Shown one piece after another: positions 1-54,253 of a stretch of 54,253 nt of DNA. Each line of letters opens with the position of its first letter. Positions within the stretch are counted from its first letter, which is position 1. The position numbers were made by a program, and so were the translations under genes. The stretch comes from an uncultured Bifidobacteriaceae bacterium (lineage in GTDB: Bacteria > Bacteroidota > Bacteroidia > Cytophagales > UBA9547). The notes under the pieces were generated by a model that was not told the DNA's origin, did no database searches, and saw nothing but the letters and a program-made list of their open reading frames with translations. The stretch lies in contig CAZMFZ010000005.1 of NCBI GenBank assembly GCA_964565665.1, forward strand, positions 1 to 54,253, written 5' to 3'.

Positions 1-132
1 CATTTCATTTTGCTCCAACTCATTCATTCCCAAGTCTTTACTTAAGTTCAAATGATAAGAAAGCATTTCAATATGAATTAAAAAATTGTTGTGCAGAATT
101 TGAAGTAGGGCATTTGGTATCGATTTTTTCAT
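1..132 (-). CDS. 5' part of an unidentified ORF running off the left edge (44 codons visible)
   Basis: ATG at 132 read by hand on the minus strand, open to position 1 (MKKSIPNALLQILHNNFLIHIEMLSYHLNLSKDLGMNELEQNEM). Below the 60-aa cut-off of the ORF track. No family recognised. Confidence 0.25.
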   Translation of the reverse strand, partial: MKKSIPNALLQILHNNFLIHIEMLSYHLNLSKDLGMNELEQNEM

Positions 133-140
133 AACGTTAA

Positions 141-166
141 AAGCCCCCAACCCCCGAAGGGGGCTT
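141..166 (+). repeat. C5/G5 mini-hairpin repeat, copy a; possible terminator of the efflux operon
   Basis: aagcccccaacccccgaagggggctt. The G5CTT arm can pair with either AAGC5 (141-148) or C5 (151-155). Lies 83 nt downstream of the RND stop. The minus-strand RNA reads C5-UUCG-G5. Confidence 0.7.
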
Positions 167-248
167 AATGATTAAGGTGAAATGAATATGTTATAATCTA
201 TTTTAAGTTGGGCTGCCTTTCATTTGATGATTAGCAACCCATTTTTAT

Positions 249-3200
249 TTATAGTGTTGCAATATCTTTGCCTGCTAAGCGAGCTTTTAATCTCTCACTC
301 AGGTAGTACATACAAGGCACGAGAATGAGCGTGATTAGGGTGGCGAATATCAAACCGAATATCATGGTCCAAGAAAGCGGCCCCCAGAAAGCTACATTGT
401 CGCCACCTAGGAAAATATGCGGATTTAGTTCAGTAAATATGGTAACGAAATCGATATTGAACCCGATGGCCAATGGCACCAAACCTAAGGTTGTGGCTGT
501 GGCTGTCAGCAATACAGGGCTTAATCTTGTTTTCCCAGCTTGAATCAAGGCTTCTCTAATAGGTAAGCCTCTGGCTCTCAATTCTTCAGTAAATTCAAGT
601 ATCAAAATACCATTTTTTACTACTATACCAGCTAGGCCAAGTATACCAATTCCAGTCATTACGATTACGAAATCCATATTGAATATGCCTACACCTAAGA
701 ATACGCCTATTATACTGAACACAATTTCTGTGAGAATAATAACGGGTTTACTGATAGAATTGAACTGCACCACCAAGATAAAAAGGATTAAGCCCAGTGA
801 AATTAAGAGTGCTACACCTAAGAAATTGGAAGTCTCTGCTTGGTCTTCCTGCTCGCCACCCATTTTGATTTCATAGCCATCTTTCAGTGGGAAATTTTTT
901 AAGCTTGCCTCGATTTTTGGTACAATATCGTTGGCAGAATAGCCTGTCAACACATTGGATCCTAAGGCAACTACCCGTTTATTATTCCTTCTTTTGATAC
1001 CGCCATACGAATTGCCGTACGATATTTTAGCAACAGATGACAGTGGAATTTGCCTTACAGCACCACCCATTGCCATATCACGGAAGGTGATTTTCAAATT
1101 CACCAATTCATCAATTTTATTTCTTTGACTTGGCTGATAACGAAGCATGATTGGATTTTCATCTTCACCATCTCTAAATTTGGATATTTCTTTTCCATAA
1201 ATAGCATTTCTAACCTCTAATCCGATTTGCCCAGTCGATAACCCTTCACGGTTGGCTCTGTCTCTATCTATCTCTATCAATATTTCAGGTTTCCTTTCTT
1301 CCAAATCAGATTTTAATTCTTCAATACCAGGAATGCCTTGTGCATTGATATAAACTTTTAAATCGTTAGAAATTTTAATCAAATCTGGAAGTTCATCACC
1401 TGAAATCAACACTTCAATAGGCTTGCCAGTTGGTGGCCCGCTTGATTCCTGACTTACGGTTATTTCCGTTCCAGGAATATCCTTAATCGCACTTCTGATT
1501 TTATCTAAATATGCTTTGGTAGATTCCCCATCACGCTTGCCAAACTCTACAAATGAAACCGATACTTTTCCTCGGTTTGGTTTTGGGCTACGGTCTTGGT
1601 CAGAAGCTTCATTTGTACCGTAAGTAACATTGGAAATGATCGATTCTACAATCGGATTGTTTTCACCAACAGTTTCAAACACCTTGTTTTCCACAATTTT
1701 AGTGATCGAATCGGTTACCAACTGGTGCGTACCTACGGGAAGCCCAATATTCACATAAATAAAATTAGGGTCGGAACTTGGGAAGAAATATATTTGAGGT
1801 TTTCTAACTACAATCAAGAAAATTGATCCTATAAAAAGAAGGACTGTACCTAACAACAAATAAACAGTATGCCTACCTCTAAGCGACCAAGTGATAATTG
1901 ATTCGTACCCACGAACCAAAGCAGGAATGAATTTTTGTTGAAAACCTCTGATAGCACCAGCCAGCACAAATTTGTTGAACACAACCAAGAAAGCAAGGAA
2001 TACTAGGAAATTTCCCATTCCAAAGTTGCCAGCCAAGTAGCAGATTACAGCAAACGAAGCAATGACAATGATGCTGATTACCATCCATTTATTATTTTGG
2101 TAGAATGTTTTCTTTGGATCATCGCCTTCTTCTTTCTGCATGAAATTAACAGCAAATACAGGGTTGATAATAAAAGCCACAAACAAAGAAGCCAACAAGG
2201 TGATGATTAAAGTAACGGGCAAGTAGTACATGAATTTGCCCACAATACCAGGCCAGAATAACAACGGTATAAAAGGCGCTAACGTAGTTAATGTTCCTGC
2301 CAAAACGGGCACAAATACTTCTCCTGCCGCTTTTTTAGCAGCATCTGCGATTGGAATATGCTCATCGTGATAAATTCTATGTGTGTTTTCAATTACCACA
2401 ATGGCATCATCTACCACTATTCCCAATGCAAAAAGGAAGGCAAACAACACAATAAAGTTTAATGAAAAACCAATAGATGGCATGAGCATAAAAGCCACAA
2501 ACATAGAAAGTGGCACAGAAAGCCCCACGAAAATGGCATTGGTAACGCCCATGAAAAACATCAACACAATAGTAACCAATATGAAACCGATGATGATGGT
2601 ATTGATCAAATCGTGGAGCGAAGTACGGGTTTGTGTAGATTGATCGCCCGTGATTACCACATTTAAGTCTTTAGGATATTTGGTTTTTTGCAATTCTGTC
2701 ATTATTTCACGCACTTTGTCGGTGGCGGTCAATAAATTTTCACCTGCTCTTTTCACCACATTTAAAGTAACTACAGGTTTGTGAGCCAATCGAGCATAGC
2801 TTTCTTGCTCTTCAAAATCGTAATTTACTTTTGCAATATCTTTGAGGTATACTGGCGAACCAAAAGCCGATTTGATAATTATATCTTCAATTTTCTTTGG
2901 GTCGGTAAATTCACCACTCACACGTACCGAGCGTTTCATTTCATCTACTTTCACCGTTCCAGCTGAAATTGTGAGATTTTCGTAGGCTACTGCACGCTCA
3001 ATATCGCCTAAAGTGATGGTGGCTTTCTGCATTTTATACATATCCACATCTATTTGCACTTCACGCTCTCTAGCTCCTACCACATCTACCCTCGATATTT
3101 CCTTCATGCCTTCAATTTTATCTTTGGCATCTTCGGCATATTCTTTAAGTAATTCATCGGGATAATTGCCTGATATATTCACGAACATTACTGGAATATC

Positions 3201-3620
3201 AGAAAAATTCACCTCGATTACGCTAGGTTCGGAAGGTAAATCGTTGGGCAAATCTTGACGGGCTTTGTCCACCGCATCTTTTACGCGTTGCTTTGCAAGC
3301 TCTACAGCCACATTGGCATTGAACTCTACCACTACATTAGAGAAATCTTGAATGGAATTGCTGGTTACTTTTTTTACTCCATTGAGCGATTTTATCTGTT
3401 TTTCAAGTTTCCTTGTTACCAAATTTTCCATATCCACAGGCGAAGTACCTGGATAAATTGTACTCACATAAATGGTTGGGATCACTATATCAGGATAGCT
3501 TGCCTTGGGCAAGTTGATATAACTTGTAATCCCAAACAGGGTGAAAAAGAACGTCATTATATAAATGGCCGTCTTGTTGTTTACCGCCCACGAGGTCGGC
3601 CCGAATTCTTTGAAATTCAT
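249..3620 (-). CDS. RND efflux transporter, inner-membrane permease subunit (AcrB/HAE1-like)
   Basis: 1123-aa ORF. The 12-TM plus two large periplasmic loop architecture is visible in the translation. The N-terminus is typical of RND permeases, and the gene sits in an operon with MFP and TolC genes. Confidence 0.93.
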   Translation of the reverse strand: MNFKEFGPTSWAVNNKTAIYIMTFFFTLFGITSYINLPKASYPDIVIPTIYVSTIYPGTSPVDMENLVTRKLEKQIKSLNGVKKVTSNSIQDFSNVVVEFNANVAVELAKQRVKDAVDKARQDLPNDLPSEPSVIEVNFSDIPVMFVNISGNYPDELLKEYAEDAKDKIEGMKEISRVDVVGAREREVQIDVDMYKMQKATITLGDIERAVAYENLTISAGTVKVDEMKRSVRVSGEFTDPKKIEDIIIKSAFGSPVYLKDIAKVNYDFEEQESYARLAHKPVVTLNVVKRAGENLLTATDKVREIMTELQKTKYPKDLNVVITGDQSTQTRTSLHDLINTIIIGFILVTIVLMFFMGVTNAIFVGLSVPLSMFVAFMLMPSIGFSLNFIVLFAFLFALGIVVDDAIVVIENTHRIYHDEHIPIADAAKKAAGEVFVPVLAGTLTTLAPFIPLLFWPGIVGKFMYYLPVTLIITLLASLFVAFIINPVFAVNFMQKEEGDDPKKTFYQNNKWMVISIIVIASFAVICYLAGNFGMGNFLVFLAFLVVFNKFVLAGAIRGFQQKFIPALVRGYESIITWSLRGRHTVYLLLGTVLLFIGSIFLIVVRKPQIYFFPSSDPNFIYVNIGLPVGTHQLVTDSITKIVENKVFETVGENNPIVESIISNVTYGTNEASDQDRSPKPNRGKVSVSFVEFGKRDGESTKAYLDKIRSAIKDIPGTEITVSQESSGPPTGKPIEVLISGDELPDLIKISNDLKVYINAQGIPGIEELKSDLEERKPEILIEIDRDRANREGLSTGQIGLEVRNAIYGKEISKFRDGEDENPIMLRYQPSQRNKIDELVNLKITFRDMAMGGAVRQIPLSSVAKISYGNSYGGIKRRNNKRVVALGSNVLTGYSANDIVPKIEASLKNFPLKDGYEIKMGGEQEDQAETSNFLGVALLISLGLILFILVVQFNSISKPVIILTEIVFSIIGVFLGVGIFNMDFVIVMTGIGILGLAGIVVKNGILILEFTEELRARGLPIREALIQAGKTRLSPVLLTATATTLGLVPLAIGFNIDFVTIFTELNPHIFLGGDNVAFWGPLSWTMIFGLIFATLITLILVPCMYYLSERLKARLAGKDIATL

Positions 3621-3630
3621 TTTATAATTG

Positions 3631-3653
3631 CCCCCCGACCCCCGAAGGGGGAG
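3631..3653 (+). repeat. C5/G5 mini-hairpin repeat, copy b (left end of a MITE-like unit)
   Basis: ccccccgacccccgaagggggag, 11 nt upstream of the RND start codon. Inverted relative to copy c. Confidence 0.7.
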
Positions 3654-3736
3654 TTAGTATCGTGAATCGCAGTTGGGTGTCGTTAACTGCGATATGGTTT
3701 TTTGAATCGTTACACTCAATAAGAAGCCATTTCCTA

Positions 3737-3760
3737 TTCCCCCTTCGGGGGTTAGGGGGC
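3737..3760 (-). repeat. C5/G5 mini-hairpin repeat, copy c (right end of a MITE-like unit)
   Basis: ttcccccttcgggggttagggggc. Its reverse complement is gccccctaacccccgaagggggaa. Ends 3 nt from the MFP stop codon. Confidence 0.7.
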
Positions 3761-3762
3761 AT

Positions 3763-4884
3763 TTAGTATTTTATGGGTTGCCCATCGCTCAAATCAGAAT
3801 AGCCGAAAGTGATTAATTTCTCTCCACCATTCAATCCAGCTGAAATTAATGCCGCATTTCCGTAAGTGTTGGCAAGGGTTACTACTCTTCTTTCTGTTTT
3901 GTTGTCGGCAGAAGCCAAGTACACATAATTTCCTGTGGCAGATTTTTGAACCGTATTGATTGGCACTACAATCGATTTAGATTTTGAAAAATCATTGATT
4001 TTCAAATAAGCAATCATGTTGGGTTTAATTTCCGCACCAGCAGTTGGCAATTTTATTTCAATGGCAAAAGTTCTGTTTACAGTATTGATTGAGCTTCCGA
4101 TTACAGAAATTTTGGCTTTGATTTCTTTCTCTATATCTGGGAAACGAACTACTACTTCATCTCCTACACTCACTTTGCCCACATAGCTTTCCGCAATTTC
4201 CGCCTTTATTTTGTATCCTGAGTTGTTTACAATTCTGAAAGAGCTTTTCATTTGCGTTGCCATTTCTCCTTCTTTTGTAAGTACCTCATCGACATAGCCG
4301 CTGATGGGTGAAGTAATCTTGGTTTTATTCAATTGCTCTTTCAAAGATGCTAGTTTAGCTTCCAAACTTTCTTTGCTCGATTTCGCTTGCAAATACTGAA
4401 GTTCAGTACCTACATTGTCTTTATAGAGTTTTTCTTGTTTTTCAAATATGGTTTTTACCAATTCATATGAAGTCTCTACTTCTGAAATTGCTTTTTTGAT
4501 TAATGAAGCATCGATTTCTCCTAATACAGTTCCTCTTGATACTTTATCACCTGTTTTTACTCTTAGATTCACAAGTATTCCAGGTACTTCAGTTGTAACC
4601 ATAATATTATTGTCTGTATCTACTTGACCTTGTATTTCTATGTAATGGTTGAACGTGCTAAGTTGTATCGTTTCTACTTTTACCAATTTGGCTTTGCTAG
4701 CATCTGATTTAGAAGTATCCGTAAGTGCTATTTCCTCTTCTAAAGCTTTGATTTTTGAAGCTAGTTCCGATTGTTGGGTTTTCAGAGTTTCAAGCTGGGC
4801 TTTTTCATCGCCTTCTTGCTTTCCACATGCTACCAATAGCACGAATGCTAACGCAAATATTTTGGGTAAACGATTTGTTGTCAT
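3763..4884 (-). CDS. RND efflux membrane fusion protein (HlyD/AcrA family periplasmic adaptor)
   Basis: 373 aa. Lipoprotein signal (LLVACGK), coiled-coil hairpin segments and beta-barrel-like C-terminal part. Located between the TolC and RND genes. Confidence 0.9.
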   Translation of the reverse strand: MTTNRLPKIFALAFVLLVACGKQEGDEKAQLETLKTQQSELASKIKALEEEIALTDTSKSDASKAKLVKVETIQLSTFNHYIEIQGQVDTDNNIMVTTEVPGILVNLRVKTGDKVSRGTVLGEIDASLIKKAISEVETSYELVKTIFEKQEKLYKDNVGTELQYLQAKSSKESLEAKLASLKEQLNKTKITSPISGYVDEVLTKEGEMATQMKSSFRIVNNSGYKIKAEIAESYVGKVSVGDEVVVRFPDIEKEIKAKISVIGSSINTVNRTFAIEIKLPTAGAEIKPNMIAYLKINDFSKSKSIVVPINTVQKSATGNYVYLASADNKTERRVVTLANTYGNAALISAGLNGGEKLITFGYSDLSDGQPIKY

Positions 4885-4923
4885 TGTTTTATATAAAAGT
4901 TAAAGTGAAAATGGTTTGGTTAA

Positions 4924-6357
4924 TTAATATTTGTCTAGGCCAATTGCTGTTTCATAATCAGTTTTAAAAACTAAGTAGTCGAAAAGCGAATTGAAATAGT
5001 TGATTTGCGCTTCTTTAAGTGAGGCTTCTGCATCTGTCACCTCTAAGTTTGACCCTGTACCAGCCTTGTATTTTTTGTTGGAAATATTGCTTACATTTTG
5101 AGCTAACTTCATATTTCGCTTTTGCATCACTATAGTTCGCTGGCTGTTTTGCAAGTTTGCCTTTGCCGCTTGCACTTGAAGATCATAAGCCAATTCAAAG
5201 TTCTTTACATTATTCTCCGATTTTTGCAGATTAAGTTTCGACTGTTGTATTTTACTGGTACGTTCAAATCCCGAAAAAATAGGTACATTTAATCCTAGTT
5301 GAATAAAAGAGTAAGTACTCCAATAAGTAGCTACATTTCTCACTTCTGGGGCCTGTGTGAGTGATTTAAAAACTTCAGTGCGTTTTCCTTCAAAAAAGTT
5401 AAGATTTTTTGTCGATGAAAAAGCTCCAAAGCTACCCGATAAGGCCAAAGAAGGTAAGGCTGCTCCTCTATTGTTTTTCATATCAAGCTTGCTTGCCTTC
5501 ACTGAAAGTTTTAGTAATTGGTACTCAGGCCTATTATCAACCGAATAAGTATCTGACTTATTTAATACAGTATCGGCTGTGTATTGTTCAATTTTATCAG
5601 TAAGCAGCAGATTTTGCTCTAAGGGCATGCTCATTTGAAATTTCAACTGTAGGTATGATAATATAACCAAACTAAGCGTTTTCTCATATTCAGTCATTAT
5701 GTTATTGAGGCTTACCTCAATCCTATCTACATCTATTTGCTCGGCAAACCCATTTCTTTGCAAGGCTTTCATTTGCTTAAGTGTGGAATCTAGGCGTGTA
5801 ATGTTGACATCAAATAACTTTATCCGCTCTGTATTTACCAAATTTTGATAATATGCTTTTTTTACATTGCTTGCTGTTTGAATGCGAGTCTGTTGCGAAG
5901 ATCTGGCTGACAACTCTTTGTATGTCTTCGCTGCTTGCAAGCCTACAAAGTAGCTGTTATTAAAAAGTAGCTGAGAAGCGGTGATATTCGCATCTAAATT
6001 TGTAGGTAATTGAAAAATAGCCGGATAAACAATTACATCTGCTGGTTTGGTAGGGTCGCTTGGTGGAGCAAATGGTCCGCCACCAGGGAAATAGGCATTC
6101 CTTAATTCAAAATAATGCTGGATTCCAGCAGACCCATTAATTTGAGGCAATCCTATTGATCTTACCTCACGCACCTTTGCAGCAGCAATTTCTTCGTCTA
6201 AAGTCGCATTCTTCACATTTACATTATTCTTCAACGCATAATCTACGCAGTCTTGCAAATTCATTTTGAGCGTATCACCTACGCCAGTGAGTGAAGTTTG
6301 GGCAAACGTTCCTATCGAAACAATGCCCCAGAGCAATGCAACTACTTTTCTTTTCAT
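4924..6357 (-). CDS. TolC-family outer membrane efflux protein
   Basis: 477 aa with a signal peptide and two long repeated helical halves typical of OEP/TolC. First structural gene of the efflux operon. Confidence 0.88.
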   Translation of the reverse strand: MKRKVVALLWGIVSIGTFAQTSLTGVGDTLKMNLQDCVDYALKNNVNVKNATLDEEIAAAKVREVRSIGLPQINGSAGIQHYFELRNAYFPGGGPFAPPSDPTKPADVIVYPAIFQLPTNLDANITASQLLFNNSYFVGLQAAKTYKELSARSSQQTRIQTASNVKKAYYQNLVNTERIKLFDVNITRLDSTLKQMKALQRNGFAEQIDVDRIEVSLNNIMTEYEKTLSLVILSYLQLKFQMSMPLEQNLLLTDKIEQYTADTVLNKSDTYSVDNRPEYQLLKLSVKASKLDMKNNRGAALPSLALSGSFGAFSSTKNLNFFEGKRTEVFKSLTQAPEVRNVATYWSTYSFIQLGLNVPIFSGFERTSKIQQSKLNLQKSENNVKNFELAYDLQVQAAKANLQNSQRTIVMQKRNMKLAQNVSNISNKKYKAGTGSNLEVTDAEASLKEAQINYFNSLFDYLVFKTDYETAIGLDKY

Positions 6358-6392
6358 TTGAAAAAAGGTTTGGTAAATTAAAATTTAGTGTG

Positions 6393-7001
6393 CTAATCGG
6401 TAATCTGTTTCAATTCGTTCAATCTATGGTGGCCTTTTATGGTAGATATGCCATACATAAAATGCTCGAAAATTTGTGTTGATATTTCACTAATATTGAA
6501 TTCGCCACTTGGATATACTTCAGGGTTGAACATCATTTCAATTTGCTCTACTCTCATTCTAGAGATAATTTCAATATTAATGTCTTTTCTGAAATAGCCT
6601 TGTTCGGTGCCTTCAATCAGCATCTCCACAACTTGCTTGGTAATATGCTCTTTTTTATGTGCTTGGAAAGCTTTCCAAGCAGATGAGTGATATTTTTTCA
6701 AATCAAACAATAATGAGGGATTCATTTTGCTCATATCGTTTTTCAATATCTCAGTTGCCCGCCAAAAAAACTCAATCACATCTTTGCTTTCTTTAGAGGC
6801 ATTGTCCCATTTGCATTTTTGCGAGTTCATTTCAAGGTTTGCCACGTCCATTACCAAAGCATCTTTATCATGAAAATATTGGTAAATGGTTTTTTTACTT
6901 ATGGAAAGATGCCTAGCTATATCGTCCATGGTGATGGATTTCACGCCATATCGCATAAACAATTCACAAGCTCCATTAACTATTTCTTCTTTTGCTTCCA
7001 T
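6393..7001 (-). CDS. TetR/AcrR family transcriptional regulator
   Basis: N-terminal HTH (ITMDDIARHLSISKKTIYQYFHDKDALV). Start moved to the internal ATG at 7001 (MEAKEEIV...). Heads the efflux operon. Confidence 0.85.
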   Translation of the reverse strand: MEAKEEIVNGACELFMRYGVKSITMDDIARHLSISKKTIYQYFHDKDALVMDVANLEMNSQKCKWDNASKESKDVIEFFWRATEILKNDMSKMNPSLLFDLKKYHSSAWKAFQAHKKEHITKQVVEMLIEGTEQGYFRKDINIEIISRMRVEQIEMMFNPEVYPSGEFNISEISTQIFEHFMYGISTIKGHHRLNELKQITD

Positions 7002-7284
7002 ACTCCCTTTTTGTAAATCTATACTTATTTCAAAAAGACGATGCAAAACTATGGAAACTTTTTATTCAACCAAAGTTTATTTATTATTTTTTGTTTCCGC
7101 TGTTTTTATTCTCCAAAAGTATTGTTGAAATTTTGATTATAATACTAAAATTGGATGAAATGCAGTTTTTGCTTGTTAGAATGCACCAATGAAAACCCGA
7201 AACGTAATTCATAGTTTCAAGCAATGGTATCTATATTTATTTCTTTATCCTCAATTTTGTGATTTTGGTTATTTTTACGGCACC

Positions 7285-8496
7285 ATGACACAAATTCAAA
7301 TCACCCATATTACCAACCTGCAAGCCTCTGAGCCTACTAAATACGATGCTGCAGCGATTGGCGAAGATGAAATGCTACTCAATATGGGGCCGCAGCATCC
7401 CTCTACCCATGGCGTTTTGCGATTGGAATTGGTGACTGATGGCGAAACAATAGTAGATGTGGTGCCGCATATTGGCTATCTGCATCGCTGTTTTGAAAAA
7501 CATGCCGAAGCCTTGCCCTTCAACCAAATTATACCTTATGTAGATAGGCTTGATTATGTGGCATCGATGAATAATGAACACGCTTACGTGATGGGTGTGG
7601 AAAAAATGCTCGGCATTGAGAAAGATATTCCTAAAAGAGTAGAATACATCCGTGTGCTGGTTTGCGAACTCAATCGCTTGGCTTCGCATTTTATTGCCAT
7701 TGGCACGTACGGGGTCGATTTAGGCGCTGTTACTCCTTTTTTGTGGATGCTTAGAGATAGAGAACACATTCTTCGCTTGCTCGAATGGACAAACGGCTCA
7801 AGAATGCTCTATAATTATATATGGGTTGGCGGTTTGTTTTATGACATTCCTGTAGGCTTTGAGGAAAAATGCTTGGAATTTGTAAAGTATCTTATTCCCA
7901 AGCTTTTGGAAACAGAAGATATTCTATTAAAAAATAAAATCTTTATTGGACGCACGGCCAATGTTGGGGTTTTACCTTTGGATTTGGCAATTAATTACGG
8001 CTGCTCTGGGCCAGTATTGCGTGGCTCTGGTTTGAAACTTGATTTGCGTAAAGTAGATGCTTATTCGGTTTATCCGGAAATAGACTTTTCTATTCCTATC
8101 GGGCAAGGCAAAGTAGGTACGACTGGAGATTGCTGGGATAGAACAGATGTACGGATGCAGGAATGCAAAGAATCTATAAAAATAATTGAGCAATGCCTTG
8201 AAAAACTGTTGAAAGACCAAAAACGCACCTCAGATTTTGATCCTCAAGCATTAGTACCCAAAAGAATAAGGGTGCAGCCTATGGAATATTATAGTAGAGC
8301 TGAAAATCCGAAAGGGGAATTGGGGTTTTATTTCAAAACGGAAGGCAGAGGCGAAGTTCCTTTTCGTTGCAAAGTTCGGGCTTGTGGTTTTGTAAATCTT
8401 TCGGTAATTCACGAAATATCGAAAGGGGCTTTGCTTGCCGATTTGGTTGCCATTATCGGATCGCTCGATTTTGTAATGGGCGAAGTAGACCGATAG
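7285..8496 (+). CDS. nuoD: NADH-quinone oxidoreductase subunit D
   Basis: Strong match to the 49-kDa subunit (NMGPQHPSTHGVLRL, RLDYV, terminal GEVDR). Start placed at ATG 7285 (MTQIQI...). The track start at 7189 adds an implausible 32-aa extension. Confidence 0.93.
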   Translation: MTQIQITHITNLQASEPTKYDAAAIGEDEMLLNMGPQHPSTHGVLRLELVTDGETIVDVVPHIGYLHRCFEKHAEALPFNQIIPYVDRLDYVASMNNEHAYVMGVEKMLGIEKDIPKRVEYIRVLVCELNRLASHFIAIGTYGVDLGAVTPFLWMLRDREHILRLLEWTNGSRMLYNYIWVGGLFYDIPVGFEEKCLEFVKYLIPKLLETEDILLKNKIFIGRTANVGVLPLDLAINYGCSGPVLRGSGLKLDLRKVDAYSVYPEIDFSIPIGQGKVGTTGDCWDRTDVRMQECKESIKIIEQCLEKLLKDQKRTSDFDPQALVPKRIRVQPMEYYSRAENPKGELGFYFKTEGRGEVPFRCKVRACGFVNLSVIHEISKGALLADLVAIIGSLDFVMGEVDR

Positions 8497-8554
8497 TTTG
8501 AATGTGGAACGATTAATGCGGAATAAATAATTGAATCCATTTATTTTTTTTAAA

Positions 8555-9226
8555 ATGATTTGCAAAGCCAAGCCCGCGTTACACATTAACTTTTACATAT
8601 TTTTTCTATTCACTTTATTCCTTTCCAACTACGCCAACAGCCAGCCCGATTGGGAATTGGCACGCAACAGAAATGGGGTGTTGGTGTACACCAAATTTTA
8701 TAAAAATGAAGGGCTTAAGCAATTGAAAGCAGAAACCACAGTTTCAGGTGTAAGTCTTCACAGTTTTGCAGCCGTTTTTAAAGATGTTGAAAATACAATA
8801 CTATGGGCCGATAAGCTGAAATATGCCAAATGTTTGAAGAAAATAAGCCCTACCGAATACATCAATTATTTTATTACCGATATTCCTTGGCCATTGCGGA
8901 GGCGTGAAGGCATATTCAAAATAAATATGTATCAAGATAAAAATGACAATGCTTTAGTGATAGAATCTATAGCCTTTCCAGATTTTATACCCGAATCCGA
9001 TACCGCAGTGCGGATATTGGAAGCCAAATCAATATGGAAATTTACGCCCTTTGGAGACAACAATTTGGCAGTACAAAGCATATTTTATGCCGATCCAAGA
9101 GGATTTCCACCTTTTCTAGTAAATCTGTTTGTAACTGATTCTCCACTACAAACCATGACTAACTTGCGGGAATACGTGAAGCAGGAGAAATATAAAAATG
9201 CTAAATTTGATTTTATTAAAGATTGA
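8555..9226 (+). CDS. START/SRPBCC-domain lipid-binding protein with an N-terminal signal peptide
   Basis: WELARNRNGVLVYTK...LKAETTVSGVSL..F..VF.DVEN...W is START-like. Hydrophobic leader ending in ANSQ. ATG at 8555 preferred over TTG at 8531. Confidence 0.6.
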   Translation: MICKAKPALHINFYIFFLFTLFLSNYANSQPDWELARNRNGVLVYTKFYKNEGLKQLKAETTVSGVSLHSFAAVFKDVENTILWADKLKYAKCLKKISPTEYINYFITDIPWPLRRREGIFKINMYQDKNDNALVIESIAFPDFIPESDTAVRILEAKSIWKFTPFGDNNLAVQSIFYADPRGFPPFLVNLFVTDSPLQTMTNLREYVKQEKYKNAKFDFIKD

Positions 9227-9249
9227 AATTTGTAATCAACTTTTTGTAA

Positions 9250-9765
9250 ATGGCTTTTAACAAAATTGTACTAGAATTAAAAGTAGCCTTTGGAGAATCC
9301 ATAATTTTGGAATCCTCTCAATTAGATGCATTGATGCCTTTTGCTGTTATTACAAAAGACAATCTGTTGAAAGTGAGCGAGTTTCTACACACAAATCCAG
9401 AATGCTACTTCGACTTTCTGGCCTGTGTTACGGGGCTTGACAATGGCCTTGCAAAAGAAGGAGAAAAAGGCACAATGGAAGTGATTTATAATTTGTACTC
9501 AATTCCATTCGATTTCAAATTTTGCTTTAAAGTGATACTAGATAGAAATATTGAGGCTACAAATATGCCCGAAATAGAATCTGTAAGTCATATTTGGCGT
9601 ACAGCAAATTGGCAAGAAAGGGAAATTTTCGATTTGTATGGTATTAAATTTCTCCACCATCCCGATTTAAGAAGAATACTAATGCCTGCCGATTGGGAAG
9701 GCTTTCCACTCAGAAAAGACTACCATTTGCAGCAATATTATCACAATGTAAAAGTGGAATACTAA
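9250..9765 (+). CDS. nuoC: NADH-quinone oxidoreductase subunit C
   Basis: 171 aa with 30-kDa subunit motifs ([24 protein letters not shown]). Confidence 0.92.
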
Positions 9766-9766
9766 A

Positions 9767-9808
9767 AGTAATGAGTAATGAGTAATGAGTAATGAGTAAT
9801 GAGTAATT
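9767..9808 (+). repeat. Heptanucleotide tandem repeat (AGTAATG) x5 plus one imperfect unit
   Basis: Read directly: agtaatg repeated at 9767, 9774, 9781, 9788 and 9795, then agtaatt. Starts 2 nt after the nuoC stop. Each unit carries TAA and TGA. Confidence 0.95.
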
Positions 9809-9839
9809 CAACTTAATAAATAATTCCGCATTAATAAAG

Positions 9840-10142
9840 ATGATTCCAATTCAGCATTACCTAATTATTTCCGCCATACTTTTCACCATCGGTTTGGCCA
9901 TTGTGCTTACTAAAAAACATACAATTCTGATTCTGATGGGCATTGAATTAATTTTTAATGCTGCCAATATCAATTTGGTGGCTTTCGGGCAACATGACCC
10001 AAGCATGAAAGGACAAATGTTCACCCTTTTTGTAATAATGATTGCCGCTTGTGAAACAGCTGTGGCATTGGCCATTATACTAAATCTTTTCAGGCATTTC
10101 AAAACTACAAATCCTGCTTTGGTCAATGAATTGAAAGGGTAG
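9840..10142 (+). CDS. nuoK: NADH-quinone oxidoreductase subunit K
   Basis: 100 aa, three TM helices, GIELI.NA.N...VAF and CE.A..LAI motifs of NuoK. Confidence 0.92.
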   Translation: MIPIQHYLIISAILFTIGLAIVLTKKHTILILMGIELIFNAANINLVAFGQHDPSMKGQMFTLFVIMIAACETAVALAIILNLFRHFKTTNPALVNELKG

Positions 10143-10210
10143 AAGTCACCATATTTTTAAGAACTTTCCGCAGAATAATTTCAAATATTTTCCACCTCCT
10201 CGACTATATT

Positions 10211-11047
10211 TTGAAATACCTAATTTACTGTATTAAGCTTTTTAATTTTTTGAATATCGATGTATGCGCGGGTAGCTGTGCCATGTGCTATTTGATTGGC
10301 AGATATTTGCTTGTGCCAATTCCATTTGCTGTTTATTGCCTATTATTTATGGTAGTTTTTGTTATTTATTTGGCAGATCATAGCGTAGATAGTTACAACT
10401 CTAGCAAACTTTCGCTTTCTGAAAGAAGACAATTTTATGCCCACAATTCAAATTACTTGTCTGCAATTGCGGTATTTTTAGGGTTGATGGGTTTGGCAAT
10501 TGCTTGCGTGTATCTTCCTATAACTATTCTAATAAATGGCTTATTCTTTGGACTGATGTGTGGGACCTATCTTATCTTCAATTTACTATTTAATAAATAT
10601 ACGCTGCCTAAAGAGCTTATCATTGCCGTTTTATATGTGGTGGGTATAAGTTTTTATCCACTATCAATTTACAATCTGCCAATTGATAATTCTACTTTTA
10701 TATTTATGTCGATAATTCTTCTTATTGCTTTTGAAAATCTACTCATTTATAGTATAATTGACCATGATGAAGACACATCGTTGGGTTTTCAGTCAATTTC
10801 TACCCGATTTGGAATACCTTTTTGCAAAACACTCTGTTTTTGCACTTTTATTCTCAACTTTGTAATGTTGGTTTGGCTATGGCAAATAAATCCTGAAAAA
10901 TGGGTTTACCTATTGGTACTAAGCCTAATTCATACAGCACAATTTTTTGTGTATATTATTAAAGAAAAATTAACCAAATACGCACTTTACCGATGGATAG
11001 CCGATGGGGCATTTATGCTGCCTTGGCTATTGATATTTACAACCTAA
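10211..11047 (+). CDS. UbiA-family prenyltransferase-like integral membrane protein
   Basis: Polytopic membrane ORF with two Asp-rich motifs spaced as in UbiA enzymes (LADHSVD; IIDHDEDTSLGFQSISTRFG). TTG start in the track. Substrate unknown. Confidence 0.5.
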   Translation: MKYLIYCIKLFNFLNIDVCAGSCAMCYLIGRYLLVPIPFAVYCLLFMVVFVIYLADHSVDSYNSSKLSLSERRQFYAHNSNYLSAIAVFLGLMGLAIACVYLPITILINGLFFGLMCGTYLIFNLLFNKYTLPKELIIAVLYVVGISFYPLSIYNLPIDNSTFIFMSIILLIAFENLLIYSIIDHDEDTSLGFQSISTRFGIPFCKTLCFCTFILNFVMLVWLWQINPEKWVYLLVLSLIHTAQFFVYIIKEKLTKYALYRWIADGAFMLPWLLIFTT

Positions 11048-11051
11048 AACA

Positions 11052-12398
11052 ATGTTAATCAATACCTTACGGAAGTATCAAACCGATATTTCAGAAACAT
11101 TCAAACTAAGCCTTCCCATTATTTTTGGTCGCTTAGGTGCTGTGCTTATGGGCGTGGCCGATAATATAATGGTGGGCAAAATCAGCTATACAGCTTTGGC
11201 CGCTTCGGGCATTGCGACCTCAATTTTTATACTGGTGGCCATTATTCCTATTGGCACCCTTATTGTTGGTTCTCCCATGATTTCATCGGCCAATAGCCGA
11301 AACGACAAAACTGATGCCGCCAATATTTTAAAAAGTTGCATACAAGTAGCACTGCTAATTAGCCTATTTTTCATGGTGGTGCTTTCCATTTTTGCCTTTA
11401 ATTTCAGCTGGTTTCAGCAACCAAAGGAAGTAGAAGAATTAGCCGTTCCATTTTTCTTGTTTCTGATAGGATCTATTTTGCCACTCATGTTTTTCATAGC
11501 TGTAGAGCAATTTAGCGATGGATTAGAGCATACCAACATCTCTATGTTTTTCAATACCTCAGCTTTATTGCTCAATATTTTTATCAATTGGCTTTTTATT
11601 TATGGCAATTGGGGAATGCCCAGATTAGAACTTCTCGGAGCTGGTATTGGCACACTTACAGCAAGAATCTATATGGCTATCGGAATATGGTGTGTAGTAA
11701 AATATGGCAAAAGCTTCCAAAATTTCAATTTGAAGCTAAATTTGCTAACTATTCACAAAGCCTCATTTCAGAAAGTATTGAAACAAGGTTTGCCGAGTGG
11801 TCTGCAATTTTTCTTCGAAGTATCTGCTTTCAGTTTTGCAGCCGTGCTTATAGGCTGGTTTGGTGCTATTCCCTTAGCAGCCCATCAAGTGGCTTTAAGT
11901 TTGTGCTCTATCACTTACATGATTTCAACTGGTTTTGCTTCAGGCGGAAGTATAAGGGTAGGATTTGCACATGGCACCAGAGATAAATTAGCTGTATTGA
12001 GGGCTGGTAAAAGCACTATGCTATTGGTAGCTGCTTTAATGACAATTAGCTGCATTGGGTTTGTTGTTTTCAATAATTTTCTAGTGAGAATATACAATGA
12101 CGATTTGAAGGTAATAGAAGTAGCCTCAGGTTTGTTGATAATTGGAGGTGTTTTCCAGTTGGGCGATGGCATACAAGTGGCAGCAATCAGGTCTTTATTG
12201 GGCATTGAAGATATTAAAGTGCCTACCTTATACACATTATTTGCTTATTGGGTATTTGGATTGCCTGTAGGTTGCTTACTGGCATTTACATTTAATATGG
12301 GCGTGTATGGCATCTGGATCGGGCTTTCCGTAGGCTTGTGGGCGGCTGCCATTTTGCTTACTTATCGCTTTTTGAACAAGGCAAATAGAATAAGATAA
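11052..12398 (+). CDS. MATE family efflux transporter
   Basis: 448 aa, 12 TM helices, typical MATE N-terminus (LSLPIIFGRL...MGVADNIMVG) and internal duplication. Confidence 0.88.
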   Translation: MLINTLRKYQTDISETFKLSLPIIFGRLGAVLMGVADNIMVGKISYTALAASGIATSIFILVAIIPIGTLIVGSPMISSANSRNDKTDAANILKSCIQVALLISLFFMVVLSIFAFNFSWFQQPKEVEELAVPFFLFLIGSILPLMFFIAVEQFSDGLEHTNISMFFNTSALLLNIFINWLFIYGNWGMPRLELLGAGIGTLTARIYMAIGIWCVVKYGKSFQNFNLKLNLLTIHKASFQKVLKQGLPSGLQFFFEVSAFSFAAVLIGWFGAIPLAAHQVALSLCSITYMISTGFASGGSIRVGFAHGTRDKLAVLRAGKSTMLLVAALMTISCIGFVVFNNFLVRIYNDDLKVIEVASGLLIIGGVFQLGDGIQVAAIRSLLGIEDIKVPTLYTLFAYWVFGLPVGCLLAFTFNMGVYGIWIGLSVGLWAAAILLTYRFLNKANRIR

Positions 12399-12502
12399 TC
12401 AAGTTAGATTCAATTTCATGTTGATAAATTGGATAGTTAGATACTTATTTGTTTGTATTGACGTTTATTATTTATAGTTTAGGGCTTTAAAACTTCACAA
12501 CC

Positions 12503-12940
12503 ATGTTCAACGGAAAAAGCGTAAAAAAAGAAGCCGAAGAAATAAGTGTTTCAAACAATATTATTGGCAAAGGAACTACCATCAAAGGCAATATAGAAGC
12601 AAGTTCAAATATTCGCTTGGAAGGCAAGCTTATTGGCGATTTGCGAACCAAAGCTAAAGTAGCTTGTGGAGAAAGTTCGGTAGTAGAAGGAAATATTTAC
12701 GCCCAGAATGCAGAAATTGCAGGTACAGTTACAGGCCATGTAGAGGCCTCTGAACTGCTGATTGTAAAAGCATCGGCAAAGATAAAAGGCGATATTATGG
12801 CTGCCAAATTAATAATAGAGTCAGGTGCCAATTTCAATGGCTCGTGCAAAATGATTGGCGAAATCAAACAAAATTCCTCTGCACAACTCAATGGAAACTT
12901 CGAATCAGCCTCAAAACAACCCGAAAAAACAACAGTTTAA
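12503..12940 (+). CDS. Bactofilin (polymer-forming cytoskeletal protein, DUF583)
   Basis: Repeating beta-helix signature (IGKGTTIKGNIEASSNIRLEGKLIGDL...VEGNIYA..AEIAGTVTG.V.A..L). Confidence 0.85.
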   Translation: MFNGKSVKKEAEEISVSNNIIGKGTTIKGNIEASSNIRLEGKLIGDLRTKAKVACGESSVVEGNIYAQNAEIAGTVTGHVEASELLIVKASAKIKGDIMAAKLIIESGANFNGSCKMIGEIKQNSSAQLNGNFESASKQPEKTTV

Positions 12941-13118
12941 TTCATTATTAAAATATTCGGGGCTTGCCATGCAAATGGGAGCGACCATAGCTTTAATGGC
13001 GTGGATTGGCTATTGGCTCGATGGCTATTTCCACACTTCAAAACCATTTTTAACATTAGGTTTTTTACTCTTGGGAACAATTGCTTCTATTTTGTCATTG
13101 ATAAGGCAATTGCGGTGA
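12891..13118 (+). CDS. AtpZ/AtpI family membrane protein
   Basis: LKYSGLAMQMGATIALMAWIGYWLD....KPFLTLGFLLLG is typical of Bacteroidota AtpZ. ATG at 12891 preferred over TTG at 12855. Overlaps the bactofilin 3' end by about 50 nt. Confidence 0.65.
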   Translation: METSNQPQNNPKKQQFNSLLKYSGLAMQMGATIALMAWIGYWLDGYFHTSKPFLTLGFLLLGTIASILSLIRQLR

Positions 13119-13180
13119 AATAGTAAAATTAAATTTGCTCTGGTAGTCAATATAGACTAGCTACCTCTTTTCACAAAATC

Positions 13181-15340
13181 ATGAAAAATATATTAAAAAT
13201 CGGCCTTATTGGTCTTCTGCAAAAAATGGCTTACTTTATATTTACGCCATTCTATAAAACAAGGGTTGGATTGTGGATTTTTATTTTGCTACCAATGCTC
13301 TCATTTTCCCAAATTGAAAAGCCCGCCAAATGGACTAACGAACCATCAAAACAAGAGGTAAAGATAGGAGAAACCATAGAAGTCGTTTTTTCTGCTTCAC
13401 TAAATAAAGGCTGGTATATGTATGCTACTGGGCCTTATGAATCTGCCCCGTCTACCACATTTACATTTGAAAAAAATAGCAGTTTTGAATTGGTAGGCGA
13501 TTTAAAACCTATCAAAGCCAAACATAAGGTAGATGAATACATTGGTGAATACGATTACTTTACTGAAAAAGCAGAATTCAGGCAGAAAGTAAAAATATTA
13601 TCTGAAAATCCAATCATTAAAGGCACTTACGAATACAGCACTTGTTCGCTCGAATCAGGTATATGCTTGCCTCCTAAAGACGAAGAATTTAGATTCGATA
13701 AATTTAAAATCATTGGCAAAATAATAGATGAGGCTGTAAAACCAATCGCCAAAATAGATATTACCCCCACCATTGATAAAAAAGAAAAAATTGCTGAGGA
13801 TAAAAATGAAGAAGTAAAATCTACTGATACGCTGCAGAAAATAACCAAGATAGATTCCATCGCCACTATTTCCCACATTACTAAATCAGCTACTAATGAT
13901 TCAGACTCCTCTTCTGGATTATTCGGCTTTTTCATCTTGGCATTTTTATCAGGTTTGGTGGCCTTGCTTACACCATGTGTATTTCCCATGATACCCATGA
14001 CAGTTACATTTTTCCTAAATTCTGGCAAATCGAGAGCCGAAGGTATTTTTAAAGCCTTAATCTATGGGTTATCTATCATTCTTATTTATACTTTGATAGG
14101 CACATTGGTCTCTAAAATAGCGGGGCCGGAAGCAGCAAACTTCTTGAGTACACATTGGCTCCCAAACCTGTTTTTCTTTGCTACATTCATCTTATTTGCC
14201 CTTTCATTTTTGGGATTATTTGAAATAGTGTTGCCAAGTGCATTGGTAAATGCCACCGACAAGCAAGCTGATAAAGGTGGCTACTTGGGCATTTTTTTCA
14301 TGGCTTTCACCTTGGTGCTTGTTTCGTTTTCATGCACTGGACCCATTGTAGGCACTATTTTAGTGCAATCTGCTGGTGGAGCTTTTGTAAAACCAATGAT
14401 TGGCATGTTCGGATTTTCCTTGGCTTTCGCAGTGCCGTTTACACTATTTGCCATCTTCCCTTCTTGGCTTAGTAACTTGCCGAAGTCGGGGGGCTGGCTC
14501 AATACCGTGAAAGTAGTATTGGGCTTTCTCGAATTGGCATTGGCTTTCAAATTTTTAAGTCTTGCCGATCAAGCCTATCACTGGAATTTACTCAATAGAG
14601 ACATCAATATTGCCATTTGGATAGCTATTTTCACCTCTTTGGCTTTGTATTTGTTTGGGGCTATCACGCTTCCACACGATGAAAAAGAAGATCGCATTGG
14701 CGTTGTGCGATTGATAATAGGCATTGCCGCACTTTCATTCTCTATTTATCTAATTCCTGGATTGTGGGGTGCCCCATTGAAGCCGCTATCGGGCTATTTG
14801 CCCCCATTGGCTTCACAAGATTTCGTATTAAATGAAAATAAATCGGGTTCTACTATAATTGCTGACAATTCATTGATTGACATTCCCAAATATGCCGAGT
14901 TTCTGCATTTGCCTCATGGTTTGCAAGGCTATTTCGACTACAAACAAGCCTTGGCGGCATCTAAAAAGCTAAATAAACCTATTTTTATCGATTTTACAGG
15001 CCACGGTTGTGTGAATTGCAGGGAAATGGAGGCCAATGTATGGAGCGACCCACAAATATTGAGTCGATTGCAAAACGATTTTATTGTGTTGGCTTTGTAT
15101 GTTGATGATAAAACAGAACTACCTGAAAGCCAATGGCTTACCTCTACTTACGATGGCAAAGTGAAGAAATCGATAGGCAAACAAAATGCTGATTTCCAGA
15201 TTGTGAAATACAACACCAATGCCCAGCCTTATTATTTGGTGGTAAATAACGAAGGAAATACCCTAAGCGGCCCCGTAGCTTACGATTTGAATGTGGGAAA
15301 TTTTGTAGCTTTTTTAGATAAGGGCAAGGCTTCGTTTTAA
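13181..15340 (+). CDS. dsbD: Thiol:disulfide interchange protein DsbD (CcdA-type membrane core plus C-terminal thioredoxin-like domain)
   Basis: 719 aa. Membrane core with LTPCVFPMIP and FSCTGP motifs, and a C-terminal FTGHGCVNC (CxxC) domain. True start may be an internal Met. Confidence 0.88.
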   Translation: MKNILKIGLIGLLQKMAYFIFTPFYKTRVGLWIFILLPMLSFSQIEKPAKWTNEPSKQEVKIGETIEVVFSASLNKGWYMYATGPYESAPSTTFTFEKNSSFELVGDLKPIKAKHKVDEYIGEYDYFTEKAEFRQKVKILSENPIIKGTYEYSTCSLESGICLPPKDEEFRFDKFKIIGKIIDEAVKPIAKIDITPTIDKKEKIAEDKNEEVKSTDTLQKITKIDSIATISHITKSATNDSDSSSGLFGFFILAFLSGLVALLTPCVFPMIPMTVTFFLNSGKSRAEGIFKALIYGLSIILIYTLIGTLVSKIAGPEAANFLSTHWLPNLFFFATFILFALSFLGLFEIVLPSALVNATDKQADKGGYLGIFFMAFTLVLVSFSCTGPIVGTILVQSAGGAFVKPMIGMFGFSLAFAVPFTLFAIFPSWLSNLPKSGGWLNTVKVVLGFLELALAFKFLSLADQAYHWNLLNRDINIAIWIAIFTSLALYLFGAITLPHDEKEDRIGVVRLIIGIAALSFSIYLIPGLWGAPLKPLSGYLPPLASQDFVLNENKSGSTIIADNSLIDIPKYAEFLHLPHGLQGYFDYKQALAASKKLNKPIFIDFTGHGCVNCREMEANVWSDPQILSRLQNDFIVLALYVDDKTELPESQWLTSTYDGKVKKSIGKQNADFQIVKYNTNAQPYYLVVNNEGNTLSGPVAYDLNVGNFVAFLDKGKASF

Positions 15341-15349
15341 ATGGCAGTG

Positions 15350-15372
15350 AACTCAGGTGTTCCACCTGAGTT
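15350..15372 (+). terminator. Hairpin downstream of dsbD (10-bp stem, 3-nt loop)
   Basis: aactcaggtg-ttc-cacctgagtt followed by t/aaaag, 10 nt after the dsbD stop. A second hairpin, tcggga-agatac-tcccga at 15381-15398, may serve the converging minus-strand operon. Confidence 0.5.
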
Positions 15373-15524
15373 TAAAAGTATCGGGAAGATACTCCCGAAT
15401 CTACTTTAAGTAAGCCATGCAACACAGAGTCACAGTCATTTTCACCTTTTATGTGTTAAAGTTTTTGAATTCTTCAACCAAGATTGTATAAGAAGCTGAG
15501 GAAGATATGATTTGAAAAATATTT

Positions 15525-16556
15525 TCAGATGGGTGTATCAACTATTACAACTTCCCCTAAAGCTGTACCTACAGCAAAATTTTGATCGTTTGGACACCAC
15601 GAAAGCGCAGTAATATTACCTTGGAGTGTTCCTCCTGTCAATAATGAAGTAGATAATTTCGGGTACCAACATAAAAAAACACCTTTAGTATCTCCTGAGA
15701 CCATGATATTACTATTATGTGCAAAGTTCAATGAGGTTATTCTATGCTTGTGGCCTTGAAGCACAATAGGTTTTTGTCCTACTGGGGCTTTGCCACTAAT
15801 TTCCCATATTACTATTTCATTTCCGCAGTTAGAGGCCAGCATACTGGAATCGGCAGCCCACGAAAGTTCTTTCACTTTTCCTGCATAGCCCGACATTTCA
15901 CAATCATTGTCTGGTTCAAAAGGCAATGGCCAGAAATGAATTCTTGAATCTTGTGTTCCAGCACATATAAATTTGCCATCAGGACTCCACGAGAGAGAAA
16001 TAAGTGAATTTCGCCATGGTAAAATCTCGCTGGGTATTTCATTGTTTACATCAAAAATTTTTAAGTTGCCATAACTGCCCAAAGCAAATTCGGAACTGTC
16101 TTTTTTCCAAGTAATGGCAGATACGGTACTTTCAGGATTTATAAAGTGATAAACCAATTCCCCATTTCGAGCATATAGTTTAATATTCTTTCCTGACCCC
16201 ATTACAAAATACGCTCCATTAGGTGACCATTTCAGGTGCTCAACCCATTGCCAGCCTCCTTCAAATTGCTTCAGCAATTTACCTGTAGAAGTTTCCCAAA
16301 GTTTCACCAACCCATCTTGGCCAGCAGTTAAAAAAAGCAGTTCTTTTGGGGAATGCGTTATTGAAATAATTCCTACTTCATGGGCAGCTATTGAAAATAT
16401 GACTTTTTGCTTATTTGCATTTACTACTGCTAATTTGCCAGAGGAAAGTGCAATGCACAGATATGTGTTATCGAAACTCCAGGAGAGACCGCTAATATAA
16501 TCTTCAAATTTTGTAGTCCATGCTTCTAATCCTCGTTCTTGCTGAATAATACTCAT
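15525..16556 (-). CDS. Cytoplasmic WD40-repeat beta-propeller protein
   Basis: 343 aa with no signal peptide and about seven WD-like blades (e.g. LTAGQDGLVKLWE, AGTQDSRIHFW, VSGDTKGVFLCW). Start is 3 nt after the stop of the upstream COG0523 gene. Confidence 0.85.
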   Translation of the reverse strand: MSIIQQERGLEAWTTKFEDYISGLSWSFDNTYLCIALSSGKLAVVNANKQKVIFSIAAHEVGIISITHSPKELLFLTAGQDGLVKLWETSTGKLLKQFEGGWQWVEHLKWSPNGAYFVMGSGKNIKLYARNGELVYHFINPESTVSAITWKKDSSEFALGSYGNLKIFDVNNEIPSEILPWRNSLISLSWSPDGKFICAGTQDSRIHFWPLPFEPDNDCEMSGYAGKVKELSWAADSSMLASNCGNEIVIWEISGKAPVGQKPIVLQGHKHRITSLNFAHNSNIMVSGDTKGVFLCWYPKLSTSLLTGGTLQGNITALSWCPNDQNFAVGTALGEVVIVDTPI

Positions 16557-16559
16557 AAC

Positions 16560-17921
16560 TTATTTGCTCAATGCTTTTTCTTTCTTGGCGATGCAATCGT
16601 TGAATCCCTTTGTAAGTGCTTCTCTGTCTAGGTTTTTACCTATAAATACCACTTGGCTTTTCCTTTTTTCATCTGGCTTCCATGGTCTGTCAGGTTTGCC
16701 ATCGAATAGCATGTGCACACCTTGAAATACAAATCGGTCTTCATCGCCTTGCATATTAAAAATCCCTTTCATACGGTAAATATCTGTGCCTTTGAACTGT
16801 AACAAACCGCCTAGCCACATATTTACTGCTCCTATTTCTAGGCTTTTATCGGTTTCTAAGCCTACTGAGGTTACTTCGCTATTGTGTTCATGGCTGTGTT
16901 CAAACTCATAAGACTGTAAAAGTTCAGGTTCTTTACCATTTTGTAGCCATTTCATAGAAAACTCATCGGGATGGTGCTGTGTAAAAATTCCATATATCCC
17001 TTCTTTATTAAACTTGGCTCTGAAATTATTTTCCTCACTTTCAAGCACAAGTGTACTTACTTGGCTGTTGGTTTTAAGGAATTTCCCTTGATGAACTTTC
17101 TCTGTTTTTTCTGAAAACAATCGAACGGCTGATTTTTTAACATCTGCAAAATCATTGAGGTTGTCAACTTTCAAAATCAGAATATCCATGCTTGGATCGG
17201 GACCTTCTTGCAATGTCAGTTGGTATTCCATTTCATTAAACTGATAAAAACCAGCAAATTCAAAAGGCATTTCTTCAGTCATAAATTCAGGATTCAGTTC
17301 TGCTTTAGCTTCTAAATCAAACGCATGTACATCTAAAATTTTATCCATGTCAATAGCTGCATCTTGTGTGCGAAAAATCTTAGCTTGTGAGTTCATGGCT
17401 TTGATTTTCTTTTCCAGTTTGATAAGATCAGCATCGTTAACTAAATCGGTTTTATTCAGCAAAATGACATCGGCAAAGGCTATTTGTTCCTGGCATTCGG
17501 AACTGTCGTCAATATGCTGCCACACGTGCATGGCATCTACAATTGTAATGATTGCATCGAGAGAAAATTCTTCTTTCATTTCATCATCTACCCAAAATGT
17601 TTGGGCTACGGGAGCTGGATTAGCCAAGCCAGTAGTTTCTACAATGATATGGTCGAGCCTGTCTTTTCTACGCATGAGTTGCCCCAAAATACGAATAAGG
17701 TCGCCCCGAACGGTGCAGCAAATACAACCATTGTTCATTTCAAATATTTCTTCATCGGCACCAATTACCAGTTCATTGTCTATACCTATTTCGCCAAACT
17801 CGTTTTCAATTACGGCAATTTTTTTGCCGTGATTTTCGGATAAAATGCGGTTTAATAAGGTGGTTTTACCTGAGCCTAGAAAACCTGTGAGTACGGTAAC
17901 CGGTATTTTTTTATTTTCCAT
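16560..17921 (-). CDS. COG0523 (CobW/G3E) metallochaperone GTPase with an inserted domain of about 140 aa
   Basis: P-loop [22 protein letters not shown] motif, NKTDL, short His cluster (EFEHSHEHN) and CobW_C end (IYRMKGIF...VVFIGKNLD). About residues 205-345 have no counterpart in usual 320-350-aa members. Confidence 0.88.
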
Positions 17922-17927
17922 AATATT

Positions 17928-17950
17928 AAGCCCCCAGCCCAGAAGGGGAG
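17928..17950 (+). repeat. C5/G5 mini-hairpin repeat, copy d (degenerate)
   Basis: aagcccccagcccagaaggggag, 7 nt upstream of the COG0523 start at 17921. Confidence 0.55.
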
Positions 17951-18040
17951 TTTAGTTGACGATAATCATGTTGGGGCCACGAATACATGATTTTATGAAT
18001 TTATTGGAAAGCCTAGGTAGTTACAATTTTGCTTAATTTG

Positions 18041-18070
18041 CCCTCACCCCAACCCCTCCGAAAAGGAACG
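18041..18070 (+). repeat. C5/G5 mini-hairpin repeat, copy e (most degenerate)
   Basis: ccctcaccccaacccctccgaaaaggaacg. Same C-tract/AA/C-tract/GAA architecture, 24 nt downstream of the 90-aa ORF. Confidence 0.4.
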
Positions 18071-18093
18071 TAGCAATCTGGCCTTCTATCAAT

Positions 18094-18366
18094 TTATTTT
18101 TCAATAATGGTTTCGATATTACTTTGCTCAATGTCTCTCAGCTTTACAAAAACCAATGGTTTTTGTATTTTTATTTTATTAATAGCATAACCATTTATCA
18201 TAAGTATTACCGTTTCCACACAAGGGCATCTTTCATCTGCACATTGAACTTCTTTTATAACGATGGCACTCCCTTCGCCTAAATCAAATATGTCTTTTAC
18301 CCATGCTATAATTGCTTTGAGATTTTCAGTATTGGATTTATCGGCAGGATTTATATATGAACTCAT
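18094..18366 (-). CDS. Small hypothetical protein with a CxxxxCxC motif
   Basis: 90-aa ORF (..VQCADERCPCVETVILM..) with no overlapping larger ORF. Bracketed by repeat copies e and f. No family recognised. Confidence 0.45.
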   Translation of the reverse strand: MSSYINPADKSNTENLKAIIAWVKDIFDLGEGSAIVIKEVQCADERCPCVETVILMINGYAINKIKIQKPLVFVKLRDIEQSNIETIIEK

Positions 18367-18440
18367 CCCTCAGTTTTGCATTTTTTACAATACTTAATAT
18401 TCAATATATGGGTGATAACTAAGCCAAACGAACCCAAATG

Positions 18441-18467
18441 AAAGCCCCCTAACCCCCAAAGGGGGAA
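18441..18467 (+). repeat. C5/G5 mini-hairpin repeat, copy f
   Basis: aaagccccctaacccccaaagggggaa, located between the ferredoxin stop (18503) and the 90-aa ORF start (18366). Confidence 0.7.
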
Positions 18468-18502
18468 TTGCCGAAGACCCAAGAGATTTTTTTAACTTAA
18501 TT

Positions 18503-18841
18503 TTATTGTTTTTCTCCATTTTCTAGTTCAAAATATCCAGTATGAAGGTGCTTAACAGTTAATATTTCGTCACGTATCAATACCGTATTTACAAATTCTG
18601 CTGCGTTTTCTGCCTTCATTTCTTTATACCAAACGTAACCAGGGCTTACGATTACCACAGGGCTATCGTAGCACCTTCCATTACACAAAGTTTTTGTGCT
18701 ATGAACAGATTCATCCAATCCTGCCTCTTTTATGGCTTTTCTGATTGCCTTTGTACTTTCAGCAGCACCCGCAGCTTGGCATGCATCGCCATTGCAAAAG
18801 AAAATGTGGTTACGTACCTTAGTCAAATCTCTGATTACCAT
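18503..18841 (-). CDS. Thioredoxin-like [2Fe-2S] ferredoxin domain protein
   Basis: 112 aa with a Cys pattern FFCNGDAC ... LCNGRCYDSP (Cx4C ... Cx3C) in a Trx-like Fd context. Its ATG overlaps the ZIP stop (TAATG). Confidence 0.7.
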   Translation of the reverse strand: MVIRDLTKVRNHIFFCNGDACQAAGAAESTKAIRKAIKEAGLDESVHSTKTLCNGRCYDSPVVIVSPGYVWYKEMKAENAAEFVNTVLIRDEILTVKHLHTGYFELENGEKQ

Positions 18842-19620
18842 TATTTTATAGCATTTTCAAGTACATTAATAAACAACATAGAGGCCACGCCAAAGCAAAT
18901 GGCCACACCTTGAACGATGGGCTTTGAAAATACAGATGTAGTATGCAGTACCGGAATGAGATCGGATGAAGCTATGTAAATAAAGCCTCCAGCTGCTATG
19001 GGCAAAAGATAGGCCACTGGCACATCCATTACACTCCCAAGCAAAAGCACGCAAATAGCACCCAAGGGGCAGGTAAGCGAACAAATAAAATTGTACCAAA
19101 CGGCTTTTTTGGGTGTATATCCGCCATGAATTAAAGTGCCAATATCGCCCAATTCTTGCGGGATTTCATGAATAACAATCGCTATAAATGTGGTGATGCC
19201 CAATTTAATATCTACCATAAAACTACCTGCTATCAAAGTACCATCTACAAAATTGTGTATAGCATCGCCTATCAGGTTCATTTTTGCCATGGGTGTAGGT
19301 TGGTCTTTAGTGTTTGCATTAGTAATAGGGTATATTTCATGACTATGCCGCCAACGCACTACTTTTTCAAGAAAAAAGAAAAGAATGATTCCTCCAATGG
19401 TAAAAAGCAACACCTGTTGCAAATCGCCTATTCTGAAATAAGCATCAGGAATTAGGTGCAAGAAGGCATCTCCAAGCAACACGCCCACCGCAAGACTCAC
19501 TAGAAATTGGATGGAATTTTTTAGTTTTTCCTGTTTTACAAATAATGCGAATGCACCTACAAGGGCAATTACACAAACAAGTAAACTAGCAAAAATGCTA
19601 TATAGCCAAATTGCTATCAT
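18841..19620 (-). CDS. ZIP family divalent-metal permease (ZupT-like)
   Basis: HNFVDGTLIAGSF and HEIPQELGDIGTLI signature helices. Start moved to ATG 19620 (MIAIWLYS...), which sits 1 nt after the upstream stop. Confidence 0.88.
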   Translation of the reverse strand: MIAIWLYSIFASLLVCVIALVGAFALFVKQEKLKNSIQFLVSLAVGVLLGDAFLHLIPDAYFRIGDLQQVLLFTIGGIILFFFLEKVVRWRHSHEIYPITNANTKDQPTPMAKMNLIGDAIHNFVDGTLIAGSFMVDIKLGITTFIAIVIHEIPQELGDIGTLIHGGYTPKKAVWYNFICSLTCPLGAICVLLLGSVMDVPVAYLLPIAAGGFIYIASSDLIPVLHTTSVFSKPIVQGVAICFGVASMLFINVLENAIK

Positions 19621-19621
19621 A

Positions 19622-19939
19622 TTAATTGTACTTAAAATCTTCGTGCAGTTCGAGTAATAATTTGTAATAATCTGTATCAGAAAGTATAAAATCACTTGCA
19701 TGACATTGTACTAATCCTTTTTCCAATAATTCTTTATTAAGGTTTTTTCCTATGAATACCAATTTGGTTTGTCTTTCGTCAGTCTCCCAACTTCCAAAGG
19801 ATTCTACCACGTATTGGTTGTGAACCGATTGAATAATAAATTTTTCGTTTTCATCTGCAACGAATAATATTCCTTTTATACGGTAAATATTGCCTCGACT
19901 TTCAGTTAAAATCACTCGAATGAACCTATCGAATCTCAA
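19622..19939 (-). CDS. Stand-alone CobW C-terminal domain protein (possible remnant of a third COG0523 paralogue)
   Basis: 105 aa, TTG start. RGNIYRIKGILFVADENEKFIIQSVHNQY..ERQTKLVFIGKNLNKELLEKGL aligns by eye with the C-terminus of the 453-aa COG0523. No GTPase domain, and only 121 nt separate it from the upstream gene. Confidence 0.6.
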   Translation of the reverse strand: MRFDRFIRVILTESRGNIYRIKGILFVADENEKFIIQSVHNQYVVESFGSWETDERQTKLVFIGKNLNKELLEKGLVQCHASDFILSDTDYYKLLLELHEDFKYN

Positions 19940-20060
19940 AATATCAAGTAATGATTTTGCATGGGAAATGATCTATTTTGTGGTAGTTACGGTCGTTTGG
20001 TTTGGTGGCTCACCGTTTAAACCGTGGGCGATAATAAAAAATACCGCTAACGTTTCAGCC

Positions 20061-21269
20061 TTACAACACATTGTCCCATTGACTTTCACCTTTTACGTGC
20101 TTGAAGTTTTTAAATTCTTCATCCGTGCACAAGCATTCTTCCAGCTCTTCTGTCACTCGCTGTATATCAATATCTTGTCCTATAAATACAATTTCGTTCA
20201 TGCGATCGCCATAGGTTTTGTCCCATTTAGATTCAATAGTCTTTTTATTTTCTACAAAATCAACAAAAGTAATCCTTTCCGCAAAAGGCATGCTTGCCCA
20301 CCAAACGCCTGCACTTTCAGCTCTTATACTCCCGCCCGCCTGGCTCCAGTTAATAGCAGTAGTAGCATGTGACGCAACCCACATCAAACCTTTACTTCTG
20401 ATAATGCCTGCTGGAAAATTTTCGTTGAAATATTGCCAAAGCCTTTCTGGATGAAAAGGGCGTTTGTTCCTAAATACAAACGATTTTATGCCATATTCTT
20501 CTGTCTCTGGGGTGTGTTCTCTGTTTAATTCTTCTTTCCAAGCCTCAGTTTCTGAGGCTTCATCAAAGTCAAACATGCCTGTGTTCAATATTTGTAGCAA
20601 AGGAATTTTGCTAAAAGAGGTGTCAATTACTTTAGCTTTCGGGTTGAGCTTTTTTATCACTGCTTTCAACTCTCCTGCTTGACTGGGAGAAACCAAATCT
20701 GTCTTATTTACCAATATCACATTGGCAAATTCTATTTGATCCAGCAGCAAATTCACAATCGTCCGCTTATCGTTAGGATCATCGTCATTCAGTTTACGTG
20801 TCCACACGGTATCGATGCTACCAAAATCTTTGGCGAAATTAAAAGCATCTACCACCGTAACCATGGTGTCGAGTTGGGCATATTTAGATAAATCTACTTT
20901 GCCATCTTCGGACACAAAACTAAAAGTTTGGGCTATCGGAATAGGTTCTGAAATACCTGTGCTTTCTATTAATAGATAATCGAAACGGTTTTCTAAAGCC
21001 AGTTTTTCGACTTCGATCATTAAATCTTCTCTCAATGTGCAGCATATACAACCGTTGGACATTTCAACAAGTTTTTCTTCCGTTCTTGAAAGTGTGTTTT
21101 CTTTCGATACCAAAGCGGCATCTACATTTATTTCGCTCATGTCATTCACAATCACGGCTACTTTTAAGCCTTCTTTATTATGTAAAATGTGGTTGAGCAA
21201 AGTAGTTTTACCTGCGCCTAGGAATCCACTGAGTACGGTGACGGGAAGTTTTTGAAAAGGTGTTTTCAT
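20061..21269 (-). CDS. COG0523 GTPase, ZigA/ZagA(YciC)-like zinc metallochaperone subfamily
   Basis: 402 aa. [27 protein letters not shown] and the subfamily-typical [26 protein letters not shown] segment as in B. subtilis YciC. Confidence 0.88.
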
Positions 21270-21274
21270 GGTAT

Positions 21275-21754
21275 TTATTTATGTTCTTTTAGCATCTTTA
21301 CATCGTCTGCCTTGATCTTATCATGGTCGGCCGTCATTTGGGTATGCTGTTTTTTCATGTTTTCGTGGTCTGCTACCATTTTATCATGTTCCTCTTGTAC
21401 CGTCAAATCGTTTAAAGTTTTCTCGGTATGTTGCTTCTCTATATCCGCATGTGTTTGAGTTAATAATTTATGCTCTTCCGCCATTTGTGCGTGTTTGTCC
21501 ATCATTGCCACATGTTGCATTTCCATGGTTGTATGCGAGCTATCCTGAGTAGAACCTACTATTTGCTTGTGTTGCATTACCCATTCAAGATGTTCGTTTT
21601 CCAATTGGGTATGTTCCGCTTCAAGTGTGGAATCTTCCATTTCAAAATCTTTGTGCGATTGCGCTAATTTTTGGTGAAGATTATTCTTAATACAACCTGT
21701 TAACACAATGGCAATCGCAAAAGAAATTGCAAAAGCACTTTTATAAAAGTTCAT
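21275..21754 (-). CDS. His/Met-rich lipoprotein with an HxxMxxxH heptad pattern
   Basis: Signal peptide plus lipobox (VLTGC). The mature part is helical and low in complexity, e.g. [27 protein letters not shown], with His and Met alternating at i/i+3/i+7. Confidence 0.75.
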
Positions 21755-21796
21755 CTGGATAGATTTGGATTGGTGGGATGTTAGAATAATTTAGAT

Positions 21797-21833
21797 AAAC
21801 CAATCTGTGATTATTTATTTCACAGATTGGTTT
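21797..21833 (-). terminator. Perfect 14-bp-stem hairpin between the lipoprotein and His/Met genes (intra-operon attenuator or RNA-stability element)
   Basis: aaaccaatctgtga-ttatttatt-tcacagattggttt. Starts 7 nt after the lipoprotein stop. Only a weak U-tract follows on the minus strand. Confidence 0.45.
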
Positions 21834-21839
21834 AAAAGA

Positions 21840-22418
21840 TTAATCCACAACAGTTACATCAAACTCAAGATCGAAATCGGCTTCACCTTCTTCTATATTG
21901 TTTGTTTTAGTGATACCGTCAAAATGCCTGAGGGTGACACGAAGTTTACCCATTCCAGTTACGCTACCCACTGTGGCGGTGTATGTCAAGCCTATGGGTT
22001 GGTTATTCTTATCTAGGTCTGTAATTGCCAATGCCATAGTAGTGCCTGAAGTTGTCGAAGGACTGTACACATAATGAAATCTATGCGCATCGGCTTCTTC
22101 TGCTATTTCCTCATTTACAAACTTAATTGGGGTTTTGGTATCATCGAAAATACTCACGGTGCCAATGTAGGCCAGTCCCTTTTTCAACGTTAGTCCTGTA
22201 ATAGTTGAGGGTTTTGGACCACTGTCATCCGGATCTGTAAATGTTGCAGTTCGAACATCAGTTCCAGAGGTGAAAGTCAGCATAATTCGGGTAATGGCCT
22301 CCTCATCTCCGGCTCCTGTGCCTTGGTCTTTCGGTTTTACTTCATCTTTAGTACATGAACTAAGTACAAGCGTAGCCATGATGGCTGCTGTTGAAATGGT
22401 GTAAATTAACTTTTTCAT
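21840..22418 (-). CDS. Lipoprotein of unknown function encoded directly after the TonB-dependent receptor
   Basis: 192 aa, lipobox LSSCTK, beta-rich Thr/Gly-rich mature part. 30 nt downstream of the TBDR stop. Confidence 0.7.
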   Translation of the reverse strand: MKKLIYTISTAAIMATLVLSSCTKDEVKPKDQGTGAGDEEAITRIMLTFTSGTDVRTATFTDPDDSGPKPSTITGLTLKKGLAYIGTVSIFDDTKTPIKFVNEEIAEEADAHRFHYVYSPSTTSGTTMALAITDLDKNNQPIGLTYTATVGSVTGMGKLRVTLRHFDGITKTNNIEEGEADFDLEFDVTVVD

Positions 22419-22448
22419 TTTTTTTAAATTGTTTTAAAGTGTGATTAA

Positions 22449-24800
22449 TTAAACATTGTATTTATAAATAGATAATGGAATTTTGACCCTTAAAATGAAA
22501 TTTCGCCCGGGTTCGTCTGCGAAATAGCGATAGCGGTTCATGTACTCCCTGTAAGAGGTATTGAATAAATTGTTTACTTGAAAATTGATATTGATAAGTT
22601 GCTTTCCTATTGCTACATCAGCGCCTAACTCCAATGCAGCCAAAGCATAGCCCTGTGGAGGTGGAGCAAAATCACTATTTGGGTTTACCCTAGTTTGTGT
22701 GGCAGTAAAGGAGCCTGTCACTTGGCCATACAAGGCATTTTTTTTCAAAAATTGAGAAAATTCTGGTTGCCAACGTGCCGATACTTCACCACGGTATGGC
22801 GGTATATAAACCATGTAATCACTAAAGGTTTCATTGTAGGCATTGACAGCCGACCCTTTGGCTACCAAATTCACTTGCTTGGTAAGTGCAAAAATTGCAT
22901 TCAAATCTATCCCGTAAAACGAGGCATTGGTCTGTGTGTATGCAAACTCCAACAGTTGCCCGACTCTCGTTTCCCTGTATAATAACGTGGGTTGCAGATA
23001 TATATAATTGTTGATATAGGCATAATGAACAGTGGCCTCAAAAGACAGCCTAGAACTTTGGTAGTTAGCACTACTAACAAATTTATAACCCTGTTCAGCC
23101 TTTAAATTGGCATTGCCTACTTCCACAAATACACTTCCGTGCACCTGCCCGTTTACAAACATCTCGTTGGGCGTAGGCGGACGAAATGTGGCACCTACAT
23201 TGCTTTTCAAAGTGAAGTGTGGCGACAAGCGAAAACTAGCGCCCATATTGCCCGAAAAATTTTGATACCTGTAGCTGCTGTCGCTGAATTGCGACCCTCT
23301 TCTGAACAAATAGTTGTAATTCTTGACATCATACCGCATACCAGCTTCAAGTTCTAGGCGGTTTAGCTTCCACTTTTCGATGATAAAAGCCCCATACGAA
23401 TTACTAAAATAAGTTGGAATAAGAAACCGTGTACCATCCCACTCATTGACCTGTTGCTGGTAAACTACACCAATTAAACCCTGAAAATGTTGTCCTTGAA
23501 AATGGTCAAATACCAATTCTGCCGATTGGGTAGCCAGTTTAAAATCATACTGCGGACTTGATTTTAAAGAATCCTTTAAAGGAGGATGCCTGTCGTACTC
23601 TTGCCTATGGTTCCATTGGCTGCCTAATGTCAATGATAATTTACCAATGGTCGAAATATTGAATTGCGTTTTAAGGCTGAACAAATGGTGCGTTACATTT
23701 TGGTATCCTCTGTTAATCGCGTAGGTAAACGGCTCTGCTAATCTTGGTTGTGCTCGTTGAATGGCCAATGCCAGGTCTTTTGTGTTGTTGGGCTGAGCAT
23801 CTGGCAATATGCCCAATGTGGTATTAAAACGGCTAAAGTAGGCTTCTACACTGAATTTTTTCTTTAAATATCCCAAAGAAGCCGAATAATTACCTTCTCT
23901 ATAACTAGTATTAGACAATATATATTTGGGAGCTTCGGCACTCCCAGCGTGTTTGTAACTGCCCTGTACCCTCCATTTCAAATCAGGCAACCTGGCAATA
24001 TTGCCTTCTAACATCAGCGAACCAACCCCCATTCTGTTGTTGGAAAAACCTCCCAAATTGAGTTCACCACCCAATCCGCTCATATTCTTGAGTGATTTGG
24101 GCTCCACAATTATCACACCAGCAATGGCATCCGAACCATACCGAAGTCCTGAAGCTCCTTTCACAACTGTCAATTTATTGGTAATAAATGGGTCGATTTC
24201 CGGTGCGTGTTCAGCTCCCCATTGCTGGGTTTCTAGCCGCAATCCGCCATTCATAATCAGTAACCTGTTGCTATGCATACCGTGCAACACAGGTTTTGCT
24301 ATGCTAGGTCCGGTCTGGAAAGTGAACATGCCAGGAATTTCCCTTAGCGATTCTGCCAAATTAAGCCCACGAGTTCTATCCAAGGCTTTGGCCTCGAGCG
24401 TATTAATTGGCTGAGATACTAAATATATTTCCTGCCTTTCTCCCATTATCACTACAGATTCGAGCACGTTAGTGTCAGCTTGAAGCACAATATCCATGTG
24501 CGTAAATTTATTAATCACAATGGTTTGCTCCAATGGTTTATATCCTAAGTAACTTACTTTTACTAAAAACTTACCTGCACAAAGTGATGCCATTCTATAC
24601 TCCCCTTTTTCGTTGGTTTCCGTTCCTTTGTTTAGCTCTTGAATATAGATAATTGCGCCAAGCAAAGGCTTTTGCGAGATCCCTTCGTATACATGACCTT
24701 TAAAGGTATAGGTACATATTTTTGAGGTGTCAGTTTGGGCGTGCGTAATTGTTAGGCAGAAAACCATCATTAACAAGGTAATCTTTGAGATTAAAGTCAC
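22449..24800 (-). CDS. TonB-dependent receptor with an N-terminal CarboxypepD_reg domain
   Basis: 783 aa with a signal peptide, a CarboxypepD_reg-like segment (GHVYEG...KGEYRM..L..GKFLVKVSYLGY), a plug, and a long beta-barrel with alternating aromatic pattern. No SusD partner. Confidence 0.9.
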   Translation of the reverse strand: MTLISKITLLMMVFCLTITHAQTDTSKICTYTFKGHVYEGISQKPLLGAIIYIQELNKGTETNEKGEYRMASLCAGKFLVKVSYLGYKPLEQTIVINKFTHMDIVLQADTNVLESVVIMGERQEIYLVSQPINTLEAKALDRTRGLNLAESLREIPGMFTFQTGPSIAKPVLHGMHSNRLLIMNGGLRLETQQWGAEHAPEIDPFITNKLTVVKGASGLRYGSDAIAGVIIVEPKSLKNMSGLGGELNLGGFSNNRMGVGSLMLEGNIARLPDLKWRVQGSYKHAGSAEAPKYILSNTSYREGNYSASLGYLKKKFSVEAYFSRFNTTLGILPDAQPNNTKDLALAIQRAQPRLAEPFTYAINRGYQNVTHHLFSLKTQFNISTIGKLSLTLGSQWNHRQEYDRHPPLKDSLKSSPQYDFKLATQSAELVFDHFQGQHFQGLIGVVYQQQVNEWDGTRFLIPTYFSNSYGAFIIEKWKLNRLELEAGMRYDVKNYNYLFRRGSQFSDSSYRYQNFSGNMGASFRLSPHFTLKSNVGATFRPPTPNEMFVNGQVHGSVFVEVGNANLKAEQGYKFVSSANYQSSRLSFEATVHYAYINNYIYLQPTLLYRETRVGQLLEFAYTQTNASFYGIDLNAIFALTKQVNLVAKGSAVNAYNETFSDYMVYIPPYRGEVSARWQPEFSQFLKKNALYGQVTGSFTATQTRVNPNSDFAPPPQGYALAALELGADVAIGKQLININFQVNNLFNTSYREYMNRYRYFADEPGRNFILRVKIPLSIYKYNV

Positions 24801-24872
24801 TTAGGGAATACATTAAAAGCCTTCTTCTGGAAGACAAAATAAATAGAGGAAGATGAGCGGATAGAAATATCC

Positions 24873-25199
24873 TTATAAAAATGGGGGGGCTCGCCCTTGA
24901 GAAAAAATGGTTACAAATTTTAAATCGGCAAATACTACATGAAAAAAGCTTAATTCCAACCGCAGTAAAAGGTTTGATGAGGTTATGCATTCATGAAATA
25001 ATTCATTAAATATATGCACCGCACAGATAGCACACTTGTCTTTGCTTACACCGAATACGACTTTACCTTGCGCTTTGTGTTGATGAAGTTCGTTATCTTC
25101 AGCCTCGTGTGTATGCAAAAGATTAGCCGCCACTTGCGTAAAAAATAGGTTTGTGAGCAACACACATGAAACAGCAATAAGTAAAACTCTATTTTTCAA
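24873..25199 (-). CDS. Small secreted His/Cys protein, first gene of the metal cluster
   Basis: 108 aa, TTG start and signal peptide, then LLHTHEAEDNELHQH...KCAICAVH...HEC...APP. Loosely reminiscent of small Cys proteins found ahead of metal TBDRs (DUF2946 / HYC_CC_PP types), but not a confident match. Confidence 0.5.
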   Translation of the reverse strand: MKNRVLLIAVSCVLLTNLFFTQVAANLLHTHEAEDNELHQHKAQGKVVFGVSKDKCAICAVHIFNELFHECITSSNLLLRLELSFFHVVFADLKFVTIFSQGRAPPFL

Positions 25200-25225
25200 T
25201 CCTATCTATGAAGCATTCTAAGGTA

Positions 25226-25267
25226 CAAATATAAAGAAAAGAATAGTATTTGCAACAAAGTTGCAAC
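25226..25267 (-). promoter_or_regulatory. Candidate Bacteroidota sigmaA promoter (TTG-N19-TATATTTG) with a doubled GTTGCAAC palindrome over the -33 element
   Basis: Minus strand reads GTTGCAACtttGTTGCAAAtactattcttttcttTATATTTG. The -7 box (25233-25226) ends about 26 nt before the TTG start at 25199. The two 8-mers are centred 11 bp apart. Confidence 0.45.
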
Positions 25268-25328
25268 TGAATAGTGGTTTACTAAGCTATTTTTCAATTA
25301 CCTAACCTGTGTATGCCAATAACCCAAG

Positions 25329-26576
25329 CTATGCACTTTGTTTTTCTTCATTACCTGAAGTTGAATTCGGCTCTATAATCTTCAGAATGTTGTGTCCCAT
25401 TTTGTCGCGTTTGGTTTCCAAATATTTCTGGTTGTGAATATTTGGCTCTATTTCAATGGCAATGCTGTCTACAATTTCAAGTCCGTAGCCCATCAAACCG
25501 ACTCTTTTTTTAGGATTATTTGAAATGAGTTTAATTTTTGAAATACCCAAATCACGTAATATCTGTGCCCCAACGCCATAATCACGCTCGTCCATCTGAA
25601 AACCAAGCGATAAATTGGCCTCTACAGTGTCCATACCCATTTCCTGTAGTTTGTAGGCTTTCAGTTTGTTGAGTAGGCCAATGCCACGCCCTTCCTGATT
25701 CATGTACAACACTACGCCTTTGCCCGATTTATTTACCATTTCCATAGCCGCATGAAGTTGTTGGCCACAGTCGCAGCGTTCAGAGCCAAAAATATCGCCT
25801 GTAACGCACGAAGAATGCACCCGAACCAATACAGATTCATCGGCATTCCAACTGCCTTTAACCAAAGCCAAATGTTCTTCGCCAGTATTAATTTGTTTGT
25901 AAGCAACCAAATCAAATAAACCCCATTGCGTGGGCATTTGTACCGATATTTCACGTTTAATCAGGCTTTCGGTAGCAATGCGATAGGCTATCAAATCTTT
26001 TATACTCACCAATTTCAAATCAAATTTATCGGCAATTTTCCTCAAGTCGGGCAAGCGAGCCATTTCTCCATCGTCTTTCAATACTTCTACCAACACACCT
26101 GAGGGATTTAAGCCTGCCAAACGAGCAAAATCAAGAGCTGCTTCGGTGTGTCCAGTTCTTCGCAACACTCCGCCATTTCTGGCCTTTAGTGGAAATATAT
26201 GGCCAGGTCTGCCCAGCTCTTGAGGTTTGGTAGCTGGGTTTACCAATGCTTGCACGGTTTTCGACCTGTCTTGAGCAGATATTCCTGTAGTGCAGCCGTA
26301 GCCAAGCAAATCTACTGAAACAGTAAATGGAGTAGCATGGGTAGAAGTGTTGCTACCAACCATCATATCGAGGCCAAGTTCTTCACAACGTGCCTCAGTG
26401 AGGGAAATGCAAATCAGCCCTCGGGCTTCCTTGGTCATAAAATTGATGATTTCGGGAGTCGCCATTTCTGAGGCACATATCATATCGCCTTCATTTTCAC
26501 GGTCTTCATCATCAACCACTATTATTATTTTACCTTTTTTTATGTCTTCAATGGCCGATTTTATGGTGTTAAGCAT
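25329..26576 (-). CDS. ribBA: Bifunctional 3,4-dihydroxy-2-butanone-4-phosphate synthase / GTP cyclohydrolase II
   Basis: 415 aa. RibB half ([10 protein letters not shown]) and RibA half ([20 protein letters not shown]). Full length. Confidence 0.95.
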
Positions 26577-26749
26577 ATTCTATTTTATTATTTTTCAAAA
26601 TTACCCCTAAACACCTTAGAAACAATAGGATAATAATAGGTAGTTCGGTTCGGTTGAGCTTTCAAAATTGATACCTTTGTAGATAAATCAACAAACGAAT
26701 ATCCATAAGCTAAATGCTTGACACCCTTGGGTATTAAAACTTCAAAATG

Positions 26750-26771
26750 CTCCCCTTTGGGGTTGGGGGTT
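26750..26771 (-). repeat. C5/G5 mini-hairpin repeat, copy g
   Basis: ctcccctttggggttgggggtt. Its reverse complement is aacccccaaccccaaaggggag. Ends 10 nt before the purQ ATG. Confidence 0.6.
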
Positions 26772-26780
26772 TTTATTATT

Positions 26781-27473
26781 ATGAAATTTGGAGTAGTAGT
26801 TTTCCCGGGGAGTAATTGTGATGCTGATTTGGTATATGCCCTTCACGATATTATGGGCCAAGAGGTAGTGAAATTGTGGCATAAGGATACCAACCTTCAA
26901 GGTTGTGATTTTGTATTTGTACCTGGCGGCTTCTCTTATGGCGATTATTTGCGTTCGGGAGCCATTGCGCGTTTTTCGCCCATAATGAATGAAGTAGTGG
27001 CTCATGCCAATAAAGGAGGTTATGTAATGGGCATTTGCAATGGATTTCAAATATTGGCAGAAGCAGGTTTAGTACCTGGAGCGTTGATTCGGAATTCTGG
27101 GCGATTGTTTATTTGTAGCAATCAGTATATCAAGCCTATTTCTACTTCTACCATTGTTACTGAAAATATGGATGGCTCAAAAGCCTACAATATTCCCATT
27201 GCCCATGGTGATGGCAGGTATTATGCTCATGCCGACACACTAAAGCAGTTGCAAGACAATGATCAGATTATTTTTAAATATTGTGATAACGCAGGAAATA
27301 TAACGGAAGAAAGCAACCCTAATGGCTCAATACTAAATATTGCCGGAGTAAGCAATAAAGCCAAAAATGTGTTTGGTATGATGCCACATCCAGAAAGAGC
27401 GGTAGATGTCGATTTGAGAAATACAGATGGAAAAGCAATTTTTGAGAGCATATTATCTTTGGTGGGAGCGTAA
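26781..27473 (+). CDS. purQ: Phosphoribosylformylglycinamidine synthase, glutaminase subunit PurQ
   Basis: MKFGVVVFPGSNCD..., GGFSYGDYLR, GICNGFQIL, MPHPER motifs. Start set to ATG 26781. Confidence 0.93.
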   Translation: MKFGVVVFPGSNCDADLVYALHDIMGQEVVKLWHKDTNLQGCDFVFVPGGFSYGDYLRSGAIARFSPIMNEVVAHANKGGYVMGICNGFQILAEAGLVPGALIRNSGRLFICSNQYIKPISTSTIVTENMDGSKAYNIPIAHGDGRYYAHADTLKQLQDNDQIIFKYCDNAGNITEESNPNGSILNIAGVSNKAKNVFGMMPHPERAVDVDLRNTDGKAIFESILSLVGA

Positions 27474-28119
27474 AAAGGTAAATAATTAGTGATATGAATC
27501 TTAGAAATCCGTCATTCTATCTTCCCTATCCTTATAATCTTGATTTAGAAATTTACTGGAATACAAAATATGTGCAACATATTTTAGAAAATTATATTTC
27601 TGAAGTTGAGAAACCAACATCTCAAAACAATCATCCTTTACATTTCGAAGAAATTTGGTAAATTATTGACTAAAGGGTTTAGATGGTATCAGAAAGAAGA
27701 TATATCAAGTGTATTTAAAGTTTTTAATACACTAAAAGGAAAACTGTATATAGTTATTTTTGAGCAAGTGAAAGTTGAAAACTATATCAACCAACTAGCG
27801 GTGGTAAAAACATGTTATATTTGTAGAACCCAGCTGAAAGAGCAGAATATGAAAGCTTAAAAAAAATCCATTTATCAAAATGGAATAAATCAGAATGAAA
27901 TTTCAAGAGATAGATTTGGCAATCCGATTGCCTTATTTGTATATGGAAACGAACGCAAAGGCTATGAATTAAATAAAAATGGCGACTTTATTGAAAGTGG
28001 TAGTGATGAAGGAGTTTTTACGCAAAAGTATTTAAGCGTAAAAAACTTAAAGAAATAACGTGGTAATAGGTTGCGTTGTATTCGAAGTGTTTATATTAAA
28101 AAACTACTAATATCTAACT

Positions 28120-29022
28120 ATGATACGCACCCTAAAGCCCAATACAAACCATAGTTTTGAGTGGATTGATGTTATACATCCTACCGAAGAAGAACTGAAT
28201 ACACTAGCTGAAAAGCATAATTTGCCTAATTCGGCAGTGAAAGATTGTATGCAACCTGAGCATTTGCCTAAGTTTGAACAGTTTGAAAATTGCAATTTTA
28301 TTATTGTCCGGTATTACGATAATCTATGCAGCATCAATTCTGATAGCCTCCATACGCTTACCCGCAAAATAGCCATTTTCTATAATTCAAATTATTTGAT
28401 TACCATTCACAGAGGCGAAACCACCGTGATTGAAAATTTGGTACTACATCAATTGCCTGATGCAAATTACAACAGCACCATCAATATTATTTGCAAACTG
28501 ATAAAAAATGTATTGCAAACATTTGAGAAACCAGTTTTCAAACTCGAACACGATATTGATTATTACGAAGCCAGAATATTTTTAAAAAATAGAATTCCTG
28601 ACCTTCTCAAAACATTTTATCTGGTAAAAAGACAAAGCAGCGTGTATAAACGAACTTTGATACTCTCTAAATCGGTAATTGAACAATTCGGTAATGGCAT
28701 CAAGAAAAATACCTATCTTGAAGATTTGAGAGATTATTATATGCGAATTGAAGTAATGAATGAAGAGGTTGTAGATAGCATTACTAGCCTAATGAACATT
28801 TACATTTCGCTTTCTTCTCAAAAAACCAATGAGGTAATGCGAATTTTGACTGTATTTTCAGCTTTTTTCCTGCCACTTACTTTTATTGTGGGCATTTATG
28901 GAATGAATTTTGAATCTATGCCCGAGCTCAAACAACCCTACGGCTATCCAACAGTAATGGTATCTCTGCTTGTGATCACCATCGTCATTTTTCAATGGTT
29001 CAAAAGGAAAGGTTGGGTGTAG
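28120..29022 (+). CDS. corA: CorA-family divalent cation transporter
   Basis: 300 aa with two C-terminal TM helices and the YGMNF signature (VGIYGMNFESMPE). Confidence 0.8.
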   Translation: MIRTLKPNTNHSFEWIDVIHPTEEELNTLAEKHNLPNSAVKDCMQPEHLPKFEQFENCNFIIVRYYDNLCSINSDSLHTLTRKIAIFYNSNYLITIHRGETTVIENLVLHQLPDANYNSTINIICKLIKNVLQTFEKPVFKLEHDIDYYEARIFLKNRIPDLLKTFYLVKRQSSVYKRTLILSKSVIEQFGNGIKKNTYLEDLRDYYMRIEVMNEEVVDSITSLMNIYISLSSQKTNEVMRILTVFSAFFLPLTFIVGIYGMNFESMPELKQPYGYPTVMVSLLVITIVIFQWFKRKGWV

Positions 29023-29155
29023 TTTTAGAAAGCTCTTGAGGGCTAAAATTTTTTCTATATATTAAATAAAGAATGTATTTGATACTTAAAATGAGTTTAT
29101 ATTTTCTAAATATTAACCTTAATTGCTATTTTTGTCTTTAAAAAACTTATATCTA

Positions 29156-30094
29156 ATGGTCGTAAACGGACTTAAAGAAACAAATTTCAATTTTCCAACC
29201 CAAACCAGATTTTACAAAGGTAAGGTACGAGATGTATACTACTTTGGCGATAAAATGGCAGTAGTAGCCAGCGATCGTATCTCAGCTTTTGATGTGGTGC
29301 AACCCAAAGCCATTCCGTATAAAGGGCAGGTACTCAACCAAGTAGCCACTAAATTTTTAGAAGCTACCAAAGATATTGTTCCCAATTGGTTGCTTTCTAC
29401 ACCCGACCCCAATGTTTCTATTGGATTGAAAGCTGAACCCTTCAAAGTAGAAATGGTAATAAGAGGCTATGCATCAGGCCATGCTTGGCGAGAATATAGC
29501 AGTGGCAAACGCAGTATTTGTGGCGAGGCAATGCCTGAAGGTCTGAAAGAAAGCGATAAATTCCCTATGCCTATCATTACACCAACTACCAAAGCAGCCG
29601 AAGGCCACGATGAAGATATTTCGAAAGCCGAAATAATTGCTCAAGGCATTGTGAGCAAAGTTGATTATGAACAAATGGAAATCTATACCCATGCTTTATA
29701 CAATAGAGGGCAAGAAATAGCAGCAAAAAACGACTTAATATTAGTAGATACAAAATACGAATTCGGCAAACGTGATGGCAAAATCATATTGATAGATGAA
29801 GTACATACGCCTGATTCCAGCCGCTATTTTTATTTAGAAGGTTATAAAGAACGTCAAGCCAAAGGCGAAGCCCAAAAACAATTATCGAAAGAATTTGTGA
29901 GGCAATGGCTGATAGAAAACGGATTTCAAGGTAAAGAAGGACAAACTGTGCCTTTTATGCCGGATGAATTTGTAAATTTGATAACCAACAGATACATAGA
30001 GCTTTACGAAAAAGTAACGGGCGAGAAATTTGTAAAAATTAGCTATGAGGGTATTGAAGAAAGAATTGAAAAAGCAATAAGCGAAAACATTTAA
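29156..30094 (+). CDS. purC: Phosphoribosylaminoimidazole-succinocarboxamide synthase
   Basis: [17 protein letters not shown] and LVDTKYEFG motifs of the long PurC form. ATG 29156 preferred over TTG 29123. Confidence 0.92.
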
Positions 30095-30134
30095 AATATT
30101 TCATCTATAGATTGAAATATCAACTGCCTTTTTC

Positions 30135-31394
30135 TCATTCAGATAAAGAGTTTGGTGATAGCCTCAGTTTGAATATTTTCTCTATCTCTTTTTTTACATT
30201 TTCTACTTCCACATTTTCAATACAAGGCACCGCTTTATTTTTGCCGGTTTGGTAAATGCAATTCCAGTCGCAATTAAAGCAAGCCATTTGGTGAAAGGCT
30301 ACAGAAGAAATTACGTTGCTTTTAGAAAGTAAATCTTGCGGATAAGGCATAAACCTGCCAAAATGCCCACCACCTAGCACACAAACAGAGGGTGTATTTT
30401 GTGCAATGGCGATGTGAATACCTGAGGTTTCATTGCCCACAAAAAGTTGAGCTTTACCAATCAGTTGAATCATTTCGATAAGGTTGGTTTTCCCTGCAAG
30501 ATTGTGAATAGGACTTTTTGAACTTGCTTTTACTTTTTCACAAATGGCATATTCACTTGTAGAACCCAGTAAAATGCCTTGCCAACCTGTTTTCTCATAA
30601 ATATAATCGACTATAGCTGCAAAATTGGCCCCCGACCATTGCCTGATTGCTATTCTTGCCCCAGGGAAAATCACATAATATTGAGCAACGCTTTCTTTGA
30701 TATTATCATGTTCAAATTTCAGAAATATAGCTTCGCCAGTATTTAAAAATGACAAATTAGGTGGCAAAACCTCAAAATCTCTATTTGCCAAAGTGGCTAT
30801 AAATGCTTGGTTTTTAATGAGTTCGTGAGAATGAACATTAGGCAAATCATATAGCTTTGTAAATGCCTTATTTATCAGCTTGTGCCAAAATTTGTCATCA
30901 ATCGCGTTATCCGAACAGATTCCGATTTTATTAACCGCTTTCAATCGCTTAATAAGTAAATCGCCTGTGGCAAACTCCCTTGAATAAGCTGGGTATATAA
31001 TGGTGTGAAAATTAATCGAAGTCAATTCTTGCCACTTGTCCAATCTATAGCTGAAATTGAGCATGAATTTTTTCCTGTCGAATGGTAGAAATAAATCAAA
31101 AATACCCATTTTCATTGCCAAATCTTTGCAAGCACCATTGCCCAACAATACGATGTTAAATAAATTTGAAGGATAAATTTCCCGGTAGGCTTTGGCACTG
31201 GCACTCCACACAATAAAATCGCCAATGGCATCGGGGCGTATCAGAAGCACGTTTTTATTAATGTTGTGCGGTTCTTTTCTTTTTATAAATAGAAACAAAA
31301 CAATATCTATAAAGTAGCAAATGGCATTTACTGTACCCCTTTTGATAGAATATGTTAATTTAGAAAGCCTCAAAGTATTTGATTTTGCTGCCAA
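30135..31394 (-). CDS. Glycosyltransferase family 9 (heptosyltransferase-like)
   Basis: LLIRPDAIGDF near the N-terminus and a GNETSGIHIA..-type C-terminal motif. TTG start in the track. Confidence 0.75.
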   Translation of the reverse strand: MAAKSNTLRLSKLTYSIKRGTVNAICYFIDIVLFLFIKRKEPHNINKNVLLIRPDAIGDFIVWSASAKAYREIYPSNLFNIVLLGNGACKDLAMKMGIFDLFLPFDRKKFMLNFSYRLDKWQELTSINFHTIIYPAYSREFATGDLLIKRLKAVNKIGICSDNAIDDKFWHKLINKAFTKLYDLPNVHSHELIKNQAFIATLANRDFEVLPPNLSFLNTGEAIFLKFEHDNIKESVAQYYVIFPGARIAIRQWSGANFAAIVDYIYEKTGWQGILLGSTSEYAICEKVKASSKSPIHNLAGKTNLIEMIQLIGKAQLFVGNETSGIHIAIAQNTPSVCVLGGGHFGRFMPYPQDLLSKSNVISSVAFHQMACFNCDWNCIYQTGKNKAVPCIENVEVENVKKEIEKIFKLRLSPNSLSE

Positions 31395-31451
31395 ATTATA
31401 AAATTCTTATCTCAACTTATCAAATTTGAAACAACACAGTAAATTTGCAAA

Positions 31452-32249
31452 ATGAGTTTCGCATTCCATCACGACAAACCTCGCTATTTCAACGACCAAT
31501 ACCTGAATTCAAAAAAATATGTACTTCCTTTTATTGAGCAATCTATCAAATTGACTTCGGGATTGAGAGTATTGGAAATTGGCTGTGCTGAAGGGGGTGT
31601 TTTAAAAGCATTTACCGATCTGGGGTGCATTTGCACGGGTGTAGAACTTAGCCCTAGCAAAGTTGATAATGCCCATATTTTTATGAAAGATGAAGTTGAT
31701 AAAAGGCTTATCAGGTTTATTTGTCAGAATATTTACGACCTCGATTTTAAAGCCGAATTTGCAAATCAATTCGATTTGATAGTACTTAAAGATACCATTG
31801 AACATATTCACGAACAAGAAAAAATCATAGGGTATTTAAAATTTCTTTTGAAGATAGATGGCCATATCTTCTTCGGCTTTCCACCTTGGCAAATGCCCTG
31901 GGGCGGCCATCAGCAAATTTGTAAATCTAAATTTTTGATGTTTCTGCCTTATTTTCATTTGCTGCCAATGAAAGCATACAGGCAATTCTTGAAATTATTT
32001 GGTGAAGAAGATTTTAAAATAGAAGTGCTTGCTGAAATAAAAGAGACAGGAATAAGCACCCATAGATTTGAAAATATCATTTCGAAATCAAATTTTGTCA
32101 TTAAAGCCAAGCAATTCTATCTGGTAAACCCTATTTATTTTTACAAATTTGGTTGGAAACCTCTCAAACAATGGAAGTTTATAGAAAGCATACCCTTCGC
32201 CAGAGATTGGATTAGTACTACAGCTTATTTTTTAATTAAAAATAGTTAA
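31452..32249 (+). CDS. Class I SAM-dependent methyltransferase
   Basis: Motif I VLEIGCAEGGVL, followed by DLIVLKDTIEHI. Confidence 0.75.
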   Translation: MSFAFHHDKPRYFNDQYLNSKKYVLPFIEQSIKLTSGLRVLEIGCAEGGVLKAFTDLGCICTGVELSPSKVDNAHIFMKDEVDKRLIRFICQNIYDLDFKAEFANQFDLIVLKDTIEHIHEQEKIIGYLKFLLKIDGHIFFGFPPWQMPWGGHQQICKSKFLMFLPYFHLLPMKAYRQFLKLFGEEDFKIEVLAEIKETGISTHRFENIISKSNFVIKAKQFYLVNPIYFYKFGWKPLKQWKFIESIPFARDWISTTAYFLIKNS

Positions 32250-32317
32250 AGTTTATTCACGCAGAAATGCAAATGGCTTCCGTGAGTTTGAATAGCTTTG
32301 TGATAAAATAAACTGGG

Positions 32318-33088
32318 TTACTTTCTCACATATTTATTGGCGATGTTGAATGGAAATCTCAAATCTTTGTTGGTAGGCTCAATTTTATTGTGCTGAATGC
32401 CAATGTAAATATTATGCAAGCCCTTTTTATCACGATAATTAATCGAAATTTTATTGGTAAATGCAAAGAGTATATGCTCAAGCGGCTGAAAATCTTCGTA
32501 ATTAATATCTAAGGTATTGGCGGTACGTACATCCTTAATGGAAAGTCGCTCAAGCTTATCGGTTTTATTTCTCAGAAAATTTTCAATTGAAATATTTTTT
32601 CGGTGTTGAAGCAAAATGGTATAAGTACTGTCCGAATACGTGCTGTCGTTATCCAATTCGGCAAAAGGCGGATTGCCGAAAAGTATGGATTGCACTAATT
32701 GGTAATTGATGTCAAATTTCAAAAAAGCGCTCAGCTGACCGAAAGAATAAATATAATATTCCTTCTGCAACTTGTTGATAATGAACATAGAATCTTGATT
32801 GATGAGGCATCGCAGCACTTCTACACCCATTACAGGTACTGAAATCCAAATTACAGAGTCTTTACTTATGCGAATGGTGGCACTGGAGTTTACATTCTGC
32901 AGTCCATCTGTAAATTCTATTTTTGATTTGCAATTAAGGTATTGAAATTCGGCATTTTGCGAGCGAAATTTTCGTTTTATTTTTACCTTTCCAACACTAT
33001 TATCTTCCTTTAACAATTTTCTGCGGGTGCAATCTGTAAACAACAAGCATACTACACAGAGAAAAAAAATGGCGATTTTATTATTCAT
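32318..33088 (-). CDS. DUF4292-like lipoprotein
   Basis: 256 aa, lipobox (LFTDCT). Overlaps the upstream TPR gene by 8 nt, matching the usual Bacteroidota TPR-DUF4292 pairing. Family call is from context and memory. Confidence 0.55.
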   Translation of the reverse strand: MNNKIAIFFLCVVCLLFTDCTRRKLLKEDNSVGKVKIKRKFRSQNAEFQYLNCKSKIEFTDGLQNVNSSATIRISKDSVIWISVPVMGVEVLRCLINQDSMFIINKLQKEYYIYSFGQLSAFLKFDINYQLVQSILFGNPPFAELDNDSTYSDSTYTILLQHRKNISIENFLRNKTDKLERLSIKDVRTANTLDINYEDFQPLEHILFAFTNKISINYRDKKGLHNIYIGIQHNKIEPTNKDLRFPFNIANKYVRK

Positions 33089-34808
33089 AAAGTTTCTTAT
33101 CTAATATTTTTTTGTCAATCAAATCAGAGGCTTCGCCTATTGATTTGGCTTTTTTCCATTGTTCTAGTGCTTTGTCTTTTTGACCCATTTGAAATAGTAC
33201 ATCACCATAATGCTCTACAATTGTGCCATTGGTAGAATTTGTCACTATTTTTTCAAAAAATTCTTTGGCCTTTGTATAGTCTTTCATCACATACAAAATC
33301 CAAGCATAAGTATCTACATAAGTGGCATTTTCCGGAAATTCTTTTATCACTCTTTCGCTCATTTTCTTCGCTTGGTCGAGCTTGTCTTTTCTAAGGGAAA
33401 GATAGTAGCTGTAATTGTTGAGCACTACGTAGTTATTCACATCTGATTTTAGCACTTCATCAAAGCATTCGTCTGATTTTTTGTAGTCTTTTAGGCCGTT
33501 GTAGCTATCGCCAAGCATAGTATTGAATTGCATAAGCATTGCTTTATCGCTAAAAGCGAGTTTTTTGCCTTGCTCAAATGAGGCCGTTGCTTTTTTATAC
33601 TCTTTCTTGAATTGATAGGCCAAGCCATTGTAAAACCAAAAAACCGATTGGTTGGGAAATAATTCTAAAGCTTTTTCGCTGTGAATTTTCAAGCTGTCTG
33701 TAAGGTTGAGCTCAGAATCGAGTATCACAATTTGTTGCCAAATTTTGTTGTGCGAATTATCAAGGCTTATTGATTTTAAGTAATTACTGAGCGCTTCAGC
33801 ACTTTTGCCGCTTATTACCAACACATCTGCATTCATTGCATAGGCTTTGGCTTCATTGGGATGCACTTTAATTAAAATAGATGCCAAATTCAGGCATTGT
33901 TCTTTAATTATTTCATCGCCTTGCATTTGGCGAATTTTAGTAATGAGTATGCCAATTTTGGTGTCAATATCCAGTTCTGGGCTGTTGAAAGCAATTTCCA
34001 GCTTTTGATTGGCCTTTACCATATCACCCTTACTTTTATAAATATCGTGCAAGGCCAAATTGGCAAAAGGGTTGGTATTATCTTTTTTCACCAGATCAGA
34101 AACCAGTTTCTCTGCCTCGTCAAATTTTTCATTGGTAATCAGCATCTCTACCAATGAAATCATATACCTGAAATCATCTGGAAAGGCCTCTGCCAACCTT
34201 TTTCCTTCATTTACAGCCTCATTTAATTTATTTTGCTTAAGATAGATTTGCTGTTTTTGTCTAGAAATATCCTCACTTATTCCAAATGCTTTTTCTATTT
34301 TATCGTAGCATTTAATGGCTTCTTCATATTTGCTTTGCAATAAATAAACTGTTGCCAAATCATAAAAGTGCTCAATAGAGTTTGGTATCTTTTTTATTAA
34401 AGCCAGATAAACTTTTGTGGCCTCGTTGAAATCTTGTTTGCGTTCGTAAATATTAGCCAAAAGCAAATAATAATATTTGTTGTTATCTACCAACTCAATG
34501 GCTCGTTGTGCATATTGAATGGCTTTGTAAAGATTGTTTTGCTTGGCATATATCTGTGCAATCATGTAATTGGCTGCAGCATTCGATTTATCAATAGAAA
34601 TTGATTTTTCAAATGCGTCTAGTGCCTTGGCATAATTGTCGAGGGTGTATTCTTTCATCCCTTCAGAAAAAATGTATTCTGCTTGCTGCTGTTGGTCTTT
34701 CGAAATGTTGTCTTTGGGTTTCTTTTTTAGAAACTGAGCATTTGAGGCATTGAAAAATAAGCCTAAAATAAGAATTGTGAAAATTGCCTTTTCTATGTGA
34801 ATTGTCAT
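33081..34808 (-). CDS. Tetratricopeptide repeat protein (secreted)
   Basis: Multiple TPR units (A..Y..A...F.KA) and a signal peptide from ATG 34808 (MTIHIEKAIFTILILGLFFNASNAQ). Confidence 0.85.
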   Translation of the reverse strand: MTIHIEKAIFTILILGLFFNASNAQFLKKKPKDNISKDQQQQAEYIFSEGMKEYTLDNYAKALDAFEKSISIDKSNAAANYMIAQIYAKQNNLYKAIQYAQRAIELVDNNKYYYLLLANIYERKQDFNEATKVYLALIKKIPNSIEHFYDLATVYLLQSKYEEAIKCYDKIEKAFGISEDISRQKQQIYLKQNKLNEAVNEGKRLAEAFPDDFRYMISLVEMLITNEKFDEAEKLVSDLVKKDNTNPFANLALHDIYKSKGDMVKANQKLEIAFNSPELDIDTKIGILITKIRQMQGDEIIKEQCLNLASILIKVHPNEAKAYAMNADVLVISGKSAEALSNYLKSISLDNSHNKIWQQIVILDSELNLTDSLKIHSEKALELFPNQSVFWFYNGLAYQFKKEYKKATASFEQGKKLAFSDKAMLMQFNTMLGDSYNGLKDYKKSDECFDEVLKSDVNNYVVLNNYSYYLSLRKDKLDQAKKMSERVIKEFPENATYVDTYAWILYVMKDYTKAKEFFEKIVTNSTNGTIVEHYGDVLFQMGQKDKALEQWKKAKSIGEASDLIDKKILDKKLYE

Positions 34809-35076
34809 TGGATGCAAGCTAGGATTGTAGTAAAAACTACACAAAATTAATGGTAATGAGTGTAGTAACCAATAGGTGCTAAAAAAGGTTCTTTTTAGGG
34901 ATTGAAATGAATGATTTAGGCACCCAGTTCGGTATCTACAACCTTACTCAAGCCATACGACTTCCAAGTGGCTGACTTTGCGCGAACAGTGTTTAAACAA
35001 GGAAAAGAATAAATAGAATCATATTTTCGCAACCTATTAAACTCTAAATTGCAGTTTGAAAATATATGAATTTAAA

Positions 35077-36276
35077 ATGATAACTAAAATAACGATAAAC
35101 AATTTCAAAAAACTCATAGAATTTCCTTTCCACTATCTCAATCAGTCGTTGTTATTGGACCTAATAACTCTGGAAAGTCTACTATTTTTCAAGCTTTGTG
35201 CTTGTGGGAAATTGGCGTGACAAATTTCATTCAGGCACTTCAAAAAAAAGATTTAGGAAGAAGTGGTTCTGTTACAATTAACCGAAAGGATTTATTGAAT
35301 AGCCCAATCGCAGACGCAAGGTTTTTATGGAGAAATAGGAAAGTAACAGAGAAGAACGAGCAAGGACAAACCAAGCATGTTAAGTTGCATGTGGAGCTGC
35401 AAGGTGAAGCGTAGGGAAAAAATTGGATTTGTAAAGCTGAATTTAAATTTTCAAATGCAGATCATTTCAATGTAGGATTTTAAGCGACCCAAAAGTAATC
35501 ACCTAACTTTATAATTCGGGTGCAGGAATTCACTTTGGCTTTCTCAAACCAATGTCAGGTATTTCTACCAATGAGGATAAACTTACTTAAGGCTCAATTG
35601 AGCGAAAACTTGGGGAAGGAAAAACAGCCGAAGTTCTAAGAAATATTTGTTACGAAATTCTTTATCCTGACACACCGCATCCTAAAGGATATAACCCAGA
35701 AGAAAAATGGTTAAAACTCTGCAAAGGTGTTAAGTCAATGTTTGGTTCAGAATTATTGAAACCTGAATTTATAAAAGCAACAGGGTTAATTCAATTAGAA
35801 TACATAGATGACAAAATTCGTTATGATATTTCATCAGGTGGTGGGGATTTCAACAGACCTTGCTTTTACTTTCATATATGTATGCAAACCCCAATACAAT
35901 TTTGCTGCTTGACGAACCTGATGCTCATCTTGAAGTTATCCGCCAGCGAGAAGCATTTCAACTTATTAATAAACTTGCAAATGGTATGAATTCTCAAATT
36001 ATAATTGCTTCCCATTCAGAAGTAGTATAAGATGAAGCAGCCGAAGCATCAACGGTAATAGCTTTGATGAAAGATTTGAAAAACGACTGGTGGCATGCAG
36101 CAAAGTCATCAGACGAATGGCTTGATCGTATCTTTCCAGAGTTCTATAAAAAACTTAGCGTTTATAATGATTTTTTAAAAAGAGAATATTATCTATTAAT
36201 AATGCTTTTGAAAACCGGTGAAATTAATAAAGAAATTTCAGAGAAGCTTGATATAATTTGTGAAGTATTATGCTAA
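35077..36276 (+). pseudogene. Decayed ABC-type / AAA_21-like ATPase gene
   Basis: Hand translation across frames gives MITKITINNFKKL.., Walker A VVVIGPNNSGKST, signature SSGGRGFQQ, Walker B LLLDEPDAHL and H-loop IIASHS. The frame path is 1>0>2>1 (three frameshifts), with in-frame stops at 35412 and 36028 and at least two more. Confidence 0.75.
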
Positions 36277-36436
36277 CTTTTAACAGATTCCTTGTATGAA
36301 TAGAGAGGTAATCACCAAAATAAAATTTCAAAATTGATCGGTTTATCGGTATTCAAAGTTTGTATAGCTTTCTTTCATAGGTTCGAACCAAGCTTTTGCC
36401 CAATTTTAGCGATATTTAAGCATCAATAATCTCACC

Positions 36437-37978
36437 TCAAATATCTGTGCCAATATTGAGGAAAAAGTGAAACTCATTTTCTAAATTGTAGGAAGTTTCA
36501 AATCGCAATACTGAATTGTAGAATGTAACTATGTGCAAGCCCGCACCAATGCTGCCTAAAAGTTTGTTGCTCAATCTGGAGTTGTCGGAAATTATTAAGG
36601 GATAATTTCTAAAAGGTTTGTTGTTAAATGCCGCTCCCCAATCGCTGAAAAATGTAAGATACAAATCGACAGGCATGGTTCGAAATTGCCTGATAGGAAT
36701 AATTTTGCCAAAGTCGAATACTTTTGAAAAGAAGCGATACCGAACCGAATTTCTGTTAAGCAAATAATGTTGCCCATCAATAGCATACAACTCGTAGCCA
36801 CGCACCAAATCTTGCAAATAGCCCAAGCCTTTGAAATATAAAAATGGCTGATAAACGGGAAATGATGCTTTTCCTTTCAATCGAGTGGCAAAATAAGTTC
36901 GCTTGCCCAACTGTATATATTTGGCATAGGTTGCCGATAGCGTAGACAATTGAATAGATTCATAATTGGTAAAGCCCTGCTGGCCAATGGTATAGCTAAA
37001 ATATTCACCCTTATGGGCATATTGCCTCACATCTCTTTTATCGATGGTGTAAGTGTATCGGGCCTCAATGAAAGTTTGCTTGGTGTTACCATTCAGGAAA
37101 TAATCGGGGTTGAGCAAAGCCACCGTATCGGCTATATGATTGTTGTTGTAGCTAATTTCTAATGAATGCGAGGTAAATATTAGTTTTCGGTAATTGATTG
37201 CTATTCCCGATCTGAAAAAAGTACGTAAAAGTTCTTCTTTGGGCGATTTGAAATATTCGAGCTTATGGTCTTCTGTGGCATAAGCTATTGATTTATTGTC
37301 GGAATAAGCGAAAAATGGGCGAATGCCCCACTGCTGTTTTTTGTCAAGGTAAGGAATGTCGTACGATATTTCAAAATTGTTGGTAAACCCAGTTTGGAAG
37401 GTGAGCCGTAGTGATTCACGCCTGCCTCTCACATTGTATTGAAAAAGTCTGAGACCGATATTTACCCTGTTCAATGCTGCACCTCGCTGGAAAACCCATT
37501 CGTTGAGGTTTCTATCGGCAGGTTCAAGTATTAATTGTGGTATGGTATACCATTGCTCTTTGAGTGCAATTTTTAAATTTTTATATTTGGGATCGTCAGT
37601 TTCTTCAAGGCTTACATCCACAGTTACAAACAAATTGGTATTAAATACTTTATTGCGTTCCCATCTGAGTAGAGCCTCAATATTGGCCACTTCTATCGAA
37701 TCTCCCTCTTTAAAGTTAAGCTCACGTTTTATGATTTGAGTTTTTGTTCGTCTGTTACCCTCAATTCGTATGTCTTTAATTATCAAGTACTTGTAGGGTA
37801 TATTTGGTAATGAAGAATCGGCTACGATGCCAATATCATTTGTGTGTGTACTTGCAAATATTAAAAAACAGGGGCTGTATAGTAATACAACAATTGCAAA
37901 AAAAATAATGAGGTGCTTGTACAACAAATGCAAAATAAAATTAGAATGCTTAGCTACTGATTTTTGATAAACATACAC
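36437..37978 (-). CDS. BamA/TamA-family outer membrane protein (POTRA plus surface-antigen barrel)
   Basis: POTRA-like IKDIRIEGNRRTKTQIIKRELNFKEGD, a C-terminal beta-barrel pattern, and an aromatic-rich end. Confidence 0.75.
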   Translation of the reverse strand: MYVYQKSVAKHSNFILHLLYKHLIIFFAIVVLLYSPCFLIFASTHTNDIGIVADSSLPNIPYKYLIIKDIRIEGNRRTKTQIIKRELNFKEGDSIEVANIEALLRWERNKVFNTNLFVTVDVSLEETDDPKYKNLKIALKEQWYTIPQLILEPADRNLNEWVFQRGAALNRVNIGLRLFQYNVRGRRESLRLTFQTGFTNNFEISYDIPYLDKKQQWGIRPFFAYSDNKSIAYATEDHKLEYFKSPKEELLRTFFRSGIAINYRKLIFTSHSLEISYNNNHIADTVALLNPDYFLNGNTKQTFIEARYTYTIDKRDVRQYAHKGEYFSYTIGQQGFTNYESIQLSTLSATYAKYIQLGKRTYFATRLKGKASFPVYQPFLYFKGLGYLQDLVRGYELYAIDGQHYLLNRNSVRYRFFSKVFDFGKIIPIRQFRTMPVDLYLTFFSDWGAAFNNKPFRNYPLIISDNSRLSNKLLGSIGAGLHIVTFYNSVLRFETSYNLENEFHFFLNIGTDI

Positions 37979-38264
37979 AAAAATCAGGCTGTAAATATTT
38001 TAGAACTATAATTGATAAACAAATATGAATGAAACGCTTAAATTCTGTAGATATTCTAAGTTGATGTTGCTAAAGAAAATAATAACTATCATTAATCAAT
38101 GTCTTTAACTGAAGCAGCTTTTTGTAATATTCATTTTTCATACATTTTAGGAAAAATCTCCTTTTTGTCCATTTGGTTTCGTTTGATATTTTGAATTTAC
38201 CTTCAATACATTTTTTAGCAAATCCTTGTTTACTTTTGCATTCTAAAAAAAAAATCAGAAAGTA

Positions 38265-39113
38265 GTGACAAAGCAGTTTGAAGAGAAATTTTTCATATTT
38301 CTAATGTACTTGAGTACCGCCATCAATGTGGTGCTACTTTGCTCGGTAGTGCTTGCCGTAATTTATCGAGGCTTTACTTCGCTAAGTTGGGAAATGATTT
38401 CATCTGTGCCTAAAGGTGGCTATTACCTGGGCAAGGAAGGTGGCGTGTTAAATGCTATCATTGGCTCATTGTATTTATCTGCTGGAGCTACTATTATATC
38501 CATGCTTATGGCGTTGCCTTTGGTTCTCTACTTAAATTTATACTTAAAACACGATTCAAAATTTGCAGCCAGCGTTCGCCTATCTCTTGATTTACTCTGG
38601 GGCGTACCCTCTATCGTATATGGAGCTTTTGGATTCACCCTTATGATGCTCATTGGCCTCAAAACTTCCCTTTTGGCAGGAATGCTCACACTATCCATTA
38701 TGATACTGCCTATTATTGCCCGTGCTATGGATGAAATTATGCGTACCGTACCTGCCGGATTAGTTGAGGCCTCGTATGCCTTAGGTGCCACACGTTGGGA
38801 AACAGCTTTTAAAGTAGTGGTAAAACAGACTCTGCCTGCCATCACCACCGCCATGTTGCTTGGTTTTGGCAGGGCAATTGGCGATGCCGCTTCGGTTATA
38901 TTCACCTCAGGGTACACCGATCGCATTCCCACTTCTATTATGAAACCAGCAGCTTCTTTACCCCTTTCGATATTTTTTCAATTGGGTGCACCCATTCCTG
39001 AAGTGCAAAACAGGGCCTATGCTGCTGCCGTTATTCTCACCGTTATAATATTGATTATCAGCATAATTTCTCGATTACTTTACAGAAAATACGCCAAAAA
39101 CCAAATTATTTGA
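38265..39113 (+). CDS. pstA: Phosphate ABC transporter permease (PstA-type)
   Basis: 282 aa, six TM helices and an EAA-loop region (EASYALGATRWETAFKVVV). GTG start. The stop overlaps the pstB upstream region. Confidence 0.8.
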   Translation: MTKQFEEKFFIFLMYLSTAINVVLLCSVVLAVIYRGFTSLSWEMISSVPKGGYYLGKEGGVLNAIIGSLYLSAGATIISMLMALPLVLYLNLYLKHDSKFAASVRLSLDLLWGVPSIVYGAFGFTLMMLIGLKTSLLAGMLTLSIMILPIIARAMDEIMRTVPAGLVEASYALGATRWETAFKVVVKQTLPAITTAMLLGFGRAIGDAASVIFTSGYTDRIPTSIMKPAASLPLSIFFQLGAPIPEVQNRAYAAAVILTVIILIISIISRLLYRKYAKNQII

Positions 39114-39127
39114 CCCTGCCTTTTGCC

Positions 39128-39883
39128 ATGCCTGCACACATTAAAATAGAAGACCTAAATGTATATTATGGCGAACGCCATGCCTTGAAAAATATTAATC
39201 TGGAAATTCCTGATAATAAAGTGACCTGCATAATGGGGCCGTCTGGCTGTGGCAAAACCACCCTACTGAAGTGTTTCAATAGGTTGATTGATACCTATGA
39301 TAATGTGACTGTATCGGGTAAATTGTTAATAGATTCGGAAAATATTTTCGACAATAACATAGAAATTACCCATTTGAGAAGAAAAATGGGTTTGCTTTCT
39401 CAACGGCCATTTCCTTTGCCCATGTCAATATTCGACAATGTGGCTTACGGCCCTCGCATTCATGGGGAGAAAGACAAAGGTAAATTAAATGAAATAGTAC
39501 AATTTTACCTTACCCAAGCAAGTTTGTGGGACGAAGTAAAAGATAGATTACACTCGCCAGCTTCACGGTTGTCTATTGGGCAACAGCAAAGGCTTTGCTT
39601 AGCTCGTGGCTTGGCCGTAAAACCCGATATTATTTTGGGTGACGAACCCACATCGGCTCTCGACCCTATTTCAAGTAAAAATATTGAAGATAAATTTTTA
39701 TCGCTCAAAAAAGAGTATACCCTTGTAATTGTAACCCATAGTTTTCACCAAGCCATGCGGATAGCTGATTATGTAGTGTTTATGTATTTGGGTGAAATTG
39801 TGGAAAAGGGCGATGCCAAGCAAGTGCTTGAAAATCCTAAAGAGGAAAGAACAAAAGAATATGTATATGGGAAAATAAGCTAG
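39128..39883 (+). CDS. pstB: Phosphate ABC transporter ATP-binding protein
   Basis: GPSGCGKTT, LSIGQQQRLCLARGLA, ILGDEPTSALDP and the PstB-typical RTKEYVYGKIS end. ATG at 39128. Confidence 0.92.
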   Translation: MPAHIKIEDLNVYYGERHALKNINLEIPDNKVTCIMGPSGCGKTTLLKCFNRLIDTYDNVTVSGKLLIDSENIFDNNIEITHLRRKMGLLSQRPFPLPMSIFDNVAYGPRIHGEKDKGKLNEIVQFYLTQASLWDEVKDRLHSPASRLSIGQQQRLCLARGLAVKPDIILGDEPTSALDPISSKNIEDKFLSLKKEYTLVIVTHSFHQAMRIADYVVFMYLGEIVEKGDAKQVLENPKEERTKEYVYGKIS

Positions 39884-40018
39884 AAATTGTGTGGATATTG
39901 CCATATCAAAATAATGTTGCAAATCGGCCAAATAGGAAAATTTAAAAAACTTTACCTAAATTTAATAGTTGTAGGATATAAAACATAGCTGGAATACGCA
40001 CAGTTAAAAATCACACCA

Positions 40019-40519
40019 ATGAACCTTCCTTTCGAATCATTAAGCCCAGAATCTAGAATATGGATATACCAATCGGAAAGAGCTTTTTCGGCCGCTGAGC
40101 AAGAAAGTATGAGCATTACGATAGAGCAGTTTCTCAATACTTGGTCAAGCCATGGAAGCGAAATGATTTCGGGATTTGCCTTTAAACACCAAAGATTTAT
40201 TATTATTTCAATTGATGAATCACTTACTGATGCGAGCGGATGCTCTATCGATAAGTTGGTGCATTTTATGCAAAATCTGGGCAATAATTTTCAATTGAAT
40301 TTGATAGACCGCAGCATTGCTTATGTGGAAAATGAAGAAATTAAAATTTGCCAATTTTCCCAAATAAAAAATTTAGTAGGTGCAGGCACTATTAATCAAG
40401 ACACCCCTATTTTCAACACTTTCATCACAACCAAAGGCGAACTTGCCACCAAGTGGGTTGTAAAAGCCTCTGAAACTTGGACAGCCAAATATTTTAAACC
40501 AGAAGCTTCGTTTGCTTAA
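40019..40519 (+). CDS. Conserved hypothetical protein
   Basis: 166-aa ORF (RIWIYQSERAF...SGCSIDKL). I recall similar Bacteroidota proteins of unknown function but cannot name a family. Confidence 0.5.
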   Translation: MNLPFESLSPESRIWIYQSERAFSAAEQESMSITIEQFLNTWSSHGSEMISGFAFKHQRFIIISIDESLTDASGCSIDKLVHFMQNLGNNFQLNLIDRSIAYVENEEIKICQFSQIKNLVGAGTINQDTPIFNTFITTKGELATKWVVKASETWTAKYFKPEASFA

Positions 40520-40523
40520 TTGT

Positions 40524-41408
40524 TTATTTCCCAAATAAATCGGTACTCAAATATCTATCGCCTCTATCGCATATTATGCACACAATTATTCCACTCTCTA
40601 ATTCCTGAGCCAAACGAACGGCTGCTATAGCACTTCCACCACTACTCATTCCGGCAAATACAGCCTCTTCTCTTGCCAATCTATTGGTCATTATTCTTGC
40701 TTCAATTTCTGAAATATCCTCGATTCTGTCTACTCTCTGGGGTTCAAATATTTTGGGTAAATAGGCCGCAGGCCAACGTCTTATTCCAGGTATTTTAGCA
40801 CCTTCAGTAGGCTGGCAGCCAATGATTTGAATCGTAGGGTTTTGCTCTTTCAAAAATCTGGAAACACCCATAATAGTGCCTGTTGTACCCATAGTAGACA
40901 CAAAATGCGTGATTTTGCCTTCTGTATCTTTCCATATTTCAGGTCCGGTAGTTTTGTAATGCCCTAAAGCACAATCGGGATTGTCAAATTGATTTAGCAT
41001 TAAATATCCACCTTTGGCTACTTTATCTACGGTATAATCTCTAGCTTCTTCCATCGCACCTTTGGCAGATGTCAAAATTACTTTTGCACCAAAGGCCTCC
41101 ATTGTCAAAATTCGTTCACGAGTAGAATTTTCGGGCATTATCAATTCAATATCAAGATTATACAATCGGGCAATCATAGCCAATGCAATACCAGTGTTTC
41201 CACTTGTAGCCTCAATAAGCTTCGTGCCTTTTTGTATTTCTCCACGCTCCAAAGCCCCACGTATCAAACTCAAAGCAGCTCTGTCTTTCACACTTCCACC
41301 CGGATTTTGCCCTTCCAGTTTTCCAAAAATTTTTACTTTAGGATTCGGATTGATTTTATTCAATTCCACCAAAGGCGTATTGCCCACGAAGTCTAATAAA
41401 GTTGCCAT
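40524..41408 (-). CDS. cysM: Cysteine synthase B-like PLP enzyme
   Basis: NPGGSVKDRAAL, ATSGNTGIALA and IICDRGDRYLST. Collinear by eye with E. coli CysM. Confidence 0.9.
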   Translation of the reverse strand: MATLLDFVGNTPLVELNKINPNPKVKIFGKLEGQNPGGSVKDRAALSLIRGALERGEIQKGTKLIEATSGNTGIALAMIARLYNLDIELIMPENSTRERILTMEAFGAKVILTSAKGAMEEARDYTVDKVAKGGYLMLNQFDNPDCALGHYKTTGPEIWKDTEGKITHFVSTMGTTGTIMGVSRFLKEQNPTIQIIGCQPTEGAKIPGIRRWPAAYLPKIFEPQRVDRIEDISEIEARIMTNRLAREEAVFAGMSSGGSAIAAVRLAQELESGIIVCIICDRGDRYLSTDLFGK

Positions 41409-41596
41409 TCTTATAAGTTTAATAATTGGTTGTACATCTTACCATTTTACCATTACTTTTCCAAAGTTTTAAAACTTTAGAAAAGTTGATCAACATATAT
41501 TAGAGGTAAAAGCAAGAATTTCAAAGCTGACACGACCTTGCATCAGCCCTACACCTCACCATCCATTATCAGGCTTATAAAAAATGTCCAAATTAA

Positions 41597-41878
41597 TTAT
41601 TGTCCTTGAAGGTCGGGGTACTGATCTTCTTTTCCTTCTAAAGCATCTTCTTTTCTTTTGGCAACTTTTACTTGATCTTCTCTCAATTCTTTTCTGTCTT
41701 CTTTTAACTTTTGCTTAACAGAATCTACAGAAGCTTCATTCCCATCTTCTTTAGCTTCTTTTAATTCGGCTTTGTCTATACTTATTACGGCCTTATCCTG
41801 TTGTACTTCAGCATCCTTATTTATTCCACATGAGAACAAACATATAGAAAGGGCAATTGTGTTTACTATCGTTTTCAT
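41597..41878 (-). CDS. Small Lys/Glu-rich lipoprotein, unknown function
   Basis: 93 aa, lipobox LFSCG, highly charged low-complexity mature region. Confidence 0.45.
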   Translation of the reverse strand: MKTIVNTIALSICLFSCGINKDAEVQQDKAVISIDKAELKEAKEDGNEASVDSVKQKLKEDRKELREDQVKVAKRKEDALEGKEDQYPDLQGQ

Positions 41879-42027
41879 TTTATATTTTTAAGTTATATAT
41901 TTTATCCTAAAAAATGATGCCAAAAATAATGTGAGGTGGAAAACGGCATTTATGTAAAAATTAAAAATCATTTCTAGCCTGTTATTTAAGTTACTTAAAC
42001 TCTACAAATGAGATGTTTCAAAAATTT

Positions 42028-42825
42028 CTAGCTGATTTTCACCTGCTCCTGGTGATAAATTTTCGTAAATGGAGGAATAGATTTGGTCAACCACACATTC
42101 CCACCCACAATACTGTCGTGCCCAATCACAGTATCTCCTCCTAAAATGGTAGCTCCAGAATAGATTACCACATTGTCTTCAATGGTCGGATGTCGCTTTT
42201 GCCGAGCCATGTCTTTACTGACACTCAAAGCACCCAATGTTATTCCTTGATATAGTTTTACATTTTTGCCCAAAACAGCCGTTTCGCCAATTACAGTTCC
42301 AGTTCCGTGATCTATGTAAAAATATTCGCCTATTTGTGCCGCAGGGTGAATGTCAATTCCTGTTTTGGAATGGGCAAATTCTGTGATCAGGCGTGGTAGA
42401 AGAGGCACATTTTGTTGACAAAGTATATGTGCCAATCTGTAAAATGCTATGGCATAGAAACCAGGATAAGCCCGCACCACTTCATATTCGCTCTTGGCAG
42501 CAGGGTCGCCATCCAAAATGGCCTGCACATCAGTAGTTAAAAGCCTATGTACTTCGGGCAATTTTTCAATAAATTTTTTTGAAATAGCATTTGCATCTTC
42601 TTTCAAATACGGTTGCATTGATGATAATATAAAGGCTAGTTCGGCTTGAAGTTTTGTAAAAGCAGCCTCCATTTCATCTACAGATTGGTAGTGTTTTTTT
42701 GTCTGCTCCGGAAAAAGAATAAGCAAAACTTTTGTAATAAGCCTCGAAACCGAACTTGTAGCTGGATATATTTCTGTAGAAATATGTTTTTTATACAGGG
42801 TATTTAAGAATTCTTGAGGAAGCAT
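42028..42825 (-). CDS. cysE: Serine O-acetyltransferase
   Basis: Hexapeptide-repeat C-terminal half (GIDIHPAAQIG..FYIDHGTGTVIGETAV.G..V.LYQG.TLG). Start set to ATG 42825. Confidence 0.88.
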   Translation of the reverse strand: MLPQEFLNTLYKKHISTEIYPATSSVSRLITKVLLILFPEQTKKHYQSVDEMEAAFTKLQAELAFILSSMQPYLKEDANAISKKFIEKLPEVHRLLTTDVQAILDGDPAAKSEYEVVRAYPGFYAIAFYRLAHILCQQNVPLLPRLITEFAHSKTGIDIHPAAQIGEYFYIDHGTGTVIGETAVLGKNVKLYQGITLGALSVSKDMARQKRHPTIEDNVVIYSGATILGGDTVIGHDSIVGGNVWLTKSIPPFTKIYHQEQVKIS

Positions 42826-42871
42826 GTTTAATAAAGCTATTAAGTTTATTTCAGCAAAAAAGATTTTTCGT

Positions 42872-43318
42872 TTACTTGAGCCGAATAGTGCCAATGAAAA
42901 CCATAAATTCTCCAGAATCTGCTTTGTATTTCAATTCGGAATTCCAATATTTTAAGTCGTCAACAGTTAATTTGAAAGTCACTACTTTAGATTCTCCAGG
43001 CTTCAGACTAATTTTTTGAAATCCTTTTAACTCTTTAACGGGGCGAGAAACATCAGCTGATTTATCCTGGATATACAATTGCACCGTTTCTTCTCCCAGT
43101 AATTTGCCAGTATTGTGTTCTTCCATGGCAGTTTTATTATTGATGCTGCCGGTAGCAAAATTTGCCGAAAGTTGATTTAATTGTCCAATTTTCTCATCTA
43201 AAGTCATCAGACGCAATACTGAATCTGCTTTTTGATCTATTCTCTTAATGGGAGTCGGTTGGCTAGAAGCAACAAAATATAAAAGTATTGAGAAAAATAT
43301 TAGGAAATATTTCTTCAT
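42872..43318 (-). pseudogene. Remnant of a GH3 beta-glucosidase: signal peptide and first ~40 aa fused to the C-terminal Fn3-like domain
   Basis: N-terminus LRLMTLDEKIGQLNQL is the GH3 leader region. C-terminus GEETVQLYIQDKSADVSRPVKELKGFQKISLKPGESKVVTF is the GH3 Fn3-like domain. The ~600-aa catalytic core is absent. Confidence 0.6.
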
Positions 43319-43360
43319 GAATAAATGAGTTTTAAGTTTAACGAATGCCAAAATAAACAC

Positions 43361-43394
43361 AAAAAGCCCAATTACCTAATGATAATTGGGCTTT
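43361..43394 (-). terminator. Rho-independent terminator after msrB
   Basis: Minus strand reads AAAGCCCAATTA-tcattagg-TAATTGGGCTTTTTGTG. 12-bp stem with a T-tract, 26 nt after the msrB stop. Confidence 0.65.
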
Positions 43395-43419
43395 GATAAT
43401 TCTGCATCGCAATGAAATA

Positions 43420-43929
43420 TTATTTTTTGTCTTCTACAAAATCAAGTGAAGCTGAGTTTATGCAATATCTCATGCCGGTTGGCTTTGGTCCATCGTCAAA
43501 TATATGCCCCAAATGCGAGCCACATTTTTTGCAAACTACCTCTGTACGCACCATTCCATAGCTTACATCCTTAATTTCTTTTACTTTAGATTTATCTAGT
43601 GCCTCATAAAAACTAGGCCAGCCTGAGCCTGAATCGTATTTAGTACCAGAGGCAAATAGTTGCTGATGGCACACTGCACAGGTATATACGCCATGCCCTT
43701 TGTGATTCCAATATTTGCCTGTAAATGCTCTTTCCGTGCCTTTTCCAACACACACATTGTACTGCTCGGGTGATAACTTATTTTTCAATTCGGGATCACC
43801 CAAATTTACCTCGAATTCATCTTTTGTACGGTTTGTTCCATTTTCCATTTTTTGAGTTTGTTTAGTGTTTTGCGAACAAGCCACAGTCGTTACCAACATC
43901 ATGGCCATAATATGCATTTTAAAATTCAT
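43420..43929 (-). CDS. msrB: Peptide-methionine (R)-S-oxide reductase MsrB with a lipoprotein signal
   Basis: CAVCHQQLF and [24 protein letters not shown] motifs. ATG 43929 gives [20 protein letters not shown]. Confidence 0.9.
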
Positions 43930-44196
43930 GATTGCGTTAGTAATTGTGAAATTGAAATGATGTTTTGTTAAATTCAATATCGAATGTTGAACACTAAAAA
44001 GTTTGCTTTTGTCTCTCATCTGACAAAAAATATTTACGAAAACCAACCACCTTCAGATTTTATTGCGAATTTTCCTACCGTACAAGCAGCACGCTACTAT
44101 TTATCCACAGTTTGATTTACCATATTTATTTCGTAGTTTTGCAAACTATTTTTTTGGCATAATTTATAATCACTTATAATCAACGGGCACACATCT

Positions 44197-45027
44197 ATGT
44201 CAAAATTAAGAATCCTATACGTAGCGAAAGAAATATCTCCATTCTTAGAAACAGGAAAAGTAGCAGAGTATGTAAGGCAACTTCCGGAAGCCATGCAAGA
44301 GAGAGGCATGGAAATCAGAATCTTAGTTCCGAAATTTGGCAATATCAACGAGCGTAAAAATCGCCTACACGAAGTAGTAAGGCTTTCAGGAATAAATATT
44401 GCAGTTGGTGAAGAAGAAAAACCACTTATAATTAAAGTAGCCTCTATTCCTGCAGCACGTTTGCAGGTGTATTTTATAGATAATGACGATTATTTCCACC
44501 GCAAGCACGATTTGCTCGATGGTCACGATAAATTCTATGCCGATAATGAAGAAAGAGCCATTTTTTTCTGTAAAGGAGCATTAGAAACCGTGAAAAAATT
44601 AGGTTGGTCGCCAGATATTATTCATTGCAGCGATTGGATGACAAGCCTGATTCCTATGTATTTAAAAACACATTATAAAAAAGAACCTATTTATCGCAAT
44701 ACCAAAACGATATTTACCGTTTTCAACACACCTTTCGACCACAAATTTGAAGGCGATACAGGCCAAAAAGCTAAAATGTCGGAAATGGACGATAAATCAT
44801 TAGCACTTTTAGCTACTTCCGATTATTCAGGTTTTATAAAACTGGGGTTAGAATATGCCGATGCTACATTTAAGGCAGAAGATGAATATCATCCTATTCA
44901 CCACGACATTTTTGAGCAACACGAAGCCACAAAACAGCTTGAGTACATGCCTTCAGAAAACAATCTTGAATTTTATTACAATTTCTACAACGAATTAGCA
45001 GGCGTAAATGAATTGGTTGCAGAATAG
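44197..45027 (+). CDS. Short glycogen/starch synthase-like protein (GT5 N-terminal domain only)
   Basis: MSKLRILYVAKEISPF..TG..A.....LP. Typical of the 270-aa Bacteroidota form that precedes DUF4270 and glmS. Confidence 0.7.
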   Translation: MSKLRILYVAKEISPFLETGKVAEYVRQLPEAMQERGMEIRILVPKFGNINERKNRLHEVVRLSGINIAVGEEEKPLIIKVASIPAARLQVYFIDNDDYFHRKHDLLDGHDKFYADNEERAIFFCKGALETVKKLGWSPDIIHCSDWMTSLIPMYLKTHYKKEPIYRNTKTIFTVFNTPFDHKFEGDTGQKAKMSEMDDKSLALLATSDYSGFIKLGLEYADATFKAEDEYHPIHHDIFEQHEATKQLEYMPSENNLEFYYNFYNELAGVNELVAE

Positions 45028-46432
45028 CACCTTGGTGTCGATTACAATCGGCATTTTTGCTTTGGTGGCTTGTAAAAAAGGAGATGAATTAAGTAGTGAA
45101 ATTCGCCCAAGAGAAACAGACTTAAGTTCGAATTACGATAGCAGTATCGCAATAACCACAGAGGTTGTAAATTTCAATTCTATACCCACCAATGCCTCCT
45201 TTCGCTTATTAGTTGGGAGGCATCAAGACCCTGTGTTTGGCAATATTACTGCCAATGCCTACTTAAGATTTGTAAACGGAACTAATAAGACAACTTTTGG
45301 CCCAAACCCCGTAGCAGATGCAATTTCGCTACAGTTTTACATGGTTAAAACTGTAGTTATAAAAGACAAACCAGTTGCTTTGCAACCTTATATTTTTGGA
45401 TCAAGTTCAAAGCCAGTGTCTTTCAAAGTTTACAAACTTGATTCTGCAATTGATAACCAAAAATTGTATTATAGAAATGATCTTATTAGTTACAATCCCG
45501 ACAACCTACTTGCTGAAGTTGTATTAGATAATTCTCTCATTAATTCCACTATCACCAATAGAATTATCTCCATTCCCCTACCCTCAACTTTAGGGCAAAA
45601 TTTTATTGATAACCAAAGTTCGTTTGGCTCTATCGATTCATTTCAAAATTTTTTCAAAGGCATCGCTTTAGTAGCTGATGCAGGTAACGAAGGCATTATT
45701 GGTATTTACGACATACAAATGGTATTGCTTTACCACAATTATTATGGGTTGAATAATTTGTATAGTGCTGAAGCTGAAATTATGGGTGCATCATATGTTT
45801 CTACTCCCACTGCAGCACAAAATCAATTTTTAGTGGATAGATTTTCTGGTGAATTAGGAATGCTTGGCACTGTTAATAATAGCTCAGTCCCAACTGAAAA
45901 ATGCTACATACAATCCAATACCGGAGTATTTACCAGAGTGCAATTTTCTGATATTAATTCTTTTAAAGAAGAGGTCAAAATAAAGTATCAAGCCAATAAA
46001 ATATTGGTAAATAAAGCCGAATTGGTAATCAAACCCGATTCTGCCTCCTCATATCTTTTGCCTTTGCAATTATCGGCATTTGAAACAAGCGCTGATGGAA
46101 ATGTGAAAACAACCTCCAATGGAAGTTTTCAATATTTACAAAATGAATTAGCCCAAGGAGGTGGAATATTTGGCTCGCTATCTCCATTGGTCGCTTCCTA
46201 CAGCCTAAATCTTAATGAATACAGATTTACTATTACTACCTATATTCAAGCCATTCTTGATGGCAGAAAAGAAAATAATGGCCTACTTGTTGGTGCTGAA
46301 AATGAACTCATTGAAAACTTGGCATTTGGTTCGCTAAATAGATTTACTTTTTACAACAACCCTGAAAAATTTAAGACAGGAGAGGTTAAATCTAAAATTG
46401 AACTTAGAGTTTACTACACTCCATATAAGTAA
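45008..46432 (+). CDS. DUF4270-like lipoprotein
   Basis: 474 aa, lipobox ALVACKK. Conserved position between the short glycogen synthase gene and glmS. Family call rests mainly on synteny. Confidence 0.5.
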   Translation: MNWLQNSTLVSITIGIFALVACKKGDELSSEIRPRETDLSSNYDSSIAITTEVVNFNSIPTNASFRLLVGRHQDPVFGNITANAYLRFVNGTNKTTFGPNPVADAISLQFYMVKTVVIKDKPVALQPYIFGSSSKPVSFKVYKLDSAIDNQKLYYRNDLISYNPDNLLAEVVLDNSLINSTITNRIISIPLPSTLGQNFIDNQSSFGSIDSFQNFFKGIALVADAGNEGIIGIYDIQMVLLYHNYYGLNNLYSAEAEIMGASYVSTPTAAQNQFLVDRFSGELGMLGTVNNSSVPTEKCYIQSNTGVFTRVQFSDINSFKEEVKIKYQANKILVNKAELVIKPDSASSYLLPLQLSAFETSADGNVKTTSNGSFQYLQNELAQGGGIFGSLSPLVASYSLNLNEYRFTITTYIQAILDGRKENNGLLVGAENELIENLAFGSLNRFTFYNNPEKFKTGEVKSKIELRVYYTPYK

Positions 46433-46512
46433 AACAAGCCTGTAAATTGAATGCTTAATAATTGCTTGATTAATCCGCATTAATTCATAAATTGATATAT
46501 AATTAAAGAAAT

Positions 46513-48348
46513 ATGTGTGGAATAGTAGCTTATGTAGGTTATCGGGAAGCATATCCTGTCATTATTAAAGGATTAAAACGGCTTGAATACCGAGGCTATG
46601 ATAGTGCAGGTATTGCCTTAATTAACGATAATCTTAATGTTTATAAGAAAAAAGGCAAGGTAAGCGATCTAGAAGATTACCTCAAAAATGAAACCCTTCA
46701 TTCAACAATTGGCATAGGGCATACCCGCTGGGCTACCCATGGTGAGCCAAATGATGTAAATGCCCATCCACACTTTTCAGAAAATAAAAATCTGGCAATT
46801 ATTCACAATGGAATTATAGAAAACTATGCTTCATTGAAACAAGATTTGATGAAACGAGGCCATCATTTCAGTAGTGCCACCGATTCGGAAGTATTTATCC
46901 ATTTTATTGAAGATATTCAGGGGCACGAAAAATGTTCGCTTGAAGAAGCTGTACGCTTGGCATTGAGCAAAGTGGTAGGAGCTTATGCCATCGTTATTAT
47001 TTCAAAAGACAACAAAAATCAACTTATAGCCGCTAGAAAAGGCAGCCCTTTGGTTGTAGGCATTGGTGAAAACGAGTTTTTTTGTGCCTCAGATGCTACC
47101 CCAATTATTGAATACACGAAAGATGTGGTGTATTTGGAAGATCAACAAATAGCCATAATCAGAGACGGAAAGCTCACAATCAAATCAATTGAAAACATAG
47201 AAAGCACGCCTTATATCCAAAAACTGGATATGGAACTAGAATCCATTGAAAAAGGTGGATTTCCACATTTTATGTTAAAGGAAATATTCGAGCAGCCCAA
47301 GTCAATTACCGATACTATGCGAGGTAGGGTGAATTCGGAAAAAAACCACTTGGTACTTGGCGGATTGCGTGAGCATATTAATAAAATGATGTTCACCAAT
47401 CGCATTGTAATTGTAGCTTGCGGCACTTCTTGGCACGCTGGTTTAGTTGCCGAATACATATTTGAAGAATTGGCAAGGGTGAATGTAGAGGTAGAATATG
47501 CTTCTGAATTTCGGTATAGAAACCCTATAATCAAAGAAGGTGATATTGTGATTTCCATTTCCCAATCGGGTGAAACAGCCGATACATTGGCCGCCATTGA
47601 GCTTGCCAAATCGAAAGGTGCAACTATTTTTGGCGTTTGTAATGTGGTGGGTTCATCAATTCCTCGACTAACTCATGCAGGAGCTTATTTGCATGCAGGG
47701 CCAGAAATTGGCGTAGCAAGTACAAAGGCTTTCACGTCACAAGTTACCGTATTGGCTATGATGGCCATTATTATTGCTTATAAAAAAGGAACAATTACCG
47801 AATCGAAATACCACGAATTGCTTGTAGAGCTAGAAAGTATTCCATCGAAAGTAGAAGAGATTTTAAGCCACAATGATAAAATAAAATATTTGTCTGGCGA
47901 ATTTAAAGATGCAACCAATTTTCTGTATTTGGGCAGAGGGTGCAATTTCCCCGTAGCTTTGGAAGGTGCATTGAAGTTGAAAGAAATATCCTACATTCAT
48001 GCTGAAGGCTATCCGGCTGCAGAAATGAAACATGGGCCCATTGCCTTGATAGATCAAGAAATGCCTGTGGTAATTATTGCGACCAAAGACAGCTCTTACG
48101 AAAAAATTGTGTCAAACATTCAAGAAGTAAAAGCCAGAAAAGGCAGGGTAATAGCCATTGTGACTGAAGGTGATGAACTCATACCGCAAATGGCTGATTA
48201 TGTAATCGCTATTCCGCAGACCAACGAGTTGCTAATACCATTGCTTTCTGTAATTCCTATGCAATTGCTTGCTTATCATATAGCTGTAATGCGTGGTTGC
48301 AATGTAGATCAGCCTAGAAATTTGGCAAAATCGGTAACGGTAGAATAA
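46513..48348 (+). CDS. glmS: Glutamine--fructose-6-phosphate aminotransferase
   Basis: MCGIVAYVG start, two SIS domains, terminal NLAKSVTVE. Confidence 0.97.
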   Translation: MCGIVAYVGYREAYPVIIKGLKRLEYRGYDSAGIALINDNLNVYKKKGKVSDLEDYLKNETLHSTIGIGHTRWATHGEPNDVNAHPHFSENKNLAIIHNGIIENYASLKQDLMKRGHHFSSATDSEVFIHFIEDIQGHEKCSLEEAVRLALSKVVGAYAIVIISKDNKNQLIAARKGSPLVVGIGENEFFCASDATPIIEYTKDVVYLEDQQIAIIRDGKLTIKSIENIESTPYIQKLDMELESIEKGGFPHFMLKEIFEQPKSITDTMRGRVNSEKNHLVLGGLREHINKMMFTNRIVIVACGTSWHAGLVAEYIFEELARVNVEVEYASEFRYRNPIIKEGDIVISISQSGETADTLAAIELAKSKGATIFGVCNVVGSSIPRLTHAGAYLHAGPEIGVASTKAFTSQVTVLAMMAIIIAYKKGTITESKYHELLVELESIPSKVEEILSHNDKIKYLSGEFKDATNFLYLGRGCNFPVALEGALKLKEISYIHAEGYPAAEMKHGPIALIDQEMPVVIIATKDSSYEKIVSNIQEVKARKGRVIAIVTEGDELIPQMADYVIAIPQTNELLIPLLSVIPMQLLAYHIAVMRGCNVDQPRNLAKSVTVE

Positions 48349-48377
48349 TCTATTTTTTCTTTTTAAACGAGATTGCA

Positions 48378-49349
48378 TTGAAAATCTTGATTATTCGTTT
48401 TTCTGCTATTGGCGATATAGCTTGGACCTCTCCCGTAATAAGGTGTTGCAAACAGCAGTTGCCCAATGCAGAAATACACTTTTGCACCAAAGCAAAATTT
48501 GGTGTGCTTGTTGAAAATAACCCATACTTAGACAAAGTTCATTATCTAAATGACTCTTTAGTTGAATTGTTGGGTGAATTGAAGTCTGAAAATTTCGATT
48601 ATGTAATTGACTTACACAGCAAAATTCGCTCGAAAATCATTGCTTTCTACTTGGGAAAAAAAACTTATACCTATAATAAACTCAGCTTCCAGCGATTTTT
48701 ATTTACCAAATTCCAAATCAACTTCATGGCTGGCAAAAAGCATGTAGCAGAAAGGTATTTAGATACGGTAAAAAAAATAGGTGTAGTAAATGACTACAAA
48801 GGTCTTGATTTTTTTATAGCAGCCGAAAATGAACTATCTATTGAAAATTTCCCCGAAGTTTATAAAAATGGCTATGCAAGCTTTGTAATTGGGGCAAGCC
48901 AACCTACCAAAAAACTGCCCTTAGAGAAAATGGCCGAATTGTGCTTTAAAATCAAATTGCCAATCATGTTGCTTGGTGGAAAAGAAGATTTTGAACTTGG
49001 AGAGCAATTAATAAGCTATTTAGATAATTTTATATCTCAAATAGAAAAAAAGCCACAGCTACTGAATGTATGTGGCAAATATAATTTGGGGCAATCGGCA
49101 TCTATTGTGAAGCAATCGGATTTGGTATATGGGCACGACACTGGGCTTACTCATATTGCAGCAGCCTTTGGCAAGAAAATATATTCGATTTGGGGCCCAA
49201 CTTCTCCTATCAGTTTTGCCCCTTATATGGCTGATAATGTGCTCATTGAAAACAATAATTTAACCTGCCGCCCATGCTCAAAATCGGGGCTTAAACAATG
49301 TCCGAAAGGGCATTTTAAATGTTTGAAGGAAGTAGAATTTAATTTTTAA
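48378..49349 (+). CDS. Glycosyltransferase family 9 (heptosyltransferase-like)
   Basis: MKILIIRFSAIGD (TTG start) and GHDTGLTHIAAAFG motifs. Confidence 0.8.
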   Translation: MKILIIRFSAIGDIAWTSPVIRCCKQQLPNAEIHFCTKAKFGVLVENNPYLDKVHYLNDSLVELLGELKSENFDYVIDLHSKIRSKIIAFYLGKKTYTYNKLSFQRFLFTKFQINFMAGKKHVAERYLDTVKKIGVVNDYKGLDFFIAAENELSIENFPEVYKNGYASFVIGASQPTKKLPLEKMAELCFKIKLPIMLLGGKEDFELGEQLISYLDNFISQIEKKPQLLNVCGKYNLGQSASIVKQSDLVYGHDTGLTHIAAAFGKKIYSIWGPTSPISFAPYMADNVLIENNNLTCRPCSKSGLKQCPKGHFKCLKEVEFNF

Positions 49350-49365
49350 TAGTTTGAACAATGAA

Positions 49366-50148
49366 TTAAAGTAGCTTTTTTACTGCCTCATGCTCTTTTT
49401 CAAACCATTTTCCCTCTTTTGAGCCAAGCTCTTTCCATTTTTGCTCTATGTCTTCCACTCGATTTTCAGATGCGGGATGTGTACTCAAAAACTCCGGAAT
49501 ATAGCTGGATTTTTGTTTGGCAACCAGTTTTTTGAAAAAGCCACCTACTGCCCTAGGGTCGTATTCGGTAGCGTAAAGATAGGAAACTGCACATTCATCA
49601 GCTTGCTTTTCATCGGCTCTACTAAAAGTAAGCCCTAGTAATTGCCTACCGATTTCTACCAAAAAACTCATATCACCACCTGTAGCTATTCCAATAATGG
49701 CACTTATACCATATTGCGATACCATTCGCATGGTGCTGTGTCGGTTGTCGGCATGGGCAATTTCGTGAGCAAGTACTCCAGCCAATTCGGCTTCATTGTC
49801 TAAAAACTTAATAATGCCGGTATACACATATATATAACCTCCAGCCACACAAAATGCATTTAGTACGCTGTCGTTCTCAACAATGTGTAGCTGCCAAGGA
49901 AAATCTTGCTTATACTTTATCTTATCAGATTTAAGAATATTTGTCTTGATTTTCTCTAGGTATTGGTATGCTGGCAGGTTTGTTTTTTTGTCTAAAATTT
50001 TACCTTCCATGGGGTTGTATTGCATCTGTTTGGCGAATTGCTCACCAATTAGTTTATCGACATCAATAGGAATAAACTCATTTATCTTGGAACAAGAAGA
50101 AAATAAAAGCAAGAAAATGAGGGCAAGAAGAGTATTAATTATTTTCAA
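49366..50148 (-). CDS. M48 family metallopeptidase (lipoprotein)
   Basis: HEIAHADNRH zinc motif, lipobox LFSSCS, downstream E in ADEKQADE. Confidence 0.85.
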   Translation of the reverse strand: MKIINTLLALIFLLLFSSCSKINEFIPIDVDKLIGEQFAKQMQYNPMEGKILDKKTNLPAYQYLEKIKTNILKSDKIKYKQDFPWQLHIVENDSVLNAFCVAGGYIYVYTGIIKFLDNEAELAGVLAHEIAHADNRHSTMRMVSQYGISAIIGIATGGDMSFLVEIGRQLLGLTFSRADEKQADECAVSYLYATEYDPRAVGGFFKKLVAKQKSSYIPEFLSTHPASENRVEDIEQKWKELGSKEGKWFEKEHEAVKKLL

Positions 50149-50170
50149 AATTTAATGAAATATTAAAATG

Positions 50171-50207
50171 AAAACGGCTTCCGGAATTTAAATCCGAAAG
50201 CCGTTTT
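50171..50207 (-). terminator. Rho-independent terminator after the SOD gene
   Basis: Minus strand reads AAAACGGCTTTCGGA-tttaaatt-CCGGAAGCCGTTTTCATTTT (one mismatch), starting 4 nt after the stop. Confidence 0.7.
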
Positions 50208-50210
50208 GAA

Positions 50211-50816
50211 TTATTTAGCTGCTTTGTAGAGTTCAGCTGCTTTTGCCCAATTTACCACATTCCAAAAGGCTGCAATATAATCGGGGCGTTTGTTTTGGTA
50301 TTTCAAATAATAAGCATGTTCCCACACATCAAGACCTACAATTGGTGTGCCTTTTACTTCGGCAATATCCATGATTGGAGAATCTTGATTAGGCGTAGAA
50401 GTGATTGCCAATTCACCTTCCTTTACAATTAACCAAGCCCAACCTGAGCCAAATCGACTTGTTGCAGCTTTAGCAAACTCTTCTTTGAAGGTATCAAAAC
50501 TGCCGAATTTTTTGTCGATTGCTGCAGCCAAATCACCTGTTGGTTTTCCGCCTGCGTTTGGAGCAATTATTGTCCAAAAAAAAGAGTGATTGTAATGTCC
50601 ACCGCCATTGTTGCGAACTGGAGCCGGGTATTTGCTTATATTTTTTACTATTTCTTCTATAGACAAACTCTCTTCTGGCTTCCCAGCTAGGGCTGCATTG
50701 AGGTTTGTTACATACGCATTGTGGTGGCGATCATGGTGAATTTCCATGGTCAATTTGTCGAAATGTGGTTCCAATGCATCGTTTGCATAAGGAAGAGCGG
50801 GAAGTGTGAAAGCCAT
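50211..50816 (-). CDS. Fe/Mn superoxide dismutase
   Basis: LPYA.DALEPH.D..TMEIHH.RHH and D.WEHAYYL..QN.R motifs. Confidence 0.95.
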
Positions 50817-50915
50817 TTTTTTTAAGTTTAGATATTTATAAATTGAATTTAACTGGAGTTGCTAATTTACAACCTAGTTTCGAACATTAAAATTTAAAAA
50901 ATAATTTCATTAGTT

Positions 50916-51890
50916 TCATATCCTTATCGTCTTTATCGTAATCAACACATCTAGCACTATAAATATAAGTGCAACGAATAGAAAATAGAAGTATTTGTTG
51001 GCTGACGCGTCTACCGTTTTCACATCGCGAAGCTCGCCTTCAATTTTATTAATGTCGTTTATTAGCTTGGCTACATCGTATCGTTTGTCGCTTATTTCAT
51101 AGTATTTGCCATCTGTTACTGAAGCCAACTTTCTTAAAGCTTTTATATTTAATTTGCTAATTACTGTTTTGCCATATTCATCGCGTTTGTAGCCCGACTC
51201 GAAAGGTACTTTTCCGCCTTCTTCTGTGCCTATTCCCAAAGTAAAAAGTTTAATTGCTGAGCCATCCAGATCGTCTGCCAATTCTTCAGTTTCTTCACCA
51301 AAATCTTCGCCATCGCTTATCAGTACTACAACTCTAGATTTGGAATTGGCACTTTTCTCATCAGTAGCATTTTTAAATCGTTTGATTGCCATTTCTAAGG
51401 GCGGGGCAAAATCTGTTCCGGCCGAAGGCACTAGGTTTGTGCTAAGTGTTTCAATAAATAGATTTAAGGCATTTTGATCAAAAGTAAGAGGGCATTGCAC
51501 AAAGGCTTCAGAGGAAAAAATAATAATGCCAATTCTATCGGAATTGAAGGCATCGGCAATTTTTTTGAGCTCAAATTTCACCTTTTCCAACCGTGATGGT
51601 TGCACATCTCTCACATTCATAGAGTTTGACAAATCGACCAAAAAATATATGTCTTTCCCTATACTCTGAATTTCCTTTTTTACATCACCAAAGCTAGGGG
51701 CTAGCAAGGATATAACAATTAAGGCAAAATAAATTGTGCGGATAATTAACTTGATAAATACAGACCTGAAATTGGTTTTGAGCAATATGGCTATCCACGA
51801 AACCCTAACTATATAAAAAAAGTAAAGCAACCCAGCAATTGCTATCAAAATTATTTCTAACAAGCCTGGTATTTTTTGAAAAGTCATCAT
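50916..51890 (-). CDS. VWA domain membrane protein (BatA-like)
   Basis: N-terminal TM helices, MIDAS DLSNSM, vWA fold, C-terminal TM helix. Confidence 0.8.
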   Translation of the reverse strand: MMTFQKIPGLLEIILIAIAGLLYFFYIVRVSWIAILLKTNFRSVFIKLIIRTIYFALIVISLLAPSFGDVKKEIQSIGKDIYFLVDLSNSMNVRDVQPSRLEKVKFELKKIADAFNSDRIGIIIFSSEAFVQCPLTFDQNALNLFIETLSTNLVPSAGTDFAPPLEMAIKRFKNATDEKSANSKSRVVVLISDGEDFGEETEELADDLDGSAIKLFTLGIGTEEGGKVPFESGYKRDEYGKTVISKLNIKALRKLASVTDGKYYEISDKRYDVAKLINDINKIEGELRDVKTVDASANKYFYFLFVALIFIVLDVLITIKTIRI

Positions 51891-51994
51891 AAGAAATTAT
51901 ATGCTGATAATTTTAGATTTGCAAAATTAAGCAGTGCAAATCAAAATCTATGAATACAACACAGCACAATTAATGAAAAACTTTCAGAAATAAA

Positions 51995-53482
51995 TTAATC
52001 TACATTATCGTGAAGAAACTTGTTGTTGCCTAATATCTCGTTGTCTTCATTGAGGCTGAAACGTGAGATATTTTTTTCTGAAGAATGTGGGGCTTCGTAA
52101 ATTTGTTTTTTCCTCCTAATGAACGCAGGAGTTTCATTCATTTCCTTATATTCCTCAGGATTCATGGCCGAAAAAGTAGTGCGTTCTGAAATCAGATAAG
52201 ATCGTGAGGTATAATTTTCCTCTTGTTTTTTTCTTTTTTCTGCATTCAAATCTTGGTAATCAGATAATGAAGAGCCACTTGTTTTGGGCGAATCGAATAG
52301 ATAAGGATGTTTGGTATCTACCTGCCTTGTGCCATCAATATCTAAAAACACGCTTTCTGTATTTGCTGGATTTTTAAATACACCATTTGAAGATTCTACA
52401 ATTTTGGGTTCTTCTTCTTGAATGGGTTTGTAGCTGCTAGGGCGATTTTTTGCAGCAGGAGCATCTGAGAAAATACTAGTTTGCCTATTAGAATTTAGGT
52501 CGATAACTGTGCGGGTTGCCAATTTATTTAATTCCATATCGGTAAAACCTGTGGCAATTACAGTTACGGATATTTGGTCGCCAAAGTCTTTTACCAAGCG
52601 TACGCCTGGTTTCAAAAAGGCGTCCCCTGCTTTTTCCTGAAAATAATTATTTATGATGGCAAACTCTTCCATCTCAAACATATCTTCATCAGCTGTTACT
52701 GATACTAATATTTTAGTTGCACCTAAAATATCAGTATTGTTCAATAAAGGTGAATGCAAGGCCAAATCGGCAGCTCTCTCTGCTTTTCCTTCTCCAGAAG
52801 CCATACCGAAACCCATTAAAGCCGTTCCGGCTTCTTTGAGTACCGTATTCACATCTTCCAAATCGATATTTATAAATCCAGAATCGCCAATTATCTCAGC
52901 AATACTTTTTGCTCCTTGCAACAATATTTTATCAGCTTGCGAAAATGCCTCTTTAAATGACATTTTAGGGAAAATTTCGTAGAGCCTGTCGTTGATAACT
53001 TCAAGCACTGCATCGCAATTGCTTCTTAATTCTTCAATACCATCAATGGCAATTTTTTTCTTAAAATTTCCTTCGAATGTAAATGGCATAGTTACAATTC
53101 CCACGGTGAGAATGTCCATTTCTTTGGCTATCCGGGCAATAACAGGTGCTGCTCCCGTACCCGTGCCACCGCCCATTCCAGCAGTAATGAAAAGCATTTT
53201 TGTACCTTCCAATACTTCTCTAATTTTTTCTTTATCGTCCATGGCAAACTGACGAGCCTTTTCAGGCTTGCTGCCAGCACCCAAGCCCACATTTCCTAAA
53301 GAAAATTTATTGGGTACTTCACTCGCTTTCAAGGCTTGTGCATCGGTATTGCACACTATGAATTCTACGCCCACAATTCCTTGGCGATACATATAGCTAA
53401 CGGCATTGCCACCGCCACCGCCAACACCAATCACTTTTATAATTGACTTGCTTATATTGGGGATTTCAAATTTATAGTCCAT
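51995..53482 (-). CDS. ftsZ: Cell division protein FtsZ
   Basis: GVGGGGGNAV and GGGTGTGAAPV tubulin signature, with a long disordered C-terminal linker. Confidence 0.97.
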   Translation of the reverse strand: MDYKFEIPNISKSIIKVIGVGGGGGNAVSYMYRQGIVGVEFIVCNTDAQALKASEVPNKFSLGNVGLGAGSKPEKARQFAMDDKEKIREVLEGTKMLFITAGMGGGTGTGAAPVIARIAKEMDILTVGIVTMPFTFEGNFKKKIAIDGIEELRSNCDAVLEVINDRLYEIFPKMSFKEAFSQADKILLQGAKSIAEIIGDSGFINIDLEDVNTVLKEAGTALMGFGMASGEGKAERAADLALHSPLLNNTDILGATKILVSVTADEDMFEMEEFAIINNYFQEKAGDAFLKPGVRLVKDFGDQISVTVIATGFTDMELNKLATRTVIDLNSNRQTSIFSDAPAAKNRPSSYKPIQEEEPKIVESSNGVFKNPANTESVFLDIDGTRQVDTKHPYLFDSPKTSGSSLSDYQDLNAEKRKKQEENYTSRSYLISERTTFSAMNPEEYKEMNETPAFIRRKKQIYEAPHSSEKNISRFSLNEDNEILGNNKFLHDNVD

Positions 53483-53542
53483 AGCTAATTTACCTTAGTC
53501 AAAAATACTATGGATTATATACAAGTTTTCCACATCACCATT

Positions 53543-54253
53543 CTAATAATCGGTTTTGTCATCAAAATCGTCCATCAACAAATTTTTTGTTTTATCGAGG
53601 ATGTTTTTAAATAGGCTTGAACCGGAAATAGACTCTTTTTTTGGTGCTTTGGTCATAATTTGCTGCGGAGCGCCTTTTTTATTCTTCAGTTCCTGATATC
53701 TATTTTCACGCTGGTCGAGGGCTTGAAATCCGGCTAAAACCAAACCTATAGAGGTGGCATACATCGGGCTTTTGATTTCATCATTTTTAGATTTTCCCAA
53801 ATGTTCATTGGGGTGCCCAACTCTGGCATATTTTCCTGTTTTATACTCGAATAAATGTTGCAAATGTTTAAGCATAGCCCCTCCGCCTGTTACTACAATG
53901 CCACCAGATAAGTGCTTGTGAAATCCGGATGTAATAAGCTCAGCAAGCACCAACTCCACAATTTCCTCCATTCTCGACTCAATGATTTGAGCCAAAGTTT
54001 TCACACTTATTTCTCTTGCCTCTCGGTTTCTCAAAGCGGGTATAGTCACGATTTCATTTGCTTTCATTTCATCAGAGAGTGCCGAACCGAATTTTACCTT
54101 GAGTTTTTCGGCTTCCTGATGCAGCAAGTTTAAGCCCATTTTTATGTCTTTGGTAATGATATTTCCCCCCAGCGGTATTACTGCTGTATGGCGGATGATA
54201 TTTTCATAAAAAATGGCCACATCGGTAGTGCCTCCGCCAATATCTACCAAGGC
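53543..54253 (-). CDS. ftsA: Cell division protein FtsA, 3' part (gene continues past the right edge)
   Basis: DIGGGTTDVAIF, VVTGGGA and a C-terminal amphipathic tail. Directly upstream of ftsZ. Confidence 0.9.
   Translation of the reverse strand, partial: ALVDIGGGTTDVAIFYENIIRHTAVIPLGGNIITKDIKMGLNLLHQEAEKLKVKFGSALSDEMKANEIVTIPALRNREAREISVKTLAQIIESRMEEIVELVLAELITSGFHKHLSGGIVVTGGGAMLKHLQHLFEYKTGKYARVGHPNEHLGKSKNDEIKSPMYATSIGLVLAGFQALDQRENRYQELKNKKGAPQQIMTKAPKKESISGSSLFKNILDKTKNLLMDDFDDKTDY

Follow-up and report, generated by a model that had tools for sequence, protein, structure and literature searches.

A probably Zur-repressed zinc-starvation cluster with a conserved COG0523-WD40 module in an uncultured Bacteroidota bacterium

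Introduction

To our knowledge, most bacterial COG0523 GTPases have no established clients or metal-delivery mechanism. Operons pairing such a GTPase with a WD40 protein were described, as a comparative-genomics prediction, by Haas et al. (2009; PMC2770081, BMC Genomics 10:470): prokaryotic genes of COG0523 subfamily 5 cluster with WD40 genes, HoxN/ZnuABC and Zur sites, as in znuCBA-COG0523-5-WD40-sapB of Bradyrhizobium, Nitrobacter and R. palustris, and the subgroup 5 context also includes creatininase-COG0523-WD40 of S. meliloti. The same study reported two COG0523 paralogues in one Zur operon (dksA2-yciC-COG0523), published beta-proteobacterial Zur boxes (Additional file 5) and placed eukaryotic ZNG1 (CBWD) in subfamily 5. 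In the ZNG1-METAP1 pair, the GTPase metallochaperone needs a protein-protein docking device for its client, and docks by an N-terminal CPxLxP peptide, which is absent from its bacterial homologues. No later study of the COG0523-WD40 pairing noted in 2009 was found by literature search.

The locus analyzed here lies in a window of 54,253 nucleotides (the whole stretch of DNA analyzed). As in the subfamily 5 operons, a COG0523 gene is followed by a WD40 gene, with a transporter adjacent and a Zur site upstream. It differs from them in that its long COG0523 protein (g10) carries a beta-rich insert of about 130 aa where theirs have a short His-rich linker, in having a TonB-dependent receptor (TBDR) and a ZIP permease where theirs have ZnuABC, and in an extra ferredoxin and an extra C-x4-C-P protein. 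An earlier note on this DNA knew of no described system that combines such genes, a view that was overstated because Haas et al. described Zur-regulated COG0523 subfamily 5-WD40-transporter operons (PMC2770081). The cluster is probably a zinc-starvation type of a known general kind, with receptor, permease and COG0523 GTPases behind one Zur site, and its overall logic is as a zinc-homeostasis specialist would expect. Only its conserved module of the long COG0523 GTPase, the WD40 partner and two small Cys proteins is unstudied.

Results

Organization of the cluster

Eleven ORFs (g01-g11, Table 1) were found on the minus strand from 25199 down to 15525. All of those listed in the earlier note were present, and its domain calls were confirmed using Pfam and NCBIfam; its count of eleven genes became ten intact genes and one remnant (g06). 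The tight junctions it described were also recovered: 5 nt between g04 and g05, 1 nt between g06 and g07 (given a g07 start at ATG 19620, as in the orthologue from locus L001), a TAATG overlap of the g07 stop and g08 start, and 3 nt between g10 and g11. Tightness is not general, since the larger gaps measure 72, 85, 121, 136 and 172 nt.

Three gaps (85-172 nt) contain hairpins or copies of a GC-rich repeat. The hairpin between g03 and g04 has a fold energy of -20.2 kcal/mol (z = -7.5; equalled by 0 of 200 shuffles), and that between the convergent WD40 and DsbD genes -12.3 kcal/mol (z = -3.2); U-tracts are absent from the hairpins of the cluster. The g03-g04 hairpin and the 85-172 nt gaps could split the unit.

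Table 1. Coordinates of features in and around the cluster, in the order of reading on the minus strand
Feature	Position	Strand	Description
Operator	25250..25266	.	Zur-box-type, perfect 7-3-7 palindrome TTGCAAC-AAA-GTTGCAA
-7 box	25226..25233	-	Bacteroidetes-type, TATATTTG; its -33 TTG lies inside the operator
g01	24873..25199	-	108-aa protein; N-terminal TM or signal segment, HxH, CxxC, C-terminal R-A-P-P
g02	22449..24800	-	TonB-dependent receptor; Pfam CarbopepD_reg_2, Plug and barrel
g03	21840..22418	-	192-aa lipoprotein downstream of TBDR; lipobox LSSC
Hairpin, g03-g04 gap	21796..21834	-	15-bp RNA hairpin; possible attenuator/terminator or mRNA-stabilising element
g04	21275..21754	-	159-aa His-rich helical-repeat lipoprotein
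g05	20061..21269	-	402-aa ZigA/YciC-like COG0523 GTPase; Pfam cobW and CobW_C
g06	19622..19948	-	3' remnant of third COG0523 gene; CobW_C only
g07	18841..19620	-	ZIP-family permease; Pfam Zip PF02535, 8e-48
g08	18503..18841	-	Predicted thioredoxin-like [2Fe-2S] ferredoxin; Pfam PF01257
Repeat, g08-g09 gap	18446..18465	-	GC-rich copy, CCCCCTTTGGGGGTTAGGGG
g09	18094..18366	-	90-aa cytoplasmic protein, unnamed family; invariant C-x4-C-P
Repeat, upstream of g10	17931..17948	-	GC-rich copy, 9 nt upstream of g10 start
g10	16560..17921	-	453-aa COG0523 GTPase (Pfam); ~130-aa beta-rich insert
g11	15525..16556	-	Cytoplasmic WD40 propeller; Pfam WD40 PF00400
Hairpin, WD40-DsbD	15381..15398	.	Bidirectional, terminator-like, between convergent genes

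Operator, promoter and metal

The palindrome upstream of g01 is the sole exact match within the window (PWM score 25.6; runner-up site 7.6) and agrees with the Zur boxes that Haas et al. (2009; PMC2770081) published for beta-proteobacteria. The motif recurred in related loci of Bacteroidota (15 sites, 0.6 expected) and of Myxococcota/Oligoflexia (14 sites, 0.17 expected). In syntenic Bacteroidota loci it adjoins Fur-family genes, and in syntenic loci it lies upstream of NicO, ferredoxin, ZigA and His-lipoprotein genes; the loci with a Fur-family gene next to the box are L001, L002, L003, L004, L007, L049 and L083. Neither a Zur gene nor any other Fur-family gene was found in the window, and NCBIfam assigned no Zur subtype to the Fur-family regulators of related loci.

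Promoters were sought using the Bacteroidetes -7 motif in place of sigma-70, for which a scan was uninformative (36 found, 36.7 expected); TAnnTTTG is the consensus of Bacteroidetes sigma-A promoters. On the minus strand at 15.4-25.4 kb, no intergenic TAnnTTTG occurs other than the -7 box in Table 1, and the operator overlaps the -33 region of this only intergenic Bacteroidetes-type promoter. The internal gaps of the cluster contain no other intergenic promoter motif and no Zur box. ribBA (25329-26576) was rejected as a member of the unit: it runs in the same direction but sits upstream of both operator and promoter, and it is close to the COG0523-WD40 pair in just 2 of 80 loci. Control by B12 or FMN was excluded because the window gave no Rfam match to a riboswitch or other RNA family.

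Zinc-linked families are represented in the window by the ZigA-like COG0523 protein and ZIP, and in related loci by ZnuA, FUR, HupE/UreJ, CDF and FolE. The metal, previously judged unreadable from the sequence, is probably zinc: both the Zur-type operator over the promoter and the presence of Fur-family regulators and ZnuA in related loci point to it.

Uptake proteins

Homologues of g01 lie upstream of TBDR genes in L001, L002, L003, L004, L081 and L082; the sole NCBIfam match of g01 was weak and full-length, to the LIC10965 family (E = 0.017). Like ZnuD of Neisseria and other Zur-regulated TonB-dependent zinc receptors, g02 is an outer-membrane TBDR under a Zur site, and ZnuD is its closest solved relative (4RDR, 5e-12), but only the plug region aligns, and g02 differs further in its Bacteroidota-type CarboxypepD_reg N-domain and its accessory lipoproteins. 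It scored far under the NCBIfam cutoffs for ZnuD (NF038289, 99.6 bits against 950), heme and copper receptors. Its orthologues in L001 and L004 (39% identity) are each followed by an orthologue of g03.

Neither g03 nor g04 matched a Pfam family. About 13 of the 16 His of g04 are conserved among homologues in L002, L003 and L004; the conserved residues, mainly His, Glu and Asp, lie in a helical repeat, whereas its 12 Met are not conserved. In L002 and L003 the homologue adjoins a Zur box. The SilE/PcoE-like label once given to g04 was dropped, no such Pfam or NCBIfam family having matched at E <= 0.01; the resemblance is one of composition only.

The permease g07 scored 163.7 bits against Pfam Zip (gathering cutoff 35.1) and is 66% identical to the L001 orthologue, which begins at the equivalent Met. 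It resembles the ZupT/ZIP permeases of Zur regulons in its Zip domain and zinc-regulated context, but scores 66.9 where the ZupT equivalog cutoff is 252, and its gene is translationally coupled to that of the ferredoxin.

COG0523 proteins

Both g05 and g10 contain Walker A GFLG(A/S)GKT, GCICC, PF02492 and PF07683. The description of g05 as ZigA/ZagA-like was borne out: ZigA was its best NCBIfam match, and it shares architecture, CxCC and a Zur link with ZigA of A. baumannii and ZagA-YciC of B. subtilis. Its score against the ZigA equivalog (NF038288) was 551.4 bits against a cutoff of 600, which makes it close to ZigA but not classed as ZigA; in the models the client is HutH or FolE. Orthologues in L001, L003, L004 and L007 are 63-68% identical.

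The remnant g06 had been taken for a gene encoding a lone CobW_C domain. By tblastn it aligned with residues 261-357 of a 363-aa COG0523 protein of L001 (45% identity), starting 3 codons ahead of its TTG "start", and the 121-nt gap upstream encodes no G domain.

Long COG0523 protein and its WD40 partner

The g10 insert separates the G domain from CobW_C and occupies approximately residues 215-345. Across phyla the g10 family is 56-75% identical, with an invariant CxCC metal site and invariant insert residues E217, P219, E221, G240-P241-D242, H316, E320, F321, H344 and H346. The insert was modeled by AF2 with pLDDT of about 90; a fold search with the model returned YjiA, HypB and SRP GTPases only, with no match to the insert. 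The conserved beta-rich insert and its invariant His are undescribed in the literature searched. By context (WD40, metal transporters and, in some members, Zur sites), g10 fits subfamily 5. The COG0523 protein encoded beside creatininase and WD40 in S. meliloti is 61% identical to g10 in the G domain and 48% in the CTD, and has no insert. This S. meliloti locus is not claimed to be SMc03799 because the published S. meliloti Zur site was not found near it.

The g11 protein matched PF00400 at 104.9 bits, together with many propeller models, and is homologous to the S. meliloti WD40 partner (2e-27). It has conserved MxGYxxK and GPxGxxPxxLxxH motifs and no conserved Cys/His cluster. Because g11 has neither a signal peptide nor a conserved metal-ligand cluster, the periplasmic zinc-binding propeller AztD was rejected as its model. 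Of 76 species from many phyla, 54 have the WD40 gene as the next gene downstream of that for the long COG0523 protein; S. meliloti shows the same adjacency, as does a Pantoea plasmid. A WD40-seeded metagenome scan yielded three near-identical contigs and one doubtful match (21% identity), and no diverse relatives.

Small Cys proteins

The predicted thioredoxin-like [2Fe-2S] ferredoxin g08 belongs to the family by its PF01257 score (29.5 bits; gathering cutoff 24.8) and has the ligand Cys C16, C21, C53 and C57 (C-x4-C...C-x3-C), which are invariant in nine homologues. Its PDB relatives are the N-terminal domains of HydB/NuoF (4e-10) and Aquifex Fd4 (2e-4). In 7 of 8 Bacteroidota loci it is immediately upstream of the COG0523 module, either directly or across the g09-type gene.

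A single-sequence search with g09 found only g09 itself, but a profile search returned 2196 relatives (1397 representative clusters), none with a Pfam family or an informative name. The AF2 model (pLDDT 84.9) had no significant match among PDB folds (best E = 0.29). Three of three independent family members adjoin a pair of a 450-aa COG0523 and a WD40 gene; domain fusions (one CDF, one HTH) gave no further functional clue. Neither g08 nor g09 was found in this context in the literature searched.

Conservation of the arrangement

The arrangement is more than a product of chance, since it recurs in other genomes. The earlier note's description of a metal acquisition and metallochaperone cluster reaching from outer membrane to cytoplasm was supported. 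Gene order is nearly the same in a Flavobacteriales MAG; L001 has near-identical order, tight junctions (gaps <=75 nt) and a single Zur box. In other Bacteroidota (L002, L003, L004, L007 and L049) the same modules are arranged in other orders, each module with its own Zur box. NicO-family permeases, which are usually for Ni/Co, take the place of ZIP in related loci. In L007, folE lies inside the COG0523-WD40 pair; FolE is a zinc enzyme and a known type of COG0523 client.

Discussion

We assign a probability of about three in four to the reading that the cluster is an island of zinc-starvation genes under Zur repression. With sufficient zinc, a Zur of the Fur family, encoded outside the window here whereas Fur-family genes adjoin homologous clusters elsewhere, would bind 25250-25266; because the palindrome overlaps the -33 element, binding would block transcription. 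When zinc is scarce, the promoter would fire and the eleven ORFs, plausibly one regulated unit, would be read largely as one long transcript, which internal hairpins and repeat elements may modulate. Passage of zinc or its chelate through the outer membrane would fall to the small membrane protein g01, receptor g02 and lipoprotein g03; in the periplasm the metal would be bound by the His-rich lipoprotein g04, and g07 would carry it into the cytoplasm. Zinc is the likely substrate of each transporter. In the cytoplasm g05 and g10 would pass zinc to client proteins, presumably in a GTP-driven transfer, with g10 (subfamily-5-type, with an extra His-bearing beta domain) working with g11, g08 and g09. 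The WD40 protein is most likely a client or an adaptor scaffold, and we infer a physical complex of g10 and g11, perhaps with g09. By analogy with ZNG1, the adaptor here may be this separate WD40 protein. A third COG0523 paralogue survives only as the dead remnant g06.

The eleven ORFs could instead be a mosaic of three or four separately transcribed modules (g01-g03, g04-g08, g09 and g10-g11) lying head to tail by chance, with the Zur box controlling only g01-g03. The gaps of 85, 136 and 172 nt, the hairpin of -20 kcal/mol after g03, the GC-rich repeat insertions in two gaps and the reordered modules with their own Zur boxes in L002, L003, L004, L007 and L049 all fit such a mosaic, but the internal gaps have no Bacteroidetes -7 box or Zur-like site, L001 keeps the order with gaps <=75 nt and one box, and the hairpins have no U-tracts; we regard the mosaic as unlikely, though a serious competitor. 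That the cluster handles Ni/Co, Cu or Fe/heme is much less probable. NicO permeases replace ZIP in related loci, g02 also resembles OprC and heme receptors, g04 has 12 Met, and a ferredoxin is present; set against these are the identity of the operator to published Zur boxes, the ZigA-like COG0523 and ZIP in the cluster, ZnuA in related clusters, the conservation in g04 of His/Glu/Asp rather than Met, and the lack of a B12 riboswitch or any Rfam match.

The long COG0523 protein with its His-bearing beta insert, its translationally coupled WD40 partner and the C-x4-C-P protein (and, in Bacteroidota, the ferredoxin) might form a widespread bacterial metallochaperone machine in which WD40 is the client adaptor, as the N-terminal docking peptide is in ZNG1, and the Cys proteins feed or gate the metal, a proposal that we hold tentatively, at somewhat below even odds. 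The module may serve another process during zinc limitation rather than zinc insertion, for example ribosome/translation remodelling (cf. the mycobacterial COG0523 protein MRF) or redox/Fe-S handling. COG0523 functions are diverse, and NCBIfam includes a member that recruits a ribosome hibernation factor; in Bacteroidota the module is accompanied by a [2Fe-2S]-type protein, and its WD40 protein shows no conserved cluster of metal ligands. Against this stand the invariant CxCC, the invariant His/Glu/Asp of the insert, the shared regulation and location of the module with zinc transporters in different phyla, and the folE gene inside the pair in L007. We regard the other roles as improbable, if slightly less so than another metal.

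If the proposed role of the module is correct, the binding partner of the WD40 protein would be the first client to be defined for any subfamily 5 COG0523 protein of bacteria. The locus and its relatives sharpen the COG0523-WD40 pair to a long form with a conserved insert and add two recurrent small partners without family assignment. The presence of the beta-proteobacterial Zur-box motif in loci of Bacteroidota, Myxococcota and Oligoflexia allows zinc regulons to be mapped there. Cultured hosts with such loci include Mucilaginibacter, Pedobacter and S. meliloti, and one locus is on a Pantoea plasmid.

Organization of the cluster

The cluster is real and conserved, but it follows the plan of a known Zur (zinc-responsive Fur-family repressor) regulon cluster. 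The eleven co-directional minus-strand ORFs claimed in the earlier note (g01–g11, 25199 to 15525) were borne out by the ORF list, its domain calls were upheld by Pfam and NCBIfam, and all four of its tight junctions were confirmed: 5 nt between g04 (His/Met lipoprotein) and g05 (COG0523), 1 nt between g06 (CobW_C) and g07 (ZIP), a TAATG overlap of the g07 stop and g08 (ferredoxin) start, and 3 nt between g10 (long COG0523) and g11 (WD40). The remaining gaps are 72, 30, 85, 121, 136 and 172 nt; that between g03 and g04 contains a 15-bp hairpin (−20.2 kcal/mol, z = −7.5), while the g08–g09 and g09–g10 gaps each hold one copy of a GC-rich 20-nt repeat. The 402-aa g05 matched ZigA as its best NCBIfam model (551 bits vs a cutoff of 600), g07 was assigned as a ZIP permease (Pfam/NCBIfam) and g11 as a WD40 protein (Pfam). 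No Pfam or NCBIfam family was obtained for g01, the 192-aa lipoprotein g03, the His-rich lipoprotein g04 or the 90-aa g09.

The supposed lone CobW_C gene, g06, is a CobW_C-only ORF but not a standalone gene. It matches residues 261–357 of a full-length 363-aa COG0523 in a Flavobacteriales MAG locus (L001) with 45% identity, in an alignment starting three codons 5′ of the putative TTG start, and no G domain was found in the 121-nt gap 5′ of g06. On this evidence g06 is the leftover 3′ part of a third COG0523 paralogue, of which related Bacteroidota loci have intact copies.

Features of the window and their coordinates
Feature	Position	Strand	Remark
g02, TonB-dependent receptor	22449-24800	-	CarbopepD_reg_2 + Plug + barrel (Pfam/NCBIfam)
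ribBA	25329-26576	-	upstream flank, co-directional with cluster
DsbD gene			downstream flank, convergent with cluster
Terminator-like hairpin	15381-15398		between DsbD and WD40 genes
−7 box	25233-25226	-	upstream of g01
7-3-7 palindrome	25250-25266		overlaps −33 region of g01 promoter
GC-rich repeat	144-163	-
GC-rich repeat	3632-3651	-
GC-rich repeat	3739-3758	+
GC-rich repeat	17931-17948	-
GC-rich repeat	18446-18465	-
GC-rich repeat	26752-26769	+

Promoter, operator and transcript

A Bacteroidetes-type −7 box, TATATTTG, precedes g01 and is the sole intergenic minus-strand match within the 10-kb cluster to TAnnTTTG, the −7 consensus of Bacteroidetes sigma-A promoters. The −33 region of this promoter is overlapped by a perfect palindrome, TTGCAAC-AAA-GTTGCAA. 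Sites of this motif were counted in loci retrieved through the long COG0523, with expectations taken from shuffles: 15 were observed vs 0.6 expected in 8 Bacteroidota loci, 14 vs 0.17 in 11 Myxococcota/Oligoflexia loci and 4 vs 2.2 in 61 loci of other phyla. Sites in related loci are intergenic and adjoin Fur-family genes (Pfam FUR), and also lie 5′ of NicO, ferredoxin, ZigA-like and His-lipoprotein genes. With a PWM derived from the 15 sites in Bacteroidota (consensus TAAATGCAACAATGTTGCATTTA), a single site stands out in the window, at a score of 25.6 vs 7.6 for the runner-up. The motif is the same as that of the published beta-proteobacterial Zur sites aAAATGCAACATTGTTGCATTat (Mfla_1232) and CAgtcGCAACtTTGTTGCAaTaa (Reut_A0161) (Haas et al., 2009, Additional file 5, PMC2770081). 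Because of the sites in related loci, the PWM match and the identity with published Zur sites, the palindrome is read as a putative Zur operator and the metal of the cluster as probably zinc, where the earlier note had held that metal specificity could not be read from the sequence. No Fur-family gene was found in the window, and NCBIfam gave no subtype for the adjoining Fur-family regulators in related loci.

Whether the 9.7 kb are read as one transcript is the chief uncertainty. A single transcript is favoured by the tight arrangement in L001 and by the −7 motif search and PWM scan, which found no internal promoter motifs or Zur boxes within the cluster; the hairpin 3′ of g03 and the long gaps point instead to attenuation or processing.

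The upstream gene ribBA lies 62 nt from the Zur box with no evident terminator between them, and read-through into the cluster is possible. It encodes DHBP synthase/GTP cyclohydrolase II, a zinc enzyme. Among 80 related loci, just 2 have it near the COG0523 gene.

Conservation across genomes

With the long COG0523 as seed, a genome scan yielded 595 confirmed relatives, and 80 loci were kept. The neighbourhood survey called for in the earlier note places the cluster beyond this genome. L001 has nearly the same gene order, preceded by a single box and a divergently oriented Fur-family gene: g01-like, TBDR (TonB-dependent receptor), lipoprotein, OMP, ZigA-like, ZIP, 90-aa protein, long COG0523, WD40, CDF fusion and third COG0523, with all gaps ≤75 nt. 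Five other loci (L004, L007, L002, L003 and L049) have these modules in different orders, often with a NicO permease in place of ZIP, together with HupE/UreJ, DUF6702 and further TBDRs. A WD40 gene is directly 3′ of the long COG0523 in 54 of the 76 loci with enough downstream sequence, and within 10 kb in 8 more. Phyla represented include Bacteroidota, Verrucomicrobiota, Myxococcota, Melainabacteria, Chloroflexota, Acidobacteriota, Planctomycetota, Poribacteria, Gemmatimonadota, Actinomycetota and Pseudomonadota. Carriers in culture include Mucilaginibacter sp. UYCu711 and Pedobacter sp. UYP24, and S. meliloti has the short form. The pair is also mobile, since it occurs on an enterobacterial plasmid, pPA-MXU-125 of Pantoea agglomerans (L091:7001-9357), where a 450-aa long-form COG0523 gene overlaps a WD40 gene annotated ‘hypothetical protein’ and adjoins a divergent ABC importer.

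In a Ferruginibacter MAG (L007:11377-12030), the gene that separates the long COG0523 from the WD40 partner is folE (GTP cyclohydrolase I, PF01227); its product is a zinc-dependent enzyme, a known type of COG0523 client. In L001 (12398-13288), the gene directly 3′ of the WD40 gene encodes a CDF (Cation_efflux) transporter with a g09-homologous domain, devoid of the two Cys, fused to its N-terminus.

The long COG0523-WD40 pair

Prokaryotic COG0523 subfamily 5 genes cluster with genes for WD40 proteins, ZnuABC, HoxN-type transporters, SapB and creatininase-like proteins, and several of these clusters lie behind Zur sites, such as znuCBA-COG0523-5-WD40-sapB in Bradyrhizobium, Nitrobacter and R. 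palustris; a Zur operon with two COG0523 genes is also listed (Haas et al., 2009, PMC2770081). The assertion that no described system couples such genes is thus too strong as regards the COG0523-WD40 link and paired COG0523 genes in a Zur operon, both in print since 2009. Neither a later study of the pair nor a ferredoxin partner for it was found in the literature searched.

In S. meliloti, creatininase, 364-aa COG0523 and WD40 genes are consecutive. The COG0523 shares 61% identity with g10 in the G domain and 48% in the C-terminal domain, but has only ~64 residues where g10 has ~150, and g11 has a homologue in the WD40 partner (26% identity, E = 2e-27). By these identities and the partner homology, g10-g11 is probably related, as a long form, to the published subfamily 5-WD40 pair. 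The 453-aa g10 carries ~130 extra residues between the G and CobW_C domains. The long form is highly conserved (56–75% identity across phyla), with invariant insert residues E217, P219, E221, G240-P241-D242, H316, E320-F321 and H344-x-H346, the last within an HSHEHD motif. In the AlphaFold model the insert is a confident beta-rich domain (pLDDT ~90); a fold search with the model returned G-domain relatives only. The g11 family has conserved family-specific motifs and no conserved Cys/His cluster, and g11 resembles a scaffold more than a metal site.

Small cysteine proteins

The g09 family has an invariant C-x4-C-P motif in alignments. A profile search brought up 2196 relatives, all of them without a Pfam family or informative name; the YlaN/UPF0358 label given to one by JGI is probably spurious. 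The representative library search gave 1397 clusters, and the g09 model, although confident (pLDDT 84.9), had no PDB fold match (best E = 0.29). Three members were chosen independently, and each adjoins genes for a 450-aa COG0523 and a 351-aa WD40 protein, TBDR, ZnuA, FUR, MerC or NicO being close by; at one further such locus (450-aa COG0523 + WD40), a 99-aa gene without family assignment occupies the g09 position. Because the family was present in 14 of 80 loci (HMM), g09 is an accessory but not obligatory, so far seen in this COG0523-WD40 context only.

The thioredoxin-like 2Fe-2S ferredoxin g08 (29.5 bits vs a cutoff of 24.8, Pfam) has four invariant Cys and is similar to the [2Fe-2S] domains at the N-terminus of HydB/NuoF-type subunits and to Aquifex Fd4. 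In 7 of 8 Bacteroidota loci it comes immediately 5′ of the COG0523 module, either with no gene or with the 90-aa gene in between, and usually 3′ of a NicO or ZIP gene. One Gemmatimonas locus has such a ferredoxin ~5 kb downstream of the pair.

Outer-membrane and periplasmic components, and proposed function

Protein g01 belongs to a set of ~110-aa proteins encoded upstream of TBDR genes, with an N-terminal TM segment, HxH and CxxC motifs and a C-terminal R-A-P-P motif. The best solved relative of g02 is ZnuD, in the plug region only, and g02 is below the NCBIfam ZnuD cutoff. The helical repeat of g04 has ~13 conserved His, and homologues are beside Zur boxes in two related loci (L002 and L003). 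Its description as SilE/PcoE-like found no support in Pfam, where g04 showed no homology to either.

The gene content, operator, promoter and synteny observed are best read as a Zur-repressed zinc-starvation island. Its substrate, presumably zinc, would cross the outer membrane via g01–g03, be bound in the periplasm by g04 and be imported by g07. Cytoplasmic allocation would fall to the two COG0523 GTPases by GTP-driven transfer, the second possibly in complex with the WD40 and small Cys proteins. Three details appear new: the insert of the long form, the C-x4-C-P family and the link to the ferredoxin. With them an old question, the role of subfamily 5 COG0523 proteins and of the WD40 proteins paired with them, becomes testable.

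GC-rich repeat and other observations

The ~20-nt repeat CCCCC-TTCG-GGGGG-TT-GGGGG(C), whose C-run can pair with either G-run, has six copies in the window, all intergenic; its pattern gave 12 overlapping matches (≤1 mismatch) vs 0.05 expected. Four copies end 9–17 nt 5′ of a same-strand start codon (long COG0523, a gene starting at 3620, a gene starting near 128 and purQ at 26785). The repeat could be a REP-like element or a translation/stability signal.

Three contigs from microbial-mat metagenomes (L087–L089) are 97–99% identical to the WD40 gene of the window, which suggests a microbial mat as the habitat of the organism. At 7189-9765 (+), genes for the 49-kDa (NuoD-like) and then the 30-kDa (NuoC-like) NADH dehydrogenase subunits are separated by a START-domain gene, an unusual arrangement.

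Follow-up and report, generated by a model that had tools for sequence, protein, structure and literature searches.

A predicted beta-sandwich domain in the linker of a WD40-coupled COG0523 GTPase recurs in metal-transport proteins

What might a segment of more than a hundred residues do within the linker of a COG0523 GTPase, and why should the gene for that GTPase be followed, after only three nucleotides, by one for a cytoplasmic WD40 propeller? COG0523 metallochaperones occur in every kingdom, with clients and mechanisms known for few of them, such as the pairs ZNG1-METAP1, ZagA-FolE and MigC-MurD. Both questions arise from a single locus within a 54,253-nucleotide stretch of contig CAZMFZ010000005.1, assigned to the Bacteroidota and referred to here, at its full length, as the window. 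The GTPase gene is composed as follows.

16560-17921, minus strand: COG0523 (G3E) GTPase gene with an inserted domain, an open reading frame of 453 aa matching Pfam cobW (6e-64), Pfam CobW_C (4e-24) and, in two blocks, YjiA (1nij, 2e-57)
17373-17903, minus strand: G-domain, residues 7-183 (Pfam PF02492, 6e-64)
17862-17885, minus strand: Walker A motif GFLGSGKT, residues 13-20, read from the sequence
17715-17729, minus strand: metal-site motif GCICC, residues 65-69, read from the sequence
17628-17639, minus strand: ETTG, residues 95-98, read from the sequence
17445-17456, minus strand: NKTD, residues 156-159, read from the sequence
16899-17276, minus strand: inserted domain, a predicted beta-sandwich, residues 216-341 (126 aa), delimited by a clean gap against an insert-less Skermanella orthologue, an AF2 model and conservation
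16881-16901, minus strand: His motif EHSHEHN, residues 341-347, directly after the insert
16593-16871, minus strand: CobW_C domain, residues 351-443 (Pfam PF07683, 4e-24)
16764-16775, minus strand: RxKG motif R383-M-K385-G386 (RMKG), with R383, K385 and G386 invariant

A preliminary description, made from the sequence alone, had proposed a canonical COG0523 GTPase with a CobW_C end, and the Pfam matches, the similarity to YjiA and the full set of motifs agree with this. The protein combines a P-loop G-domain, a CxCC metal motif and a CobW_C domain bearing RxKG; residues 63-69 read NNGCICC, in keeping with the N(G/S)CxCC pattern that COG0523 proteins have between Walker A and Walker B, and are invariant among 42 homologues, as are the G-domain motifs (Walker A, GCICC, ETTG and NKTD). 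Scores on models of three narrower types all fell below their cutoffs: 193.9 bits against 600 for the ZigA equivalog (NCBIfam NF038288), 203.8 against 332.1 for CobW (TIGR02475) and 252.8 bits against 361 for the YjiA type (NCBIfam NF008578). No Pfam match lies between cobW (7-183) and CobW_C (351-443), and the alignment with Escherichia coli YjiA (PDB 1nij) spans residues 6-206 and 345-440, skipping approximately 138 residues of the GTPase. The His cluster reported behind the insertion is indeed present directly after it, and H344 and H346 are invariant even when insert-less orthologues are included. As hundreds of homologues of around 450 aa, sharing 56-75% identity and distributed across phyla, have conserved the insertion as well, this arrangement is no chance feature.

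The limits of the insertion were set by alignment to the insert-less Skermanella orthologue, which is 319 aa long and 55% identical. An insertion of about 140 aa at residues 205-345 had been estimated beforehand; it is real and precedes the His motif, but its exact extent is 216-341. In a full-length AF2 model of the GTPase the G-domain was poor (pLDDT 30-60, reflecting a shallow alignment), and YjiA, the best fold match, was the sole return when this model was used with Foldseek; the insert was therefore modelled alone, giving a beta-sandwich with a pLDDT of 91.3 and a pTM of 0.84. The clean indel relative to a 55% identical orthologue, this confidently predicted fold and the recurrence of the segment in metal transporters together argue that it is an independent domain. 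Hence the segment does sit where other family members have a short linker, as first noted, but is itself, on the AF2 model, an autonomous folded domain common to metal transporters rather than linker.

Across about ten phyla the insert is conserved at 33-50% identity. Its characteristic motifs are PFE(W/F)aG, GPDP and FTQHxPDEF, the window copy having PFEF, with Phe in place of the Trp (PFEW) conserved in nearly all copies. A Glu...His-x3-Glu triad, formed by E221, H316 and E320, is invariant in every host-protein context compared. Far from being peculiar to this gene, the insertion defines a widespread clade: one motif scan gave 270 species-level matches.

In HMM and structure searches with the segment alone, no described domain was matched. 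Pfam returned no match to the insert at E<=10, and none of its models covers the domain in ten other host proteins; similarly, NCBIfam gave no match to the domain in its host proteins. The best hit in a PDB profile search (E=2) was treated as chance, and comparison of the insert model with the PDB using Foldseek found no significant neighbour (best E=0.11, TM<=0.40). GOLD, PA14 and the DeCLIC N-terminal domain were considered as relatives and set aside, since TM values of 0.3-0.4 represent a generic beta-sandwich resemblance. No description of the 126-aa domain was found in the COG0523 literature consulted, a text search for motif strings (FEWAG and similar) giving irrelevant matches only. The inserted domain is thus the new element at this locus, being undescribed in Pfam, NCBIfam and the PDB.

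The same domain is found in a range of other proteins associated with metals. A profile built from the insert alone matched 564 representative proteins, including lipoproteins, the C-terminus of a CDF protein, insertions in ZnuA/AztC, the N-termini of ZIP and CzcB proteins and that of a CbtA protein. His-rich runs flank nearly all of the copies outside COG0523. Among the host proteins found, it is most often located inside binding proteins of the ZnuA/AztC type, which carry one or two copies with His-rich flanks. One B12 cluster has a stand-alone copy, in a lipoprotein, encoded immediately ahead of cbiM-cbiQ-cbiO, a CzcB-fused copy is encoded in an efflux operon, and four loci encode both an insert-bearing COG0523 protein and a ZnuA with the same domain. 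A word-index protein search with the domain alignment was dominated by ZnuA, with some matches only to the short His-rich/DPHxW flanks left on the alignment rows, and revealed no further architectures. Five giant repeat proteins (P0148, P0220, P0228, P0230 and P0267), matching parts of the profile (about 14-66 or 74-145) many times over, were not accepted as members and are possibly unrelated Ig-like repeats.

It is quite possible, if not probable, that the insert represents an undescribed family of beta-sandwiches with His-rich flanks that bind divalent metal (Zn, Co or Ni) through the Glu...His-x3-Glu site. Bacteria would then employ such domains on either side of the membrane: externally within ZnuA/AztC capture loops, N-terminally on ZIP, CzcB and CbtA and in a lipoprotein working with CbiMQO, and internally in the linker of COG0523 chaperones coupled to WD40 proteins, where binding of metal would be linked to the GTPase switch and to its transfer at the propeller platform.

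The propeller gene and the junction that separates it from the GTPase gene are:

16557-16559, minus strand: spacer of 3 nt between the COG0523 stop and the WD40 start (junction ...AAA TAA gtt ATG AGT...)
15525-16556, minus strand: WD40 propeller gene, an open reading frame of 343 aa with eight WD-like repeats and no signal peptide, identified by Pfam WD40 families and a repeat HMM

The WD40 protein matches Pfam PF00400 at 1.3e-30, plus many propeller families, and its PDB sequence matches are canonical WD40 proteins. About seven blades had been counted at first; a repeat HMM instead detects eight WD-like units, in 48 of 52 orthologues. The N-terminus as read from the translation (MSIIQQERGLEAWTTKFEDY...) is hydrophilic, and the protein lacks a signal peptide, as previously noted. 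Beyond the structural WD residues, orthologues share a conserved surface motif, M221-x-G-Y-x-x-K227, together with GQDG79-82. They have no conserved Cys/His cluster and so offer no direct hint of metal chemistry, for which reason the idea of the propeller itself as a metalloprotein client was rejected.

The 3 nt spacing had been taken as a sign of a dedicated partner, a view that comparison with related genomes upholds. Of 77 informative loci, representing about ten phyla, 69 have a WD40 orthologue as the next gene after COG0523, and the other eight lack it; the denominator derives from 80 genome loci, 11 of them unpaired, in three of which the contig ends too early to judge. The stop and start mostly overlap: some 22-24 loci have a junction of -13 nt, with values of -4, -1, 0 or +3 nt prevailing in the rest. 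The pair is also present on Bryobacterales, Mucilaginibacter and Manganitrophaceae contigs and on plasmids of Pantoea, Skermanella and Lichenicola. A WD40 gene on a Caballeronia plasmid was rejected as an orthologue, having 24% identity and lying in a monooxygenase cluster. Close insert-less orthologues, such as that of Skermanella, are also WD40-coupled, with overlapping genes, hence the pairing is independent of the insertion. The two proteins may interact physically. The pairing itself is no new observation, as Haas et al. (2009, BMC Genomics 10:470) reported linkage to WD40 genes, including Zur-box operons of the form znuCBA-COG0523-WD40, in the branch of COG0523 that they named "subfamily 5".

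Upstream of the pair lies a cluster of genes in the order TonB-dependent receptor, ZigA-like paralogue, ZIP importer, ferredoxin-like protein, small Cys protein and COG0523-WD40:

18094-18366, minus strand: 90-aa protein with a CxxxxCPC motif, immediately upstream of COG0523, an open reading frame with only a sub-threshold DUF5402 match
18503-18841, minus strand: thioredoxin-like [2Fe-2S] ferredoxin-like protein, 112 aa (Pfam PF01257, 7.6e-07)
18841-19701, minus strand: ZIP-family metal importer (Pfam Zip, 8e-48)
20061-21269: ZigA-like COG0523 paralogue, 402 aa, scoring 551 on the ZigA model NF038288 (cutoff 600)
25250-25266, no strand assigned: Zur-like palindrome TTGCAAC-AAA-GTTGCAA, upstream of the minus-strand cluster that begins with a small ORF and the TonB-dependent receptor and ends with COG0523 and WD40

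Several of these genes are recurrent companions. Homologues of the 90-aa protein occupy position -1 in 11 loci, making it a conserved operon companion in Bacteroidota, and homologues of the 112-aa ferredoxin-like protein are found upstream in 13 loci; the ZIP importer takes the place held in related Bacteroidota operons by a NicO-type importer. The palindrome is the sole perfect copy in the window, approximately 7.3 kb upstream of the pair, a distance over which internal promoters are possible. Of 86 loci, 13 contain its core, TGCAAC-N3-GTTGCA, where about 0.05 would be expected; among the Bacteroidota, the core stands immediately ahead of the first gene in operons containing COG0523-WD40. It resembles the Zur boxes of Additional file 5 in Haas et al. 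(2009), boxes that are proteobacterial and may not be those of Bacteroidota Zur. A scan for sigma-70 promoters and terminators gave nothing above shuffled expectation. The island is predicted to be Zur-regulated and induced when metal is low.

Across COG0523-WD40 loci, neighbouring genes are enriched for ZnuB, NicO (11 loci), HupE/UreJ (four loci), ZIP, Fur, TonB-dependent receptors, HMA proteins and a second COG0523. As the metal systems among them include both those for Zn (ZnuABC, ZIP) and those for Ni or Co (NicO, HupE/UreJ, CbiMNQO, CbtA), the cargo metal is ambiguous.

Taken together, the reading we favour, at a probability of roughly one half, is that the locus encodes a low-metal-induced chaperone-propeller module of the subfamily 5 branch, equipped with an additional domain for metal capture or gating. 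The GCICC site of the GTPase would hold the metal to be delivered, most likely Zn in the window and perhaps Co or Ni elsewhere in the clade, and the C-terminal RxKG domain would drive GTP hydrolysis. According to a preprint (PMC13001444), RxKG is an intramolecular arginine-finger GAP in COG0523 proteins, the activity of which is governed by conformational switching, and the linker of ZigA gates Zn-stimulated GTP hydrolysis. Produced together with the GTPase, the eight-repeat cytoplasmic propeller may provide a platform for protein interactions. It could be an adaptor for clients, a role that the preliminary description had also put forward tentatively, or for localisation, or else a regulator sensing which nucleotide is bound. 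The 126-residue putative beta-sandwich, inserted into the inter-domain linker directly ahead of the HxHxH/D motif and used elsewhere at what appear to be the metal-capture positions of Zn/Co transport proteins, most likely binds divalent metal via Glu221, His316, Glu320 and neighbouring histidines. It could then act as an extra site of capture, buffering or hand-off, or as a metal-dependent gate in the linker controlling GTPase activity.

The module might instead handle cobalt or nickel, for instance by supplying Co to B12 synthesis, in the manner of CobW, or to enzymes that use Co/Ni: NicO and HupE/UreJ recur beside the pair, CbiMNQO with Fur lies near it in Bryobacterales, copies of the domain stand next to cbiMQO or are fused to CbtA, and HoxN-type transporters are among the neighbours of subgroup 5 (Haas et al. 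2009). The window itself points rather to zinc, with its ZIP importer, ZigA-like paralogue and TonB-dependent receptor and a palindrome resembling the (proteobacterial) Zur boxes; other members are in znuCBA/aztA operons, and ZnuA/AztC-type proteins are the commonest hosts of the domain. On balance, Co or Ni in place of Zn appears unlikely, though it keeps appreciable weight. To a similar degree it is doubtful that the propeller, rather than being a client adaptor, regulates the GTPase cycle in a manner like a GDI, GEF or GAP, loosely as G-beta does with G-alpha. The stoichiometric, overlapping gene arrangement kept across phyla, the shared surface motifs of the propeller and the reported dependence of COG0523 activity on conformational switching are all compatible with such regulation; by contrast, the COG0523 arginine finger, present in the window GTPase, already supplies a GAP of its own, and the SIMIBI/G3E class is unrelated to G-alpha.

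A less likely alternative to a metal-binding module is that the inserted domain forms a docking surface for the WD40 partner or a client. It lies in a flexible linker beside the C-terminal domain, to which contact with clients is usually ascribed, many beta-sandwiches serve to bind proteins, and its nearest, if weak, fold neighbours are binding domains of the GOLD and PA14 types. However, insert-less orthologues with 55% identity keep an overlapping WD40 gene, the domain occurs within His-rich metal-capture segments of proteins that act in the periplasm or outside the cell and lack a WD40 partner, and the residues invariant in all contexts (Glu, His and Glu) are typical metal ligands. Finally, a neutral, lineage-specific expansion of the linker with no function of its own, in line with the variable linker lengths of COG0523 proteins and the evident ability of insert-less orthologues to work with the same partner, is highly improbable given the 33-50% identity and invariant residues retained over about ten phyla, the confident AF2 fold of the insert alone and the way in which it turns up again, as a separate unit, in metal-transport proteins of unrelated kinds.

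The unannotated domain, common to importers, exporters and binding proteins for Zn/Co and to a cytosolic chaperone, is a concrete candidate for a new metal-binding module, recognition of which would improve the annotation of hundreds of transport proteins and which offers a direct test of whether a COG0523 linker senses metal. The WD40-coupled branch is a bacterial relative of the ZNG1 group. ZNG1 recognises its client, METAP1, via an N-terminal motif, no propeller being involved. The obligate-looking propeller partner of the bacterial proteins could be recognised in genomes from 2009 onwards and, to our knowledge, still awaits experiment; two proteins that are easy to handle, from the Pantoea plasmid, Pedobacter or Mucilaginibacter could reveal how COG0523 GTPases find their clients.

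Of the systems already described, the closest is subfamily 5 of Haas et al. (2009), which also holds eukaryotic ZNG1/CBWD and shares with the window protein a G3E GTPase with CobW_C domain and CxCC motif. In prokaryotes, its genes are found grouped with those for WD40-repeat proteins, znuABC and HoxN-type transporters, some behind Zur boxes (Haas et al. 2009); here, likewise, a WD40 gene lies immediately downstream, and ZnuB, ZnuA and NicO are among the neighbours of the clade. The window pair is probably a COG0523-WD40 module of subfamily 5, a placement based on shared context and 55% identity to a znuCBA-linked orthologue; it differs from the published descriptions consulted in the inserted domain. 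E. coli YjiA (1nij, 4ixm) is the best solved homologue, its G-domain and C-terminal domain aligning at 2e-57, but at 318 aa it has a short linker and neither the inserted domain nor a WD40 partner. The Zur-regulated COG0523 proteins ZigA, ZagA and YciC (SSN cluster 1) share the context of zinc limitation, and the window cluster contains a ZigA-like paralogue. For the ZigA type, control of Zn-stimulated GTPase activity is ascribed to the linker together with the RxKG C-terminal domain (PMC13001444); that linker is a PETEEY-type segment, whereas that of the window GTPase contains a predicted folded domain. AztD is also a propeller of zinc trafficking, often encoded near CobW-family genes, but it is secreted, binds Zn itself and passes it to AztC, unlike the window propeller with its canonical WD40 repeats, which has neither a signal peptide nor a Cys/His cluster and among the best 60 PDB sequence matches of which AztD does not appear. 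The zinc-specific cluster A-I proteins ZnuA, AztC and AdcA provide the parallel for the insert itself. What classical ZnuA carries is no more than an unstructured His-rich loop, in place of which the ZnuA-type hosts appear, judging from Pfam profile coordinates, to have the domain; the same putative beta-sandwich stands next to His-rich flanks in these periplasmic or extracellular proteins and next to the His motif in the cytoplasmic COG0523 GTPase.

The two genes under study are arranged as follows:

16560-17921, minus strand, COG0523 ORF of 453 aa
15525-16556, minus strand, WD40 ORF of 343 aa, downstream of the COG0523 ORF

They are separated by a 3 nt spacer, the junction reading AAA-TAA-gtt-ATG. 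From its sequence the 453 aa protein is clearly a COG0523/G3E GTPase, with Pfam cobW at residues 7-183 (6e-64), CobW_C at 351-443 (4e-24) and motifs including the Walker motif and a C-terminal R-M-K-G. The extra segment of about 140 aa reported in the preliminary description is evident, as residues 184-350 have no Pfam coverage and the alignment with the only solved homologue, Escherichia coli YjiA, falls into two blocks (6-206 and 345-440) with ~138 residues skipped between them. The 343 aa protein matches dozens of Pfam WD40 propeller models and, in the PDB, canonical WD40 chains; its hydrophilic N-terminus indicates a cytoplasmic location, in agreement with the earlier reading of a signal-less WD40 gene. 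However, the propeller probably has eight blades rather than the seven or so originally counted, since a repeat HMM identifies eight WD-like units in it, as it does in 48 of 52 orthologues. Its conserved surface motifs are GQDG79-82 and M221-x-G-Y-x-x-K227.

Homologues of the GTPase, ~445-485 aa in length and 56-75% identical, are abundant in Bacteroidota, Acidobacteriota, Nitrospirota, Verrucomicrobiota, Poribacteria and Proteobacteria, and a ~345-375 aa propeller is the next gene in Bryobacterales, Mucilaginibacter and Manganitrophaceae contigs. Scanning one genome per species for the insert motif [FY]TQHxP[DEN]EF yielded 270 relatives; among the 80 best loci, tblastn placed an orthologue of the WD40 gene directly downstream in 69. 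As three of the other 11 contigs were too short downstream to judge, the pairing holds in 69 of 77 informative loci. The tight or overlapping coupling of the genes is itself conserved: about 22-24 loci have a stop-to-start distance of -13 nt, and most of the remainder one of -4, -1, 0 or +3 nt. In one Paraburkholderia sprentiae locus (pl2WSM5005, 5901-7004), the annotated start of the insert-bearing COG0523 is an internal Met, and the first 85 residues, with Walker A and CxCC, are missing; the gene directly follows an IS21 transposase, and is therefore probably a truncated copy, yet an overlapping WD40 gene is still found downstream. In six gammaproteobacterial loci (L030, L066 and four others), the pair adjoins an ABC transporter and the cyanase CynS (Pfam Cyanate_lyase, 5e-37), an association not obviously connected with metal handling.

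The WD40 pairing is independent of the insertion. Plasmid pSM-3 of Skermanella mucosa carries aztA, a permease, a binding protein, a 319 aa COG0523 and a WD40 gene in succession, the last two overlapping by 4 nt; a Lichenicola plasmid encodes a 328 aa COG0523 followed by a WD40 gene, and a Pantoea agglomerans plasmid has a 450 aa COG0523 form overlapping its WD40 gene by 13 nt. The Skermanella GTPase is 55% identical to that of the window and aligns with it from end to end, except that window residues 216-341 fall in a single clean gap, both flanks of which are conserved (...F(L/M)T and E-x-x-H-E-H-(D/N)). The insert is thus a separate domain, inserted within a single lineage of WD40-coupled orthologues.

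Within COG0523 the insert is 33-50% identical across phyla and contains the motifs PFE(W/F)aG, GPDP and FTQHxPDEF. A profile of the insert alone, searched against 1.84 billion representative proteins, matched 564 at E <= 1e-3, of which 268 also passed E <= 1e-10; many are COG0523 fragments, but among the top 150 at least 28 have other architectures. The hosts include lipoproteins of ~180-200 aa, a Paenibacillus CDF transporter (at the C-terminus), ZnuA/AztC-type binding proteins (one or two copies inserted), ZIP transporters (two copies in front), CzcB/CusB-type adaptors and CbtA (at the N-terminus) and a TPR fusion, with His-rich runs flanking nearly all of these copies. In a cobalamin cluster, a stand-alone copy directly precedes cbiM-cbiQ-cbiO, a CzcB-fused copy lies within an OEP-CzcB-CzcA operon elsewhere, and in four genomes a ZnuA with the same domain is encoded at the locus of the COG0523-WD40 pair; these contexts support a role for the domain with metals. 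The cbiMQO genes beside the stand-alone domain lipoprotein are followed by a Trx-like ferredoxin gene. Five proteins of 1,700-4,200 aa (P0148, P0220, P0228, P0230 and P0267 in the representative library) each contain 10-22 partial matches to the profile, which may be repeats distantly related to the sandwich fold, or else Ig-like repeats with no relation to it.

In none of the host proteins examined is the domain covered by a Pfam-A or NCBIfam model, and Foldseek against the PDB returned no match better than E = 0.11 and TM 0.4. Modelled alone from a mixed alignment, the domain folds with confidence (pLDDT 91.3, pTM 0.84) into a sandwich that comprises about nine strands, plus a long helix and a short one. 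The insert is apparently an unannotated domain, without a solved structure, found both in a cytosolic metallochaperone and in many proteins of Zn/Co transport. E221, H316 and E320 (window numbering) are invariant in all contexts, and W222 (Phe in the window), G224, D242, G308, Y310, F313, P318, F321 and H344 nearly so; a single turn of the short helix separates H316 from E320. The invariant Glu/His/Glu, the His-rich flanks and the exclusive association with Zn/Co/Ni transport make a putative divalent-metal site the most economical reading.

The pair forms the end of a ten-gene minus-strand cluster, given here in order:

25250-25266, palindrome TTGCAAC-AAA-GTTGCAA upstream of the cluster, the sole perfect copy in the window
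about 24880-25210, minus strand, small unannotated Cys/His ORF of ~110 aa
22449-24800, minus strand, TonB-dependent receptor
21275-21754 and 21840-22418, minus strand, two lipoproteins after the receptor, the one further from it His-rich
20061-21269, minus strand, ZigA-like COG0523 paralogue of 402 aa
19622-19939, minus strand, CobW_C-only ORF of 105 aa (Pfam 5.5e-18)
start probably Met28, near 19620, minus strand, ZIP importer (Pfam)
18503-18841, minus strand, thioredoxin-like [2Fe-2S] ferredoxin-like protein
18094-18366, minus strand, 90 aa CxxxxCPC protein, no family above cutoff
then the COG0523-WD40 pair

The small ORF, between the palindrome and the receptor gene, fell below the length cutoff of the ORF list and was identified directly in the sequence; it contains the Cys and His motifs …DKCAICAVH…HEC…. 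Both lipoproteins are probably periplasmic metal-binding proteins; one (159 aa) has a very high content of His, Glu and Met, no Pfam match, and homologues divergently oriented beside the palindrome in three loci (L011, L012 and L015). The 402 aa paralogue scores 551 bits against NCBIfam ZigA, just below the cutoff of 600. The CobW_C-only ORF, between the ZigA-like and ZIP genes, overlaps the longest ZIP ORF, hence the later ZIP start; it retains RxKG (YRIKGIL). Its interest lies in the finding that G-domains can be activated in trans by COG0523 C-terminal domains (PMC13001444); alternatively, the ORF may be a gene remnant.

Across all loci, the neighbours are enriched for an ABC ATPase (14 loci), a second COG0523 shorter than the insert-bearing one (13), a ferredoxin-like protein (13) and a 90 aa protein (11), both conserved directly upstream of the pair in Bacteroidota, NicO (11), ZnuB (7), an HMA lipoprotein (7), HupE/UreJ (4), ZIP (3), Fur (3) and a TonB-dependent receptor (3). 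The palindrome core, TGCAAC-N3-GTTGCA, occurs in 13 of 86 loci (L006, L008, L011, L012, L014, L015, L017, L022, L025, L028, L034, L069 and L076) against about 0.05 expected. Metal-uptake operons of Bacteroidota, and of a few other phyla, are preceded by this palindrome, with an approximate consensus of ATGCAAC-N3-GTTGCAT; in Bacteroidota its distance from the first gene is ~35-200 nt, and the operons encode a NicO-like importer, the ferredoxin-like protein, in some cases the 90 aa protein, the insert-bearing COG0523 and the WD40 protein. The window copy closely resembles beta-proteobacterial Zur boxes tabulated by Haas et al. (2009), such as aAAATGCAACATTGTTGCATTat; the conserved palindrome, nearly identical to these, is a candidate Bacteroidota Zur (Fur-family) operator. 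Together with the metal-uptake neighbours, it leads us to predict that the module belongs to a low-metal response controlled by a Fur-family regulator. The best guess for the cargo metal in the window is zinc, although the Ni/Co importers among the clade's neighbours keep cobalt and nickel in contention.

The best explanation, to which we assign a probability of roughly 0.5, is that the GTPase would carry metal at its CxCC site, while the inserted domain would provide a second site, either for capture and buffering or for gating, through which metal occupancy is linked to the cycle of domain closure, and the co-translated propeller would be a platform bringing a client or localising or regulating the GTPase. 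The invariant C-terminal RxKG of COG0523 is an intramolecular arginine finger, and the linker of ZigA gates Zn-stimulated hydrolysis (PMC13001444). The window GTPase retains R383, K385 and G386, and its insert occupies the counterpart of the ZigA linker, directly before the conserved HxHxH/D motif. A propeller acting primarily on the GTPase cycle is an alternative to one that brings clients. An insert serving as a docking surface is disfavoured both by the insert-less COG0523-WD40 pairs and by periplasmic copies of the same domain, and neutral expansion by the insert's conservation and modularity.

The propeller differs from AztD, a propeller that carries metal, in that its orthologues have no conserved Cys/His cluster, which argues against a similar metal-carrying role. 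Haas et al. (2009) found prokaryotic genes of COG0523 subfamily 5 clustered with those for WD40-repeat proteins, with znuABC and with HoxN-type transporters, and for Bradyrhizobium, Nitrobacter and Rhodopseudomonas they listed operons behind Zur boxes, for example znuCBA-COG0523-5-WD40(-sapB). Strong as its support is, the linkage had thus been reported before, and a literature search found no later work on this propeller. The finding is concrete and testable, though not categorically new, and bears on how COG0523 chaperones sense metal and find clients. The window pair is a new member of this known, still uncharacterised module, and the point of real interest is the inserted domain, which makes it a variant not described before.
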